Shown here: positions 1 through 33,374 of the stretch, one piece after another | How positions within the stretch are numbered: position 1 is the stretch's first letter | How the letters are laid out: every line of letters starts with the position of its first letter | Assembly: GCA_016208545.1 (NCBI GenBank) | Contig: JACQXU010000028.1 | Coordinates: 1 to 33,374 of the forward strand | Source of the DNA: Candidatus Uhrbacteria bacterium | GTDB lineage: Bacteria > Patescibacteriota > Patescibacteriia > UBA9934 > GWF2-40-263 | Reading direction: 5' to 3' | DNA length: 33,374 nt | Notes under the pieces: model-generated | Databases searched by the model: none | Seen by the model: the letters and a program-made list of their open reading frames with translations, nothing else | Told to the model about the DNA's origin: nothing | Made by a program: the position numbers and the translations under genes

Positions 1-38
1 CAATTTTGTCTTATTTCTAAGTCCTGTTTCATAGTGTA

Positions 39-650
39 ATGTCTATGCGTGTAATCTTGGTTCATGGATTCAATGCTTCTCCGCAGATGAATTTTCATCC
101 ATGGCTTGCGAGTGAACTTCGCGAGCGCGGTTTTGAAGTTGTAACACCAACTCTTCCACTTGCCGCAAGTGAGGAATTGAATTTGTCAAATATCGTCGAG
201 GAAATGAAACGACAGGTTGGGTATCTTAAAAGTGATGATATTTTGCTTGGTCATTCACTTGGCACGTTTATTGTTTTGCAATATCTCGAAGCAGTTGAAA
301 TGACAGAAACTCCGAGGGCTGTGATAATGGTTGCCGCGCCGTTAAAAGTTTCTCGTCCGGAATTGAGTCGTTTGTTTTTAGCTGATCTTGATGCTGATGT
401 CTTGATGTGGAAGTCGCGCGAGTTTGTTGTTGTTCATGCAAAAGACGACACGATGGTTCCATTTGAACATGGACAAAAACTCGCTCAAATGTTCAAGGCC
501 AGACTTGTTGAGACAAACGATGGAGGGCATTTTATGGGAGAACAATATCCAGTTCTTGTTGAGACAGTGGAAGACCTTGCAAAACAGCCGTTTGAGTTCA
601 CCCCAGGCCAAAATCTTACAGATGACTTTGCCCACAGTTTGTACCCTTGA
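39..650 (+). CDS. small alpha/beta-fold serine hydrolase (YdeN/RBBP9-like esterase)
   Basis: 203-aa ORF. It has VILVHGF near the N-terminus, the nucleophile elbow GHSLG, then AKDD and GGHF, in the Ser-Asp-His order of the alpha/beta hydrolase triad. Length is typical of YdeN-type hydrolases. ATG 39 (or 45) lies inside the end of a repeat copy that runs off the left edge. Confidence 0.75.
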   Translation: MSMRVILVHGFNASPQMNFHPWLASELRERGFEVVTPTLPLAASEELNLSNIVEEMKRQVGYLKSDDILLGHSLGTFIVLQYLEAVEMTETPRAVIMVAAPLKVSRPELSRLFLADLDADVLMWKSREFVVVHAKDDTMVPFEHGQKLAQMFKARLVETNDGGHFMGEQYPVLVETVEDLAKQPFEFTPGQNLTDDFAHSLYP

Positions 651-675
651 CAGCCTTTGTTTACTCCTTTATTAT
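647..675 (+). promoter_or_regulatory. sigma70-like promoter TTGACA-17nt-TATTAT facing the 23S rRNA gene
   Basis: TTGACA is at 647-652 and overlaps the hydrolase stop TGA at 648-650. A 17-nt spacer follows, then TATTAT at 670-675. The 11-mer ACCCTTGACAG (643-653) recurs exactly at 32061-32071 in a second consensus promoter. Confidence 0.45.
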
Positions 676-950
676 TGCGATGACTTTTAAGGATACGTTT
701 TTGCCTCTTTGTCCCAAGAATTGAAGACTTGCAAAAATCACCCATTTTGCAGTATTTCAGAGGGATGGAGGGAGGTAAAAGCTCATGGAGACAACCATTA
801 TGATGAATAAAATGACATCATCTGCATAAAACGCGATCCAACGCCTTGTTTTAAGTATAGCGAGATCGCCGAAGCAGGCGATTTTTTGTTCTTGGGAATA
901 GAGACGCGTCAGATGACGGCACTCTGTTCCGAAGAATTGCTCTGAATAAA

Positions 951-1068
951 TCTTTAAAAAGTCGCGACCTTGCGACTTGTGGGGCCCCGCCACCACCTCA
1001 ACGTAGCTTTCGCTACGTCTCGGAGGCTGGCTTCCCCACGCGTCGCAATCTCATCGACTTTTTAAAGA
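951..1068 (+). other. 118-nt multi-stem inverted repeat in the putative rRNA leader
   Basis: The outer 14-bp stem pairs TCTTTAAAAAGTCG (951-964) with CGACTTTTTAAAGA (1055-1068). Nested inner stems are GTGGGG/CCCCAC, CCTC/GAGG and ACGTAGC-TTTC-GCTACGT. The element is GC-rich relative to its flanks. Confidence 0.4.
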
Positions 1069-1388
1069 TTTTGTAAAATTGGACAGAGAGTTCGTTACAA
1101 TTGAATATAGATATTTATAGTAAAGAGAACCATGGGCGATCATTTAAGAATCGAATTCTTGAATGGTTGCAGAGCATCTAAGAGCATACGGAGGATGGCT
1201 AGACAGAACGTGCCGATGAAGGACGTAGCAGCCTGCGATAAGCTTCGGGGAGGTGGCAAGCAACCTTTGATCCGAAGATGTCCGAACGGGGAAACCCGAT
1301 GCGGGGAATGCCGCATCGTTCGTTGCTGAATTCATAGGCAACGGAAGGGCACCTGGGGAAGTGAAACATCTCAGTACCCAGAGGAAAA

Positions 1389-1471
1389 TAAAAAATATGT
1401 TAGGTTATAGGTTTTAGGTTCTAGGTTTTGGGAATTTCTCAACACCTACTCACTTAAAACCTAACACCTAA
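1389..1471 (+). repeat. hairpin expansion segment in 23S domain I built from 7-nt-period repeats
   Basis: It replaces the short GAAATCAACCGAGATTCC stretch of E. coli between GAGGAAAA and CCCTAAGTAGCGGCGAGCG. The left arm is TAGGTTA TAGGTTT TAGGTTC TAGGTTT and the right arm is AAAACCTAACACCTAA, its approximate complement. Confidence 0.6.
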
Positions 1472-1824
1472 TCCATTCCCTAAGTAGCGGCGAGCGAAAA
1501 GGGAACAGTCCAAACCATGATCGTGAAACCACGGCAATCATAAAGACGCAAGTCAATGTGTGAGCGGTGGCGAAAGGTGGAAGCCGTTGCGATCGTCGGT
1601 GTTGCAAGATGGTTACGTTGTCTTCTTCTAAAGACAAGTGAAATTGGTGATTTATAGCGAAAGCGACTGGAACGTCGCACCAAAGAAGGTGAAAGTCCTG
1701 TACGCGAAATAAATGCATCATTTCATTGTAATCATTCTTAAGTACTACGAGGCTCGTGAAACCTTGTAGGAACCTGCCGGGACTATCTGGCAAGACTAAA
1801 TACACGTTCTGATCGATAGTGAAC

Positions 1825-1858
<34 letters not shown>

Positions 1859-1908
1859 AAGGGGAATGAAATAGTTTCTGAAACCGTATGCTTACAAGGA
1901 GTCAGAGC

Positions 1909-2090
1909 TCCGTGTCTCACTTTCGTTCGACACGGAAATCCGAAATTCGAATGTCGAAATTCGAAATAAATTCCAAATTATAAATTCCAATGTTTCAAAT
2001 AATATTTGAGATTTATGATTTAGTTATTGTTTCGTATTTCGTATTTAGAGTTTAGAGTTTCCTCGTGACGAGCGGTAGCGAGACACGGGG
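1909..2090 (+). repeat. about 180-nt expansion at the helix-25 position of 23S, made of 7-nt-period arrays
   Basis: It is closed by CCGTGTCTC (1910-1918) pairing with GAGACACGG (2080-2088). The inside carries the arrays GAAATCC GAAATTC GAATGTC GAAATTC and TTCGTAT TTCGTAT TTAGAGT TTAGAGT. Helix 25 is a known site of intervening sequences in other bacteria. Confidence 0.6.
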
Positions 2091-2190
2091 TGATGGCGTT
2101 CCTATTGAAGAATGAGCCAACGAGTGTGTTGTGCGCCGCTGGTTAAGTCCTCCGGGACGGAGCCATAGTGAAAGCGAGCGTTAACCCGCG

Positions 2191-2262
2191 AATTTGGATT
2201 TTAGAAGTGAGAAGTTAAAGGTTGGATTTCCAATTTCTAACTTCCAACTTCCAATTTCCATT
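2191..2262 (+). repeat. about 70-nt hairpin insertion in 23S domain II, 7-nt period
   Basis: The GAAGTGA GAAGTTA array faces TTCCAAT TTCTAAC TTCCAAC TTCCAAT. It is inserted between GTTAACCCGCG and AGTGACGCGCACACGACCCGAAACC. Confidence 0.6.
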
Positions 2263-2655
2263 AGTGACGCGCACACGACCCGAAACCGGGTGACCTATCC
2301 ATGTGCAGGGTGAAGCGAATGTAACAATTCGTGGAGGCCCGAACCCACGTGCTGTGCAAAACACGGGGATGACATGTGGATAGCGGTGAAATTCCAATCG
2401 AACTCGGTAATAGCTGGTTCTCCCCGAGATAGCTTTAGGGCTAGCGTCGGTAAATAACACATAGGGGGTAGAGCACTGAAAGGGCTTTGCGGCTTCGGCT
2501 AGCGAGCCTTACCAAACTCCGAATACCTATGTGTGTTCCCGGCAGTCAGACGATGGGGGCTAAGCTCCATCCGTCAAAAGGGTAACAGCCCAGATCTCAA
2601 ACTAAGGCCCCTAAATCGCCATTAAGTGTAAAAGGTGGTGGGAAGGCTTAAACAA

Positions 2656-2686
<31 letters not shown>

Positions 2687-3450
2687 TAAAGATAGCGTAA
2701 CAGCTCACTGGAGAAGCGGTAGGGGAGCATTTGCATTGCGATGAAGCTGATGGGTGACCATTGGTGGAGCGATGCGAAGTGAGAATGTTGGCATGAGTAG
2801 CAAAAAGACGGGTGAAAATCCCGTCCGCCGCAAACTTAAGGTTTCCTGGGCAACGCGAATCGTCCCAGGGTGAGTCGGGAGCTAAGGCGAGGCCGAAAGG
2901 CGTAGTCGATGCACAGCAGGTTAATATTCCTGCACTTTTTTTCAGACCAATGCGGGGACGCTTTTTGAAGTTTCCCGCGTTCTATGGCTATGACGTTGTG
3001 GATGTTTTTGCGCCTGGCAGGTAAATCCACCAGGCTGGGATCAAACCCAAGCACGAATATCACCGCAAGTTTGCTCTTACGAGCAGACAAGGGGAAAGGA
3101 CAAGGAGCCGAGAAAAGCCGCTAGGATTATCTGAAAAAGACCCGTACCGTAAACCGACACAGGTGAGTGGGCACGAAATGTGCTAAGGCGTACGAGAGAA
3201 CCATCGTTTAGGAACTCGGCAAACAAGCGGCCGTAACTTCGGGATAAGGCCTGGTTGCTCCCGGGAGGGAGTGACCCGCAGCGAAAGACTTCAACCGACT
3301 GTTTACCAAAAACACAGGTCCCTGCTAAACCGAAAGGTGATGTATAGGGGCTGATGCCTGGCCAGTGTCCGAACGTTAAGGGAGGGGGTTAACCGCAAGG
3401 TGAAGCCTCTAACTGAAGCGCGGATGAACGCCGGCGATAACTATAATCGT

Positions 3451-3684
3451 GGACTCGCTACGCTCCATTTTAAATGGAGAAAGAGTAGGGCGATTATAAA
3501 ATCCAACTAAATGCTGGAACAGCTGGGAATACTACAGTACCGAGAAGGTAACAATCTGTAGTCGATGCAGCCAATCAGCAGGAAAGACTGTCAATTTGGC
3601 AGAATCCTCAGAGACTACACGTCGGACCCCGTAAAAGGGGATGATATAGTCCATACGATATGGCGACATATCGAGGCATATATG
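3451..3684 (+). mobile_element. ORF-less group I intron after the equivalent of E. coli U1923 (helix 69/71 region)
   Basis: The exon sequence AACTATAATCGT | CCTAAGGTAGCGAAATTCC is contiguous once 234 nt are removed. The 5' exon ends in T and the intron ends in G. The core motifs GAGACTACACGTCGG and GATGATATAGTCC resemble the Tetrahymena-type core (CAGACTAAATGTCGG, AGATATAGTCGG). Confidence 0.85.
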
Positions 3685-4000
3685 CCTAAGGTAGCGAAAT
3701 TCCTTGACGGGTAAGTTCCGTCCTGCACGAATGGCATAACGAGTTGAAGACTCTCTCAACGATGGGCTCGGCGAAATTGCAGTGTGAGTGAAGATGCTCA
3801 CTTCCCGTGGCAAGACGAAAAGACCCCATGAAGCTTTACTACAACTTGGTCTTGGGTTCATGTTCCGTATGTTCAGTGTAGGTGGGAGCCTTCGGGCGCC
3901 AATGAGACACCACCCTTATGCTACGTGAATTCTAACCACTCTCCATGAAACTGGAGAGAGGGACATGATCTGGTGGGTAGTTTACCTGGGGCGGGTGCCT

Positions 4001-4988
4001 TAACGGAGATTCATTGTTACATCCTTGAAAGAGGTTGAATCTCTATGGGGCCTTCTGTTCGTAATGACAGAATGCACATTTGGCTATATGCTGGAACCTC
4101 CTGTGAAATACGCAACGACCGAAATGGTAAAACAGTTGCGCAGCGCAATATATATTGTGCGCAGGACAATCAGCAGGGAAGTCCGGCAAAGCCGGATCCC
4201 TCAACGACTACACGCCAAATTCCCTTAATGGGAAATAATATAGTCTGAACTTCCGTGAGAACGGAAGATCTTATCGTGTGTCTATCCGCCCAGACATTAA
4301 CGCGATAGGGACCAAACAAAATTATATGCGAAGCAAAAAAATTGAGAATCTAGTTCATCATCTAAAACTTACGGATGAACAGCGAGAGATTCTTATTGGT
4401 ACGATGCTTGGTGATGGACATCTTGAAACAAAAAATAATGGACGGACATATAGATTGAAAATTGAACACACGATTTTACAACGATCGTATGTCGAGTGGT
4501 TTTATAAAAAGTTTCAGGATTGGGTTATAACAGCACCAGTCGTTCGTTCACGAGCAATTACGTTCCGTGGACAAACAAAAGCATGTGATCGCATTGGCTT
4601 TGCAACAATAAGCACCGGATCACTTAGATTTTATGCGAAACAGTTCTATAAAAATGGGAAAAAGATTGTTCCAAAATTGATCCATCGTTGGGTCACACCA
4701 AAAGTTTTGGCGGTTTGGTACATGGATGATGGTTCGATCAAATCGAATCATCACAAAACAGTTTTCCTTAATACGCATAACTTCACTGATCAAGATCTCG
4801 AACTATTACAGAAAGTGTTTGAGAAAAAATATGGGATCAAGACATCAATCAGAACACAGAAAGATGGAAAGCAGATTTATTTTCTTTCAGAAACCGTACA
4901 AATCTTTCTAAAGTTGATCGAACCGTATGTGATTCCATCGATGCGATACAAATTACCAAAAGTTTGGTTAACACAATTGCCCAAAATG
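4001..4988 (+). mobile_element. group I intron just 3' of the P loop (about E. coli 2262-2272), carrying a LAGLIDADG gene
   Basis: The exon reads CTGGGGCGGGTGCCT | TAACGGAGGCG. The 5' exon ends in T and the intron ends in G. The core motifs CAATCAGCAGGGAAG, CAACGACTACACGCC and AATAATATAGTCTGAAC resemble those of intron 1. The exact boundaries are ambiguous because TAACGGAG occurs at both 4001 and 4989. Confidence 0.8.
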
Positions 4989-4991
4989 TAA
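4278..4991 (+). CDS. double-motif LAGLIDADG homing endonuclease (I-SceI-like family)
   Basis: The two motifs are ILIGTMLGDGHL and LAVWYMDDGS. The C-terminal LIEPYVIPSMRYKLP matches I-SceI IKPYLIPQMMYKLP. The start is GTG 4278 or ATG 4326. The stop TAA (4989-4991) is formed by the first three bases of the 3' exon. Confidence 0.85.
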   Translation: MSIRPDINAIGTKQNYMRSKKIENLVHHLKLTDEQREILIGTMLGDGHLETKNNGRTYRLKIEHTILQRSYVEWFYKKFQDWVITAPVVRSRAITFRGQTKACDRIGFATISTGSLRFYAKQFYKNGKKIVPKLIHRWVTPKVLAVWYMDDGSIKSNHHKTVFLNTHNFTDQDLELLQKVFEKKYGIKTSIRTQKDGKQIYFLSETVQIFLKLIEPYVIPSMRYKLPKVWLTQLPKM

Positions 4992-5168
4992 CGGAGGCGT
5001 TTACTAAGGTCGGCTTAGCGCGGATGGAAATCGCGCTGGACGTGCAAACGCAGAAGCCGGCTCTACTGCAAGACTGACAAGTCGCGCAGTCGCGAAAGCG
5101 GAAGTTAGTGATCCGACCGTACGAAATAGGACGGCGGGAGCTCAACGGATAAAAGCTACTCTGGGGAT

Positions 5169-6062
5169 ACATCTGTGTCCCGTCTGATGGCAACATCAGA
5201 CAAAGTACATGGCTAATAACGGTGAAACCCTATTTGTTCCACGATGGAGATCGTGGCACGAGGTGTAAATAGATAGGGCAATACCGTGGGAAGTCGGGGG
5301 AAGGTAACATGCATTATTATGAAGTTATCTTCAATACAAAAAGAAATCATCTATGGTACGGTTTTGGGTGATGCGTTTTTGCAAAAAACAGGAACGCAGA
5401 ATGCTCGGCTCAGGCTTGAGCATTCAGAGAAACAAGAGGCCTACATGTCTTGGAAGTATCAACAGTTAGAAAATCTCTTCGCCAACAAACCAACCAAAAT
5501 GAAACGAACGCATCCAATCACAAGAAGAACATACGGATATGTTCGTCTACAAAGTCATTCATCACCTTGGTTTGGGAAGTTACGGGAACAGTTTTATCTG
5601 AATGAAAAAAAAATCATTCCGAAAAATTTCGACCGTTTTCTCAAAACAAGCCGCACACTTGCTGTGTGGTACATGGATGATGGTCATTATTATCAACGAG
5701 ATAAATCTGCGCATATTTATATGCAGAAACTTTCTGAAGAAGAAATCTTCAGACTCATTCAGACATTTGAGAAACAATTTTCGATTCGACCGAAGATTTA
5801 TTGTCGGCCAGATCGAAAGGCTTGTAAGTTGACGTTCAATGGACAAGATCTCAAACAGTTTGTCAGATTAATTCGACCGTATATAATTCCTTCAATGGAA
5901 TATAAACTCCCCCTTGACCCCGTAACGACTGAGAGCGAGAATCATTCAGTTTTTTGAGCTCAAGACTCAGCATTAAGCTGGGTAATATGCCGTGCCCCCG
6001 CCATTGGCGGGGTGAAGATATAGTCTACGCGAATGGTAACATTCGAATACGTTAAATACGTG
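5169..6062 (+). mobile_element. group I intron at the omega site (after U2449 equivalent) with a LAGLIDADG gene
   Basis: The exon reads CTCTGGGGAT | AACAGGCTAGTC. The T before the splice site and the terminal G are both present. GAAGATATAGTCTACGC lies near the 3' end. The 5' region GGCTAATAACGGTGAAACCCT...AGGGCAATACCGTGGGAAG is shared with intron 4. Confidence 0.85.
5319..5957 (+). CDS. double-motif LAGLIDADG homing endonuclease (I-SceI-like family)
   Basis: The motifs are IIYGTVLGDAFL and LAVWYMDDGHY, with C-terminal LIRPYIIPSMEYKLP. It is a paralog of the 4278 ORF. ATG 5319 is preferred over the upstream GTG 5286. Confidence 0.85.
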   Translation: MKLSSIQKEIIYGTVLGDAFLQKTGTQNARLRLEHSEKQEAYMSWKYQQLENLFANKPTKMKRTHPITRRTYGYVRLQSHSSPWFGKLREQFYLNEKKIIPKNFDRFLKTSRTLAVWYMDDGHYYQRDKSAHIYMQKLSEEEIFRLIQTFEKQFSIRPKIYCRPDRKACKLTFNGQDLKQFVRLIRPYIIPSMEYKLPLDPVTTESENHSVF

Positions 6063-6106
6063 AACAGGCTAGTCTCCCCCAAGCGTCCACAGCGACGGGG
6101 AGGTTC

Positions 6107-6137
<31 letters not shown>

Positions 6138-6173
6138 AGCTGTAGAAGGTTCCAAGGGTTTGGCTGTTCGCCA

Positions 6174-6209
<36 letters not shown>

Positions 6210-6966
6210 AAAATCATTGCGACCTCTCGCTGTAAAGCGAGAGAAAAATTTGGCTATATCGGTGAAACCCTCCTTAGCAAGACCGAACGCTAAGAGGGCA
6301 ATACCGAGGGAAGATTTGTGGTAAAATTGGAGTGGTATGCTCCAAGAATTTGAAAAAGCTTATATCGCCGGTTTCCTAGACGGCGATGGATGTATAATGT
6401 TTCAACTTGTCAAACGTAAAGACTACGTTTACGGTTTTCAAATTCGCGCAAGCATCGTCTTTTTTCAAAAGACGATCCATCGCGATCATTTGGAATGGAT
6501 AAAGGATAAGTTGAAATACGGATACGTTCGAGATAGAAATGACGGAATGTCAGAATATACGATTGTCGGGATAAACGAAGTGCGTGAGACTCTCAATCAA
6601 ATAGGTCCCTTTCTTAGATTGAAACAGTCGCACGTAAAGCTTGCATTCAAAATTTTTGAAACCATACCAAAGCGATTTGCTCCTTACACCATTTGGGTTG
6701 TAAGTGAGTTAGTCGATCAATTCTCACAGCTGAATTATTCCAAGAAGCGTACTAACACAACAGATACGCTTCTTGATTACTTTGCCGAATTGATGGATCA
6801 ATCACAAATCCCCGTAACGACTGATTCCAAGTACCGAGAGGGAACGGATGAGATAGCGAGAAAATTATGAAGATGGAATGCTATCACACGCCAACTCCTA
6901 TTCAAGAAGGAGAATTGAATAGGAAGAAGATATAGTCTATGCCATTAGAAATAATGGAATATCATG
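6210..6966 (+). mobile_element. group I intron in the GAACGTCGT|GAGACAG segment (E. coli about 2593-2596) with a LAGLIDADG gene
   Basis: The exon GAACGTCGT | GAGACAGTTCGGTC is contiguous after removal. The T before the splice site and the terminal G are both present. GAAGAAGATATAGTCTATGCC lies near the 3' end. Confidence 0.85.
6337..6870 (+). CDS. single-motif LAGLIDADG homing endonuclease (I-CreI-like, homodimer type)
   Basis: It has YIAGFLDGDGCI, GYVRDR and GPFLRLKQ, as in I-CreI (LAGFVDGDGSI, GYVRDR, QPFLKLKQ). It is 177 aa long. Confidence 0.85.
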   Translation: MLQEFEKAYIAGFLDGDGCIMFQLVKRKDYVYGFQIRASIVFFQKTIHRDHLEWIKDKLKYGYVRDRNDGMSEYTIVGINEVRETLNQIGPFLRLKQSHVKLAFKIFETIPKRFAPYTIWVVSELVDQFSQLNYSKKRTNTTDTLLDYFAELMDQSQIPVTTDSKYREGTDEIARKL

Positions 6967-7017
6967 GAGACAGTTCGGTCTCCTATCTGCCATGGGCAAC
7001 GAAGATTGAAGGAATCC

Positions 7018-7059
<42 letters not shown>

Positions 7060-7465
7060 ACCAGTTGTTCTGCCAAGAGCATTGCTGGGTAGCTACGTTC
7101 GGTGCGGATAAACGCTGAAAGCATCTAAGCGTGAAGTCGCTCCTAAGATTAGTCTTCATTAAGACCCCTTCGAGACTAGAAGGTTGATAGGCCATACGTG
7201 AAAGCGCTGTAAAGCGTTGAGCGGAGTGGTACTAATAGGTCAAGCTCTGCAACCATTTAAGGATTTGAAAAAATTTTGGCGATCTGTTGGCTTAGATCTG
7301 CGCCCACTTTCTCAACGACCGTTTTAGGTCGTCTCGGTCGTGTGCTCGACCTTAACCAACATCTCATCCAAAATTTATTGCAAATCCACTTGACGTGTTT
7401 CGCGTCGAGTGGCTCATCGGTTTTCTTTACATAATATCTTAAATAGAACTCTCTCAAAGAGTTCT

Positions 7466-7581
7466 CTGTCTTGGTGCCACTTCCTAGAGGGTCACACCTG
7501 TTCCCATCCCGAACACAGAAGTTAAGCCTCTAAGGGCCAATGGTAGTGCGTTTGCGCGAGAGTAGGTGGGCGCCAGGACAG
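7466..7581 (+). rRNA. rrf: 5S rRNA
   Basis: CTGTCTTGGTGCC...CCCGAACACAGAAGTTAAGCC...GGTAGTGCG...GAGAGTAGG...GGCGCCAGGACAG aligns with bacterial 5S. The terminal helix is extended by GTTCT/AGAAC and followed by TTTTTTG. Confidence 0.9.
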
Positions 7582-7738
7582 AGAACTTTTTTGTTTGGAA
7601 AATTTTTAATTTCTTGATACCGTACCAGCATATGGGAAATCCTAAAGCACAATGCGCCATTTGCAAACTCTTAAAAAACATGACGATTTTTGTTCTTGGA
7701 GTTGTTGTTGGAATTTTTATTACATTTCTATACGTAAT

Positions 7739-8515
7739 ATGAATTTTCGCTTCATAATATTAGCCGCTGGAAAAGGCAAACGGATGCATTCGGATATTCC
7801 AAAGGCTCTTACAACAGTTTGCGGAAAACCAATTTTACAATACGTTCATGAATCAGTCATGCGAACCAGGCTTGATTCAAGTCCAATTGTTGTGATCGGT
7901 CCTGAACGTATTCCGCTTTGTGAAAGTTTTAACGGCGCTTGCAAATACGTTGTTCAGGAAGAACAACTTGGTACAGCACACGCAGTTCAGATGGCGCGCA
8001 AAGAAGTCGGTGAGCAAACAGAATCGGTGATTGTTCTTTACGGTGATCATCCATTTGTTTCAACACAGACACTTCAGCGTCTCGTGGCTTTGCATGAGCA
8101 AAAACAAGTTGTTGTTACGATGATGACGACAACTGTTCCGTCATTTGACGACTGGCATCGCGCTTATTTGTATTGGGGGAGGATTTTGCGAGACGCGGAC
8201 AATAACATTGTCGGAATTCGAGAATATAAAGACGCGACAAACCAAGAACGTGAAATTCGCGAAGTGAATCCTGCTTTATATTGTTTTGATACAAAATGGC
8301 TTTGGGAACAGATTGGTGAAATAAAGAACGTAAACGCAAATCAAGAATTTTATTTGACTGATTTGGTGGAATTAGCTGTTGCTCAAGGCTACAAAATATA
8401 TTCGCTTTCCATTCCACCTGAAGAAGCGGTTGGAATCAACACACCCGAAGAACGAGAAATCGCTGAAAAGATATTAAGAAATAGAAAATCCGAAATCATA
8501 AATCCGGAATCCTAA
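7739..8515 (+). CDS. sugar-1-phosphate nucleotidyltransferase resembling the GlmU N-terminal domain only
   Basis: It has ILAAGKGKRM, PKAL, QEEQLGTAHAV, VLYGDHP, NPALYCF and EFYLTD. No left-handed beta-helix acetyltransferase half is present. ATG 7739 is preferred over the ORF-track start at 7652. The last roughly 10 codons are encoded by a 7-nt repeat array. Confidence 0.8.
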   Translation: MNFRFIILAAGKGKRMHSDIPKALTTVCGKPILQYVHESVMRTRLDSSPIVVIGPERIPLCESFNGACKYVVQEEQLGTAHAVQMARKEVGEQTESVIVLYGDHPFVSTQTLQRLVALHEQKQVVVTMMTTTVPSFDDWHRAYLYWGRILRDADNNIVGIREYKDATNQEREIREVNPALYCFDTKWLWEQIGEIKNVNANQEFYLTDLVELAVAQGYKIYSLSIPPEEAVGINTPEEREIAEKILRNRKSEIINPES

Positions 8516-8583
8516 ACAAATAAGAATGCAGAAAATTTGAATGTTTGAAACGTTTCGGATTTCGATATTTTTATTTCGAATTT
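8484..8583. repeat. 7-nt-period hairpin array spanning a stop codon and ending at the next start codon
   Basis: The left arm is AAATCCG AAATCAT AAATCCG GAATCCT (8486-8513). The right arm is TTCGGAT TTCGATA TTTTTAT TTCGAAT (8554-8581). AAATCCGAAA pairs with TTTCGGATTT. The unit is the same as in the 23S helix-25 insertion. Confidence 0.55.
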
Positions 8584-9132
8584 ATGTCTAGACTTATTAT
8601 AATAGGAGGTTCTCTTGCAACAGGAAAAACAACCATTGCAAAATTTTTGGAAGGAAAAATCGGAATTAAACGAATTGCAATGGATGATTTGAAAGAACGT
8701 TTTTTTGATATCGGAGGGTATCGCGATCGAGAATGGTCAAAACGCATTGGTCATGTGGCGTGGCCTGTTTTTCAACAACTTATTGAACTTCATCTTGAAC
8801 ACGGAGTAGATGTAATTGCAGAGGCAACTTTTTTACATCCAAATGACGCGGATTGGATTTTAGAAATTGCTAAATGTCATAGCGCGGAAATTTTTCAAAT
8901 CTGGATGACTGCTGATCCGAGTGTTGCTCGCGAACGGTTTATTCATCGAGCAGTGAGTGAACGTCATCCGGGTCACTGTGATTCTCTTGAATGTGTTATT
9001 GAAGAATTTGATAAACGTTTTTTTTGTAAATCATTTAATCCGCTTGTGTTGAACTGTAAAACGATAGTTGTTGACACAACTTGTTTTGAGAATATTGATA
9101 GAGAAAGTGTTTTAAAGTTTTTGGAAAAATAG
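8584..9132 (+). CDS. P-loop NTPase / small-molecule kinase-like protein (AAA_33 / chloramphenicol-phosphotransferase-like)
   Basis: Walker A is GGSLATGKTT directly after the start. It is 182 aa and has no other recognisable domain. ATG 8584 is preferred over TTG 8545. Confidence 0.6.
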   Translation: MSRLIIIGGSLATGKTTIAKFLEGKIGIKRIAMDDLKERFFDIGGYRDREWSKRIGHVAWPVFQQLIELHLEHGVDVIAEATFLHPNDADWILEIAKCHSAEIFQIWMTADPSVARERFIHRAVSERHPGHCDSLECVIEEFDKRFFCKSFNPLVLNCKTIVVDTTCFENIDRESVLKFLEK

Positions 9133-9160
9133 TAAGTATAAAGTAGTAAGTAGCAGGTAT

Positions 9161-9342
9161 TATAGACCTCACACTATGAAACAGGACTCGATAAATAGCC
9201 AAAATTGTGCAGAACTTGTTTTTCACATTGAAAAATCCTCACGGTATCTACGGATACCGCTGTGGTTTTTCAATGCTCCAAAACTGCGTCCTGCGCAATT
9301 TTGTCTTATTTCTAAGTTTTGTTTCATAGTGTGAGGTCTATA
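9161..9342. repeat. 182-bp imperfect palindrome (MITE-like) flanked by GGTAT direct repeats
   Basis: TATAGACCTCACACTATGAAACA (9161-9183) is the exact reverse complement of TGTTTCATAGTGTGAGGTCTATA (9320-9342). The arms stay similar up to the centre CGGTATC-TACG-GATACCG. GGTAT occurs at 9156-9160 and at 9343-9347. Confidence 0.8.
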
Positions 9343-9400
9343 GGTATACTCGCTTTTGTTCTTTCGCATATACTTACTACAAACTACCAACTACCAATTT

Positions 9401-10702
9401 ATGCACTACATTGTTGATTGGCACATTCATTCCAAATACTCGCGAGCGTGCTCGAAGCAATTGGAATTGCCAACAATCGCGCAGTGGTGTGCGCGAAAGG
9501 GAATCGACATTGTTACAACTGGTGATTGGACGCATCCAGAGTGGTTTAAGCACATTAAGGAAAGTTTGGTGGAAGAGAGACAGGGGATTTATAGATTAAA
9601 AGGGGCGAGTGGAAATTGGAAAGGGAGAAAGGGAGATATGGGGCAAGTGGTAAGGGAAACAGAATTCATGCTTGTTCAGGAAGTCAGTCAGATTTACAAA
9701 AAAGATGACAAAACTCGGCGAGTGCACAATTTAATTTTTTCGCCATCTATTGAAACGTGTGAAAAAGTTAATGCAAGATTAAACAAACAAGGATTCAATA
9801 TCAAATCCGACGGTCGGCCGATTTTAGGAATTGATTCAGAGGAATTGTACAAACTTCTTAAAGAGATTGATGAAAAAATAATAATTGTTCCAGCCCATGC
9901 TTGGACTCCGTGGTACGCGATTTTCGGAAGTAAATCCGGTTTTGATTCGATTGAAGAATGTTTTGGCGAAATGTCAAAGTATATTTACGCGATCGAAACT
10001 GGTCTTTCTTCAGATCCAGAAATGAATTGGCAGATTTCAGCGCTTGATTCAATTGTTACAATTTCAAACTCTGACGCGCATTCGCCACGAAACTTGGGAC
10101 GTGAAGCAAATGTTTTTGAATTTGATAAGCCACCAACGTTTGACGACTTTGTTTCCATTTTAAAAAATAAAGACTCGACCCATTTCAAATACACAATCGA
10201 ATTTTATCCAGAAGAAGGAAAATATCACTTTGACGGATGTGCGGCATGTAAATTTTCATGCGATCCAGCGCAGTCAAAAAAACTTGGGAACAGATGTCCG
10301 ACTTGTAAACGACCGCTTACACTTGGAGTACATCATCGCGTTGAAGATTTGAAGGATCGAGATGTGGGTTCGGTTTCAAATCGCAAGATTCCGTTTAAAT
10401 CAATTGTTCCACTTGCGGAAATTTTGGCCGAAGTATTTAGTGTCAAATCTGTCAGTTCAAAAAAAGTTGAAGAGGAATACATGAAACTCACTTCAGAACT
10501 CGCTGACGAATTTTCGATTTTACTTGACGTGCCGATTGAAACTATTCGTTCGCATACTAATAATGAAAATATTGCGCTTGCAATTGAAAAAGTCAGAGCT
10601 GGAAAAGTTGAAGTAACGCCGGGTTACGACGGAATTTATGGAACAGTAAAGGTTTTTGGTCAATTTGGCCCCAAACGTCTGAAACAAAAATCACTGTTGT
10701 AA
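9401..10702 (+). CDS. endonuclease Q-like PHP-domain protein with Zn ribbon (COG1379 family)
   Basis: It aligns with Pyrococcus EndoQ along its length: DWHIHSKYSRA, TTGDWTHP, RRVHNLIF, DGRP, PAHAWTPW, SNSDAHSP..LGRE, GKYH, CPTCKRPLTLGV..RV, PLAEI and TPGYDGIYG. ATG 9401 is preferred over TTG 9356. Confidence 0.8.
   Translation: MHYIVDWHIHSKYSRACSKQLELPTIAQWCARKGIDIVTTGDWTHPEWFKHIKESLVEERQGIYRLKGASGNWKGRKGDMGQVVRETEFMLVQEVSQIYKKDDKTRRVHNLIFSPSIETCEKVNARLNKQGFNIKSDGRPILGIDSEELYKLLKEIDEKIIIVPAHAWTPWYAIFGSKSGFDSIEECFGEMSKYIYAIETGLSSDPEMNWQISALDSIVTISNSDAHSPRNLGREANVFEFDKPPTFDDFVSILKNKDSTHFKYTIEFYPEEGKYHFDGCAACKFSCDPAQSKKLGNRCPTCKRPLTLGVHHRVEDLKDRDVGSVSNRKIPFKSIVPLAEILAEVFSVKSVSSKKVEEEYMKLTSELADEFSILLDVPIETIRSHTNNENIALAIEKVRAGKVEVTPGYDGIYGTVKVFGQFGPKRLKQKSLL
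9608..9658 (+). repeat. 7-nt-period purine-rich array translated in frame inside the EndoQ-like gene
   Basis: The array TGGAAAT TGGAAAG GGAGAAA GGGAGAT... encodes ASGNWKGRKGDMGQVVRE. TGGAAATTGGAA also occurs (as reverse complement) in the 23S insertion at 2191-2262. This segment has no counterpart in my recollection of Pyrococcus EndoQ. Confidence 0.45.
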
Positions 10703-10705
10703 TCA

Positions 10706-10741
10706 AAAACTCGCAGGCGCGCCACCTGCGAGTTTTATTTT
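10706..10741. terminator. bidirectional intrinsic terminator between convergent genes
   Basis: AAAACTCGCAGG (10706-10717) pairs with CCTGCGAGTTTT (10725-10736). It has an A run on one side and a T run on the other. Confidence 0.7.
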
Positions 10742-10747
10742 TGAAAA

Positions 10748-10858
10748 CTATTTCTTCTTCTTATGGGACTTACGCTTCTTTGGAGCCGCCTTTCTCTTAT
10801 GAGCTTTCTTCTTTGGAGCCGCTTTCTTCTTGTGAGCTTTCTTTTTCTTTGCTGGCAT
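10748..10858 (-). CDS. 36-aa lysine-rich basic protein (histone-H1-tail-like repeats)
   Basis: The product is MPAKKKKAHKKKAAPKKKAHKRKAAPKKRKSHKKKK. A strong Shine-Dalgarno AAGGAGGTG lies 8 nt upstream of ATG 10858. The longer ORF-track N-terminus has no such signal. Confidence 0.6.
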   Translation of the reverse strand: MPAKKKKAHKKKAAPKKKAHKRKAAPKKRKSHKKKK

Positions 10859-11080
10859 AAATGTGTTCACCTCCTTTGCGGAGTTTAAACGTCGGTTGTA
10901 AAAAATTCCTCCAGACGTTTTATTTAAATTATGAATTACGTGCTCGATCGAGCACTGCAAAAATGTATTGCAGTCTTTTGTCGTCTTGCATGGCGCGATG
11001 CTTGAACGATGTATTTATTATAACAGAAAGAGTTTGTACCGAGTAGTAAATTAAGAAAATTATTTTTTTGTTATTAGATA

Positions 11081-11117
11081 CTTCATAACTCAAAGACTTC
11101 ATGACTCAATGACTTTT
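11081..11117. repeat. 8-nt-period array (GTCATTGA family) immediately after a stop codon
   Basis: The minus-strand reading is GTCATTGA GTCATGAA GTCTTTGA GTTATGAA. ACT recurs every 8 nt at 11088, 11096, 11104 and 11112. Confidence 0.55.
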
Positions 11118-12446
11118 TTACTCTTTCACTTCAACTTCGATTCCGACTCTTGCCCAATCATACAACCATTTCATGTCATTTAGTGAAATGTTTACACAGC
11201 CTCGTGACATTGGGTGGCCGAAGTTGTTGTGCCAATATGCGTAATGTAAATAAATGTGCGGAGCGAATCGCAAGTTGTATGGAACAAGTCCAAGATCATA
11301 ATTTCTAGGATCATTTGGACCGTACGACCATTTGTAGTGTACCTTTGGAATTTTTGCTAAAATTTGATGAATACCAAGTGGTGTTGAATTGTTTTTCCCG
11401 CTTGAAATCAAAAAAGAATTTTCTAAAATTCCGTCGCGATAGGCGTACAATCTTTGCTCTGAAATATCAACTACAATTCGTGTTTTATTTTTTTCATCGA
11501 ACATTGGTTTTGATGGAGCAATGATGAGTTCGTTTTCATTTGCGTTATCGAGATTCGCAGATGCAATTACAAAACTTTGCGCTGAATCATAAATTTTTGT
11601 TTGTTCATTTGTGTCTGCATTGTAGAGAATTGAATTTGAAGTTGATGTGATGAAAAGTTTTTGGTTGTGGATAACTATTGACGCAACACCTGTTGAATTG
11701 ATTGAAATTTGTTTTTCATTTTCTATTTTAACATCATTGTTGAATGAAAAAGTTTTTATGATCGGTGTGTTTGCGTGTTGTTGTGAAACAAAAAGTTTTT
11801 TATTATCAATTGTTCCAACAAGTCCTGTTCGATCGCTTGTATCAAACGCAAAAAATTCTTTTTTAAGTTCAAGTATTCTATCATCAAGATTCCAAATTCG
11901 AACATGCGGACCTCCGCCAGCAGAAGGAAGTGTTACAAGTTCTGCTTGTCCATCACCATTTATATCTCCGCATGCTAGATTTATTCCACCACGAAACGCT
12001 TCATTATAAGCAAACACACCAGAACCAATCGCATTTCCAAAACCATCGAACACTCGAACATGCGGACCTCCGCCTCGTTGTGGAGCTGTTATGATTTCGT
12101 TTGTTCCGTTTCCATCAAGATCGCAAGTTGTAACATTTATTCCAACACTAAGTGTTTCAGTATACGCAAGGAAACTTCCTATTTCAGATCCGTCTTGTCG
12201 CAAAATACGCACTCGCGGTTCAGAATCGAGACCATTCCCCACAATTATTTCTGGGATGCCATCATTTCCCAAATCCGCAACCGCTAGCGAAACACCACCA
12301 GCGGCATTTTTTGTTTGAATCTTAAACGAATTTTTTTGGTTGAAAATTGATATCTCAATTTCTTCTTTATCTTTATGAAATGCTTGTACTGGTTGTGGCG
12401 TGACGACCGAGAAAATAAAAACTATGAGTAGTGCAATACGCAACAT
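11118..12446 (-). CDS. secreted FG-GAP-repeat protein with C-terminal L,D-transpeptidase (YkuD) domain
   Basis: The signal-like N-terminus is MLRIALLIVFIFSVV. FG-GAP-type repeats are ADLGNDGIPEIIVG, CDLDGNGTNEII...GGGPHVRVF and GDINGDGQAELV...GGGPHVRIW. The YkuD catalytic motif is FGHPMSRGCVNISLNDM. ATG 12446 is preferred over 12503. Confidence 0.85.
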   Translation of the reverse strand: MLRIALLIVFIFSVVTPQPVQAFHKDKEEIEISIFNQKNSFKIQTKNAAGGVSLAVADLGNDGIPEIIVGNGLDSEPRVRILRQDGSEIGSFLAYTETLSVGINVTTCDLDGNGTNEIITAPQRGGGPHVRVFDGFGNAIGSGVFAYNEAFRGGINLACGDINGDGQAELVTLPSAGGGPHVRIWNLDDRILELKKEFFAFDTSDRTGLVGTIDNKKLFVSQQHANTPIIKTFSFNNDVKIENEKQISINSTGVASIVIHNQKLFITSTSNSILYNADTNEQTKIYDSAQSFVIASANLDNANENELIIAPSKPMFDEKNKTRIVVDISEQRLYAYRDGILENSFLISSGKNNSTPLGIHQILAKIPKVHYKWSYGPNDPRNYDLGLVPYNLRFAPHIYLHYAYWHNNFGHPMSRGCVNISLNDMKWLYDWARVGIEVEVKE

Positions 12447-12558
12447 ATTGCAACAGTTTATCACATTGACATAAATTTTTATAATGATACTATTCCGACA
12501 CATAAAGAGGTTTTAAACTGGCATGTAGTGCTTTCGTCCGGCTACATGCCTCGCTCGG

Positions 12559-12667
12559 AAATGGCCAACCTAACGGTTTGTCGCTTCATCAAAAATAGCC
12601 GAAGTGAAACTTTGTTTCCCTTCTTCAATTTTTGCTGAAGCGACAGGCCATAATAGCCTTGCCATTT
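12559..12667. repeat. 109-nt hairpin element bracketed by the direct repeat CTCGCTCGG
   Basis: The termini are AAATGGC (12559-12565) and GCCATTT (12661-12667). The inner stem pairs TGTCGCTTCA-T-CAAAAAT with ATTTTTG-C-TGAAGCGACA. CTCGCTCGG occurs at 12550-12558 and 12670-12678. Confidence 0.5.
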
Positions 12668-12678
12668 CACTCGCTCGG

Positions 12679-12890
12679 GGGCCAGTAGCTCAGTTGGTAG
12701 CCCCGCACTACAACAATGAAATAGTACGGCTGGTGGCGGGCCTGTAGCTCAGTTGGCTAGAGCGTCTGCTTTGCAAGCAGAAGGTCAAGGGTTCGAGCCC
12801 CTTCAGGTCCACCATAATCCGTTCTTCTCATTGTTGTAGTGCGGGGTTGCAAGCAGGGGGTCTGGGGTTCGAATCCCCACTTGTCCACCA
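12679..12890 (+). pseudogene. tRNA-Ala-like gene split by a 146-nt insert and lacking about 10 nt (D-stem 3' strand plus anticodon-stem 5' strand)
   Basis: The 5' piece GGGCCAGTAGCTCAGTTGGTAG (12679-12700) and the 3' piece TTGCAAGCAGGGGGTCTGGGGTTCGAATCCCCACTTGTCCACCA (12847-12890) align with tRNA-Ala positions 1-22 and 33-76. This includes G3:U70, the UGC anticodon, the T arm and CCA. No equivalent of AGCGCCTGCT is present. Confidence 0.5.
12738..12814 (+). tRNA. tRNA-Ala(UGC): tRNA-Ala (anticodon UGC), CCA encoded
   Basis: The cloverleaf is: acceptor GGGCCTG/CAGGTCC with G3:U70; D arm GCTC-AGTTGGCTA-GAGC; anticodon arm TCTGC-TTTGCAA-GCAGA; T arm AAGGG-TTCGAGC-CCCTT; then ACCA. Confidence 0.9.
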
Positions 12891-12892
12891 TC

Positions 12893-12925
12893 AAAAATAT
12901 CCGAACAAAGTTCGGATATTTTTGA
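12893..12925 (+). terminator. intrinsic terminator after the tRNA locus
   Basis: AAAAATATCCGAAC-AAA-GTTCGGATATTTTT forms a 14-bp stem that ends in a T run. Confidence 0.75.
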
Positions 12926-12986
12926 ATCTTCGAGTTTGTTTTAATCTAATTATTCACATCTCATGTTATAATATACTAAACAAAGT

Positions 12987-13614
12987 ATGCCGCACATTCA
13001 TTTATCTTCAATTAAACTTGTTGACGGTTTCAAAATTCGCAACACGCTTGATTGAAACAGGTAATCTTTCCGGTCACCATCTTCGTTCGTATTTGAAACA
13101 GAAAATTTTATTACAAGGCCCGATTCCTAAATTTGTTGTTCGAAAAGAAAAACGTCGAAATTTGCGTCTTGTGTTTGTGGATGGCGCAATTATAAGAAAG
13201 TATATGGATCCGGAATTTATTTTAGGAGGACATGATCTTATTTACCCAACTTACATTCCAAAAGGAGAAATTTGGTTGGAAGCGAGCATGAACAAAAAAG
13301 AAATTCCATTTATTTTTGAACATGAATTGTTAGAGCGAACACTCATGTCAAAAGGGAAAAATTATGACATTGCACACGAATACGGAACAAGTATTGAAAA
13401 AGAAACACGGCGGCTCGCAAAAGTTGGATGTTATCCTGGAGACGCAGATTACAAATGGAGACACTTAACAAATGAAGAAATTACTAAAAAATATTATCTT
13501 TCTTGGAGTGAAAAAGCTCCGGAGTCAATGTTATTTTCCGATTTGAAAAGTTTGTTTGGGAGCAACGTGAGTCTGCCTCGTGTGCATGATCACGGATTTT
13601 GGGATCGCAATTAA
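12987..13614 (+). CDS. hypothetical protein; as assembled it needs a +1 shift at 13053 (or starts at TTG 13048)
   Basis: TATAAT at 12967-12972 lies 14 nt before ATG 12987. The ORF MPHIHLSSIKLVDGFKIRNTLD stops at TGA 13053. The long frame continues IETGNLSGHH.... The N-terminal peptide resembles the internal LRLVFVDGAIIRKYMDPEFILGGHD. The ORF-track N-terminus (12847-) is tRNA sequence. Confidence 0.4.
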
Positions 13615-14597
13615 ACCATGTTTTTTGGTTTTTTTCCATTTATAAACATCAATATATTTTCAGCCGCCAAGCGACTCATTTCTTGGCGAGTTTCAAGAGT
13701 TGCTGAAGCTGTGTGAGGTGTTAGCACAACATTGTCCATTTTTTTCAAATCAAGATTATCTTTTGGATTACAGTCAATAAGCGGCTCGCACTCGTAAACA
13801 TCAAGTCCGGCACCAGCGATTTCTTTTTTTGTTAGAGCTTTTACGAGAGCTTTTTCATCAATGATTGGCCCTCGCGCAGTGTTAATGAGAAACGCTGTTT
13901 TTTTCATCATCTTAAATTCTTTTGTGCTTATCAGATGATGTGTGGAAGGTAAAAGCGGAACATGGAGTGACACAAAATCGGATTCTTTTAGCAATTGTTC
14001 GAGCGTTCTAAACTTCGCGCCGGTTTCTTTTTCAAGTTGCGTGTTTCGTTTGACGTCATTGTAAAGAATTTTCATGTTGAATCCGTCGTGGAGTCTGTGA
14101 ACCACCCCGCTTCCTATTCTTCCTGTCCCTACAATGCCGACAGTTTTTTCATAAAAATCAGTTCCGAGCAAAAGTTTTGGTCCCCAAGCTTTGTATTTTC
14201 CAACGCGAGTAAAACGATCTGCTTCACAAATTCGTTTTGCAAGAGCGAACATGAGAGCAATTGTGTGTTCCGCGACTGATTCGGAAATCTGATCGCTTGG
14301 TGTGTTTGTAACGACGATATTTCGTTTTTTTGCTTCCACTAAATCCACGTTATCAAATCCAACAGCGTAATTTGCGATCATTTTGAGTTGAGATCCTGCC
14401 GCATCAAAAACTTCTTTATCTATTTTTTCTGTCAAAATGGATAAAATAATATCTTTGCCTTTGACTCGTTTTAGTAATTCACGACGCGGAATTTGTTCGT
14501 TCTCTTCATAAATTTCAAGTCTAATTCTTTTGTCTGCCTTGAGCAGTTTTATTCCTTCGTCTGGAATTTCATGTGTTACGAAAATTGAATAGATCAT
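13611..14597 (-). CDS. D-isomer-specific 2-hydroxyacid dehydrogenase (glyoxylate/hydroxypyruvate reductase-like)
   Basis: The NAD-binding motif is GIVGTGRIGSGV. Also present are NTARGPIID, GAGLDVYECEP and LTPHTASAT. ATG 14597 is preferred over TTG 14612. Its stop overlaps the stop of the convergent plus-strand gene (TTAA). Confidence 0.85.
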   Translation of the reverse strand: MIYSIFVTHEIPDEGIKLLKADKRIRLEIYEENEQIPRRELLKRVKGKDIILSILTEKIDKEVFDAAGSQLKMIANYAVGFDNVDLVEAKKRNIVVTNTPSDQISESVAEHTIALMFALAKRICEADRFTRVGKYKAWGPKLLLGTDFYEKTVGIVGTGRIGSGVVHRLHDGFNMKILYNDVKRNTQLEKETGAKFRTLEQLLKESDFVSLHVPLLPSTHHLISTKEFKMMKKTAFLINTARGPIIDEKALVKALTKKEIAGAGLDVYECEPLIDCNPKDNLDLKKMDNVVLTPHTASATLETRQEMSRLAAENILMFINGKKPKNMV

Positions 14598-14608
14598 AAT
14601 TTGTGAGT

Positions 14609-15265
14609 TCAAAAATTCAAAATTTCCGGTTTTAATTCTCTAGCCAGTTTTGTAAAAAAAGTTTTTAGCTCATCAAGTGACAATGGAACACGCATACGCG
14701 GAAGTATTTCAATCCGTCGAACCTTTGCTAATTCTCCTCCGAGGAACAGTGGAGAGATTGAAAGTCCAAATTTTTTTTCAGTATCGGATTTTACATCTTG
14801 AAGCGATCGATTTTGGAGAATAAAATATAGATCAACAAAATCTTTTGGTTCAAAGCGATCAATTAGTGCCGCCAGTTTATTAGCTGTGATGTCTCGCAAA
14901 CTATCTACAAAGATTCCTTTTTGTTTTATGTGTTTTTCAAGCTGTAAAAATGGATATGAAGTAAATTCTATTTTTAACTCGTTTTCATTTATATTCAGAA
15001 AAAAAAGTCGCCTGTCATGAATGTGTTCAATTCTCGCCGACTGTATTCCAAAATGTTTGGTAATTTTTTGAATGAATTTTTGTACCAAAATTGTATCAAC
15101 AGCTTCGTCCGTAAAAAAATCGAGATCCTCGGAATCTCGGTGTTGAAGGTAAAATTCCGAGAGCGCTGTTCCTCCTGATAGATAAAAAACATTACGAAGG
15201 CTCACTTCGTTTGCGAATAATTCTAAAACTATCCGTTGTTGATCTGTTAAAATGGTTTGTCCCAT
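14609..15265 (-). CDS. nucleotidyltransferase AbiEii/AbiGii-family toxin-like protein (DUF1814)
   Basis: It has FYLSGGTALSEFYLQHRDSEDLDFF, IEFTSYP, ANKLAALIDRFEPKDFVDLYFIL and a length of 218 aa. All of these are typical of the AbiEii family. Confidence 0.8.
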   Translation of the reverse strand: MGQTILTDQQRIVLELFANEVSLRNVFYLSGGTALSEFYLQHRDSEDLDFFTDEAVDTILVQKFIQKITKHFGIQSARIEHIHDRRLFFLNINENELKIEFTSYPFLQLEKHIKQKGIFVDSLRDITANKLAALIDRFEPKDFVDLYFILQNRSLQDVKSDTEKKFGLSISPLFLGGELAKVRRIEILPRMRVPLSLDELKTFFTKLARELKPEILNF

Positions 15266-15444
15266 AAAAGCAATTCTAGAAATGCCCGTTTGTTTTCCGT
15301 GATATTAAGTTTAGGAAGATATTGTTTCAATAGTTCAGCGTCAAGTTTTCCTTCATTTCCAAAATTAACCTGCCTTTCCAAATACCATACAGGATCAGTC
15401 TTTTTTTGTTTTAGAATGTTTCGTTTAATATAATCCCAAGCCAT
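15247..15444 (-). CDS. 65-aa ORF overlapping the AbiEii-like gene by 19 nt (possible cognate partner)
   Basis: The product is MAWDYIKRNILKQKKTDPVWYLERQVNFGNEGKLDAELLKQYLPKLNITENKRAFLELLLWDKPF. I recognise no domain. The call rests only on position and overlap. The longer ORF-track start would overlap the kinase gene. Confidence 0.4.
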   Translation of the reverse strand: MAWDYIKRNILKQKKTDPVWYLERQVNFGNEGKLDAELLKQYLPKLNITENKRAFLELLLWDKPF

Positions 15445-15482
15445 ATTATTAAATAATAGCAATTTATTTGTCTTTTCGCTAT

Positions 15483-16448
15483 TTAGGAGATTTTGATTTT
15501 TTTGATTGACAGAATTGACGGCCATTTTTTCAAGATTCCGTTTTTTGCGCCACAACTTTGAATAACTGATTCAGCGTTCAGAGTTCCAATTGCGAGCGCA
15601 TATTTGATGTTGTTTTTTTTCATAAGTCCTGCAACAAATCCCGAGCCAAACGCGTCTCCGGCGCCAGTTCGAGAAATTGCTCGCGCACCGGTTGTTTGTG
15701 TGTGTAAAATCGTTCCATTTTGAATCGCGTATGATCCGTTTGTTCCATCAGTTACAATTCTAATCGCGCCTTTTGTTTGAAGTGTGCCAAGCATTGTTTT
15801 AATTGTTTTTTTGTCAGTCAGCAGTTTTGCTTCTTCAGAATTTATATTGAGAATATCAACAATCGGCAGAATTGGTTTAATTTCTTTCATTCCATGTTTG
15901 ATTTCTAGAACTCCAGGATTCCAAGCTACTTTAATTCCGCATTTATTTGCATGTTGAATGATTTTTTTTGAAAGCGCTAGGTTTCCTCCAAGCGAAGTTA
16001 AATAAATCCATTTTGTTTGTTTGCATCCTTCCCAGTGAATATCTTTCGCGTCAAATTTTGACGAAACCCCGCGATACACAAGCACTGTTCGCTCGCCGTC
16101 AGACATTGTCAGAAGCGCTGAAAAACCAGTTTGTCCGTTTTTGATCATTCGAACGAAGTGTGTGCTCACTCCAAAACGGCTCAAATCATCAATCACATCT
16201 TTTCCTGACGAATCATCTCCAATTCGAGTCATTGTTGCTGTGTGAAAATCAAGCGATGCAAATGTGGCGGCTGAATTTGTCGCTCCGCCTCCGGTTGTGA
16301 GAACTAATTTGTCTAAATCAACTTTGGAACCAAGCGCTACACACTCGCCAGAACCGGTTGGAAATTTTTTTGATTTGAGCGCGATGAAAGATTTGGAAAT
16401 TAAAAAAACATCGCGTGTGGCAGAACCGATCGTGATTACGTCAAACAT
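15483..16448 (-). CDS. PfkB-family carbohydrate kinase
   Basis: It has GSATRD near the N-terminus, TGGGATNSA and the C-terminal signature GAGDAFGSGFVAGL. Confidence 0.85.
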   Translation of the reverse strand: MFDVITIGSATRDVFLISKSFIALKSKKFPTGSGECVALGSKVDLDKLVLTTGGGATNSAATFASLDFHTATMTRIGDDSSGKDVIDDLSRFGVSTHFVRMIKNGQTGFSALLTMSDGERTVLVYRGVSSKFDAKDIHWEGCKQTKWIYLTSLGGNLALSKKIIQHANKCGIKVAWNPGVLEIKHGMKEIKPILPIVDILNINSEEAKLLTDKKTIKTMLGTLQTKGAIRIVTDGTNGSYAIQNGTILHTQTTGARAISRTGAGDAFGSGFVAGLMKKNNIKYALAIGTLNAESVIQSCGAKNGILKKWPSILSIKKIKIS

Positions 16449-16457
16449 ATATTCCGA

Positions 16458-19073
16458 TTATAACCCAGATATACCTCGAATAACAAAAGGCAAGATTCCA
16501 CCGTGGCGGAAATATTCGCATTCAACAACAGAGTCAAGTCGGCAAAGAACTTCGAATGTTTTGTTAGAACCGTCTGAATTCAAGGCTGTAACTGTGATTT
16601 TTTGTCCAGGTTTCAGATCATTATCAATTGGAATTGTAAATTTTCCACGACCCGTCAGGCCGATTATTTTTCTGTTTTGTCCTTCCAAAAATTGCAAAGG
16701 CAAAATTCCCATACCAATCAAATTACTTCTGTGAATCCGCTCGACACTTTCAAATAAAACTGCGCGCACGCCAAGTAGCGCTGGGCCTTTTGCCGCCCAA
16801 TCGCGAGACGAACCCATGCCATAATCTTTTCCAGCAATTACAACAAGTGGCGTTTTTTCTTTTTTGTATCGTTCTGCCGCTTCGAAAACTGAAGTCAGTT
16901 CATCTGTTGGAATGTGAATTGTAACACCTCCTTCAGTTCCTGGCGCAAGTTCATTTTTGAGTCTGACGTTTGCAAACGTTCCACGCATCATCACCTCATG
17001 ATTTCCTCTTCGTGCTCCGTAAGAGTTGAAATCTTTTGGTTCAATTCCGTTTTCTCGCAAATAATCCGCTGTCGGGCCAGTTCGTGCGATGTTTCCGGCC
17101 GGCGAAATATGATCAGTAGTCACAGAATCTCCAAGAACAAGAAGCGCTCTGGCTTCGTAAATCGGTTTGATTGCGTCAGGTTTTTTTGTGAGTCCAGCAA
17201 AAAATGTTGGCAAACGAATGTACGTTGATTTTTCATTCCATTTGTAAAGATTATCATTTGGCACAGACAGCGATTTCCACTGATCGCTTCCGACAGTCAC
17301 ATTTTGATATTGTGTTTTGAACAGTTCTGGTTTTAGCACGTTGTGAACGATAGATTGAATTTCTTGATTTGACGGCCAGATGTTTCGAAGAAAAATTGGA
17401 AGACCGTCAGGGTCGTGTCCAATAGGCTCATTTTCAAAATCAATATCAACTCGGCCTGCAAGAGCAAACGCAACAACAAGCGGAGGTGAAGCAAGGAAAT
17501 TTGCGCGTGTGATTGAATGAATCCGTCCTTCAAAATTTCTGTTCCCAGACAAAACAGAAGCAGTGACAAGTTTATTTTCTTCAACTATTTTTGTGAGTGA
17601 ATCATCGATAGGTCCGCTGTTGCCGATACATGTTGTGCATCCAAATCCAACAATATGAAATCCCAAAGTTTCCAAACTTTTAATAAGTCCAGAAGATTCA
17701 AGATATGCTTTTACAACTTGCGATCCAGGAGCGAGCGATGTTTTGACGTGCGACGGAGTGCGCAAACCGTTTTTGACTGCATTGCGCGCGAGAAGTCCTG
17801 CCGCGAGCATCACACTTGGGTTTGATGTGTTTGTGCAAGAAGTTATCGCGGCAATTAAGACAGAACCGTCGTGAATATTTCCATTGTCTTTGGAAGAGTT
17901 TGCTTCGTCTCCAAGAAATTTTTGAAATGTATTTTTTATATCTTTCAGTGCGACTCGATCTTGAGGACGAGTTGGACCAGCAACCGAGGTTTCTATTTCT
18001 GACAAATCAATTTCGATCGTTTCGGAATATTTAATATCATTTTGCGGCAACCCACCTTGTTCCACCCTTGGGAAAGGGGGAAAAACAAACAATCCTTGCG
18101 CGCGCAAATATCTCTCGGCTAAGTGCACTTGCTCGATGTCTCGTCCGGTGTTAATGAGATAGCGAATCGTTTCTGCGTCTGGCGGGAAAAATCCGATCGT
18201 TGCTCCGTACTCTGGAGCCATGTTCGAAATCGTTGCACGATCTGGAAGGGACAAAGTTGCAACAGCGGATCCAAAAAATTCGACAAATTTTTCAACAACT
18301 CCGTGCGAGCGCAAACGCTGTGTAATCGTCAAAACCAAATCTGTTGCAGTGACGCCATTTTTTAGCTCGCCAACAAGTCGCACACCAACAACTCGCGGAA
18401 TCAAAATGGAAATCGGCTGTCCTAGCATCGCGGCTTCGGCTTCAATTCCACCAACTCCCCATCCGAGCACACCAAGTCCATTTATCATTGTTGTATGTGA
18501 ATCCGTTCCAACGAGCGTGTCTGGAAAAATTTGTCCATCTTTTGTCGTAACAGTCGTTGCAAGATATTCCAAATTTACTTGATGTACAATTCCTGTTGCT
18601 GGTGGAATTACACGGAAGTTTTTGAAAACGTTTTGTCCCCATCGCAAAAATTCATAACGTTCACTATTGCGTTCAAATTCGCGCTCTGTATTTTGTGCGA
18701 GCGCTTCCGGCGATCCATAAGAATCAACCTGAACAGAATGATCAATTACTAAATCAACAGGCACTTTAGGATTGATTGCGGATGGGTCTATTCCAAAAGA
18801 TTTAACTGTTTCGCGCAACGCGGCCAAATCTACTACAGCCGGAACGCCGGTAAAATCTTGCATAAGAACGCGAGATGGATAAAACGGAATTTCTTGGTTA
18901 TGAAGTTCGTTGTCTCCCCATTTTAATTTTATTCGCTCTGCCATTTCTTCGTGCCCGTTTCGTAAAAGATTTTCAACCAAAATTCGAATAGAAAAAGGCA
19001 AATGTGAAACATCCACAAGCGCTGGGTATCGGAATTTTTCAGAGTCAGTTATTATTTCTAAGTTCTGTTTCAT
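16458..19073 (-). CDS. acnA: aconitate hydratase A
   Basis: It is full length, with LPFSIRILVENLLRN, MQDFTGVPAVVDLA, DHSVQVD, GTDSHTTMINGLG, CTNTSNP, GCTTCIGNSGP, NRNFEGR and SSRDWAAKG. Start MKQNLEII (ATG 19073) is preferred over the ORF-track start at 19175, which would translate the intergenic repeat. Confidence 0.95.
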   Translation of the reverse strand: MKQNLEIITDSEKFRYPALVDVSHLPFSIRILVENLLRNGHEEMAERIKLKWGDNELHNQEIPFYPSRVLMQDFTGVPAVVDLAALRETVKSFGIDPSAINPKVPVDLVIDHSVQVDSYGSPEALAQNTEREFERNSERYEFLRWGQNVFKNFRVIPPATGIVHQVNLEYLATTVTTKDGQIFPDTLVGTDSHTTMINGLGVLGWGVGGIEAEAAMLGQPISILIPRVVGVRLVGELKNGVTATDLVLTITQRLRSHGVVEKFVEFFGSAVATLSLPDRATISNMAPEYGATIGFFPPDAETIRYLINTGRDIEQVHLAERYLRAQGLFVFPPFPRVEQGGLPQNDIKYSETIEIDLSEIETSVAGPTRPQDRVALKDIKNTFQKFLGDEANSSKDNGNIHDGSVLIAAITSCTNTSNPSVMLAAGLLARNAVKNGLRTPSHVKTSLAPGSQVVKAYLESSGLIKSLETLGFHIVGFGCTTCIGNSGPIDDSLTKIVEENKLVTASVLSGNRNFEGRIHSITRANFLASPPLVVAFALAGRVDIDFENEPIGHDPDGLPIFLRNIWPSNQEIQSIVHNVLKPELFKTQYQNVTVGSDQWKSLSVPNDNLYKWNEKSTYIRLPTFFAGLTKKPDAIKPIYEARALLVLGDSVTTDHISPAGNIARTGPTADYLRENGIEPKDFNSYGARRGNHEVMMRGTFANVRLKNELAPGTEGGVTIHIPTDELTSVFEAAERYKKEKTPLVVIAGKDYGMGSSRDWAAKGPALLGVRAVLFESVERIHRSNLIGMGILPLQFLEGQNRKIIGLTGRGKFTIPIDNDLKPGQKITVTALNSDGSNKTFEVLCRLDSVVECEYFRHGGILPFVIRGISGL

Positions 19074-19083
19074 AGTATTATGT

Positions 19084-19260
19084 GACCTCTGCAAAACTGG
19101 TGCATTTTCGTCGAACAGGCTGTCGAGCCCGCGAAAACGGCAACAAAATTCTTGGGTAATTAATTTGTTAACCATTCAAAATTTAAACGAAGATTTAAGC
19201 ATGGAGAGCTGGCTCGACTGGTCGCCTGTAAGATGAAAATGCACCAGTTTTGCAGAGATC
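19084..19260. promoter_or_regulatory. 26-nt inverted repeat placed directly upstream of both divergent start codons (acnA, icd)
   Basis: GACCTCTGCAAAACTGGTGCATTTTC (19084-19109) matches the reverse complement of GAAAATGCACCAGTTTTGCAGAGATC (19235-19260) at 25 of 26 positions. The arms lie 10 nt from the acnA ATG and 4 nt from the icd ATG. Confidence 0.55.
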
Positions 19261-19264
19261 ACTT

Positions 19265-20446
19265 ATGTCTATTTTTGTAAAAAGCCCAATTGTCGAACTA
19301 GATGGAGACGAAATGACTCGTGTTATTTGGGCTCTCATTAAAGACCAGTTGATCTTGCCATATCTTGAGGTTGATCTCAAATATTTTGATTTGGGGATAA
19401 AAAACCGCGACTCAACAGACGACAGAGTTACGATTGAAGCCGCTGACGCGATCGCAAAATACAAAGTCGGAGTGAAATGCGCCACAATCACACCAAATGT
19501 CGAGCGTGTGAAAGAATATCAGCTCAAAAAAGAATGGCCGTCGCCAAATGGAACGATTCGTGCGAGGCTTGATGGAACGGTTTTTAGAAAACCAATAGTT
19601 GTTTCAAACGTTTTGCCTCAAATGCGTTCATGGAAAAAACCGATTGTGATCGGCCGCCACGCTTACGGAGATATTTATAAAAATGTCGAATTTTCAGTTG
19701 CGTCAGGACAGACAGCCGAGCTGGTTGTTGGGGAAAATAAAAAAATAATTTATGTGTTTGATGGACCCGGAATTGTTCAAGCTGTTCATAACACAGAAGA
19801 TTCGATTCGATCATTTGCAAAAGCTTGCATTGCATTCGCGCTTTTTGAAAAAATAGATCTTTGGTTTGCGACAAAAGATACAATTTCGAAAATTTATCAC
19901 GCGCGGTTTCGGGATATTTTTCAAGAAGAAATTGATTTGCGAAAATCTGATTTAGAAGCGGCAGGCATAAAGTATTTTTACATGTTAATTGATGACGCTG
20001 TCGCTCGCGTGATGCGAAGTGAAGGCGGTTTTTTGTGGGCATGCATGAATTACGACGGAGACGTAATGAGTGACATGCTCGCTTCTGGTTTTGGAAGTTT
20101 GGGGCTGATGACGTCGGTTCTTGTGAGTCCGTCAGGTGTTTTCGAATTTGAAGCCGCGCATGGAACAGTTCAGCGTCATTATTACAAACATTTGAAAGGC
20201 GAGACGACCTCCACGAATTCAACTGCGAGCATTTTTGCGTGGACTGGAGCCATCAAAAAACGCGGCGAGCTGGATATGACTCCAGAAGTCGTCGCGTTTG
20301 GAAATCGTCTTGAGAAAGCCGTTGTTGAAACTATCGAGTCAGGTATTGTGACAGGCGATTTAGCATCGATTATTTCAACTCAAAATGTTGTGCCGGTAAC
20401 TACGCAAGAGTTTATTCACGAGGTGAAGAAGCGTATTGAAAAATAA
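19265..20446 (+). CDS. icd: NADP-dependent isocitrate dehydrogenase (eukaryotic-like homodimeric type)
   Basis: It has [35 protein letters not shown] and NYDGDVMSD. It is about 394 aa from ATG 19265. Confidence 0.95.
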
Positions 20447-20551
20447 ATTATAAGAATAGATTGAATGAATAGAGTGGATGCGTAAACTGTTGACATTTTT
20501 TCACAGGGGTGAAAAGACGTCAACAAACTTTGCTACATAAATTTTTTTCTT

Positions 20552-21475
20552 TTAGCCTTTTCCTGTGCATCCAAGCAGTTGCATTTTATGGCGCGCGACA
20601 GAAGTCATTAACTCTTTCGCCGGTTTTAAAATTTCGCGAGGATCTATCACTCCAGGCTTTTCTTTTAAAAATTTTCTAATACCTGCGTCAAAGGCGATTC
20701 GCAGATCTGTATCAATGTTCACTTTACAAATTCCAAGCGAAACCGCTTTTTTGATTTGCGAGTCAGGAATTCCTTTGGCTGAAGCTATTTCACAGCCATA
20801 TTTTGTGCACAAGGATTTTATTCGCGCTGGCACGCCGGAAGCTCCGTGCAAAACAAGTGGAACAGAAGTTGCCTCTGCCACAGCTTTTAATCTTTCAAAA
20901 TCCAAATCTGAATCTTTTTTCATTTTGTAGGCTCCGTGGCGCGTGCCGATTGCAACAGCAAGCGCGTCACAGCCTGTTTGATTAACAAAATCTGCGGCTT
21001 GAGATGGTTGGGTCATTGCCGCCTCGCGTTCTGTGACAGACACAAAATCTTCTTTTCCTGCAATAAGTCCGAGTTCGGCTTCTACAGAGATTTTTTTAGC
21101 ATGTGCCAACTTTACAATCGTTTTTGTTTTTCGAATATTTTCTTTGTAGGGAAGTGACGATCCATCAAACATTACACTTGTATAAAAACCGCTTTTTATC
21201 GCTTCAACAACCAGATCATAATTTTTTCCGTGATCAAAATGAAATACAACAGGCAATTTTGTTTTTTGCGCCGCAAGATGAACAAGCGCTGATAGTTCTT
21301 CCATACCAGCATAGACAATTGCGCCTTCGGAAGTCTGAACGATGATAGGAGAGCGTTCTTTTTCTGCCGCGTTCATCACAGCTTGAAGAGTTTCAAGATT
21401 ATTGATGTTAAACGCTCCGACCGCGTAGCGTCCGTTTTGAGCTTTTGTGAGAATAGCTGAAAGTGAAGTAAACAT
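20552..21475 (-). CDS. fba: class II fructose-bisphosphate aldolase
   Basis: It has GRYAVGAFN, PIIVQTSEG, HFDHG, SVMFDGS, VEAELG, AIGTRHGAYK, LVLHGASG and NIDTDLR. Confidence 0.9.
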   Translation of the reverse strand: MFTSLSAILTKAQNGRYAVGAFNINNLETLQAVMNAAEKERSPIIVQTSEGAIVYAGMEELSALVHLAAQKTKLPVVFHFDHGKNYDLVVEAIKSGFYTSVMFDGSSLPYKENIRKTKTIVKLAHAKKISVEAELGLIAGKEDFVSVTEREAAMTQPSQAADFVNQTGCDALAVAIGTRHGAYKMKKDSDLDFERLKAVAEATSVPLVLHGASGVPARIKSLCTKYGCEIASAKGIPDSQIKKAVSLGICKVNIDTDLRIAFDAGIRKFLKEKPGVIDPREILKPAKELMTSVARHKMQLLGCTGKG

Positions 21476-21477
21476 AA

Positions 21478-22464
21478 TTAAATAATTTTTGGTTTGAATG
21501 ACGGATGCTTTTTTAGGCGCGAAGCAATTTGTCTATCAGATAAAAGGCCATCTTGAGGACCGACTTGTCCAATTACTGAAGCAGAATTTACAGATCCCCA
21601 TTTAAGAGCGTCTTTTGCTGTTTTTCCGTGCATGAGTGCTCCGATAAAACCAGTTGCAAAAGCATCGCCAGCGCCGGTAGCTTCAACCAGTTTTCCTGGA
21701 AAAATGTCAATTGAAAGCAAAGTTTTTCCATCAAAGCACGCCGCTCCATTTTTTCCATCTGTAACAACAACGACTTTAGCGCCTAAGCTATAAAGTTCTG
21801 TTGCAAGACGAGTTATTTCGTCTATCGTTTTTGAAATTAAGTATTGTGCTTCGCTTCGATTTACAAACAGCACTTCAGCTTTCTGAATCAATTCAAAAAG
21901 CACAGGTTTTCGTTCCGAAATTTGAACTGTTCCAGGATTTATGCCAAGTCGGATTTTTTTCTTTTGAACGTAGCGTGCGAGGTTTGAAAAAAAAGGTTCG
22001 TATCCATTTCCCATTTCACCAACGTAGAGCCATTTTGTTTCCGGCAATGGTTTTGGAAGGCGATATGCGTTTTGGTTGTGCGCGGTCAGCAATGTTTTTT
22101 CACCTTTGAAATTAAGAACTACCGAGTACGCGCTTTTTGCGCCTTTGATCGAACGAACGAAGCGTGTTGAAACTTTTTCTTTTTCAAGTTTTTCAAGTGA
22201 AAGTTTTCGAGTTCCATCCTGTCCCATATTTGAAATGACCGCAGTTTTTTGTCCCATTCGCGAAAGACCGACAGCGACGTTTGGAGCGGTTCCTGCGATT
22301 TGCGAATCCACCATTTCAACAACGATTTTTCCGCCGTAATCCAAACACAATTGGCATTCAGGCATTTTGAGTTGACATTGAAGGCTCGCGTCGTTTAAGA
22401 CGACGAATGTGTCGAGTTTGATGTCGCCGATTGTGATGAGATCGAGCATAATGGAAATAGTCAT
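21478..22464 (-). CDS. PfkB-family carbohydrate kinase
   Basis: It has LITIGD, GTAPNVAVGLSRMG and GAGDAFATGFIGAL. It lies between tktC and fba, and the substrate is not assignable. Confidence 0.85.
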   Translation of the reverse strand: MTISIMLDLITIGDIKLDTFVVLNDASLQCQLKMPECQLCLDYGGKIVVEMVDSQIAGTAPNVAVGLSRMGQKTAVISNMGQDGTRKLSLEKLEKEKVSTRFVRSIKGAKSAYSVVLNFKGEKTLLTAHNQNAYRLPKPLPETKWLYVGEMGNGYEPFFSNLARYVQKKKIRLGINPGTVQISERKPVLFELIQKAEVLFVNRSEAQYLISKTIDEITRLATELYSLGAKVVVVTDGKNGAACFDGKTLLSIDIFPGKLVEATGAGDAFATGFIGALMHGKTAKDALKWGSVNSASVIGQVGPQDGLLSDRQIASRLKKHPSFKPKII

Positions 22465-22505
22465 TGAGTCATTGAGTCATTGAGTCGTGGAGTCGTGAAG
22501 TGTGA
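22461..22505. repeat. 8-nt-period array that forms the whole tktC-pfkB spacer and contains the pfkB start codon
   Basis: The plus-strand reading is TCATTGAG x3, then TCGTGGAG TCGTGAAG. GAGTC recurs at 22466, 22474, 22482 and 22490. Confidence 0.75.
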
Positions 22506-22510
22506 AACAA

Positions 22511-23521
22511 TTATTTTAATTTCAGGACTCGGAATGCGGCAGTGATAATTGATCGTGCGGTAAGTCCAAACGCTTCTTGCAGTTGACGAGGTTCTCCGGA
22601 TTCTCCAAAACGATCTTGCACTCCGATTCGTTCAACCGGCACTGGAGTTGAAAGACATACTGTTTCAGCCACAGCTCCGCCAAGTCCGCCGACGGCTTGA
22701 GCTTCTTCGACTGTTACGATCGCGCCGGTTTCCTTTGTGGCCTTGATGATTGTTTTTACATCAAGCGGTTTGATCGTGTGCATGTTGATGACTCTTGCTT
22801 CGATTTTGTGGTCGAGTGATAGAATTTGCGCAGCTAACAAAGCTTCATAAAGAAGAGGTCCAGCCGCTATTATTGTGAGGTCATTGCCGAAGCGATATGT
22901 TTCAGCTCGGCCGATTTTGAATGGAGTTTTTTCTGTTGTGAAAACCGGAGATTTTTCACGTGCAAAACGAATATAGCAAGGACTTGAAAGTTTTGCGATT
23001 GCAATCGTTGCTTTTTTTGTTTCAAAAGAGTCGCACGGAACAAAAACTTTCATATTTGGCATTACACGCATGATCGCGATGTCTTCAATCATTTGATGAG
23101 TCGCGCCGTCTGGCCCAACCGAAACTCCTGCGTGAGCTCCTGCAATTTTCACATTGCTGTTTTGTATCGCGATTGTTGTTCTGATTTGTTCCCAATTGCG
23201 TCCCGGAGAAAAACACGCGTAACTTGAAATAAATGGAATTTTTCCAGTGATTGCCATTCCAGCCGCGATCGAAGCCATTGATTGCTCGCTGACTCCAAGT
23301 TGAACGAAGCGGTCAGGAAAAGCGTTTTTGAACGCGAGCGAACGTGTGGATTCTGTGAGATCTGCGCACAAAACCACTATGTTTTTGTCTTTTTTTCCAG
23401 CTTCGACAAGCCCATCGCCGTATCCATTTCTGGTTGGCACTTGTTCGAGTTTGTCAGGATCAAAAAGATGACGAACAAGATACGCCTCGCGATTAATGCC
23501 TGATTGTTGTTTTGTTTTCAT
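22511..23521 (-). CDS. tkt: transketolase, C-terminal (pyrimidine-binding plus C-terminal domain) subunit
   Basis: It has PTRNGYG, VVLCADL, FPDRF...GVSEQ, FISSYACF, AGVSVGPDGATHQ and a transketolase C-terminal domain. It is 336 aa. Confidence 0.9.
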   Translation of the reverse strand: MKTKQQSGINREAYLVRHLFDPDKLEQVPTRNGYGDGLVEAGKKDKNIVVLCADLTESTRSLAFKNAFPDRFVQLGVSEQSMASIAAGMAITGKIPFISSYACFSPGRNWEQIRTTIAIQNSNVKIAGAHAGVSVGPDGATHQMIEDIAIMRVMPNMKVFVPCDSFETKKATIAIAKLSSPCYIRFAREKSPVFTTEKTPFKIGRAETYRFGNDLTIIAAGPLLYEALLAAQILSLDHKIEARVINMHTIKPLDVKTIIKATKETGAIVTVEEAQAVGGLGGAVAETVCLSTPVPVERIGVQDRFGESGEPRQLQEAFGLTARSIITAAFRVLKLK

Positions 23522-23850
23522 AAATTATCTGTCATTGCGAGGGAGTCTTCAGACGACCGAAGCAATCTCCTCGTATAAGTCGTTCCATTTTGGAATAGTC
23601 GAGTTGATAAGTTCAACTTTTTTTTTCTTGAACCAGCTTTGAGTTGTTTTTCTCTTGAGATTGCATTGTAAGCTTCTTCGCACATTTCGTAATAAACAAG
23701 TTTGTTCAGATTATATTTTTTTGTAAATCCATCTATTAATTTTTCTCTATGTTCCCAGATTCTGCGAACGATGTTGTTGGTAACTCCAATATATAAAACT
23801 CGATTGTTGGTATTTGTAAGGATATAGACAAAATAAAGTTTATCTTCCAT
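23518..23850 (-). CDS. GIY-YIG nuclease family protein (YhbQ / COG2827-like)
   Basis: It has FYFVYILTNTNNRVLYIGVTNNIVRRIWEH, GFTKKYNLNKLVYYE and AISREKQLK. ATG 23850 is preferred, because the ORF-track N-terminal extension is a translated repeat arm. The C-terminus is out of register with the family after an A9 tract (see findings). Confidence 0.8.
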   Translation of the reverse strand: MEDKLYFVYILTNTNNRVLYIGVTNNIVRRIWEHREKLIDGFTKKYNLNKLVYYEMCEEAYNAISREKQLKAGSRKKKLNLSTRLFQNGTTYTRRLLRSSEDSLAMTDNL

Positions 23851-23948
23851 AAAATATGCATAGATTGCTTCGCGGAGTTTACCCTGAGCGAAGTCCCGCT
23901 TCCAGACGGGACCCCGCCAGAGGCGGTGGTCGAAGGGCTCGCAATTAC
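23531..23948. mobile_element. palindromic element with a GIY-YIG gene in its loop (putative autonomous copy of the GTCATTGCGAGG repeat family)
   Basis: The first arm is GTCATTGCGAGGGAGTCTTCAGACGACCGAAGCAATCTC (23531-23568). The second arm is AGATTGCTTCGCGG...GGGCTCGCAATTAC (23862-23948), in inverse orientation, degenerate and expanded. Only the GIY-YIG ORF lies between them. Confidence 0.55.
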
Positions 23949-23959
23949 ACAAATGAAAT

Positions 23960-24856
23960 CTATTCGTGTTCGCTCTTTATTTTTCCGCCAAGAGTGCGAA
24001 GCCACGCGAGCGCAGATTTTGCTTCAGAAAACGTTGGTGGTTTCCCATGCCATAAAAAGTCGTGTTCCATAAAATCAACTCCATATCCTGGAATTGTGTC
24101 TGCGATAATTACACTAGCTTTTTCGCTCATGCCGTGCGCTTGTTCAACAGCGCTTACAAAATCACGAATCGAATTTCCAGCACAGCGAATCACATTCAAA
24201 TTAAACGCTTCAAATTTTGCTTGCAAAGATTCAAGCGGCATGATTTCTTCGGTCGGTCCGTCAATCTGAATGTTGTTTCTGTCGATTATAAAAGTGCAGT
24301 TGTAAAGTTTGTTGCGTCCAGCAAAAAGCATTGCCTCCCAAGTTTGGCCTGCTTCGAGTTCGCCATCGCTCATTACACAATAAACTCGCCATGGCGCGTG
24401 ATTTAGAAGTCCAACATAGGCAATTCCAACTGCTTGAGATGATCCAGACCCGAGCGGGCCAGAAGTTGCTTCAACACCCGGCAGTTTTTCTCGTTCAGGA
24501 TGTCCTTGAAGAGGCGAGCCGAATTTGCGGAGAGTTTTGAGCCACGTTTTTGGAAAATATCCTGCGTGCGCCATCGCGGCGTAGCGAACAGGACAAATAT
24601 GTCCGTTTGAAAGAATCAAACGATCGCGGTCTTTCCAATTCGGTCGTTTTGGATCGTGGACCATCACATGAAAATAGAGTGCTGTAAAAATATCAGCCAT
24701 TCCAAGCGGGCCGGCTGAATGACCAGAGCCTGCCTCGACTAGCATTTTTATAATGTCTTCACGAATTTCAAAAGCTTTTTCTTCGAGTTTTTTGAGTTGT
24801 TTGTCGTGCAAGTGAAGTGGTTTTCTCACTTTTGGGCCTATCGCGAGATTTGGCAT
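23960..24856 (-). CDS. tkt: transketolase, N-terminal (thiamine-diphosphate-binding) subunit
   Basis: It has GSGHSAGPLGMADI, ILSNGH, LQGHPE, TSGPLGSGSSQAVG and MSDGELEAGQTWEA. ATG 24856 is preferred over TTG 24877. Confidence 0.9.
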   Translation of the reverse strand: MPNLAIGPKVRKPLHLHDKQLKKLEEKAFEIREDIIKMLVEAGSGHSAGPLGMADIFTALYFHVMVHDPKRPNWKDRDRLILSNGHICPVRYAAMAHAGYFPKTWLKTLRKFGSPLQGHPEREKLPGVEATSGPLGSGSSQAVGIAYVGLLNHAPWRVYCVMSDGELEAGQTWEAMLFAGRNKLYNCTFIIDRNNIQIDGPTEEIMPLESLQAKFEAFNLNVIRCAGNSIRDFVSAVEQAHGMSEKASVIIADTIPGYGVDFMEHDFLWHGKPPTFSEAKSALAWLRTLGGKIKSEHE

Positions 24857-24881
24857 AGTAAAAACATTGTAGCACAAACTA

Positions 24882-24905
24882 AAACAGGGCGCGTTGGCCC
24901 TGTTT
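24882..24905 (-). terminator. hairpin downstream of the cupredoxin-fold gene
   Basis: AAACAGGGC-GCGTTG-GCCCTGTTT. The minus-strand trailing sequence TAGTTTG is only moderately T-rich. Confidence 0.5.
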
Positions 24906-24914
24906 AGTGAAAAT

Positions 24915-25730
24915 TTATTGAACCGTGATCGTGCCTGTCATGTTGCTGTGATACGCACAATGAAATGAATACGTTCCAGCCGTTTTAAAGTATTTTATGA
25001 AACTTCCGCCTGCTGTCATTGTTCCTGTTCCCCATACTCCGTCGTCCCCGCTTGCTGAATGTTTTGTAGATCCGTTGTTTACAAACTTCACAGCTCGGCC
25101 AGCGCTCACAGTCACGTTGCTTGGTGTGTACATGTTATCTGTGATTGTAACTACGATCGCTGATTGAAGATTTTTGTCTGTATTTATGTCTGTTGCTTCA
25201 GCTTTTTCTGCGTTAACGCTGAAACTTGTCGAAATTTCAATAGCAGTGCTGATTTTGTAATTTGGGAAAAATCCATCCGGAACATCATCAATCATTTTAT
25301 TCCAGTTGCTTCCGTACAAAGTAATCGCGATTGCTTCTGTTGAAACATGACGCAGAGATCCTCCGCTTCCAACAGCGTACACTTTTGGATCACTATTGAT
25401 TTTAATCATTTTAACACCCGGCTTGTACGTTACATTTCCTCCGATTTGAATTGTTGCCAAGTCTTTATCAGTCAACCAAAGAACACTGTCAAAATTGCTA
25501 AACCATGTGAAATACGTTTTGTCGTTTGGGAAAACGTAACGCATTCCATCAGCTCCGTAATAATAAACTGCCGAATACGACTGACCGCGAATTAGGCTTC
25601 CTGATTGCAAATTTGCCGGAGTCGTGTAAGTTTGCGCGCTTGCTGTTGAGGTCCAAGTAGCAAACGACATTAAAACTGTCGCAAAAATCGTAAGAGTTGA
25701 AACGAAAATGAGAGAAAAACGTTTGGACAT
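24915..25730 (-). CDS. secreted protein with C-terminal type-1-copper (cupredoxin) domain
   Basis: The signal-like N-terminus is MSKRFSLIFVSTLTIFATVLM. The C-terminal roughly 90 aa carry ...VKFVNNGSTKHSA...YSFHCAYHSNMTGTITV. This is the His...Cys-x2-His-x3-Met arrangement of blue-copper ligands. Confidence 0.7.
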   Translation of the reverse strand: MSKRFSLIFVSTLTIFATVLMSFATWTSTASAQTYTTPANLQSGSLIRGQSYSAVYYYGADGMRYVFPNDKTYFTWFSNFDSVLWLTDKDLATIQIGGNVTYKPGVKMIKINSDPKVYAVGSGGSLRHVSTEAIAITLYGSNWNKMIDDVPDGFFPNYKISTAIEISTSFSVNAEKAEATDINTDKNLQSAIVVTITDNMYTPSNVTVSAGRAVKFVNNGSTKHSASGDDGVWGTGTMTAGGSFIKYFKTAGTYSFHCAYHSNMTGTITVQ

Positions 25731-25755
25731 AGAGTGAATAGGTGTTAGGTTTTAG

Positions 25756-26559
25756 TTATTTTACAATTATTGCGCCGCTCATCACAGATTTACTTGCGTA
25801 TTTTGAATAGTAATTCCATGTTCCTTTTTCAACAAAGTATCGCGTGAAATGCTGTCCTGGTTTAAGTGTTCCTGATCCCCAAACACTATCCCATTCTGTG
25901 GCTGAATGATTTGTTGTTGAGTTGTTGACCCATCGAACTGCTCGTCCGCTTTCGATCGTTGCTGTCGGGGGTTCGTAACTTGTATTGTTTATTGAAATAA
26001 TCGTCGCGGATTTGAGATTCTTGTCTGTATTGATATCGCTTGCATCAGCTTTTTCTGCGGTAATGCTGTATTGTGATGCAAATTCAATTTTACTTCCAAT
26101 TTCATAGTTTGAAAAAAATCCATCAGGAACATCATCAATTTGTTTATTCCAATTTGCTCCATAAAGTTCTTTCGCGATTTGTTCTGAAACAATCGCGCGA
26201 AGAGTTCCGTCGCTTCCAACCGCGTAAACTTTTGGATCGCTATTGATTTTTACCATTTTTACACCAGGTTTGTACGTTACATTTCCTCCAATTTGAATTG
26301 TTGCCAAATCTTTGTCAGTCACCCATTTTACAGAACTGAAATTGTTATACCATGTGAAATACGTTTTGTCGTTTGGGAAAACGTAACGCATTCCGTCAGC
26401 ACCGTAATAATAAACTGAAGAATAAGTTTGACCTCGGAAAAGATCGCCTGACTGGATTGAAGAGATTGGAATAATTGTTGCGGCGTTTGCAGGAAGGACA
26501 AAAAGTGCCGAGAGAACCCAGAAGGCCGAGATGGTCGAGAAGAAAAACGTTTTTTTCAT
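25756..26559 (-). CDS. paralog of the preceding gene with a degenerate copper site
   Basis: It has the same roughly 170-aa N-terminal domain (YYYGADGMRYVFPNDKTYFTW, IQIGGNVTYKPGVKM, DDVPDGFF). The C-terminal beta-domain reads YYSKYASKSVMSGAIIV, with no Cys and no second His. Confidence 0.6.
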   Translation of the reverse strand: MKKTFFFSTISAFWVLSALFVLPANAATIIPISSIQSGDLFRGQTYSSVYYYGADGMRYVFPNDKTYFTWYNNFSSVKWVTDKDLATIQIGGNVTYKPGVKMVKINSDPKVYAVGSDGTLRAIVSEQIAKELYGANWNKQIDDVPDGFFSNYEIGSKIEFASQYSITAEKADASDINTDKNLKSATIISINNTSYEPPTATIESGRAVRWVNNSTTNHSATEWDSVWGSGTLKPGQHFTRYFVEKGTWNYYSKYASKSVMSGAIIVK

Positions 26560-27197
26560 AAAAGTTTATTTAACTCTTTCAGTTTACCACTTGGATTGTC
26601 TGAATGAAAGATGAGCGAACCAACACATATTCTCTGTATTCCAGCTTTTATGAGCGGCTTGATTAGTTCTTCAGTTACTCCTCCGTCAATTTCAATTATC
26701 AAATCTTTGCGATGTTTGCGAGCTTGTTCGATTTTTTCAAAAACAATTTCATCAAATTTTTGACCTTGCAGTCCTGGATACACGCTCATAATTGTGAGCT
26801 GATCAATCCTGTGTAAAACCTCTTCAATTTCATGGAGTGGAGTTTCAGGATTGATTGCAACACCAACTTCAAGTCCGAGAATGTCTTTAATGTGACCAAC
26901 AACAGCGCCAAGTGGACGATGCATTTCCGCGCTCACGATTGCGCGTGTGAATGTTGGAACGAGTTGTTTGAACTGTTCTACGATCGGGATTGGATTTTCA
27001 ACCATGAGATGCGTTTCTATCGCGACTTTTGTTTTGATCGCGCCGATCGCGGTAGGATTAAACCAGGTTGTGTTTGGGAAAAGCGTTCCATCAAGCACAT
27101 CAATTTGAATGATGGCGCAATCGTTTTCGACAGCACGCAGATTTTTTTCAAATTCTTTTTTTGATTCGACAAGCAGTGCAGGAACTATTTGTGGCAT
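26556..27197 (-). CDS. rpe: ribulose-phosphate 3-epimerase
   Basis: It has IVPALL, IQIDVLDG..FPN, HLMVENP, MSVYPGLQGQKF and IEIDGGV. It is 213 aa. Confidence 0.85.
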   Translation of the reverse strand: MPQIVPALLVESKKEFEKNLRAVENDCAIIQIDVLDGTLFPNTTWFNPTAIGAIKTKVAIETHLMVENPIPIVEQFKQLVPTFTRAIVSAEMHRPLGAVVGHIKDILGLEVGVAINPETPLHEIEEVLHRIDQLTIMSVYPGLQGQKFDEIVFEKIEQARKHRKDLIIEIDGGVTEELIKPLIKAGIQRICVGSLIFHSDNPSGKLKELNKLL

Positions 27198-27223
27198 AAA
27201 GAAAATTATGGTAGCCGCGGGCT

Positions 27224-27697
27224 TTAGTCCGCGTGGTCGTATTCTTGATTCTCAATTTCCTTAACTTTATTTAGTCTACGAACATGACGGTCAGCGCCTG
27301 AAAATTCCGTTGAGAGCCATGCGTCAACAATTTTTTTCGCGCCTTCGATTTTCAGATGGCGTCCAGGCAAACAAAGAATGTTCGCGTTGTCGTCTGTGCG
27401 AGATGTTTTTGCCACTTTTTCGTCAAACCCTGTTGCGGCTCGCGCGCCTCGAACTTTGTTTGCCACAATACAAATTCCTTGCGCATTTCCGCAAATTACA
27501 ATTCCATGCGAGCCATCGTCCGTAACCACACGTTTTGCAACAGCATATCCAAATTCCGGATAATCATCATCTTGAACCAGATCTTGATTCCCCATATCAA
27601 CTACTTTATAGTCTTTGGTATTTAAGTAATCCTCGAGCGCTTCTTTAAGTGCCCATCCTCCATGATCAGCTCCAATGTAGATTGTTGGTTTGTTCAT
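27224..27697 (-). CDS. rpiB: ribose-5-phosphate isomerase B
   Basis: It has IGADHGG, DYPEF, GIVICGNAQGICIVANK, GARAA and DDNANILCLPGR. It is 157 aa. Confidence 0.9.
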   Translation of the reverse strand: MNKPTIYIGADHGGWALKEALEDYLNTKDYKVVDMGNQDLVQDDDYPEFGYAVAKRVVTDDGSHGIVICGNAQGICIVANKVRGARAATGFDEKVAKTSRTDDNANILCLPGRHLKIEGAKKIVDAWLSTEFSGADRHVRRLNKVKEIENQEYDHAD

Positions 27698-27820
27698 AAT
27701 AAAAATATTTTATCACAATCGCAGACAAACACAGTAATTTTTCTGTTTTCTCGCTACCTGGTAGCGAGAAGTTGGTTTTTTTGATTTTTTCTAGATTTTT
27801 TGGCATACTCGATGCGTATG

Positions 27821-27950
27821 CCCGGTAGGACAACAATGATCCGTCTCTTGTCCTTCTGTGCTTTAACACAAGCTGTACGACACCCTACGTAAGGAGTCGA
27901 AACAACGGCGGATAAAGAAAATTAACAAATATCATTGTTGTACTACCGGG
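27821..27950 (+). promoter_or_regulatory. 19-nt inverted repeat enclosing the last 130 nt of the ileS leader
   Basis: CCCGGTAGGACAACAATGA (27821-27839) pairs with TCATTGTTGTACTACCGGG (27932-27950) with 1 mismatch. The right arm ends 1 nt before ATG 27952. The only AAGGAG (27891-27896) lies in the enclosed loop. Confidence 0.5.
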
Positions 27951-27951
27951 T

Positions 27952-30900
27952 ATGAATTTTTCACAACGTGAGCAAGAAATCCTAAAACAATGGGACGATC
28001 GAAAAATTTTCAAAAAAACATTGGAGAAAGACGCGCCTAAGGGCTCGTTTGTGTTTTTTGAAGGTCCGCCAACAGCAAATGGACGGCCTGGCATTCATCA
28101 TGCCGAATCCCGTGCGTTTAAGGATAGCATTCCGCGTTTTCGCACAATGCAAGGGTATCGAGTTGTGAGAAAAGGCGGTTGGGACACACATGGTTTACCT
28201 GTTGAAATTGAAGTTGAAAAGCAACTTGGGTTCACTGGCAAAGCCCAGATTGAAGAATTTGGGATCGCGAAATTTAATGAGCTTTGCAAACAAAACGTTT
28301 GGAAATATAAAAAGGAGTGGGAAGAATTTACAAAGCGACTCGGTTTTTGGGTTGATCTTGAAAATGCGTATGTTACTTACGCGCCAGAATACATTGAATC
28401 TTTGTGGTGGGTGATCAAACAAGTATGGAATAAAGGACTTTTATACAAAGATTACCGTGTGACACCTCATTGCCCGCGTTGCGGAACGTCATTATCAAGC
28501 CACGAACTCGCGCAAGGATATAAAGATGTGAAGGATTTGAGTGTGACGGCGAAGTTTAGAATTGAAAGTCATGGAGTCACAGAGTCATGGAGTAATGGAA
28601 CTTCGGAATACATTTTGGCGTGGACAACAACGCCGTGGACATTGCCTGGGAATGTCGCGCTTGCTGTTGGAAAAGATATTGATTATGTGAAAGTGAAACA
28701 AGGTGATGAATTTTTGTGGTTAGCAAAAGACCGTCTTCAAATTTTAACAGGCGAATATGAAATCATCGAAGAAGTAAAAGGCGAAAAACTGGTTGGAAAA
28801 AAGTACGAACCGCTTTATCCGTATCTTAGAGATGTCATTGCGAGGAGCGAAGCGACGAAGCAATCTAGCGAAGAGATTGTTTCTATGGGTCAAGGTCTCC
28901 CTCGCAATGACAGAGATTCTGCTTTCACTATCGTTCCCGCCGATTTCGTCACAACACAAGATGGAACCGGAGTTGTTCACACAGCTGTAATGTACGGAGT
29001 TGATGATTTTGAATTGGGAAATAAAATTGGTCTTCCAAAACATCATGTTGTGAAACTTGACGGGACGTTTATTGAAGGAATGGATTTTCTTTCCGGTCGT
29101 TTTGTGGCTGACGAAGCTGTTGCTGTTGATATTATAAAAGATTTAGCGCATCGCGGACTTTTGTTCTCAAAAGAAAAGTTTGAACACTCATATCCGCACT
29201 GTTGGCGATGCAAAACAAAACTCATCTATTACGCAAAAGATTCTTGGTATATCGCAATGACTAAACTACGCGATGAACTTTTGAAACAAAATGACAATAT
29301 CCACTGGGAGCCGGAGCATATTAAGAATGGGCGATTTGGTGAATGGTTGCGCGAGGTGAAAGACTGGGCGTTTTCGAGAGAGCGTTATTGGGGAACACCG
29401 CTTCCGATTTGGGAATGTGAAAGTTGCAAACATCAAATGTGTGTTGGGAGTTTTGAAGAGTTGCAGTCATTGCGAGCGACCAACGGAAGCGAAGCTATCT
29501 CTGCGACTGAAGAGATTGCTTCGGTCGGCAAGAGCATCCCTCGCAATGACGAGGCAAATTTCGATCCTCATCGTCCTTATATTGATGAGATTAAAATCGT
29601 ATGTGAAAAATGTTCAGGTTCTGCAAAGCGTGTTCCGGATGTGTGTGATGTTTGGTTTGATTCAGGCGCAATGCCGTTTGCGCAGTGGCATTATCCATTT
29701 GAAAATAAAGAGATTGTTGATTCAGGTGAAGAATATCCGGCAGATTATATTTCAGAAGCCATTGATCAAACTCGTGGATGGTTTTATACACTTCTCGCTG
29801 TTGCGACTTTGCTTGGGAAAGAACGGCCGTTTAAAAATGTGATTTGTTTAGGACACGTTTTAGACGCTGAAGGAAAAAAGATGAGCAAGTCTCTCGGAAA
29901 TATAGTTTTACCGATGGAAGCAATGGAAAAGTTCGGCGCTGATGCAATTCGTTGGTACATGTACACAATCAATCAGCCAGGTGAGTCAAAACGGTTTGAT
30001 GAAAAAGCGCTTTCAGAAATGGTGAAAAAGAATTTTGGAATTTTGTCGAACGTTGTTTCTTTCTATAAAATGTTTTCTACTCCACGACTCCACGACTCCA
30101 CGACTCTACGACTCCACATTCTCGATCGTTGGATTCTCGCGCGACTTCACAAACTCACAAAAGAAACAACTTCAAGACTCGAAAATTATATTATCACTGA
30201 AACCGTTCGAGAGCTCGGAGATTTTATTGATGATCTCTCAACTTGGTATGTTCGTCGTTCGCGCGATAGGTTTAAGGGCACAAACGAAAAAGATAAGCAG
30301 TCTGCGATCGCGACTTTGCATGAATGTCTTTTGACTTTTTCAAAACTTATCGCGCCGTTTGCGCCGTTTTTAGCTGAAACTGTTTATCAAGACATTGGAG
30401 GAGAAAAAGAATCTGTTCATTTGGAAGATTGGCCGGCGTTTGATGATTCTATGATTGATGAAAATCTGCTTTTGGATATGAAAACCGTTCGCGGAATTGT
30501 TTCTCGTGTTCTTGAACGTCGTTCAGAAGCTCAAATTCCAGTGCGACAAGCGCTTGGTTCAATGAAAGTAATTCTTCCAACAGGAGAACTGTCTCAAGAA
30601 TATCAAGATTTGATTTTGGATGAAGTGAATGTCAAAAAGATTGAAGTTCAAAAAGGCGATTTGTCAGTTGAACTTGATTTAACTCTTACACCAGAACTTT
30701 TGCGTGATGGAATTGCACGCGAAATTATTCGTCGTGTGAATACGCTTCGAAAAGAGAAGGGCTTGACGATCAATAATCGAATTGAATTGTTTGTTTCGGG
30801 TTCAGACGAAGTTTTTCGAGTTGTCGAAGAACATCGTGCTGAACTTTTGCACGGAACACTTTCAGATTTGATTCGCACAAAAGGCAGTTCGCCAGAAACA

Positions 30901-30957
30901 AGCGAATCGTTTCTAGTAAACGATCAGAAAGTTGTTGTTGGGTTTGATGTAAAGTGA
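27952..30957 (+). CDS. ileS: isoleucine--tRNA ligase
   Basis: It has PPTANGRPGIHH (HIGH), WTTTPWTLPGN, DGTGVVHTA, CWRCKTKL, SRERYWGTPLP, DVWFDSG, SEAIDQTRGWFY and KKMSKSLGN (KMSKS). It is 1001 aa. Confidence 0.95.
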   Translation: MNFSQREQEILKQWDDRKIFKKTLEKDAPKGSFVFFEGPPTANGRPGIHHAESRAFKDSIPRFRTMQGYRVVRKGGWDTHGLPVEIEVEKQLGFTGKAQIEEFGIAKFNELCKQNVWKYKKEWEEFTKRLGFWVDLENAYVTYAPEYIESLWWVIKQVWNKGLLYKDYRVTPHCPRCGTSLSSHELAQGYKDVKDLSVTAKFRIESHGVTESWSNGTSEYILAWTTTPWTLPGNVALAVGKDIDYVKVKQGDEFLWLAKDRLQILTGEYEIIEEVKGEKLVGKKYEPLYPYLRDVIARSEATKQSSEEIVSMGQGLPRNDRDSAFTIVPADFVTTQDGTGVVHTAVMYGVDDFELGNKIGLPKHHVVKLDGTFIEGMDFLSGRFVADEAVAVDIIKDLAHRGLLFSKEKFEHSYPHCWRCKTKLIYYAKDSWYIAMTKLRDELLKQNDNIHWEPEHIKNGRFGEWLREVKDWAFSRERYWGTPLPIWECESCKHQMCVGSFEELQSLRATNGSEAISATEEIASVGKSIPRNDEANFDPHRPYIDEIKIVCEKCSGSAKRVPDVCDVWFDSGAMPFAQWHYPFENKEIVDSGEEYPADYISEAIDQTRGWFYTLLAVATLLGKERPFKNVICLGHVLDAEGKKMSKSLGNIVLPMEAMEKFGADAIRWYMYTINQPGESKRFDEKALSEMVKKNFGILSNVVSFYKMFSTPRLHDSTTLRLHILDRWILARLHKLTKETTSRLENYIITETVRELGDFIDDLSTWYVRRSRDRFKGTNEKDKQSAIATLHECLLTFSKLIAPFAPFLAETVYQDIGGEKESVHLEDWPAFDDSMIDENLLLDMKTVRGIVSRVLERRSEAQIPVRQALGSMKVILPTGELSQEYQDLILDEVNVKKIEVQKGDLSVELDLTLTPELLRDGIAREIIRRVNTLRKEKGLTINNRIELFVSGSDEVFRVVEEHRAELLHGTLSDLIRTKGSSPETSESFLVNDQKVVVGFDVK
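28567..28598. repeat. 8-nt-period array in frame in ileS
   Basis: AGTCATGG AGTCACAG AGTCATGG AGTAATGG encodes ESHGVTESWSNG in a naturally variable segment before WTTTPWT. Confidence 0.6.
28834..28911. repeat. 78-nt GTCATTGCGAGG...CCTCGCAATGAC palindromic element translated in frame in ileS
   Basis: The sequence is GTCATTGCGAGGAGCGAAGCGACGAAGCAATCT-AGCGA-AGAGATTGTTTCTATGGGTCAAGGTCTCCCTCGCAATGAC. This is 26 codons, VIARSEATKQSSEEIVSMGQGLPRND. Confidence 0.75.
29466..29550. repeat. 85-nt copy of the same palindromic element translated in ileS
   Basis: The sequence is GTCATTGCGAGCGACCAACGGAAGCGAAGCTATCTC...AGAGATTGCTTCGGTCGGCAAGAGCATCCCTCGCAATGAC. It encodes SLRATNGSEAISATEEIASVGKSIPRND. The left arm is read in a different frame from the first copy; the right arm is read in the same frame. 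Confidence 0.75.
30078..30118. repeat. 8-nt-period array in frame in ileS, reverse complement of the 28567 array family
   Basis: CGACTCCA x3 and CGACTCTA begin at 30085, 30093, 30101 and 30109. The array encodes STPRLHDSTTLRLH. Confidence 0.6.
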
Positions 30958-31096
30958 TGGCATCTCGTCACTTAGTGACGTGGAATGTTTACAACTTTTC
31001 ACAGGGGTGAACTTTTGTCAGCAAAATTTTTGTTATAACTTTTGTCAGCAGTTCAACCAGTTCAACTGGTTCACTTGATTCATCTTGATCGTATTT

Positions 31097-31966
31097 ATGA
31101 ATTTATTAGTTTCATCTTTATTGCATTCTTCAGTTCTAATAGTTCCGCTCAATGATGCGGAATCTATTTTGATCAGCCAGATCGCGCAAAAGATCGGCTT
31201 GCAAACAATTCTTTCAAAACAAACTCACGGCGCGTCGCTTGATAAAGGCCGCGATTATTTTCCAATCATCAAAAAAGGCAAATTCAAAAAAGTGATCGCT
31301 GTTGAAATGCCGGGGCCTAAAACGGAAACTAAGTTGAAAAAACTCGGAATCTATTTTGTTATTATTGATCATCATCATTACACAGGTTTGGATCGCGCGC
31401 ACGACGCATCTCAAAAGATGTTGCCTTCGTCACTCGAGCAATTTCTCAAACTTTTCAAACTTACAGACACAAAATTAAAAACATTAGGTTTTGATCCGAG
31501 ATTAGTTCGCGGGATAGGAATTTATGATCGCGGTTTCATTTGGGCGCTTCAAGAAGAAGGTTATGGCAAATCAGAGATAAAAAGCGTTCTCGCTTTTCAC
31601 GATGCGCTTATTTCACAAATCCACAATCCAAAAACCGAAGCGCGAAAACAATCAATCGCAAAACGCGCATGGCAAAGTCGAAAAAAATGGCGAGAATTTT
31701 TTATTGTTGAAACAAAAGCGGACATTCAACTTCGTCCGCGTTTGTCGCGAATTGTAGCAGAAGAATTTGAAAAACCAACTCCGCTTATTGTCATTGAACA
31801 CAAACGCGGTTTGATTTATATTCAAGAGTCTGACAAAGCGATAGATCTTTTTCAAAAGTTCGGCGGATTCACATTTGGCCAAGATCGTAATTGGGGGTAT
31901 CGTAATGAAAAAAGGAAAAGGCGTGTTACAGTCCGTGATGTAAAAAAAGTTTTATTGAACCAATAA
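31097..31966 (+). CDS. hypothetical protein
   Basis: This is a 289-aa ORF from ATG 31097. It contains VIIDHHHY, but I cannot place the other DHH-family motifs. No confident family assignment is possible. Confidence 0.55.
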   Translation: MNLLVSSLLHSSVLIVPLNDAESILISQIAQKIGLQTILSKQTHGASLDKGRDYFPIIKKGKFKKVIAVEMPGPKTETKLKKLGIYFVIIDHHHYTGLDRAHDASQKMLPSSLEQFLKLFKLTDTKLKTLGFDPRLVRGIGIYDRGFIWALQEEGYGKSEIKSVLAFHDALISQIHNPKTEARKQSIAKRAWQSRKKWREFFIVETKADIQLRPRLSRIVAEEFEKPTPLIVIEHKRGLIYIQESDKAIDLFQKFGGFTFGQDRNWGYRNEKRKRRVTVRDVKKVLLNQ

Positions 31967-32064
31967 GCCTGTTGCTAAATAATTTGTCAGAATAACAATA
32001 GTAGATTGCGGATAAGTAATTAAGCTAAATTAAGCCAAAAAGTATAGAAAGTGCCACTGAACCC

Positions 32065-32093
32065 TTGACAGTATTTTGGTTTCGTGGTATACT
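32065..32093 (+). promoter_or_regulatory. near-consensus sigma70 promoter TTGACA-17nt-TATACT
   Basis: TTGACA is at 32065-32070 and TATACT at 32088-32093, with exactly 17 nt between them. It is preceded by the same ACCC as the promoter at 647. Confidence 0.6.
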
Positions 32094-32099
32094 GCTGTT

Positions 32100-32351
32100 G
32101 TAAGGATGAGAACAGAAAGAAAGGGAAACGAGAACATTCAAACAATTTAATGTGTCGCCTAGGAAACGACACTTCGCTATAAAGAGCGAGAGAGCCCGAC
32201 TCTGGGGTTACAAGAGAAACCAGCTAAATCAGCTGTCATTGCGAGGAAGTCTAGCCTTAAGGCAAGACGACGAAGCAATCTCAGTGTTTAGCTTGTGAAG
32301 CAGGTTTTGGAATTCTCTCTAACAAAGGATTCTAAAACCTGCTTTTTCTTT
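32100..32351 (+). ncRNA. candidate roughly 250-nt small RNA (consensus promoter to intrinsic terminator)
   Basis: There is no ORF over 14 codons. The unit ends in a 14-bp hairpin, GCAGGTTTTGGAAT (32300-32313) with ATTCTAAAACCTGC (32329-32342), followed by TTTTTCTTT. It contains one arm of the GTCATTGCGAGG repeat. Confidence 0.4.
32235..32282 (+). repeat. single arm of the GTCATTGCGAGG repeat family
   Basis: GTCATTGCGAGGAAGTCTAGCCTTAAGGCAAGACGACGAAGCAATCTC has the same module order as 23531-23568, with a longer internal hairpin. Confidence 0.6.
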
Positions 32352-32975
32352 ATGAAAAAGCAACTCGTAGTGCTCGGATAGATAGGAGTGGGGGCCGCAA
32401 GGTCACCAAAAGCGAGAGAGCTTAATCCTATTTACCAGAGTCTACACTCTGACAATCTCCGGCCTTTTGGCTGGATCTTCCGGGGACGACAACCGGAAAC
32501 GTCGAGGTCGCTGGAATACGTCCGTTCGCCTGATGGTTATCAGGCGAACAGGCACAAGGCGATCTCCCCAATGTGAGTCAGATCACATTGTGGTAATGAG
32601 TGCGCAAGAGTGGAAATTAAACTTCCATTCCTTGCACTCCTTATCACTAAAACATGTGGTAGACGCAGGCTTCAGCCTGCGTGACTTCGCGAGAGAGGAG
32701 TGTTCGTTACAACTAAATAATCTTCGATCGTTTTTTCTGAACTCAACCGTTTTTGAACTATCCGTCCGTGCACGACACTTTGTGCCGAATGCGCGAACAA
32801 CGGACTCAAAGAGCAGGTGACTTTGGATAACGATCTTCCTTAGCTCGTAATCTCTATATTTATGAGTTTTGGAAGCGCCACCTCATGTGAGGCGACGCGA
32901 CTGATTTTGGGCACCCATGCCCTCCGCTTGATGCGGAAAAAATGGGGAGAAATAAAATGTGCCAGATGAATTGTA

Positions 32976-33142
32976 CCCGCGCGGCCGCCGCGCGGGCAAT
33001 CTTCTCGGCGAAGGCGGCGGGCCGTCAGGCCCCCGCCTTCTACCTCGGCGTTCTCGCCGCGTACGCGCGGCAGGACAAGGCCGAGGAGACCCGCAGGGCG
33101 TACCTGCGGGCCCGTGGCTGGCGCGTCTCGCGCTAGCTCGCC
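32976..33142 (+). other. roughly 165-bp very GC-rich block, foreign-looking in this AT-rich sequence
   Basis: It is a run of GC hairpins (CCCGCGCGG-CCG-CCGCGCGGG at 32976-32996, GAAGGCGGCGGGCC/GGCCCCCGCCTTC, CCCGCAGG/CCTGCGGG). In the frame of ORF 32942-33136, 49 of 53 codon third positions are G or C (hand count). Confidence 0.5.
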
Positions 33143-33374
33143 ACAAAAAAGAGGAAAGGAAAAAAAACGATGAGTAACTAGCAACATCCGCGTTTGATTG
33201 GCACGCGGGTGTGAAGAAAAAGCGGCAAAGGTCCGCAAAGTCAGTCCGGGGTGTTCGTACTCCTCGTTAGGGTCGCACCAAAATACGGACGAGTTTCGGC
33301 TCGTAAAAACCGAAAAAGCATTCGGGGAGCGTTGCGATTGCACATCGCTTCGCTCCCCAACTCACTTTGCTACT

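Follow-up and report, generated by a model that had tools for sequence, protein, structure and literature searches.

A complete tRNA-Ala gene on a short inverted-repeat cassette within a disrupted tRNA-Ala gene of a Candidatus Uhrbacteria genome

Organization of the nested tRNA-Ala locus

The DNA analyzed here, referred to below as the window, comprises 33 kb of one Candidatus Uhrbacteria (Patescibacteria/CPR) genome. On its forward strand, on which the second copy of the cassette arms described below is also placed, a 146-bp cassette sits within a tRNA-Ala(UGC) gene, and the interior of the cassette is a second, complete tRNA-Ala(UGC) gene. The outer gene is divided into a 5′ remnant at positions 12679–12700 (GGGCCAGTAGCTCAGTTGGTAG) and a 3′ remnant at positions 12847–12890 (TTGCAAGCAGGGGGTCTGGGGTTCGAATCCCCACTTGTCCACCA). 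Between them, the cassette consists of a left terminal inverted repeat (12701–12719; CCCCGCACTACAACAATGA), a 5′ leader (12720–12737), the cargo tRNA (12738–12814), a 3′ trailer (12815–12827), and a right terminal inverted repeat (12828–12846; TCATTGTTGTAGTGCGGGG). A preliminary description of the locus had placed the outer halves, the arms, and the inner gene at these coordinates, and every element was found there. As it had also claimed, the two arms are exact reverse complements over 19 nt in the inverted-repeat analysis, whereas dinucleotide shuffles of the sequence are expected to yield 0.00 such matches, and the inner gene is a canonical tRNA-Ala(UGC), called by ARAGORN and scoring 72.6 bits against the Rfam tRNA model, with G3:U70 and an encoded CCA end. 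The cargo tRNA occupies 77 of the 146 bp, and no protein is encoded in the cassette.

In the predicted folds, a GGUGG motif in the leader is able to pair with the 3′ CCACC of the cargo tRNA. The predicted fold of the locus is dominated by the helix formed by the two arms (−105.1 kcal/mol, z = −7.0). This helix can be extended to 23 pairs through GUAG/UUGC, passing from the arms into the tRNA remnants without 3-nt bulges.

Upstream of the locus, a consensus scan identified a sigma-70-like promoter at positions 12466–12493 (TTGACA, a 16-nt spacer, and TG-TACTAT). Three relatives (L120, L121, and L124) have the same TTGACA...TAnnAT block ahead of their intact gene; the promoter belongs to the resident tRNA-Ala gene, and transcription of the entire nested unit probably now starts from it. 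Between approximately 12520 and 12678, immediately before the tRNA, lies an older, strongly structured non-coding insert with long hairpins (I2 and I8), which is absent in L120 and L121 and present with 89% identity in L124–126. This insert is outside the cassette, yet within its transcription unit. Downstream, a perfect 16-bp hairpin followed by a T-rich tract (inverted repeat I3) occupies positions 12891–12925. A simple terminator scan made no call at these positions; comparable hairpins occur 3′ of the intact tRNA-Ala genes in the relatives, and the hairpin is probably the terminator of the resident gene.

Elsewhere in the window, the 23S rRNA gene contains three LAGLIDADG ORFs and introns that match the Rfam Intron_gpI model, and a GIY-YIG ORF is also present. 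The database record of a 461-aa ORF in the window begins at a later start codon and is 442 aa long.

Disruption of the resident tRNA-Ala gene

The preliminary description called for a search for an uninterrupted ortholog among relatives, and such a gene was found. In five related lineages, whose L,D-transpeptidases adjoining the tRNA locus share 81, 77, 76, 64, and 60% identity with that of the window, an uninterrupted tRNA-Ala(UGC) gene lies at the syntenic spot; the intact tRNA-Ala loci compared were L120–L126, L138, and L140. The nested arrangement is not conserved in these relatives, and because they have the uninterrupted ortholog, the insertion is specific to the lineage of the window. 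A single 76-nt allele is common to the three closest lineages, and in alignment the outer halves of the window correspond to this allele minus AGCACCTGCT, with one substitution. The 5′ remnant is identical to nt 1–22 of the intact ortholog in L120–L125, and the 3′ remnant aligns with nt 33–76, exactly the limits proposed earlier for the two halves. The 146-nt insert therefore stands in place of resident nt 23–32, the sequence AGCACCTGCT, which accounts for the approximately 10 nt that had been described as absent from the outer gene.

The G3:U70 pair noted previously in the outer gene is retained (G at 12681 and T at 12884). The single substitution, G68T at position 12882 in the 3′ half, breaks the acceptor pair C5:G68. 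No tRNA was called in the outer halves by ARAGORN, and with the Rfam tRNA model they gave no match at a cutoff as permissive as E ≤ 10. Comparison with the relatives shows that the ancestral locus held one uninterrupted tRNA-Ala gene, equipped with a promoter and a terminator of its own. By the same alignment, the outer gene is a disrupted resident in decay, because nt 23–32 have been replaced and an acceptor pair has been broken, and the acceptor-stem mismatch points to relaxed selection. As anticipated, no excision of the insert can rebuild the outer cloverleaf, since 10 nt of the intact ortholog are gone from the window.

The inner tRNA matches the resident allele at 64 of 77 aligned columns. 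Among the 13 of 77 that differ, some compensate for each other within the T and acceptor stems. At the same time, the inner tRNA is identical in 77 of 77 positions to the tRNA-Ala resident in GCA_016219925.1 (L140), an Uhrbacteria genome that is more distantly related and in which the flanks of the gene are unlike the leader and trailer of the cassette. Judged by this identity, the cargo is a foreign allele, of the resident type of a different Uhrbacteria lineage. Because 13 of 77 columns differ and the identity lies with the allele of another lineage, the inner gene did not arise by recent local copying.

The tRNA cassette is flanked by no target-site duplication, and 10 bp of the target are missing relative to the orthologs. 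Standard DDE transposition does not leave such a footprint.

A second copy of the inverted repeats in the window

A search for further termini of the cassette, as proposed in the preliminary description, recovered the form CCCNGNANNACAACAATGA within the window itself, approximately 15 kb from the tRNA cassette. This second copy, at positions 27821–27950, is 130 bp long and consists of two arms (27821–27839 and 27932–27950) that are complementary at 18 of 19 positions and a 92-nt interior that is not a tRNA. Its left arm is identical to the left arm of the cassette at 15 of 19 positions, and the reverse complement of its right arm at 16 of 19. Like the cassette, it is predicted to fold as a hairpin (z = −6.4). 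Together with its flanking duplication, the second copy spans 27817–27954: the 4 bp TATG, which contain the ileS start codon, occur on both sides (27817–27820 and 27951–27954). An empty site, GTATGAAT, is present at the orthologous position in the relative L137, and the ileS leader is empty of the second copy in both L137 and L135. The window thus contains two copies whose interiors are unrelated and whose likeness is limited to the 19-nt arms. From the recurrence of the arms and the empty site, the 19-bp arms are read as the terminal inverted repeats that define a small family of elements. An occurrence of TACAACAATGA at positions 18485–18495 was also considered as a further terminus and was judged to be due to chance, because it lies inside an aconitase ORF and has neither a CCCNG extension nor a partner arm.

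Searches beyond the window did not recover additional members carrying these termini. A scan of JGI metagenomes for the junctions of the window (TGGTAGCCCCG N{120,150} CGGGGTTGCAAGC) and a scan of IMG/VR for the inverted-repeat pair each returned 0 matches, and blastn-short comparisons of the arms, spacers, and second copy with the other loci compared gave nothing beyond chance. Phage and plasmid records matched the tRNA part only, and none matched the arms. Among 27 ORFs of the window searched against Pfam, which included nearly all those of ≥140 aa, no transposase, recombinase, or integrase family was detected.

Nested tRNA loci in other genomes

Nesting of one tRNA gene in another is recurrent in Patescibacteria MAGs (16 of 23 other candidates), involves Thr, Val, Ile, and other tRNAs, and extends to triple nesting in L030, L057, and L008. 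One nested locus is L082, from another CPR lineage, in which arms with the ends TCCCGCAC.../...GTGCGGGA enclose a tRNA-Thr(UGU). Its termini, YCCCGCAC...GTGCGGGR, are related to those of the window cassette. Intact resident tRNA-Thr genes are present in its relatives L144 and L145, and the outer halves of L082 equal the intact tRNA-Thr minus 11 nt (CAACAGTTTTG) and with a pair-breaking C7A substitution. Synteny is partial: the downstream side is rearranged, and the relatives' intact tRNA-Thr, with a homologous upstream flank, lies approximately 3 kb away. In light of these alignments, L082 is an independent second case, in which a cassette with related termini disrupted a tRNA-Thr gene. A tRNA-Val locus, L131, has the same layout and near-identical arm ends. 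A target loss of 10–11 nt recurs in the window, L082, and L131.

In some other CPR loci (L089, L032, L041, L066, and L106), the outer tRNA would again be complete if the insert were precisely excised. These restorable inserts fall into a D-loop class, with the ends CCTGCCCGCC.../...GGCAGGCGGG, and an anticodon-loop class, with the ends CACCCCG.../...CGGGGCAAG.

Other arrangements were also observed. In the Bacteroidota loci L010, L023, and L101, tRNA-like 5′ fragments are followed by a full tRNA and then by a stretch that, on reading the DNA by eye, appears to encode a small GIY-YIG-like ORF running into a tRNA 3′ fragment. The Bacteroidota locus L093 contains fragments and a full tRNA with only a short spacer and no GIY-YIG-like stretch. 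In L051, L127, and L133, nt 23/25–32/34 of tRNA-like units are replaced by short palindromes ending in YCCCGC...GCGGGR.

Origin of the nested arrangement

The leading idea of the preliminary description was a hairpin-ended insertion that compensates for the gene that it destroys, and the intact orthologs, the foreign cargo, and the second arm-bearing copy all support it. We consider it likely that a short, non-autonomous mobile tRNA cassette replaced nt 23–32 of the resident gene and compensates for the loss of that gene. In the mechanism that we propose, a transposase or recombinase encoded elsewhere would move, or would once have moved, the cassette via its inverted repeats. Insertion into a tRNA gene that is essential and probably single-copy would be tolerated only through the cognate replacement that the cassette supplies; afterwards, loss of the cassette would mean loss of tRNA-Ala(UGC), and the cassette would be retained. 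It would be hard to lose because the cargo keeps the alanine tRNA function. The nested unit would be transcribed from the resident promoter, and in the RNA the inverted repeats may form a clamp of 19–23 bp that prevents mispairing between the cargo cloverleaf and the outer halves, which are homologous to it. Cleavage by RNase P and trimming of the 3′ end could then release the cargo tRNA, perhaps aided by RNase III cleavage of the clamp, and the outer remnants would be discarded.

Alternatively, the nested locus may have been acquired ready-made from a close relative by horizontal transfer and homologous recombination, that is, by a homing-like spread and not as a transposon. This is unlikely in our estimation, although several observations fit it. 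A copied architecture would need no target duplication and would carry along the 10–11-nt loss seen in the window, L082, and L131; the outer halves carry the allele of the window's own clade; and CPR genomes are rich in homing elements, as the three LAGLIDADG ORFs and the GIY-YIG ORF of the window illustrate. However, such a transfer only shifts the origin of the architecture one step back, and the second copy of the family is a classical insertion with a target duplication. The JGI metagenome scan yielded no donor in which tRNA-Ala is nested in this way, and the homology arms available inside the tRNA are only 22 and 44 nt long.

A local tandem duplication of tRNA-Ala followed by a palindrome-mediated rearrangement would leave a scar and require no mobile element, as the preliminary description had also suggested. 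Direct repeats (D1 and D3) between the outer and inner genes and the other rearrangements at the same tRNA locus in relatives are compatible with such a history. Nevertheless, a recombination scar of this kind fails because the inner gene is no copy of the resident: its identity to the allele of another lineage largely refutes the idea. The arms also recur at an unrelated second site with a target duplication, and the same architecture with related termini is found in the tRNA-Thr gene of L082. We regard a purely local origin as highly improbable.

The probable metagenomic derivation of the window and the origin of its two tRNA alleles in different Uhrbacteria lineages raise the question of a chimeric join, within conserved tRNA sequence, of two co-occurring Uhrbacteria populations. 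Such a chimera, however, predicts a hybrid or tandem gene, not a complete gene with unique spacers between perfect inverted repeats, and the longest runs common to both alleles (15 and 13 nt) are below the usual assembly k-mers. Both flanks are collinear with those of the relatives, the same contig holds a second element with related arms, and comparable structures are seen in assemblies produced independently by many studies, all of which make an assembly artefact very doubtful.

The insert might also act at the RNA level, as an intron or a split-tRNA-like helix that yields a functional outer tRNA-Ala or a tmRNA-like alanine acceptor. The outer part does retain G3:U70, the T arm, and CCA, a long helix at the position of the anticodon arm resembles the tRNA-like domain of tmRNA, and the outer tRNA is restorable in L089, L032, L041, L066, and L106. 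In the window, by contrast, the outer cloverleaf cannot be rebuilt, and the split-tRNA-like processing substrate suggested in the preliminary description fails because the predicted fold has no bulge-helix-bulge and the 10 nt are truly missing. No group I core was found, and the insert is too short for one; the acceptor mismatch gained by the outer gene points to relaxed selection; and the arrangement is not kept in relatives. As for a tmRNA-like outer part, ARAGORN called no tmRNA, the Rfam scores (tmRNA, 19.3 bits; tmRNA_permuted, 26.4 bits) are below the gathering threshold of 47, the sequence between the outer halves holds a complete tRNA in place of a tag ORF, and the same nesting occurs for Thr, Val, Ile, and other tRNAs, so that this candidate was rejected and an RNA-level role as a whole appears extremely improbable. 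An origin from independent insertions into the D arm and the anticodon loop, fused later by a deletion, was rejected because the arms are perfectly complementary over 19 bp.

If the mobile-cassette reading is correct, an essential and normally immovable tRNA gene can be exchanged in situ for a foreign allele carried on a tiny ORF-less mobile element. This would constitute a route of horizontal tRNA exchange combined with genetic addiction, of which no earlier description was found in the literature. Nested tRNAs are many in the Patescibacteria, whose tRNA sets are minimal, and standard tRNA finders detect the inner gene alone, so that the disrupted outer one goes unreported. The repeated loss of 10–11 bases of target without duplication points to an integration reaction unlike standard DDE transposition. 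Where removal of the insert would make the outer tRNA whole again, the question arises whether tRNA introns other than group I are spliced in some bacteria. More tentatively, the Patescibacteria may harbor undescribed selfish "tRNA-replacing" elements, the window's cassette among them, which would spread horizontally, knock out a single-copy tRNA gene, substitute a cognate allele, and become nearly impossible to lose. Their integration would remove about one helical turn (7–11 bp) of the stretch from the D stem to the anticodon loop, with no target duplication, and the restorable inserts (L089, L032, and L066) could represent a new type of bacterial tRNA intron that contains a tRNA.

Comparison with known systems

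Literature searches covering tRNA genes that are nested or disrupted, tRNA introns of CPR bacteria, and MITEs within tRNA genes turned up no published precedent, in agreement with the preliminary description, which knew of none in bacteria. Among the other loci compared here, the Bacteroidota loci (L010, L023, L101, and L093) resemble the window in having a full tRNA between remnants of a cognate tRNA, and L051, L127, and L133 share its junction geometry. The Bacteroidota loci differ in their apparent endonuclease-like ORF or tandem arrays and belong to another phylum; their link to the window is one of resemblance only.

Group I introns of bacteria occupy the anticodon loops of tRNA genes and are mobile; to our knowledge, they are the sole well-known interruptions of bacterial tRNA genes. 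The insert in the window differs from them in its length (146 nt), its position (22/33), and its exons, which are not restorable, and the Rfam Intron_gpI model gave no match in 12450–13000, even at E ≤ 10. Archaeal tRNA introns and split or tri-split tRNAs, with some introns behaving as mobile (Fujishima et al. 2009, 2010, as cited in PMC10714607), are similar to the window in their non-canonical interruption site, GC-rich complementary flanks, and apparently mobile interrupting sequence. The window differs in that the host is a bacterium, no bulge-helix-bulge is present, the tRNA is not restorable, a complete tRNA lies inside, and the relatives indicate a recent DNA insertion.

Prophages, ICEs, and genomic islands integrate in tRNA or tmRNA genes and carry the displaced segment, so that the gene stays intact. 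As in the window, a tRNA gene is targeted and the damage is repaired by the element itself, an example of a gene-restoring element in a tmRNA gene being given in PMC3146451. These elements are kilobases long, encode an integrase, and restore the 3′ part of the gene via a direct repeat (att), whereas the window cassette is 146 bp long with no integrase in the scanned ORFs. The cassette also supplies a whole independent tRNA, leaves the resident dead, and has inverted repeats as its ends.

MITEs and MICs are non-autonomous bacterial elements with IS-type inverted repeats, and MICs carry passenger genes and no transposase. The window cassette is likewise short, with perfect terminal inverted repeats, no transposase, and a tRNA passenger. 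It further resembles this category (PMC6199540 gives Chen et al. 1999 as the original reference) in that the insertions are polymorphic relative to relatives. Two copies with shared termini are present in the 33-kb window, and the second of them has a 4-bp duplication. On the other hand, there is no known parent IS with the termini of the window, and the two copies share arms only. The tRNA cassette also departs from MITEs and MICs in replacing 10 bp of its target with no duplication and, above all, in its passenger, which is a tRNA cognate to the tRNA gene that was destroyed.

Structure of the nested tRNA-Ala unit

The nested unit, which is intergenic and lies on the forward strand, comprised an outer 5′ half (GGGCCAGTAGCTCAGTTGGTAG, 12679–12700), a left arm (CCCCGCACTACAACAATGA, 12701–12719), an 18-nt leader preceding the cargo, the inner tRNA of 77 nt (12738–12814), a 13-nt trailer, a right arm that is the exact reverse complement of the left (12828–12846), and an outer 3′ half (TTGCAAGCAGGGGGTCTGGGGTTCGAATCCCCACTTGTCCACCA, 12847–12890). 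These parts were read from the sequence, the inner tRNA being identified with ARAGORN and Rfam, and the reading reproduced the layout of the preliminary description at every coordinate, including its perfect 19-bp stem. Dinucleotide shuffles gave an expectation of 0.00 matches for the 19-mer arm pair, meaning that it did not arise by chance. The sole ARAGORN call at the unit was the inner gene, a complete tRNA-Ala(UGC), as had been proposed, scoring 72.6 bits in Rfam; no tRNA was recognised in the outer halves by ARAGORN, or by Rfam at E ≤ 10. The RNA was predicted to fold into a single long helix with the inner cloverleaf at its tip (MFE −105.1 kcal/mol, z = −7.0), in which the arm helix was extendable by four bulge-free pairs (GUAG/UUGC) into the outer remnants, and the single-stranded DNA prediction gave the same hairpin. 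The entire intergenic region was highly structured (z = −12.5), with a sigma-70-like promoter upstream of the unit (12466–12493, +; consensus scan) and a perfect 16-bp hairpin 3′ of it (12891–12925, +; inverted-repeat search).

The 23S rRNA gene of the window (1182–7243), which is followed by a 5S rRNA gene, was lengthened to about 6 kb by insertions and contained two group I introns identified with Rfam (3457–3673 and 4033–4267) and three LAGLIDADG endonuclease ORFs (4278–4991, 5286–5957, and 6337–6870). A 23S rRNA gene stretched by insertions, with group I introns and LAGLIDADG ORFs, is a hallmark of the Candidate Phyla Radiation (CPR). Homologs of the L,D-transpeptidase that adjoins the tRNA and of the isoleucyl-tRNA synthetase were annotated as Candidatus Uhrbacteria or Patescibacteria. 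Elsewhere in the window, a 144-aa ORF with a GIY-YIG domain (23518–23952, −) separates the halves of a split transketolase (22511–23521 and 23960–24877) and is probably another selfish endonuclease gene.

Disruption of the resident gene

With the transpeptidase as a guide, syntenic loci were located in five related lineages, whose transpeptidases were 81, 77, 76, 64, and 60% identical to the window protein. Gene order was conserved on both sides of the tRNA-Ala locus, and ARAGORN found an uninterrupted single tRNA-Ala(UGC) at the same spot in all five, so that the nested arrangement is not fixed among relatives and the uninterrupted ortholog sought in the preliminary description exists. The three closest lineages shared one tRNA-Ala sequence, GGGCCAGTAGCTCAGTTGGTAG-AGCACCTGCT-TTGCAAGCAGGGGGTCTGGGGTTCGAATCCCCACTGGTCCACCA, to which the window outer halves were identical apart from two differences. 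First, the ten bases AGCACCTGCT (nt 23–32), corresponding to the approximately 10 nt previously described as lost, were exchanged for the 146-nt insert, the cassette; second, G68 was replaced by T at 12882, with loss of the C5:G68 pair. This near-identity indicates that the outer "tRNA" is the resident gene, disrupted solely in the window lineage. The tRNA-Ala sequence was otherwise invariant in lineages with approximately 20% divergence in the neighbouring protein, and G68T represents a first sign of decay in the outer gene.

Of 77 aligned columns, 64 agreed between the cargo tRNA and the resident allele, and the differences within the T stem and at pair 6:67 were compensatory. Compared with the resident tRNA-Ala(UGC) of a more distant Uhrbacteria genome (L140, GCA_016219925.1), taken from the syntenic locus, the cargo was identical at 77 of 77 positions, and a third lineage (L138) had yet another allele. 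The flanks of the L140 gene showed no resemblance to the leader, trailer, or arms of the cassette. From these alignments, the cargo tRNA is foreign, and together with the intact genes of the relatives, this upholds the earlier proposal of a hairpin-ended cassette bringing its own tRNA copy.

Other changes were observed around this locus. A non-coding, strongly structured segment of about 160 nt (12520–12678), immediately 5′ of the tRNA, was missing from two relatives (L120 and L121) and had 89% identity in three others (L124–126). In L124, its borders were GGGCCAATAG and GGGCCAGTAG, which may represent tRNA nt 1–10 duplicated over 10 bp, and the pairing of its first hairpin was preserved between the window and L124 despite sequence changes. 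L121 and L122 carried a degenerate tRNA-Ala 3′ fragment in the window's orientation, about 40–280 nt past the intact tRNA-Ala and ahead of the gene starting at 4001, with a GC hairpin in place of the anticodon arm and a ~95-nt insertion in the T loop. The gene 3′ of the tRNA (12987–13614), which in relatives encodes 254 aa with no Pfam match, had a 137-nt internal deletion in the window; its frame from the ATG at 12987 ended after 22 codons, and it is probably a pseudogene. The tRNA-Ala locus is a recurrent target for non-coding insertions.

A second inverted-repeat element

A search for further such termini, suggested in the preliminary description and run with mismatches allowed, revealed a third arm-like site on the same contig, leading to a second hairpin-ended element (copy 2, 27821–27950, +). 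Its left (CCCGGTAGGACAACAATGA, 27821–27839) and right (TCATTGTTGTACTACCGGG, 27932–27950) arms were complementary at 18 of 19 positions and enclosed 92 nt with no tRNA. The left arm matched the cassette arm at 15 of 19 positions and the reverse complement of the right at 16 of 19, and the predicted fold was a hairpin (z = −6.4). Copy 2 lay between the ileS promoter region and the start codon, with TATG on each side; the orthologous site was insert-free (...CGATCCGTATGAATTT) in a relative with an 82% identical IleRS, and also in a second relative. On this comparison, copy 2 is a standard insertion that duplicated 4 bp of its target, so the inverted-repeat family moves, or once moved, as DNA. None of the scanned window ORFs matched a transposase family in Pfam, so that mobilisation would have to come from elsewhere. 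In another relative (L136, about 2860–3000), a different ~150-nt hairpin element with the inverted repeat TGTCATTGCG.../...CGCAATGACA occupied the same TAT upstream of ileS, and this site is an insertion hot spot.

Similar nested tRNAs in other genomes

Pairs of tRNA 5′ motifs lying too near each other to mark tandem genes were sought across 185,579 species genomes, and at least 119 loci had such a pair. Among the matches listed, at least 23 further candidates had a complete tRNA enclosed by the separated parts of another tRNA, in most cases a cognate one, and 16 of these 23 were in MAGs labelled as Patescibacteria lineages. An independent parallel case was a nested tRNA-Thr (L082). Its termini, TCCCGCAC.../...GTGCGGGA, were close to those of the window, CCCCGCAC.../...GTGCGGGG, and its junctions had the window's geometry, 5′ in the D stem and 3′ in the anticodon loop. 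On a metagenome contig (L131), nearly identical arm ends surrounded a tRNA-Val inside a tRNA-Val. In relatives of L082, the tRNA-Thr(UGU) that follows the homologous upstream flank was intact; the L082 outer halves corresponded to this gene minus 11 nt (CAACAGTTTTG, nt 25–35) and with C7A, which breaks an acceptor pair, and the cargo was a different tRNA-Thr(UGU) allele from the resident. The pattern is thus a recurrent one, in which a cassette with YCCCGCAC ends and a cognate tRNA takes the place of ~7–11 nt between the D stem and the anticodon loop, and the lost bases are probably a product of integration, not of later decay. L082 also contained an ORF matching the IS110/IS116/IS902 family (PF02371; 777–2087) ~500 nt upstream of the nested tRNA-Thr, 3′ of which the locus was rearranged relative to its relatives.

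The nested candidates were heterogeneous, forming D-loop, anticodon-loop, and tRNA-Ile(UAU) groups. The D-loop inserts had arms CCTGCCCGCC.../...GGCAGGCGGG, and excising them exactly would regenerate the outer tRNA (L089, L032, and L041). The anticodon-loop inserts had the ends CACCCCG.../...CGGGGCAAG (L066 and L106); here too, in Patescibacteria like the preceding three, exact excision would leave the outer tRNA complete. In L066, a tRNA(CAU) lay inside a tRNA-Lys(UUU), and the 3′ tail of the insert, CAAG, was pairable with anticodon-loop nt 32–34. These five restorable inserts may be spliced introns of a novel type. A tRNA-Ile(UAU) inside a tRNA-Ile(UAU) was found at five loci (L006, L029, L085, L017, and L108). 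L006 and L029 had a TATA duplication, and in L085 and L017 the junctions likewise repeated 2–4 nt of the anticodon loop, all or some of TATA, resembling a target-site duplication at TAT(A/G), the target motif of copy 2. L108 had no junction duplication, and its outer gene was short of 19 nt. Four of the matches listed (L030, L057, L008, and L111) were nested three deep, with two successive 5′ fragments, each followed by an arm, then a full tRNA and the matching 3′ parts, as would be expected if the delivered tRNA were itself repeatedly targeted.

Short palindromes, such as CCTGCCTGCCGGCAGGCAGG, also occurred in the D loop, T loop, or 5′ end of tRNA or tRNA-like genes in Patescibacteria (L037, L012, L032, and L085), in L085 also outside tRNAs. 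Seven Bacteroidota loci (L010, L023, L101, L093, L098, L116, and L088) had tandem truncated tRNA-like units upstream of a real tRNA, with a TCCCGNC...GNCGGGA hairpin in place of the anticodon arm. In L010, L023, and L101, the real tRNA was followed by a ~300-nt stretch in which a small GIY-YIG-like ORF, read from the DNA by eye, ran into a tRNA 3′ fragment; in L093, only a short spacer followed.

Alternative explanations and a possible mechanism

A real alternative is that a ready-made nested locus was acquired by homologous recombination as the last step of its spread. Mis-assembly is very improbable, as it would not yield a complete gene and unique spacers between perfect inverted repeats, and both copy 2 on this contig and the analogous structures present in many independent assemblies contradict it. 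Local duplication of the resident tRNA-Ala, and with it a simple local recombination scar, is untenable, since the cargo carries the allele of a different lineage. An intron, a split tRNA processed from the helix, or a tmRNA-like RNA was rejected for the window: 10 nt are truly missing relative to the relatives, which lack the arrangement, and there was no bulge–helix–bulge and, in ARAGORN and Rfam, no ribozyme core or tmRNA signal, in agreement with the earlier view that this is not an ordinary tRNA intron.

Under the preferred reading of an inserted cassette, the element would be non-autonomous, its movement depending on an enzyme whose gene lies elsewhere. With a single gene for each tRNA species, as is usual in CPR genomes, an insertion that disrupts tRNA-Ala(UGC) would kill the cell unless the element brought a working tRNA-Ala(UGC), which would explain why cargo and target match; with the resident gene dead, the cassette could no longer be lost. 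The promoter and terminator of the resident gene would probably serve for expression. Paired in the transcript, the inverted repeats would form a 19–23-bp clamp shielding the cargo cloverleaf from mispairing with the homologous outer remnants, and RNase P together with trimming of the 3′ end, perhaps aided by RNase III cleavage of the clamp, would free the cargo tRNA with its CCA already encoded. The loss of 10–11 bp without duplication might reflect standard insertion followed by an element-promoted adjacent deletion, a resected double-strand break that captured the element, or recombinational copying of a nested locus that already existed.

Comparison with known systems

Miniature inverted-repeat elements (MITEs) and mobile insertion cassettes are small, have inverted repeats and no transposase, are polymorphic and multicopy, duplicate their target, and have a parent IS. 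The cassette resembles them in its inverted repeats, small size, and lack of a transposase, and in being polymorphic relative to relatives; two copies, the cassette and copy 2, lie in the window, and copy 2 has a target duplication, whereas the tRNA cassette has none. This category, named in PMC6199540, is the closest. Full-text literature searches on nested or disrupted tRNAs, CPR tRNA introns, and MITEs in tRNA genes found no such element described, in line with the earlier statement that no bacterial precedent was known, and a meeting report mentions CPR introns in rRNA genes only. We therefore place the cassette near MITEs and mobile insertion cassettes, as a variant of which these searches gave no account. 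The wider CPR phenomenon, especially in the restorable inserts and the integration chemistry, could be something more novel. Compared with integrative elements that repair their target tRNA gene, the cassette is alike in logic but differs in size, ends, enzyme, and outcome.

Follow-up and report, generated by a model that had tools for sequence, protein, structure and literature searches.

A probable Ssn-family GIY-YIG nuclease gene with cognate SRM hairpin repeats between tktN and tktC in Candidatus Uhrbacteria

The Ssn proteins are single-domain GIY-YIG nucleases of about 94 aa that occur in many bacterial phyla (Chenal et al., 2025, Nat Commun 16:2388, PMC11893778). They bind hairpins called Ssn-related motifs (SRMs) only as folded single-stranded DNA (ssDNA), recognition relies on a GTC tag that precedes the palindrome and on the C that directly follows it, and cleavage occurs on the same strand, a few nucleotides upstream of the SRM (PMC11893778). 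Binding and cleavage confined to ssDNA were shown for four homologs, from Neisseria and Wolbachia only; the characterised members did not cleave double-stranded DNA (dsDNA), and Neisseria SsnA did not bind RNA of the same sequence (PMC11893778). At least one SRM flanks 71% of the ssn genes, and 42% are flanked on both sides (PMC11893778). The role that was shown for Ssn is the restriction of transforming DNA in Neisseria; its function outside Neisseria and the present or past mobility of NTS-ssnA-NTS were left open (PMC11893778). An analogy with insertion sequences (IS) and REP/RAYT systems was drawn in the same work, and the idea of an autonomous element, which is weighed below, was also raised there as a hypothesis (PMC11893778).

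The window analysed here was the whole stretch of 33,374 nucleotides of contig JACQXU010000028.1 (assembly GCA_016208545.1) from Candidatus Uhrbacteria, a lineage of the Patescibacteria. In this window, a GIY-YIG gene between tktN and tktC was bracketed by a repeat unit, (C/T)GTCATTGCGAG–variable hairpin–GAAGCAATC(C/T), which occurred once on each side in inverse orientation. The locus is very probably (about 85%) an Ssn-family nuclease gene with its cognate SRM hairpin repeats. The preliminary description was aware of no described GIY-YIG-linked family of this kind; the association of nuclease and repeat is already known since 2025 from the published Ssn/SRM system. The new observations are the SRM stem variant, the 1-nt frameshift in the nuclease gene, the empty tktN–tktC junctions, the insertions of several stem classes in IleRS and the purifying selection on the nuclease. 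The features are as follows:

22511-23521, minus strand: tktC, transketolase pyrimidine-binding and C-terminal domains (PF02779, PF02780); ATG 9 nt after the downstream SRM
23518-23850, minus strand: ssn-like GIY-YIG gene as assembled, 110 codons, ATG at 23850 (PF01541)
23531-23568, plus strand: SRM unit downstream of ssn; full reading GTCATTGCGAGGGAGTCTTCAGACGACCGAAGCAATCT, i.e., GTCATTGCGAGG-core-CGAAGCAATCT
23862-23948, minus strand: SRM unit upstream of ssn; the minus strand (gene sense strand) reads GTAATTGCGAG...CGAAGCAATCT, also written GTAATTGCGAG...GCGAAGCAATCT
23960-24877, minus strand: tktN, transketolase N-terminal half (PF00456); stop 11 nt before the upstream SRM
28834-28911, plus strand: inverted SRM doublet of 78 nt, units 28834-28865 (plus) and 28875-28911 (minus); in frame in ileS, encodes VIARSEATKQSSEEIVSMGQGLPRND
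29466-29550, plus strand: inverted SRM doublet of 85 nt, units 29466-29499 (plus) and 29514-29550 (minus); in frame in ileS, encodes (Q)SLRATNGSEAISATEEIASVGKSIPRND
32235-32282, plus strand: lone intergenic SRM unit (family D19, 89% over 28 nt)

The repeat features of the preliminary description were all present at these positions, and its distance of 438 nt from the tktN stop to the tktC ATG was also recovered. Its definition of the element was kept for the 78- and 85-nt copies in ileS and revised at the level of the basic repeat, which is one unit of 30–90 nt, the ileS elements being inverted pairs of units. In the window, ATTGCGAG occurred in 8 copies against 1.47 expected, and GATTGCTTCG (at most one mismatch) in 11 copies against 3.1 expected; neither number was reached in any of 100 shuffles. 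The window repeat combined a directional 5′ GTC(A/T)Y tag with a palindrome that is directly followed by a C, and GTC-ATTGC...GCAAT-C was found in six of the seven units, the seventh reading GTA-ATTGC. The plus strand of the downstream unit is the antisense strand of the operon; this unit encoded the last six ssn codons and the ancestral stop, and its core stem showed compensatory changes among orthologs (GTC-TGAA-GAC, GGC-TAAA-GCC and CCGG-ATGAA-CCGG). The upstream unit, whose tag has a single mismatch and whose GC-rich core of 66 nt holds nested hairpins, ended 11 nt before the ssn ATG, which was the modal position of upstream units in homolog loci. Both doublets in ileS (27952-30957, plus strand) were free of stops. 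The 10 nt on the 5′ side of the lone unit (TAAATCAGCT) resembled those on the 5′ side of the 23531 unit (TAAATTATCT).

The predicted folding of the repeats as ssDNA was strong for the ileS doublets (z = -4.3 for 28834-28911 and -4.2 for 29466-29550) and weak for the single units of the window (z from +1.4 to -2.0), including the upstream unit (-17.9 kcal/mol, z = -1.8) and the lone unit (z = -2.0). The unit cores folded better than shuffled cores, with a mean z of -1.27, and 31% of them beat 95 of 100 shuffles. The outer stem covaried by class, namely ATTGC/GCAAT, ATTCT/AGAAT, ATCCT/AGGAT, ATTCC/GGAAT and ATCCC/GGGAT. ATTGC was apparently the commonest class among the relatives of the window protein. 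Moreover, pairs of proteins from the same stem class had a higher identity than pairs from different classes, a difference that was reached in 0 of 2000 permutations. A regular expression built from the degenerate string in the Methods of Chenal et al. (2025), HGTCWYN(0-2)YYVSBRHN(0-5)WNVSBRGN(0-2)RNCYNB, found the NTS consensus and matched no window unit. The window motif is hence a variant outside the published operational definition of SRMs, from which it differs in the composition of stem and core and in length. Because the string misses the ATTGC class, the published counts of SRM-bearing genomes are probably underestimates.

The GIY-YIG open reading frame (ORF) matched PF01541 (E = 8e-16) as its sole Pfam domain, without an accessory domain. 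In the PDB, a search by sequence gave only weak matches to SLX1 and UPF0213; the UPF0213 structure 1zg2 scored E = 0.72, and the earlier label "YhbQ-like" can be retained only loosely. PADLOC and NCBIfam gave sub-threshold hits only, and no second GIY-YIG copy was found in the window. The ORF was frameshifted. In a DNA alignment, a 1-nt deletion was located in the A9 run (23618-23626): the window sequence is AGAAAAAAAAAG, that of the orthologs L201 and L202 is AGAAAAAAGAAAG, and the tblastn matches split at this run. The true reading of the A9 run may be AAAAAAGAAA. The ancestral frame encoded 100 aa ending in ...LYEEIASVV, and its TGA (23549-23551) fell in the loop of the downstream unit; the best homolog (88% identical) ended in ...DLYEEIASVG. 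After frame repair, the protein was thus 100 aa long and held the GIY-YIG domain only; the lengths of homologs clustered at 95–98 aa. Y9, Y20 and E67 were invariant in an alignment of 24 sequences (A1), and their spacing (11 and 47 residues) is that reported for Y6, Y17 and E64 of N. meningitidis SsnA.

The window frameshift is either a very recent mutation or a homopolymer sequencing error. Since the gene is frameshifted as assembled, the nuclease may be inactive in this genome. A GIY-YIG ORF between the two arms was correctly noted in the preliminary description, although its 111 aa correspond to 110 codons as assembled, in a shifted frame, and to 100 aa ancestrally. The ATGA overlap with the tktC start (23518-23521) is present as assembled and is a by-product of the frameshift because the ancestral frame stops at 23549-23551. 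The proposed co-translation within an essential operon depended on the frameshifted frame and was not upheld. After frame repair, dN/dS for ssn was 0.07–0.08, indicating strong purifying selection on the orthologous nuclease gene; this value fits a maintained, possibly domesticated gene equally as well as a selfish one.

The association of the repeat with this nuclease was evaluated in 80 metagenomic homolog loci. The exact unit type was found upstream of the gene in 43 loci, downstream in 39 and on both sides in 37. With a generalised SRM definition, a unit lay within 250 nt in 69 of the 80 loci and on both sides in 59, which bears out the claim that the repeat is specifically tied to this nuclease family. 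The density of generalised units fell from 6.5 per kb near the gene to 0.48 per kb at greater distance, against 0.046 per kb in shuffled sequence. Their orientation was also biased, with 90 plus and 23 minus units upstream and 92 minus and 47 plus units downstream. The layout of the window was repeated exactly at a Planctomycetota locus (L070) in the genome scan. Around randomly sampled units, a GIY-YIG gene occurred within 8 kb at 2 of 120 genome loci, a figure that has no bearing on the association and would follow from a large excess of repeat units over nuclease genes. Furthermore, repeats of the Neisseria type accompanied homologs that shared 49–58% identity with the window protein (E ≤ 1e-30): the exact NTS consensus CGTCATTCCCGCGAAAGCGGGAATCCAG lay within 200 nt upstream at L171, near-consensus copies ending in CAT lay on both sides at L193, and NTS-type copies lay within about 450 nt at L154, L187, L188 and L195.

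Close relatives differ by the gain or loss of the SRM-ssn-SRM cassette and of dispersed SRMs. The tktN–tktC junction was occupied by the cassette in the window and in L201 and L202, which had the same SRM-ssn-SRM layout, and was cleanly empty in L203 (TAA-AAT-ATG) and L204, where the junctions were 1–3 nt long. The empty sites carried no doublet, so the whole cassette, not the gene alone, is present or absent. Relatives with an empty junction interleaved with occupied genomes on a tktC tree that represents a single gene, carries no support values and includes several nearly tied identities. Compared with the solved IleRS 8c9d and with most Uhrbacteria IleRS, the 28834-28911 doublet in ileS was an insertion, and the 29466-29550 doublet was compared likewise. 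Among 120 relatives, the SRM insertions in these two loops were in frame, patchy and of several stem classes. The loops were too diverged from the nearest insert-free relative to set insertion boundaries at the base level; an AGAGAT repeat around the first ileS doublet was absent from the orthologs. In a relative with an 86% identical IleRS, a syntenic region of 17 kb carried no SRM. Presence/absence polymorphism, which the preliminary description had named as a test, was therefore found at the tkt junction and at the ileS sites; together with the link between repeat and nuclease, it is the part of the earlier interpretation that stood, the undescribed family and the co-translation being the parts that did not.

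Several rival explanations of the locus were considered. The cassette could be an IS-like autonomous element that cuts its own ends, with the ORF-less doublets as REPIN- or MITE-like copies moved in trans. This explanation, which we regard as possible but rather unlikely, draws on the terminal inverted units that flank the gene and the doublets with exactly the same termini, on inverted similarity that runs about 9 nt past GTCAT at the cassette ends (AATTTCY-GTCAT), and on the clean, doublet-free empty sites of two interleaved relatives, the patchy IleRS loops and the SRM-free syntenic region. However, no target-site duplication was found in 92 doublets, in which direct repeats did not exceed permuted controls. 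GIY-YIG nucleases hydrolyse DNA, and none is known to perform strand transfer; a transposition-like mechanism with this fold would have no known precedent. The cassette was also kept at the same junction while the protein diverged to 73% identity at a dN/dS of about 0.07, a pattern suggestive of a useful gene that was passed on vertically. In a population that takes up DNA by natural transformation, homologous recombination could replace alleles and produce the patchiness without transposition, and the interleaving comes from the single-gene tree without support values. Alternatively, the GIY-YIG fold being common in homing endonucleases, the nuclease gene could be a homing-type selfish gene that parasitises the repeats, with existing doublets as its targets and their spacer as its insertion site. 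The gene does sit where the spacer lies between the inner ends of a doublet, and a weak match to TIGR01453 was obtained (E = 0.0018). This match, at 18.3 bits over residues 7–38 only, fell below the cut-off of 56 bits, and the length of the protein, which has no DNA-binding domain, leaves no room for a second domain. With empty junctions of 1–3 nt that hold no doublet, a gene 3′ end that is encoded by the repeat unit as ...EIAS in the window and two orthologs, arguing for an old fusion of gene and repeat, and characterised Ssn members that do not cut dsDNA (PMC11893778), homing is very unlikely.

An action of the units at the RNA level, in termination, in transcript stabilisation or as a cis-regulatory leader of the nuclease mRNA, would agree with the many homolog loci in which a unit ends 11–35 nt ahead of the start codon, with the terminator-like hairpin that follows the lone 32235 unit and with the tandem G·A pairs that appear possible on the purine-rich strand. 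It is very unlikely, since the units occurred in both orientations and also inside coding sequence, single units folded weakly, and no Rfam family matched any unit at gathering thresholds in the whole window or at E up to 5 in 23400-33374; moreover, Neisseria SsnA showed no binding to the RNA version of its motif (PMC11893778).

For an Ssn-family nuclease with cognate SRMs, the most likely substrate in this organism would be SRM-bearing ssDNA such as incoming transforming DNA or replication and repair intermediates. The predicted cut sites would lie on opposite strands, each at the outer edge of a cassette or doublet. The in-frame copies sit in permissive loops of IleRS. Mobilisation of the repeats by the nuclease is unproven. 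Only tentatively can the cassette and doublets in Uhrbacteria be viewed as an actively moving family that is driven by an ssDNA-specific GIY-YIG nuclease and whose doublets repeatedly colonise loops of essential proteins in frame; if this were true, such colonisation would parallel that by Rickettsia palindromic elements (RPEs). The locus and its relatives provide a compact natural test set for the role of Ssn outside Neisseria and for mobility of the NTS-ssnA-NTS type, with a 440-nt cassette that is present or absent at a junction of 1–3 nt, a nuclease under purifying selection, and doublets of several stem classes that come and go at the same two IleRS loops.

Among other known systems, REP/RAYT resembles this locus in its small nuclease gene between inverted short hairpin repeats and in its dispersed inverted doublets without target-site duplication, and its recognition of a folded single strand with a short conserved 5′ tag is shared with Ssn. 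The enzymes differ in that RAYT is a Y1 HuH tyrosine enzyme with a covalent intermediate, whereas the GIY-YIG protein is a hydrolase of unrelated fold; the tag is GTAG or CGTC there and GTCAT here. Membership in REP/RAYT was rejected, the flanked gene being GIY-YIG and not Y1_Tnp; no transposase, of the Y1 or any other type, was encoded among the window ORFs of at least 120 aa. A classical DDE-type IS or MITE has the inverted termini seen here, but the fixed-length target-site duplication was absent (92 doublets). RPEs, by their description, likewise occur in frame in coding genes, including essential ones, are tolerated in surface loops and are patchy; Rickettsia is among the genomes with more than 300 SRMs, and RPEs are unmentioned in that report (PMC11893778). 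The I-TevI/Seg GIY-YIG homing endonucleases share the catalytic domain and the association with selfish or mobile DNA; in these enzymes, DNA binding resides in a domain of its own, and dsDNA is cut at the cognate intron-less or gene-less allele, whereas the window protein is a bare catalytic domain.

Compared with the described Ssn systems, the window gene belongs to a Patescibacteria lineage and is frameshifted in the assembly. In place of the NTS ATTCCCGC/GCGGGAAT, the stem of its units is ATTGC/GCAAT, with an internal loop of GAG...GAA and an inner hairpin that varies. Units also occur in frame within an essential gene; for NTS in N. meningitidis, a location inside genes is reported in only 2% of cases. 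The shared features are the gene between inverted hairpin repeats on both sides and the ORF-less copies dispersed in the genome. Furthermore, the window unit CGTCATT-GCGAG...GAAGC-AATCYNG agrees with the NTS CGTCATTCCCGCGMAVGCGGGAATCYRG in its tag, in the arrangement of its palindrome and in the C that trails it; the 5′ CGTCATT and the 3′ AATC-Y end are common to both.

The elementary repeat unit, termed the Ssn-related motif (SRM), consisted of (C/T)GTCATTGCGAG, a variable core of 6–66 nt, and GAAGCAATC(C/T). Seven units were present in the window, and their positions relative to the small GIY-YIG gene (ssn) and its neighbors were as follows.

22511–23521, minus strand: tktC
23531–23568, plus strand: repeat unit downstream of the GIY-YIG gene
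Between tktN and tktC, minus strand: small GIY-YIG ORF
23862–23948, minus strand: repeat unit whose tag is GTAAT and whose core is long and GC-rich
23960–24877, minus strand: tktN
28834–28911: inverted pair of units, 78 nt, inside ileS
29466–29550: inverted pair of units, 85 nt, inside ileS
32235–32282: lone repeat unit

All genes around the cassette (SRM-ssn-SRM) lay on the minus strand. The two half-sites occurred 8 and 11 times in the window, against 1.5 and 3.1 expected from shuffled sequence, and no shuffle of the window sequence matched these counts. The arrangement of repeats and nuclease gene given in the preliminary description was confirmed and was not due to chance. Inverted pairs (doublets) folded as ssDNA into long hairpins (z ~ -4.2), and single units folded weakly. 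Both ileS doublets were insertions relative to the solved IleRS structure 8c9d, kept the reading frame without stops, and encoded the peptides VIARSEATKQS...LPRND and SLRATNGSEAIS...IPRND. Tandem 8-nt repeats (AGTCATTG, ACTCAATG, AGTCATGG, and ACTCCACG at 22459–22494, 11080–11115, 28567–28599, and 30079–30117, respectively) had a GTCAT-like core in common with the SRM tag, and two of them lay in frame within ileS at loops that were hypervariable among relatives.

The closest homolog of the window nuclease was 88% identical and ended in ...KKKVDLINSINPKWDDLYEEIASVG. In the DNA alignment, two orthologous loci had AGAAAAAAGAAAG where the window had AGAAAAAAAAAG, and the tblastn matches of the nuclease broke at this same position. 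Judged from these alignments, the nuclease gene as assembled is frameshifted. The overlap of the GIY-YIG stop with the tktC start at ATGA, which had been read as a sign of co-translation, is hence a product of the frameshift. The nuclease in its ancestral frame comprised 100 aa, and its stop codon, TGA (23549–23551), fell in the loop of the unit downstream. The frame-repaired gene was under purifying selection, with a dN/dS of 0.07–0.08 against its orthologs. This value included the part 3' of the shift, and the lesion therefore either arose very recently or reflects a sequencing error in a homopolymer.

The best matches of tktC and IleRS were in Candidatus Uhrbacteria. The cassette occupied the same tktN–tktC junction in two orthologous loci, L201 (ssn 88% identical) and L202 (73%). 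In two close relatives, tktN directly abutted tktC (TAA-AAT-ATG in L203 and TGA-T-ATG in L204), and neither of these empty sites carried a doublet; a more distant relative had an unrelated gene at the junction. Empty and occupied genomes interleaved in the tktC neighbor-joining tree, and the empty L203 was closer to the window (89% identity) than the occupied L202 (81%), which called for two or more gains or losses. The present/absent segment extended from 9–11 nt beyond one GTCAT tag to 9–13 nt beyond the other, and the outer flanks of the tags were themselves inverted-repeat-like. In a relative with no SRMs in the region, a reverse transcriptase gene, accompanied by a bAvd-like accessory gene, lay next to tktN (L207, 394–1761); this pair was diversity-generating-retroelement-like, and no tktC was called within the locus.

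Presence/absence polymorphism, which the preliminary description had proposed to look for at both the tkt junction and ileS, was found at both. The two IleRS loops were usually 18–20 residues long among 120 relatives, and a patchy subset of these carried SRM-derived peptides. One relative with an 86% identical IleRS had neither loop insert, and no SRM was found in its 17 kb of syntenic DNA. In GCA_016188475.1 (Ca. Uhrbacteria), these two loops were occupied by doublets from different stem classes, namely ATCCT and ATCTC/ATCCC (8883–8948 and 9503–9580 of locus L208). At the first loop, its left boundary was identical to that of the ATTGC doublet of the window; all four arms differed, a pattern better explained by replacement or conversion than by point mutation. 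An ATTGC doublet was also located directly upstream of ileS in this genome (L208, 7885–7985). The loops of five further homologs (P0245, P0250, P0275, P0288, and P0317), aligning to window IleRS residues 291–326 and 503–541, contained peptides (PPSKGG, PLLPKEGLGEV, and similar motifs) from one or more other repeat families. In Uhrbacteria, these IleRS loops seem to act as general sinks for short inserts.

Several other features were observed in the window. The 23S rRNA gene (1182–7243) was split by insertions, as is typical of Patescibacteria, including two Rfam group I introns (3457–3673 and 4033–4267) and three LAGLIDADG endonuclease ORFs (4278–4991, 5286–5957, and 6337–6870). Within 12679–12892, tRNA-Ala(TGC) (12738–12814) was enclosed by the two arms of a 19-bp inverted repeat (12700–12719/12828–12847). 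This repeat in turn split a second tRNA-Ala-like sequence, leaving its 5' half and its 3' half on either side; ARAGORN called the inner tRNA only. Two families of conserved intergenic elements of 56–65 nt (1–56, 9296–9351, and 19042–19097; 20481–20545 and 30979–31043), some of them inverted pairs (9161–9215/9288–9342 and 19072–19120/19224–19272), may be promoter or regulatory modules. The tandem duplicate genes at 24915–25730 and 25756–26559 had a DNA identity of 70–88%, and the gene at this position in relatives was cupredoxin-like.

The repeat and its tie to the nuclease were found widely outside this genome. Scanning one genome per species with the pattern CATTGCGAG-N(4-34)-GAAGCAATC gave at least 120 matching stretches. 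The matches listed came from Alpha-, Gamma-, and Deltaproteobacteria, Bacteroidota, Chloroflexi, Cyanobacteria, Planctomycetota, Zixibacteria, Patescibacteria, Sporomusa, and Helicobacter, and many were inverted doublets 20–50 nt apart. Hairpins were enriched in the unit cores (mean z = -1.27 versus core shuffles). A GIY-YIG gene lay within 8 kb at 2 of these 120 randomly sampled repeat loci, as would be expected if the repeats are far more numerous than the genes. In the converse test on 80 metagenomic loci encoding nuclease homologs, the exact unit type occurred within 200 nt upstream in 43, downstream in 39, and on both sides in 37. Generalized units (GTC, a 5-nt stem beginning AT, core, complementary stem, and C) were present at least once in 69 of the 80 loci and on both sides in 59, with the same orientation bias as in the window; their density fell from 6.5 per kb close to the gene to 0.48 per kb elsewhere, compared with 0.046 per kb in shuffled sequence. 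The outer stem covaried across the classes ATTGC, ATTCT, ATCCT, ATTCC, and ATCCC, with the GTC tag and trailing C constant. Protein similarity followed stem class (0 of 2000 permutations reached the observed difference), a relation confounded by shared ancestry. The preliminary description was right in its central inference of a repeat tied to the nuclease, in which a single coding copy goes with numerous miniature ones. In-frame SRMs also occurred in other genes of other phyla; ATTGC-class copies lay in long ORFs of unrelated genomes, in a GMP-synthase-like protein (…VIARPRSGAAISKNSEIASEGAPRND…; L095, 4513–4541) and a 944-aa protein (L076, 2336–2367).

The mechanism behind the observed anatomy, nuclease association, hairpin and stem covariation, and presence/absence polymorphism would involve ssDNA-specific binding and upstream cleavage, carried over from the literature on Ssn (PMC11893778). 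The cassette and each doublet would then have two GTCAT-strand cut sites at their outer edges on opposite strands, a geometry compatible with excision or end-processing of ssDNA intermediates. The comparative data make somewhat more plausible the hypothesis that the cassette is an autonomous element. Several points stood against a classical transposon: 92 doublets had no target-site duplication, GIY-YIG enzymes are hydrolases not known for strand-transfer chemistry, the cassette was vertically inherited at one site with dN/dS ~0.07, and homologous recombination (allele replacement) could also give patchy presence. A homing-type gene and an RNA-level element fit less well: the doublet target was absent from empty sites, characterized Ssn proteins do not cut dsDNA or bind RNA, and no Rfam family matched the units.

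SsnA of N. meningitidis is a single-domain GIY-YIG protein of 94 aa (CDD cd10448) (Chenal et al., 2025, PMC11893778). Its binding to the NTS repeat CGTCATTCCCGCGMAVGCGGGAATCYRG is confined to ssDNA, and the cut falls a few nucleotides upstream; cleavage is governed by the three bases on the 5' side of the palindrome, the C directly 3' of the palindrome contributes most to binding, and neither dsDNA, RNA, nor the reverse strand serves as a substrate (PMC11893778). At least one SRM occurs near 71% of homolog genes and SRMs on both sides near 42%, and SsnA reduces transformation of Neisseria by DNA carrying NTS (PMC11893778). In layout, outer tag, and outer end (CGTCATT...AATCYNG), the window unit agreed with NTS, and the catalytic spacing was equal (Y9, Y20, and E67 versus Y6, Y17, and E64 in SsnA). 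NTS-type repeats were located near several homologs 49–58% identical to the window protein, including the exact consensus of NTS no more than 200 nt upstream of one (L171) and near-consensus copies on both sides of another (L193). On these sequence grounds of unit layout, residue spacing, and repeats near homologs, the locus was filed as a very probable member of the Ssn/SRM system, whose published degenerate search string, however, fails on the stem class of the window. Side results of modest interest are this ATTGC class, the cleanly empty junctions, and the colonization of IleRS loops in frame by several stem classes. A GIY-YIG-linked repeat family, of which the preliminary description knew no earlier account, was published in 2025 together with the REP/RAYT analogy: NTS-ssnA-NTS was likened to an insertion sequence and to REP/RAYT, and domestication was proposed (Chenal et al., 2025, PMC11893778).

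Follow-up and report, generated by a model that had tools for sequence, protein, structure and literature searches.

In-frame palindromic elements in an Uhrbacteria isoleucyl-tRNA synthetase gene and their GIY-YIG-encoding relative

The ileS gene and its palindromic copies

The window analysed here, a stretch of 33,374 nucleotides from a Candidatus Uhrbacteria contig, carries the gene ileS (27952..30957, + strand), which encodes a type-2 isoleucyl-tRNA synthetase (IleRS) of 1001 amino acids. In a profile search the product scores 897 bits against TIGR00392 (cut-off 621), and Pfam recognizes aminoacyl-tRNA synthetase (aaRS) domains only (tRNA-synt_1 and Anticodon_1). The closest solved structure is IleRS2 of P. 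megaterium (8c8w, E 1e-266), and the AlphaFold model (mean pLDDT 87.6) reaches a TM of 0.80-0.83 to IleRS2 structures (0.83 to 8c8u).

Two copies of a palindromic element lie within this gene. Copy A (28834..28911, +, 78 nt) has the termini GTCATTGCGAGG and CCTCGCAATGAC and the inner stem CGAAGCAATCT / AGATTGTTTCT, and reads as the 26 residues V295-D320 (VIARSEATKQSSEEIVSMGQGLPRND). Copy B (29466..29550, +, 85 nt) corresponds to the 28 residues S506-D533 (SLRATNGSEAISATEEIASVGKSIPRND), its first base being the third base of codon Q505. Both are bounded by the terminal inverted repeats GTCATTGCGAG(G) and (C)CTCGCAATGAC. The reading frame differs between the two left arms (GTC ATT GCG in A, G TCA TTG CGA in B) and is shared by the right arms (CCT CGC AAT GAC), and neither copy contains a stop codon as read within ileS. 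Codon reading thus reproduces exactly the coordinates, translations and frames given in a preliminary description of this DNA. The left arm of the element is stop-free in all three frames and the right arm in two, the third having a TGA within AATGAC. As 85 nt is not a multiple of three, an exact excision of copy B would break the ileS frame.

In the window, GTCATTGCGAGG or its complement is present five times as an exact 12-mer, with one further copy at a single mismatch, where by our own estimate about 0.004 exact matches are expected by chance. When up to two mismatches are allowed, nine matches are found versus 2.4 expected, a number reached in none of 100 shuffles. Both ileS copies are strong RNA hairpins, as had been proposed, with predicted folds of -33.8 kcal/mol (z -5.1) for A and -36.5 kcal/mol (z -4.0) for B. 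They are weaker than their counterparts in L002, the corresponding locus of an independent groundwater assembly, and given this difference the window copies may be decaying fossils. Copy A is flanked on both sides by AGAGAT (AAAAAT and AAAAGT in L002). As a candidate target-site duplication this repeat did not extend beyond copy A: no consistent duplication was found, and none at copy B, at the GIY-YIG copies described below or at the loci L126 and L127.

Tandem Repeats Finder (TRF) places two octamer arrays in the same gene, both in frame. The first (AGTCATGG x4.1; 28567..28599, +; residues 206-216) forms a third repeat-derived loop of IleRS, which is missing or different in orthologues. The second (ACTCCACG x4.9; 30079..30117, +; residues 710-722, STPRLHDSTTLRLH) belongs to the same family in opposite orientation, lies in a loop that is variable among orthologues and has inverted matches to an intergenic array at 22459-22494.

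In the AlphaFold model, pLDDT falls below 50 solely at residues 209-214 (the loop of the first octamer array), 306-315 (part of copy A) and 511-533 (copy B). When aligned with the IleRS2 of P. megaterium and with orthologues, both palindromic inserts map to loops that are short in the solved enzyme, which bears out the earlier statement that these flanks are normally joined by short loops. Copy A occupies a CP1 editing-domain loop. Copy B is flanked by two CxxC motifs, C489/C492 on one side and a CEKC after residue 550 on the other, and lies in a loop of the zinc-knuckle insertion within the catalytic domain. According to the model, the two segments are most likely floppy, largely disordered surface loops.

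Orthologues, ancestral loops and substitution pattern

Our comparison set comprised 120 IleRS orthologues, full-length only, so that the stop-free, in-frame status of the copies is partly guaranteed by ascertainment. Orthologues at 60-82% identity are found without either copy, and the majority of the 120, including P0030 and P0004 (82% identity, syntenic locus L001), lack both segments; no homologous peptides are present there at either position. Conversely, L002, which stems from another project and whose IleRS shares 88% amino acid identity with ours, carries both copies at identical codons. Given the absence from the more distant orthologues and the presence of both copies in an independent assembly, the comparison identifies the segments as derived insertions, neither ancestral sequence nor artefact. 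For an ancestral or artefactual origin speaks only the prior that metagenome assemblies misjoin at repeats; with most orthologues short-looped, filled alleles derived in our neighbor-joining (NJ) tree and the same copies assembled twice, we regard the chance of such an origin as negligible.

The insertion is not pure. The elements stand in place of about 10-12 residues in two short ancestral loops, which the NJ tree (891 core columns, no support values) places at 20 and 16 amino acids, and the net gain is therefore +16 (A) and +19 (B) amino acids. The preliminary description was right in locating the insertions in surface loops, which both alignments and model support, but its size of 26-30 amino acids exceeds the net gain. 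The nearest empty allele is 82% identical, which limits the precision of the insertion boundaries. In L123, the ancestral loops GTCACAGACGAG...CTCGAGTCGAC bear some resemblance to decayed mini-elements or to microhomology targets, a post hoc idea drawn from one sequence.

Other Uhrbacteria IleRS hold this or related palindromes in the same two loops, and element-bearing alleles are scattered over at least five clades of the NJ tree, which has no support values. Such scatter may have arisen without repeated transposition. Each loop may have received a single ancient entry that deleted part of it, after which the filled allele spread among Uhrbacteria by homologous recombination or gene conversion in short tracts, maybe stimulated by the nuclease cutting empty alleles. 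In at least four separate clades, the first-site alleles share their boundaries (..N/D|VIA...PRND|K/R/T-D) and the loss of an identical set of 12 ancestral residues; filled alleles share a left flank (Y/F)(L/I)(Q/R/K)(N/D/G) versus FM(G/S)(S/E) in empty ones; and an idiosyncratic side hairpin in the right arm, GGTCGGCCAAGGCC, is common to all Uhrbacteria copies. Against this stand the right flanks, which are lineage-typical (TAYRVHPASFVTT in P0009 as well as in its empty sister P0030), the lack of support values in the tree behind the clade count, and the clearly different palindrome subfamilies (VILSE..., ...LGMT, PPSKGG) that occupy the same IleRS loops in other lineages and require several independent arrivals. 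A single entry per loop thus seems rather unlikely to us, though well worth keeping in mind, and it departs from our main explanation in the arrival route only.

The differences between the window and L002 inform on the constraints that act on the elements. Ten of the 17 differences fall at third codon positions (p 0.027), and element codons have a pN of 0.061 versus a pS of 0.24. This pS is about half that of the remaining ileS (0.49; permutation p 0.0016), and differences affect 9 of 120 paired element columns versus 8 of 43 unpaired ones. Synonymous divergence is halved and third positions are nevertheless in excess, so the pattern agrees with translation of a sequence on which constraint at the DNA or RNA level also acts. 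From these substitutions, translation of both segments appears probable. The palindrome still being conserved or homogenised at the DNA or RNA level suggests that the element family was active recently.

The same numbers may be read as exaptation, with inserts that gained a function in IleRS (tRNA or partner contacts, regulation of editing) and owe their retention to selection on the protein. Indeed, both inserts have stayed intact over ~16% nucleotide divergence, their pN is no higher than the 0.072 of the remaining gene, and dN/dS is 0.22. The low pN is, however, confounded by the palindrome constraint, which shows in the halved pS and in invariant stems. Close relatives such as P0004 function without the inserts, unrelated repeat peptides fill the same loops in other lineages, and the model predicts disorder for the segments. 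We consider exaptation improbable.

The GIY-YIG form and the distribution of the hairpin

Five kb from the ileS copies, between split transketolase genes, lies a longer composite copy (23531..23948, - strand). It matches ileS copies B (83%) and A (76%) as an inverted repeat, and its left arm (23852-23948, -) and right arm (23531-23573, -) surround an ORF (23549-23851, -) with a Pfam GIY-YIG domain (PF01541, 7.8e-16). Homologues of this ORF measure 95-96 amino acids. At an A9 homopolymer (23618..23626, -) the window ORF shifts frame relative to all homologues; the canonical C-terminus VELINSTIPKWNDLYEEIASVV* lies in another frame, and the gene is thus frameshifted as assembled. Homologues such as P0122 have ...SRKKKVDLINSINPKWDDLYEEIASVG. 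The ending of GIY-YIG homologues, ...DLYEEI(ASVG), corresponds to the inner stem of the element. In L002 the right arm of the nuclease gene differs from the ileS arm at 2 of 42 bases, and the EEIASVG of ileS is in the frame used at the C-terminus of the nuclease, with CAA in place of TAA. A solo arm in an intergenic region (32235..32285, +) is collinear (TAAATNANCTGTCATTGCGAGGRAGTCT...GAAGCAATCT) with the + strand reading of the right arm that belongs to the GIY-YIG copy.

The same arms surround a GIY-YIG ORF in the window, in L002, in Flavihumibacter (L072), in a member of Thermodesulfobacteriota (L126) and in one of Bacteroidota (L127). In L126, the inner stem has changed in a compensatory way (GCGGCAATCTCT / AGAGATTGCCGC). 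The link between hairpin and GIY-YIG unit is therefore real and general, and the tie to the neighbouring GIY-YIG copy that had been noted from the letters alone extends to other phyla. The ORF is a single minimal domain without an accessory domain, as in Slx1/UPF0213-like stand-alone proteins; it matches 1zg2 (UPF0213 protein BH0048) weakly (E 0.0065) and has no match among NCBIfam models. We know of no GIY-YIG protein that acts as a bacterial transposase. The nuclease encoded here would nonetheless be the candidate that mobilises the hairpins.

The short hairpin was found at 120 or more loci in many phyla, and in-frame copies occur elsewhere in one Parcubacteria LeuRS and one PolA. Compared with shuffles, 73 copies have more open frames (none open in 15% versus 35%); the pattern used to collect them fixed stems P1 and P2, and independent compensatory changes come from L126 only, which was found via its protein. 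Long ORFs run across copies at four GC-rich loci (L022, L098, L104, L111); their composition is biased in the manner of spurious ORFs, and they were not counted as in-frame copies. A scan of IMG/VR returned only 14 loci, which makes phages no obvious reservoir, and no blastn match to an 85-nt copy was found among PLSDB plasmids. Rfam has no match to the element over the whole window at gathering thresholds, nor over the ileS segment and 31950-32900 at E<=1.

A gene nested in the apical loop of a hairpin recalls homing-endonuclease genes in intron loops, and it may be asked whether the ileS segments are absent from the mature protein, through intron-like removal, ribosome bypass of the kind known from T4 gene 60 and mitochondrial byp elements, or protein splicing. 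The strong mRNA hairpins are compatible with this idea, as is the 23S rRNA of the window with its three insertions of group I or LAGLIDADG type. However, the copies are stop-free and the frame is kept only if they are retained, with excision of the 85 nt of B shifting it, and the third-position excess among substitutions points the same way. At 78-85 nt the copies are far below ribozyme size, and no ribozyme core is matched in Rfam at E<=1 over 28700-29700, whereas the true group I introns of the window are recognized. Inserts of 26 and 28 amino acids are much too short for an intein (Hint blocks comprise ~130 amino acids or more; Pfam finds only aaRS domains), and inteins were rejected. Programmed bypass was rejected as well, both segments being in frame and stop-free; reading of the sequence reveals neither a take-off/landing codon pair nor an in-frame stop of the bypass type. 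Removal from the protein is accordingly very unlikely.

We propose, with a probability of roughly three in four, that the ileS segments are translated miniature derivatives of a selfish palindromic element whose full-length form encodes a GIY-YIG protein. This proposal is based on observed features: insertion relative to orthologues, reading frames, loop location, the family link to the GIY-YIG form and nucleotide conservation. The full-length element would carry a minimal (~95 aa) Slx1/UPF0213-like GIY-YIG gene in the apical loop of a hairpin, and the ileS segments would be its ORF-less miniatures. A plausible route of mobilisation is that the nuclease cleaves a cruciform or four-way junction into which the arms can fold. 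To survive in an essential gene, a copy would need a permissive loop, a number of added bases that is a multiple of three and a stop-free frame. In ileS, two copies would have taken over the short ancestral loops of the CP1 editing domain and the zinc-knuckle insertion, where they would be translated as largely disordered surface peptides of 26 and 28 residues that leave the enzyme fold unaffected. Such copies would be selfish, or neutral to the host.

A broader proposal is more tentative, and we would sooner doubt than accept it. The minimal GIY-YIG gene in its conserved, often cloverleaf-like palindrome may represent a new class of bacterial mobile elements in its autonomous form, present in many phyla and moving by means of a structure-specific nuclease that acts on its own cruciform or four-way junction, with the ORF-less hairpins as its miniatures. 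Together with related palindromes and octamer arrays, these may repeatedly remodel permissive loops (IleRS, LeuRS, PolA) in bacteria of the candidate phyla radiation (CPR) under nucleotide-level constraint.

The coding partner makes the mechanism of mobility experimentally addressable with one 95-aa nuclease and one 80-nt hairpin. The two IleRS loops and those of LeuRS and PolA are marked as naturally insertion-tolerant, which is of use in enzyme engineering and in reading length variation in CPR proteins. Spurious 'hypothetical protein' annotations built from peptides like VIASEAKQS, RLLR and PRND, a huge class, may also be explained by the element. Many GIY-YIG-adjacent ORFs in public databases presumably hold such peptides.

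Comparison with known systems

Small mobile hairpins in protein-coding genes also exist in mitochondria, as the optional GC-rich palindromic clusters of yeast (var1) and the byp elements of Magnusiomyces. The latter belong to an organelle system and are skipped by the ribosome, whereas the ileS copies are in frame and stop-free. A literature search, including one by terminal sequence, returned primer coincidences and general MITE, REP and GIY-YIG papers, in which neither the element nor its link to GIY-YIG is described; this suggests that the family has not been described.

Stand-alone Slx1-like GIY-YIG proteins (UPF0213, PDB 1zg2; PMC1564403) share with the ORF the minimal PF01541 domain, as the weak match to 1zg2 indicates. 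That family has been presented as vertically inherited repair proteins, with flanking palindromes unmentioned (PMC1564403). GIY-YIG homing endonucleases are comparable in that their gene is nested in a structured selfish element, but the present ORF has no DNA-binding domain of the I-TevI type and no surrounding intron or intein.

REP/REPIN sequences and their RAYT (PMC3733652, PMC3184786) likewise link short palindromes with one dedicated enzyme gene of domesticated appearance, which the repeats flank. The termini here, in contrast, start with GTCATT and lack a GTAG or CGTC tetranucleotide, the copies are tolerated in coding sequence while REPs are described as extragenic, and none of the 24 window ORFs scanned matches Y1_Tnp/RAYT, so that an assignment to REP/RAYT is not supported.

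There is also a likeness to MITEs with in-frame intragenic copies (ERIC, Coxiella QMITE, Anabaena; PMC10969869, PMC5896051, PMC3184786). Like these, the present element is small, has perfect terminal inverted repeats (TIRs) of 11-12 bp and no enzyme of its own, shares its ends with a longer coding element and is present both between and within genes. Copies A (78 nt) and B (85 nt) are short non-coding elements bounded by TIRs, and in several phyla their ends recur on a longer form. This partner, however, encodes a 95-aa GIY-YIG nuclease rather than a known bacterial transposase, and is not an insertion sequence with a DDE, tyrosine or serine transposase. Moreover, the element is one long, often branched hairpin and not a pair of TIRs around unrelated DNA.

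A fair functional parallel, already drawn in the preliminary description, is with the Rickettsia palindromic elements (RPEs), in-frame palindromic repeats in Rickettsia ORFs (Ogata et al. 2000, 2002, summarised in PMC10969869). In both cases a bacterium of reduced genome carries palindromes in frame within unrelated housekeeping genes, and the extra peptides are read through at fold-compatible positions; RPEs are regarded as selfish DNA. The analogy is one of function, and we do not class the element with the RPEs. The present element occurs in Patescibacteria/Uhrbacteria and many other phyla, measures 78-90 nt, about half the ~100-150 bp of RPEs (about 150 bp in PMC10969869), and has a coding full-length form with a GIY-YIG gene where RPEs have no known autonomous partner. 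It works like the RPEs but, as far as can be told, represents a different, probably unrelated sequence family. In-frame selfish palindromes have been a Rickettsia curiosity for 25 years, and the same lifestyle would now be found in the candidate phyla radiation.

Two palindromes inserted in ileS

The ileS gene of this candidate-phyla-radiation (CPR) bacterium (27952-30957, + strand; 897 bits on TIGR00392) encodes a type-2 IleRS, of which the best solved relative is that of Priestia megaterium (8c8w) and the closest proteins carry the annotation Candidatus Uhrbacteria or Patescibacteria. Coordinates and translations confirm the preliminary description, according to which the gene contains two copies of one palindromic element. 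Copy A (28834-28911, 78 nt) encodes V295-D320, VIARSEATKQSSEEIVSMGQGLPRND, while copy B (29466-29550, 85 nt), whose first base is the end of codon Q505, encodes S506-D533, SLRATNGSEAISATEEIASVGKSIPRND. Both share an outer stem, in which GTCATTGCGAG(G/C) pairs with (C)CTCGCAATGAC, and an inner stem, in which CGAAGCAATCT pairs with AGATTGCTTCG; variable sequence separates the two stems. The exact terminal 12-mer is present five times in the window, and once more with one mismatch. As had been described, the reading frame differs between the left arms (GTC ATT GCG in A, G TCA TTG CGA in B) and is the same for the right arms (GAA GAG ATT ... CCT CGC AAT GAC).

In an alignment of 120 full-length orthologues (57-88% identity), a selection that out-of-frame insertions would escape, the loop holding copy A (site 1) is in most proteins a 20-residue stretch, e.g., FMGSLVTGENKEKLESTAYR, and the loop holding copy B (site 2) a 16-residue stretch, ELRELAKDKSLVGENF. 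These short loops, together with protein P0004 (82% identical; syntenic locus L001), which is without both elements, rule out that the peptides are ancestral IleRS sequence. No element arm is present anywhere in the 14.8 kb of L001. Both copies are found at exactly the same codons in protein P0002 (88% identical; locus L002 from a separate groundwater assembly), which rules out an assembly artefact and implies that the inserts have persisted over about 16% nucleotide divergence. The interpretation as in-frame elements in ileS is thus supported.

In a neighbour-joining tree (891 core columns, without support values), element-bearing alleles appear in at least five clades, interspersed with empty sisters. 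When the DNA of sister alleles is compared (L123, empty; L124 and L125, filled), the element substitutes for about 12 ancestral codons at site 1 and about 10 at site 2, with junctions that are approximate and whose exact definition would need near-identical empty alleles. This leaves a net gain of +16 and +19 residues; the 26-30-aa insertions proposed before hold for the encoded segments, not for the net gain. The loops of P0004 are shorter than the ancestral ones, which could reflect imprecise element loss. A search for a consistent target duplication around the elements found none.

Protein context, probable translation and insertion hot spots

Site 1 falls in the region aligning to isolated CP1 editing-domain constructs of T. 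thermophilus (1wk8 spans query residues 189-416), and the equivalent IleRS2 loop comprises about 5 residues (8c8w 291-297). Site 2 is flanked by the CESC (C489/C492) and CEKC motifs, and 8c8w has ~13 residues at this point. The AlphaFold model, for which 105 orthologues were used (mean pLDDT 87.6, pTM 0.81), superposes on IleRS2 structures with a TM of 0.80-0.83, and its pLDDT drops below 50 only at 209-214, 306-315 and 511-533, the repeat-derived pieces. Structure alignment and model confidence thus support, as a prediction, the earlier placement of the inserts in surface loops.

Between the ileS genes of the window and L002, pS is 0.24 in the 54 element codons versus 0.49 in the rest of the gene (p 0.0016 by permutation over window pairs, 0.005 by Fisher's test), and pN is 0.061 versus 0.072. 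Third codon positions hold 10 of the 17 element-codon differences (binomial p 0.027). Changed columns amount to 9/120 among paired and 8/43 among unpaired positions, with none in the outer stem. Evolution of the segment like coding sequence argues for its translation, and the palindrome-level constraint or homogenisation argues for an element family that is active or was so recently; the elements are presumably neutral for the host. Excision at the RNA level would instead keep the segments out of the protein, yet copy B measures 85 nt and removal of exactly its hairpin would break the ileS frame, which argues against this explanation. The two copies fold at -33.8 kcal/mol (A; z -5.1 versus shuffles) and -36.5 kcal/mol (B; z -4.0), compared to -41.3 and -51.2 in L002, suggesting decay of the hairpins in the window lineage.

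The two loops are insertion hot spots: other Uhrbacteria IleRS proteins have the same element or related palindrome subfamilies at both sites (e.g., VILSEAKD...PQDD, SSRA...LGMT and PPSKGG-type repeats). Variation is also seen in smaller loops (residues ~205-215, ~711-721 and ~774-779). In the window, two of these are octamer tandem arrays read in frame, at 28567-28599 (AGTCATGG x4.1, aa 206-216) and 30079-30117 (ACTCCACG x4.9, aa 710-722). Both belong to a single family (AGTCATKG, complement ACTCCACG) with intergenic members at 22459-22494 and 11080-11115. The intergenic unit AGTCATTG includes GTCATTG, the seven bases with which the palindrome terminus begins, either by chance or through a target or cleavage-site relationship.

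The nuclease-bearing unit and other repeats

Between the split transketolase genes, 5 kb from ileS, a long form of the element (23531-23948, - strand) has an ORF for a GIY-YIG-domain protein (PF01541, 7.8e-16) between a left arm (GTAATTGCGAGC...CGAAGCAATCT) and a right arm (GAGGAGATTGCTTCG...CCTCGCAATGAC). Its protein homologues, the few source-named ones being from Thermodesulfobacteriota, Ignavibacteria, Bacteroidota, Deltaproteobacteria or Nostoc, are 95-96 aa long, 65-75% identical and end in ...DLYEEI(ASVG), so that the last codons of the nuclease gene are the inner stem. The same nested arrangement occurs in L002, L072 (Flavihumibacter), L126 (Thermodesulfobacteriota), with an inner stem altered on both sides (GCGGCAATCTCT / AGAGATTGCCGC), and L127 (Bacteroidota); in L128 (Nostoc) only the right arm was found. 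L002 has four tandem 42-nt left arms, GTCATTGCGAGCGAAGCGAAGCAATCTCTGTAAAACATCACT, upstream of its GIY-YIG gene (668-835, - strand); in the window there is one left arm, which is longer and has a GC-rich hairpin nested in it. The L002 right arm following the nuclease differs from the ileS arms in 2/42 bases, and the ileS EEIASVG is read in the frame of the nuclease C-terminus, the stop TAA being changed to CAA. Given these near-identical arms and the shared frame, the short elements are best regarded as derived from the nuclease-bearing unit by internal deletion, and the suggested tie between them holds. The nuclease would drive the mobility of the element.

The window GIY-YIG gene shifts frame at an A9 run (23618-23626) relative to all homologues, and the canonical C-terminus, VELINSTIPKWNDLYEEIASVV and stop, lies in another frame; this could be a real defect (pseudogene), a homopolymer assembly error or slippage. 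In L001 (1-1181) the same spot beside the transketolase-N gene, occupied by the GIY-YIG unit in the window and L002, has an RVT_1 reverse transcriptase and an Avd-like gene, a pair resembling a diversity-generating retroelement. At 32100-32460, the intergenic surroundings of a solo arm (about 500 nt) are G+C-richer with several local hairpins, without Rfam families at E<=0.1, and could be an RNA that lacks annotation or the decayed remnant of a nuclease unit.

A pattern scan of GTDB genomes returned at least 120 loci, with taxa read off record titles, including Patescibacteria, Bacteroidota, Chloroflexota, Omnitrophota, Planctomycetes, Proteobacteria and others; only 14 loci are in IMG/VR, and none was found in PLSDB plasmids. 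Among the matches listed, three genes have in-frame internal copies, namely a Parcubacteria LeuRS (L059), a DNA polymerase I (L066) and a membrane protein (L085), and many other copies form C- or N-terminal tails of ORFs. The LeuRS (Parcubacteria GW2011_GWB1_42_6; - strand ORF 4200-6978 of the reversed locus) contains, in frame, three or more distinct peptides derived from palindromes (CHCEESEGRRSNP...ARDDG; VIASSERAKQS...PRNDD; SVIPAQAGIQ...LDPRFHGDD...LGMT), from which multiple colonisation of class I synthetases seems common in CPR. Within 73 copies, 15% have no stop-free frame (35% in shuffles) and 40% have two (16% in shuffles); at the right terminus one frame is always closed, by the TGA in AATGAC. 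Roughly half of the copies form two to four hairpins, in which side hairpins flank the inner stem and give a cloverleaf or four-way-junction shape.

The window has further repeats and insertions. The 23S rRNA gene (1182-7243), split into three Rfam matches, is interrupted by group I introns (two matches, 3457-3673 and 4033-4267) and by three ORFs for LAGLIDADG endonucleases (4278-4991, 5286-5957, 6337-6870); several heptamer tandem repeats at 1400-2260 fall inside the first LSU match. A second family of 49-55 nt inverted pairs, CAATTTTGTCTTATTTCTAAGT..CTGTTTCATAGTGT (1-56, 9161-9215, 9296-9351, 19042-19120, 19224-19272), is found at the window start and immediately before the ORFs that begin at 9356 and 19250; it could represent another MITE or a shared palindrome with a regulatory role. 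A 65-nt direct repeat (20481-20545 / 30979-31043; 71% identity; TTGACA...TTTTCACAGGGGTGAA...) is present in the spacer that follows ileS and in the one adjoining the aldolase gene, and resembles a common promoter or terminator module. Two tandem paralogous cupredoxin-like genes (24915-25730 and 25756-26559, - strand) between transketolase-N and ribulose-phosphate epimerase carry direct repeats D1-D3 (70-88% identical, 847-nt spacing); L001 and L002 have one cupredoxin gene and an unannotated 263-aa gene there. In 12682-12890, ARAGORN and Rfam call only tRNA-Ala (12738-12814). A T-arm-like sequence recurs 76 nt further downstream (12847-12891, 78%), and an acceptor- or D-arm-like sequence (12682-12719) matches 12828-12865 in inverted orientation. 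These pieces may represent another tRNA that is disrupted or contains an intron.

Comparison with known systems

The ileS elements fall outside the REP/RAYT, intron, intein and bypass classes. In the 2006 survey of GIY-YIG nucleases, stand-alone Slx1-like proteins are treated as repair enzymes and palindromes are unmentioned (PMC1564403). No description of the element was found in the searchable literature, including by terminal sequence, an absence that is no proof of novelty. Rickettsia palindromic elements (RPEs) are selfish palindromes that sit in frame in housekeeping genes at positions compatible with the fold (PMC10969869), and the resemblance noted in the preliminary description holds as a functional match, as it does for intragenic MITEs in general (PMC5896051, PMC3184786). 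We do not file the ileS elements as RPEs, on grounds of host lineage and element size. Differences lie in the element family itself, the GIY-YIG gene nested in the hairpin, the breadth across phyla and the recurrent use of the same loops; tentatively, with a chance of roughly one in three, the family represents an undescribed class of GIY-YIG-based mobile element.

What the first reader, a model, noticed from the sequence alone, without database searches (positions are those of the whole stretch)
32976..33142. 165-bp GC-rich island with coding-type GC3 skew: foreign gene fragment, chimeric assembly or GC-cluster element
Seen: the composition changes abruptly at about 32976 and again at about 33142. 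In the frame of ORF 32942-33136 (…TRAAAARAIFSAKAAGRQAPAFYLGVLAAYARQDKAEETRRAYLRARGWRVSR), 49 of 53 third positions are G or C, while first and second positions are less biased. That pattern is typical of genuine genes from high-GC organisms and not of random GC-rich DNA. The AT-rich 5' part of the ORF (MGRNKMCQMNC) looks like local sequence. The block also folds into five consecutive GC hairpins.
Basis: seen in the sequence. Interest (0 to 1): 0.5.

Follow-up and report, generated by a model that had tools for sequence, protein, structure and literature searches.

The report
GC-rich hairpin-packed mini-gene in accessory module
The 167-base GC-rich patch is not foreign DNA or an assembly error: it is the body of a tiny gene with a conserved folded leader, and its high GC most likely comes from selection for a tightly folded RNA; it belongs to a strain-specific gene module that other groundwater CPR bacteria also carry.

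Summary
Window 32976-33142 is 77% GC in a 41.5% GC genome. One frame has 93% GC3 (permutation p = 0.00075). The stretch folds into five back-to-back hairpins (z = -7.7 against dinucleotide shuffles, -6.2 against codon shuffles).

The island is the body of a 59-codon ORF (32957-33136). A Shine-Dalgarno site and a ~95-nt structured leader (32864-32956) precede it.

A profile built only from two homologous units in other Patescibacteria contigs hits exactly this leader in the whole genome (E = 4e-7). The peptide resembles their 62-aa ORF (0 of 5000 shuffles reach the score).

The unit lies in an insertion of at least 4 kb, spanning the contig C13 end and C25 start, between genes that abut in same-genus genomes. 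The insertion also carries AAA_14/DUF4143 ATPases (PADLOC PDC-S01) and a GC-rich membrane-protein gene. Both have homologues in the same foreign modules.

Between the two closest homologues of the mini-gene, 58 of 60 predicted base pairs survive 32 substitutions. The changes fall evenly on the three codon positions (dN/dS about 0.7), so RNA structure is conserved more than the peptide.

This scan has already noted GC-rich, hairpin-packed orphan genes in other CPR genomes. This is a small new member of that kind.

The parts
32864..32956 (+). Conserved structured leader: three hairpins closed by pairing of a U-run with the purine-rich Shine-Dalgarno region. GGGGAG lies at 32944-32949, 7 nt before the ATG.
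   Evidence: An nhmmer profile built from L055 and L057 only gives one hit in the whole genome, C13:32863-32945, E = 4.2e-7. RNAalifold predicts 27 pairs, 6 of them with compensatory changes among three sequences. Alignment A4 has 80% mean column identity.
32957..33136 (+). 59-codon ORF (MCQMNCTRAAAARAIF...GWRVSR, stop TAG at 33134-33136). An in-frame upstream ATG at 32942 would give 64 codons.
   Evidence: ORF listing. GC1/2/3 = 67/62/90%. Local alignment with the 62-aa ORF of L055 scores 59 against 27 +/- 5 for shuffles (0 of 5000) and starts exactly where the GC-rich part starts.
32976..33142 (+). The flagged GC-rich island: five back-to-back hairpins at 32976-32996, 33010-33040, 33043-33086, 33090-33110 and 33114-33141. 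The last one encloses the stop codon.
   Evidence: Sense strand -118 and antisense -112.5 kcal/mol.
33143..33168 (+). A-rich run directly after the terminal hairpin. An A-run also follows the terminal, stop-enclosing hairpin in L055 and L057.
   Evidence: Sequence; alignment A5.
33320..33374 (+). Module-internal repeat with an imperfect 15-bp hairpin (33324-33358); the contig ends inside it. A second copy is at C25:1057-1115, just 3' of the ATPase gene, and a third is in L055.
   Evidence: 91% match to C25:1062-1104. Alignment A6 shows compensatory inner-stem changes in L055.
31967..33374 (.). C13 part of the strain-specific insertion. The remainder is contig C25:1-2610, outside the window. 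It holds the N-terminus of a second ATPase, a GC-rich 198-aa membrane/Cys-rich ORF, the repeat, and an AAA_14/DUF4143 ATPase.
   Evidence: In G001 and G002 the 293-aa gene is followed directly by the 395-aa gene. In G000 the orthologues of that gene, ruvA and femAB lie on C25:2611 onward.

Best explanation
The island is the body of a very small gene unit. The unit consists of a ~95-nt structured leader, a Shine-Dalgarno site, and a 59-codon ORF whose transcript folds into five consecutive GC hairpins, the last enclosing the stop codon.

The unit is one component of an accessory module. The other components are AAA_14/DUF4143 'PDC-S01' ATPase genes and a GC-rich membrane/Cys-rich protein gene. 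In this strain the module is inserted between two housekeeping-neighbourhood genes. Related groundwater Patescibacteria carry it at other genomic places.

The high GC is not a donor signature. It goes with, and is most likely maintained by, selection for a hairpin-packed RNA. The peptide, if made, evolves almost freely.

Shown: the composition, the fold, the homology of leader, ORF and module, and the structure-preserving substitution pattern in the two closest homologues.

Inferred: the leader gates translation by occluding the ribosome-binding site. The hairpin chain stabilises or insulates the transcript, or is itself the functional RNA. The unit works together with the neighbouring ATPase.
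For: Homology of the unit: a profile from L055 and L057 alone finds only C13:32863-32945 in 1.6 Mb searched (E = 4.2e-7). The peptide alignment score is 59 against 27 +/- 5 for shuffles, 0 of 5000.

Homology of the module: the ATPase is 73-77% identical to Patescibacteria homologues. The C25 198-aa ORF matches the L055 186-aa ORF at 39% identity, E = 5e-28, in the same convergent position next to the ATPase. The hairpin repeat is shared.

Insertion: in G001 and G002 the 293-aa and 395-aa genes abut. In G000 they lie on the C13 end and the C25 start, with ruvA and femAB following as in G001.

Structure over peptide: L055 and L057 differ at 32 of 189 nt, spread 10/9/13 over the codon positions, dN/dS 0.73. 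Yet 58 of 60 predicted pairs stay canonical (null 47.7 +/- 2.0, 0 of 5000), and the changes avoid stems (p = 8e-4).

Class trait: every GC-rich gene of the module is hairpin-packed against codon-shuffled controls (z = -3.8 to -14.5). The low-GC ATPase genes are not (z = -1.2 and +0.8).

Leader: 6 compensatory pairs among three sequences.

GC-rich genes are native to this lineage: the C15 199-aa ORF (GC3 94%) has a 52%-identical syntenic homologue, also at GC3 88%, in a 44% GC contig from another sample.
Against: Only three lineages of the unit are known, and C13 is distant (about 36% peptide identity). Its hairpins do not sit at the same aligned positions as those of L055 and L057.

The structure-conservation test was made on the two relatives, not on C13.

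No convincing promoter was found in front of the C13 unit.

In C13 the U-run pairs beside the Shine-Dalgarno site and not on it.

The strong GC3 skew of C13 (93%) is larger than in the relatives (79-83%) and is not explained by RNA structure alone.

Expression, translation and any link to the ATPase are untested. Read support for this contig could not be examined.
Confidence: 0.62

Rival explanations
1. The leader and the 'ORF' together are one non-coding structured RNA of about 280 nt. The open frame is a by-product of GC richness and is not translated.
For: dN/dS is 0.73 and substitutions are flat over codon positions between L055 and L057, while stems are conserved. By my own estimate, at 72% GC a 62-codon frame stays open by chance about one time in three. 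The peptide matches no family.
Against: A Shine-Dalgarno site and an ATG stand at the same place in all three lineages. L055 and L057 have the same ORF length without indels. GC3 > GC1 > GC2 holds in the same frame in all three, with period-3 p = 0.00075 in C13. The sister gene in the module is demonstrably a conserved protein although equally hairpin-packed.
Confidence: 0.22
2. The island is a 3' fragment of a gene recently imported from a high-GC organism.
For: Atypical composition with high GC3. It lies in a strain-specific insertion. The GC-rich part starts 6 codons after the ATG.
Against: No homologue at E <= 0.001 in 1.84 billion representatives, and none in the genome, viral or metagenome contig collections. 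The only relatives are same-sized units in Patescibacteria with a homologous low-GC leader, so the unit is complete and not truncated. GC-rich genes with low-GC flanks persist at syntenic sites in this lineage.
Confidence: 0.07
3. The island is a mobile GC-rich palindromic element (GC-cluster, REP or MITE-like) that landed in non-coding DNA.
For: It is made of hairpins only. The genome is full of palindromic repeats (383 perfect hairpins with stems of 8 bp or more; long MITE-like palindromes). A weak 23-nt inverted repeat (78% complementary) flanks it at 32899-32921 and 33224-33246.
Against: It is single-copy in the genome and was not found in 162 genomes of the order. No target-site duplication is seen. 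Period-3 composition and homology to an ORF-bearing unit in relatives speak against it.
Confidence: 0.05
4. Assembly chimera: a short high-GC piece from another organism was spliced into the contig near its end.
For: The island lies 230 nt from a contig end in a metagenome-assembled genome. Reads could not be inspected.
Against: It is flanked on both sides by sequence that belongs to the same homologous module: the leader upstream and the module repeat downstream. The frame, the Shine-Dalgarno site/ATG and the stop line up with the composition boundaries. Independent assemblies from other samples show the same mosaic of low-GC and GC-rich parts.
Confidence: 0.04

Closest known systems
GC-rich, hairpin-packed orphan genes or cassettes of CPR/Patescibacteria, as noted repeatedly by this scan (e1-4090913, e1-1007976, e1-4617070, e1-795242). 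I know of no published description.
   Same: A low-GC genome, with the GC rise confined to the gene body behind native-type expression signals. Fast-evolving orphan products. A sense strand unusually rich in hairpins. Structured RNA leaders.
   Different: This one is far smaller (59 codons). It is not at a conserved slot but in a strain-specific module. It is linked to AAA_14/DUF4143 ATPase genes. Its leader motif was not found in 72 family genomes.
Horizontally acquired compositional islands (the amelioration framework of Lawrence and Ochman, from my own knowledge; genomic islands of groundwater Patescibacteria, PMC12455944)
   Same: Atypical composition. Absent from the closest relatives. 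Sits in a variable slot.
   Different: No high-GC donor was found. The GC rise is limited to ORF bodies while the co-transferred ATPase and leaders are low-GC. The GC-rich state persists in diverged homologues.
Structured translational leaders and riboswitch-like 5' UTRs
   Same: A conserved multi-hairpin leader ending at the ribosome-binding site. Covarying stems. A closing helix that involves the Shine-Dalgarno region.
   Different: No Rfam family matches. No ligand or regulator is known. Only three sequences are available. The downstream ORF is itself a hairpin chain.
Mitochondrial GC clusters, bacterial REP/BIME elements and Rickettsia palindromic elements
   Same: GC-rich palindromic hairpins in an AT-richer genome. 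The Rickettsia elements can be translated in frame.
   Different: Those are multi-copy families inserted into pre-existing sequence. The island is single-copy, its five hairpins are all different, and it is not an insert in a conserved host gene.
PADLOC candidate defence gene PDC-S01 (AAA_14 + DUF4143 ATPase)
   Same: The neighbouring ATPase matches the PDC-S01 models at E = 4e-72. It is patchily distributed (14 of 162 genomes of the order).
   Different: PDC-S01 is defined as a single-gene candidate. No RNA or small-ORF partner is described for it, and 22 more distant homologues in the order show no consistent GC-rich structured neighbour.

Membership tests
Gene fragment or island imported from a high-GC donor | Homologues, ideally longer ones, in high-GC taxa | tested here: not met
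   phmmer against 1.84 billion representatives gave 0 hits. Back-translated pattern scans with tblastn of the genome, viral and metagenome contig collections found none. The only relatives are in Patescibacteria modules.
Gene fragment or island imported from a high-GC donor | Atypical composition extends over the imported segment, intergenic parts included | tested here: not met
   The GC rise is confined to ORF bodies. The homologous leader, the ATPase genes and the spacers are 25-50% GC.
Gene fragment or island imported from a high-GC donor | Absent from close relatives at the same site | tested here: met
   G001 and G002 have the two flanking genes adjacent.
Assembly chimera | Depth steps or split reads at both boundaries | not testable with these tools
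Indirect evidence is against it.
Repeated GC-cluster, REP or MITE-type palindromic element | Several related copies in the genome or in relatives | tested here: not met
   One match in the own genome. None in 60 relatives or in 162 genomes of the order.
Repeated GC-cluster, REP or MITE-type palindromic element | Hairpin-forming palindromes | tested here: met
   Five hairpins, z = -7.7.
Leader + small-ORF unit of the L055/L057 module (a family defined here) | Homologous structured leader directly upstream of the ATG | tested here: met
   nhmmer profile built without C13 gives E = 4.2e-7 and a single genome-wide hit. Covariation in two of the three hairpins.
Leader + small-ORF unit of the L055/L057 module (a family defined here) | Similar small GC-rich ORF of about 60 codons ending in a stop-enclosing hairpin and an A-run | tested here: met
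   Peptide similarity reached by 0 of 5000 shuffles. Lengths are 59 and 62 codons. Folds, alignment.
Leader + small-ORF unit of the L055/L057 module (a family defined here) | Same gene module (AAA_14/DUF4143 ATPase, GC-rich TM/Cys protein, hairpin repeat) | tested here: met
Leader + small-ORF unit of the L055/L057 module (a family defined here) | Hairpins at conserved positions in the ORF | tested here: inconclusive
   Conserved between L055 and L057. The C13 hairpins are offset in the alignment.
Riboswitch or translational leader | Ribosome-binding site sequestered in a conserved helix | tested here: inconclusive
   The U-run pairs with AGAAAGG in L055 and L057, but in C13 mostly with the spacer after GGGGAG.
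Riboswitch or translational leader | Known Rfam family | tested here: not met
   No match at the gathering threshold or at E <= 10.
Type I toxin-antitoxin toxin mRNA | Small hydrophobic membrane peptide | tested here: not met
   The peptide is Ala/Arg-rich and basic, with no long hydrophobic stretch (translation).
PDC-S01 candidate defence ATPase (the neighbour, not the island) | Match to the PADLOC PDC-S01 models; AAA_14 + DUF4143 domains | tested here: met
   E = 4.4e-72. Pfam PF13173 and PF13635.

The most novel reading that the evidence does not exclude
The hairpin chain is the functional product. It would be a structured RNA, optionally translated into a throw-away basic peptide, that acts as partner of the adjacent AAA_14/DUF4143 defence-candidate ATPase, as sensor, decoy or antidote. 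More generally, CPR bacteria would keep a class of genes whose GC-rich 'codon dialect' is a side effect of selection for hairpin-packed transcripts.
Probability: 0.15. Interest if true: 0.7.

Novelty: new variant of a known kind. Interest (0 to 1): 0.5.

Why it matters
Sharp GC-rich islands in low-GC genomes are routinely read as foreign DNA or misassembly. Here the evidence points elsewhere. The GC rise tracks a hairpin-packed transcript. Related units keep the base pairs while the peptide drifts. The low-GC genes that travel with it in the same module show no such folding.

If general, this would explain the many GC-rich orphan genes of CPR bacteria by selection at the RNA level. It would also caution against composition-based calls of gene transfer or contamination in these genomes. 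Finally, it supplies a new covarying leader motif and a candidate RNA or small-protein partner for an uncharacterised defence-candidate ATPase.

Tried and rejected
Searches with the island peptide all found nothing: Pfam, PHROGs and PADLOC; phmmer against 1.84 billion representatives; the search for related loci in the genome, viral and metagenome contig collections.

Exact look-ups of the 64-aa and 59-aa ORFs and of the neighbouring 293-aa protein were not on record, so no independent assembly of this very locus was obtained.

blastn of 32352-33374 against the phage and plasmid collections gave no match.

Rfam at E <= 10 over 31900-33374 gave only chance-level hits.

blastn of the tail against 60 relatives and against 162 genomes of the order gave only short repeats. 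One 33-nt GC-rich match fell in an ordinary gene of a 60% GC relative and was judged chance.

The minus-strand 167-aa ORF 32840-33343 was rejected: wrong codon-position pattern, junk-like sequence, no family.

I tested whether GC-rich structured DNA generally follows AAA_14/DUF4143 genes. No consistent pattern appeared among 22 more distant homologues in the order.

I tested whether the hairpins keep a fixed phase with the reading frame. The phases are mixed, so this was not informative.

More members of the 62-aa family were sought in 162 genomes and two collections. Only one near-identical copy from the same aquifer turned up.

The leader covariance model found no further copy in G000, in 72 family genomes, or in the held loci.

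Full report
**Setting.** The window is the whole contig C13 of an 817-kb, 57-contig genome with 41.5% GC and 92% completeness. It carries a 23S rRNA gene with group I introns. Earlier notes of this scan call the organism Candidatus Uhrbacteria (CPR); I did not verify that name. The finding lies 230 nt from the contig's 3' end, in a 1.4-kb stretch without credible long ORFs.

**Observation.**
- Window 32976-33142 is 167 bp at 77% GC, with sharp edges. Its best 100-nt window (0.78) exceeds the 99.99th percentile of the genome.
- In the frame of ORF 32942-33136 the GC at codon positions 1/2/3 is 72/65/93%, 50 of 54 third positions. The permutation p is 0.00075.
- The A/T bases sit at positions 1-2 in about 20 separate places along the island. 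The phase signal is therefore not local (my reading).
- The RNA fold is a chain of five hairpins: -125 kcal/mol against -91 +/- 4.4 for dinucleotide shuffles, z = -7.7. Against codon shuffles, which keep the periodicity, z = -6.2.

**The island is unique and its peptide has no distant relatives.**
- It is single-copy in the genome.
- It was not found in 60 relatives or in 162 genomes of the order.
- The peptide has no Pfam, PHROG or PADLOC match.
- It has no hit among 1.84 billion representative proteins.
- It has no confirmed relative in the genome, viral or metagenome contig collections.
- These results argue against a recognisable gene from a high-GC donor.

**Genomic context.**
- In the two same-genus genomes the 293-aa gene (window 31085-31966) is followed directly by a 395-aa gene, then ruvA and femAB.
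- In this genome those three genes lie at the start of contig C25, from 2611 on.
- C13:31967-33374 and C25:1-2610 are therefore the two ends of a strain-specific insertion of at least 4 kb.
- C13 ends inside a 55-nt repeat with a hairpin. The repeat recurs at C25:1057-1115, just 3' of an ATPase gene. This explains the assembly break.
- On C25 the insertion holds four things: the N-terminus of a second ATPase (3-209, minus strand), a 198-aa GC-rich ORF (335-931, GC3 about 80%), the repeat, and a full AAA_14/DUF4143 ATPase (1144-2421, minus strand).
- That ATPase matches the PADLOC candidate PDC-S01 at E = 4e-72.
- In other genera the slot between the two flanking genes holds other genes, so it is a flexible site.

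**GC-rich genes are native to this lineage.**
- The genome has several high-GC3 ORFs.
- One, C15:16863-17462 (GC3 94%), has a 52%-identical homologue at the syntenic place (between trmB and holB) on a 44% GC contig from another sample. That gene is also 66% GC with GC3 88%.
- GC-rich gene bodies with low-GC flanks therefore persist over long divergence. This does not fit unameliorated foreign DNA or chimeras.

**The island's relatives.**
- The ATPase has 73-77% identical homologues on Patescibacteria contigs from independent samples.
- There the low-GC ATPase sits among GC-rich orphan genes.
- One of these, a 62-aa ORF (L055:5262-5450 and L057:4403-4591), resembles the island peptide. The local score is 59 against 27 +/- 5 for composition-preserving shuffles, 0 of 5000. 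The alignment starts exactly at the first GC-rich codon.
- The ~95 nt upstream are homologous too (alignment A4).
- A profile built from L055 and L057 alone finds one hit in the whole genome, C13:32863-32945, E = 4.2e-7.
- The consensus fold of this leader has three hairpins inside a helix that pairs a U-run with the Shine-Dalgarno region. Six pairs carry compensatory changes among only three sequences.
- The 198-aa ORF on C25 is homologous to the 186-aa GC-rich ORF that lies convergent to the ATPase in L055 (39% identity, E = 5e-28). The hairpin repeat is shared as well.
- The island is therefore the body of a complete small unit (leader, SD GGGGAG at 32944-32949, ATG 32957, 59 codons, stop inside hairpin 5, A-run). 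It belongs to a module that moves between genomic sites: beside trmB in L057, beside a helicase in L053, and between the 293-aa and 395-aa genes here.

**What is conserved.**
- L055 and L057 differ at 32 of 189 nt without indels.
- The changes fall 10/9/13 on codon positions 1/2/3, and dN/dS is 0.73.
- Yet 58 of the 60 pairs predicted for L055 stay canonical in L057. The null is 47.7 +/- 2.0 when the same substitutions are placed at random, 0 of 5000.
- Only 11 of the 32 changes touch paired bases, which make up 63% of the sequence (p = 8e-4).
- All GC-rich genes of the module are hairpin-packed against codon-shuffled controls: C25 ORF z = -14.5, its L055 homologue -11.6, the others -3.8 to -9.9. 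The ATPase genes are not (-1.2 and +0.8).
- The C25 ORF folds better as sense than as antisense (-344 against -300 kcal/mol), which points to the RNA. For the island the difference is small (-118 against -112.5).
- The most economical reading is that GC richness here accompanies selection for a tightly folded transcript.
- The conserved SD/ATG, the constant ORF length and GC3 > GC1 > GC2 in all three lineages suggest the frame is also translated, into a fast-evolving basic peptide. I hold the purely non-coding variant at about 0.2.

**Mechanism (inferred, not shown).** The leader could gate translation by occluding the ribosome-binding site. The hairpin chain could protect the transcript or be the active RNA. 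Recurrence of the unit with the AAA_14/DUF4143 ATPase in three lineages suggests a functional tie. More distant ATPase homologues show no consistent structured neighbour.

**Rejected readings.**
- A fragment from a high-GC donor: no donor was found and the unit is complete.
- A repeated GC-cluster or MITE: it is single-copy with no target duplication. A weak flanking inverted repeat exists.
- A chimera: both flanks belong to the same homologous module, and independent assemblies show the same mosaic.

**Relation to earlier work.** Published work documents genomic islands and gene exchange in groundwater Patescibacteria (PMC12455944). In the passages I searched it does not describe GC-rich hairpin-packed genes. 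Earlier notes of this scan describe such genes in other CPR and Uhrbacteria genomes. My results agree with them on independent tests. They add a small member in a mobile module, a covarying leader, and a direct substitution-pattern test.

**Verdict.** It is a new, small variant of a kind this scan has seen before, of moderate interest.

Noticed in passing
window 32663-32682: The 20-nt hairpin ACGCAGGCTTCAGCCTGCGT recurs at about 96% identity at many places in many related genomes. It is a widespread short hairpin repeat of unknown role.
   Followed up: no
window 31996-32350: An sRNA-like unit with a near-consensus promoter (32065-32093, 11 of 12 matches) and a terminator-like end. Parts of it match syntenic stretches in G038, G042 and G019.
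   Followed up: no
G000 contig C25:335-931 (locus L011): A 198-aa GC-rich ORF with an N-terminal membrane helix and a Cys/His-rich C-terminus. Its mRNA is the most hairpin-dense stretch of the genome (seven perfect hairpins in 185 nt; z = -14.5 against codon shuffles). It is homologous to the L055 186-aa ORF, which is equally hairpin-packed.
   Followed up: partly
G000 contig C15:16863-17462 (locus L010) and L026:5001-5558: A GC3-extreme 199-aa gene between trmB and holB. A 52%-identical, equally GC-rich homologue lies at the syntenic site of a 44% GC contig from another sample.
   Followed up: partly
G000 contig C42:22970-23210 (locus L012): A duplicated tRNA 3' end with its upstream spacer forms direct repeats beside a 376-aa GC-rich ORF (C42:21754-22884). 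It looks like an integration scar.
   Followed up: no
G000 contigs C44:1-520 and C5:3900-4210: GC-rich hairpin arrays without codon periodicity. Some have terminator-like T-runs. They are possibly small RNA genes.
   Followed up: no
G000 contig C50:3989-4150: A near-perfect palindrome with arms of about 65 bp, the most stable 150-nt window of the genome. Other MITE-like long palindromes lie at C41:2690, C5:7516 and C15:10043.
   Followed up: no
homologues of the AAA_14/DUF4143 ATPase (P0006-P0124): Many homologues lie on contigs barely longer than the gene (1.4-2 kb). Assemblies seem to break at its ends, as expected for a multi-copy or mobile gene.
   Followed up: no
L017 (G007) and L019 (G005), between the 293-aa and 395-aa gene orthologues: In other genera the same intergenic slot holds 0.5-0.7 kb of coding-looking sequence not found in G000. 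I did not identify the inserts. The slot is a recurrent site of gene-content variation.
   Followed up: partly
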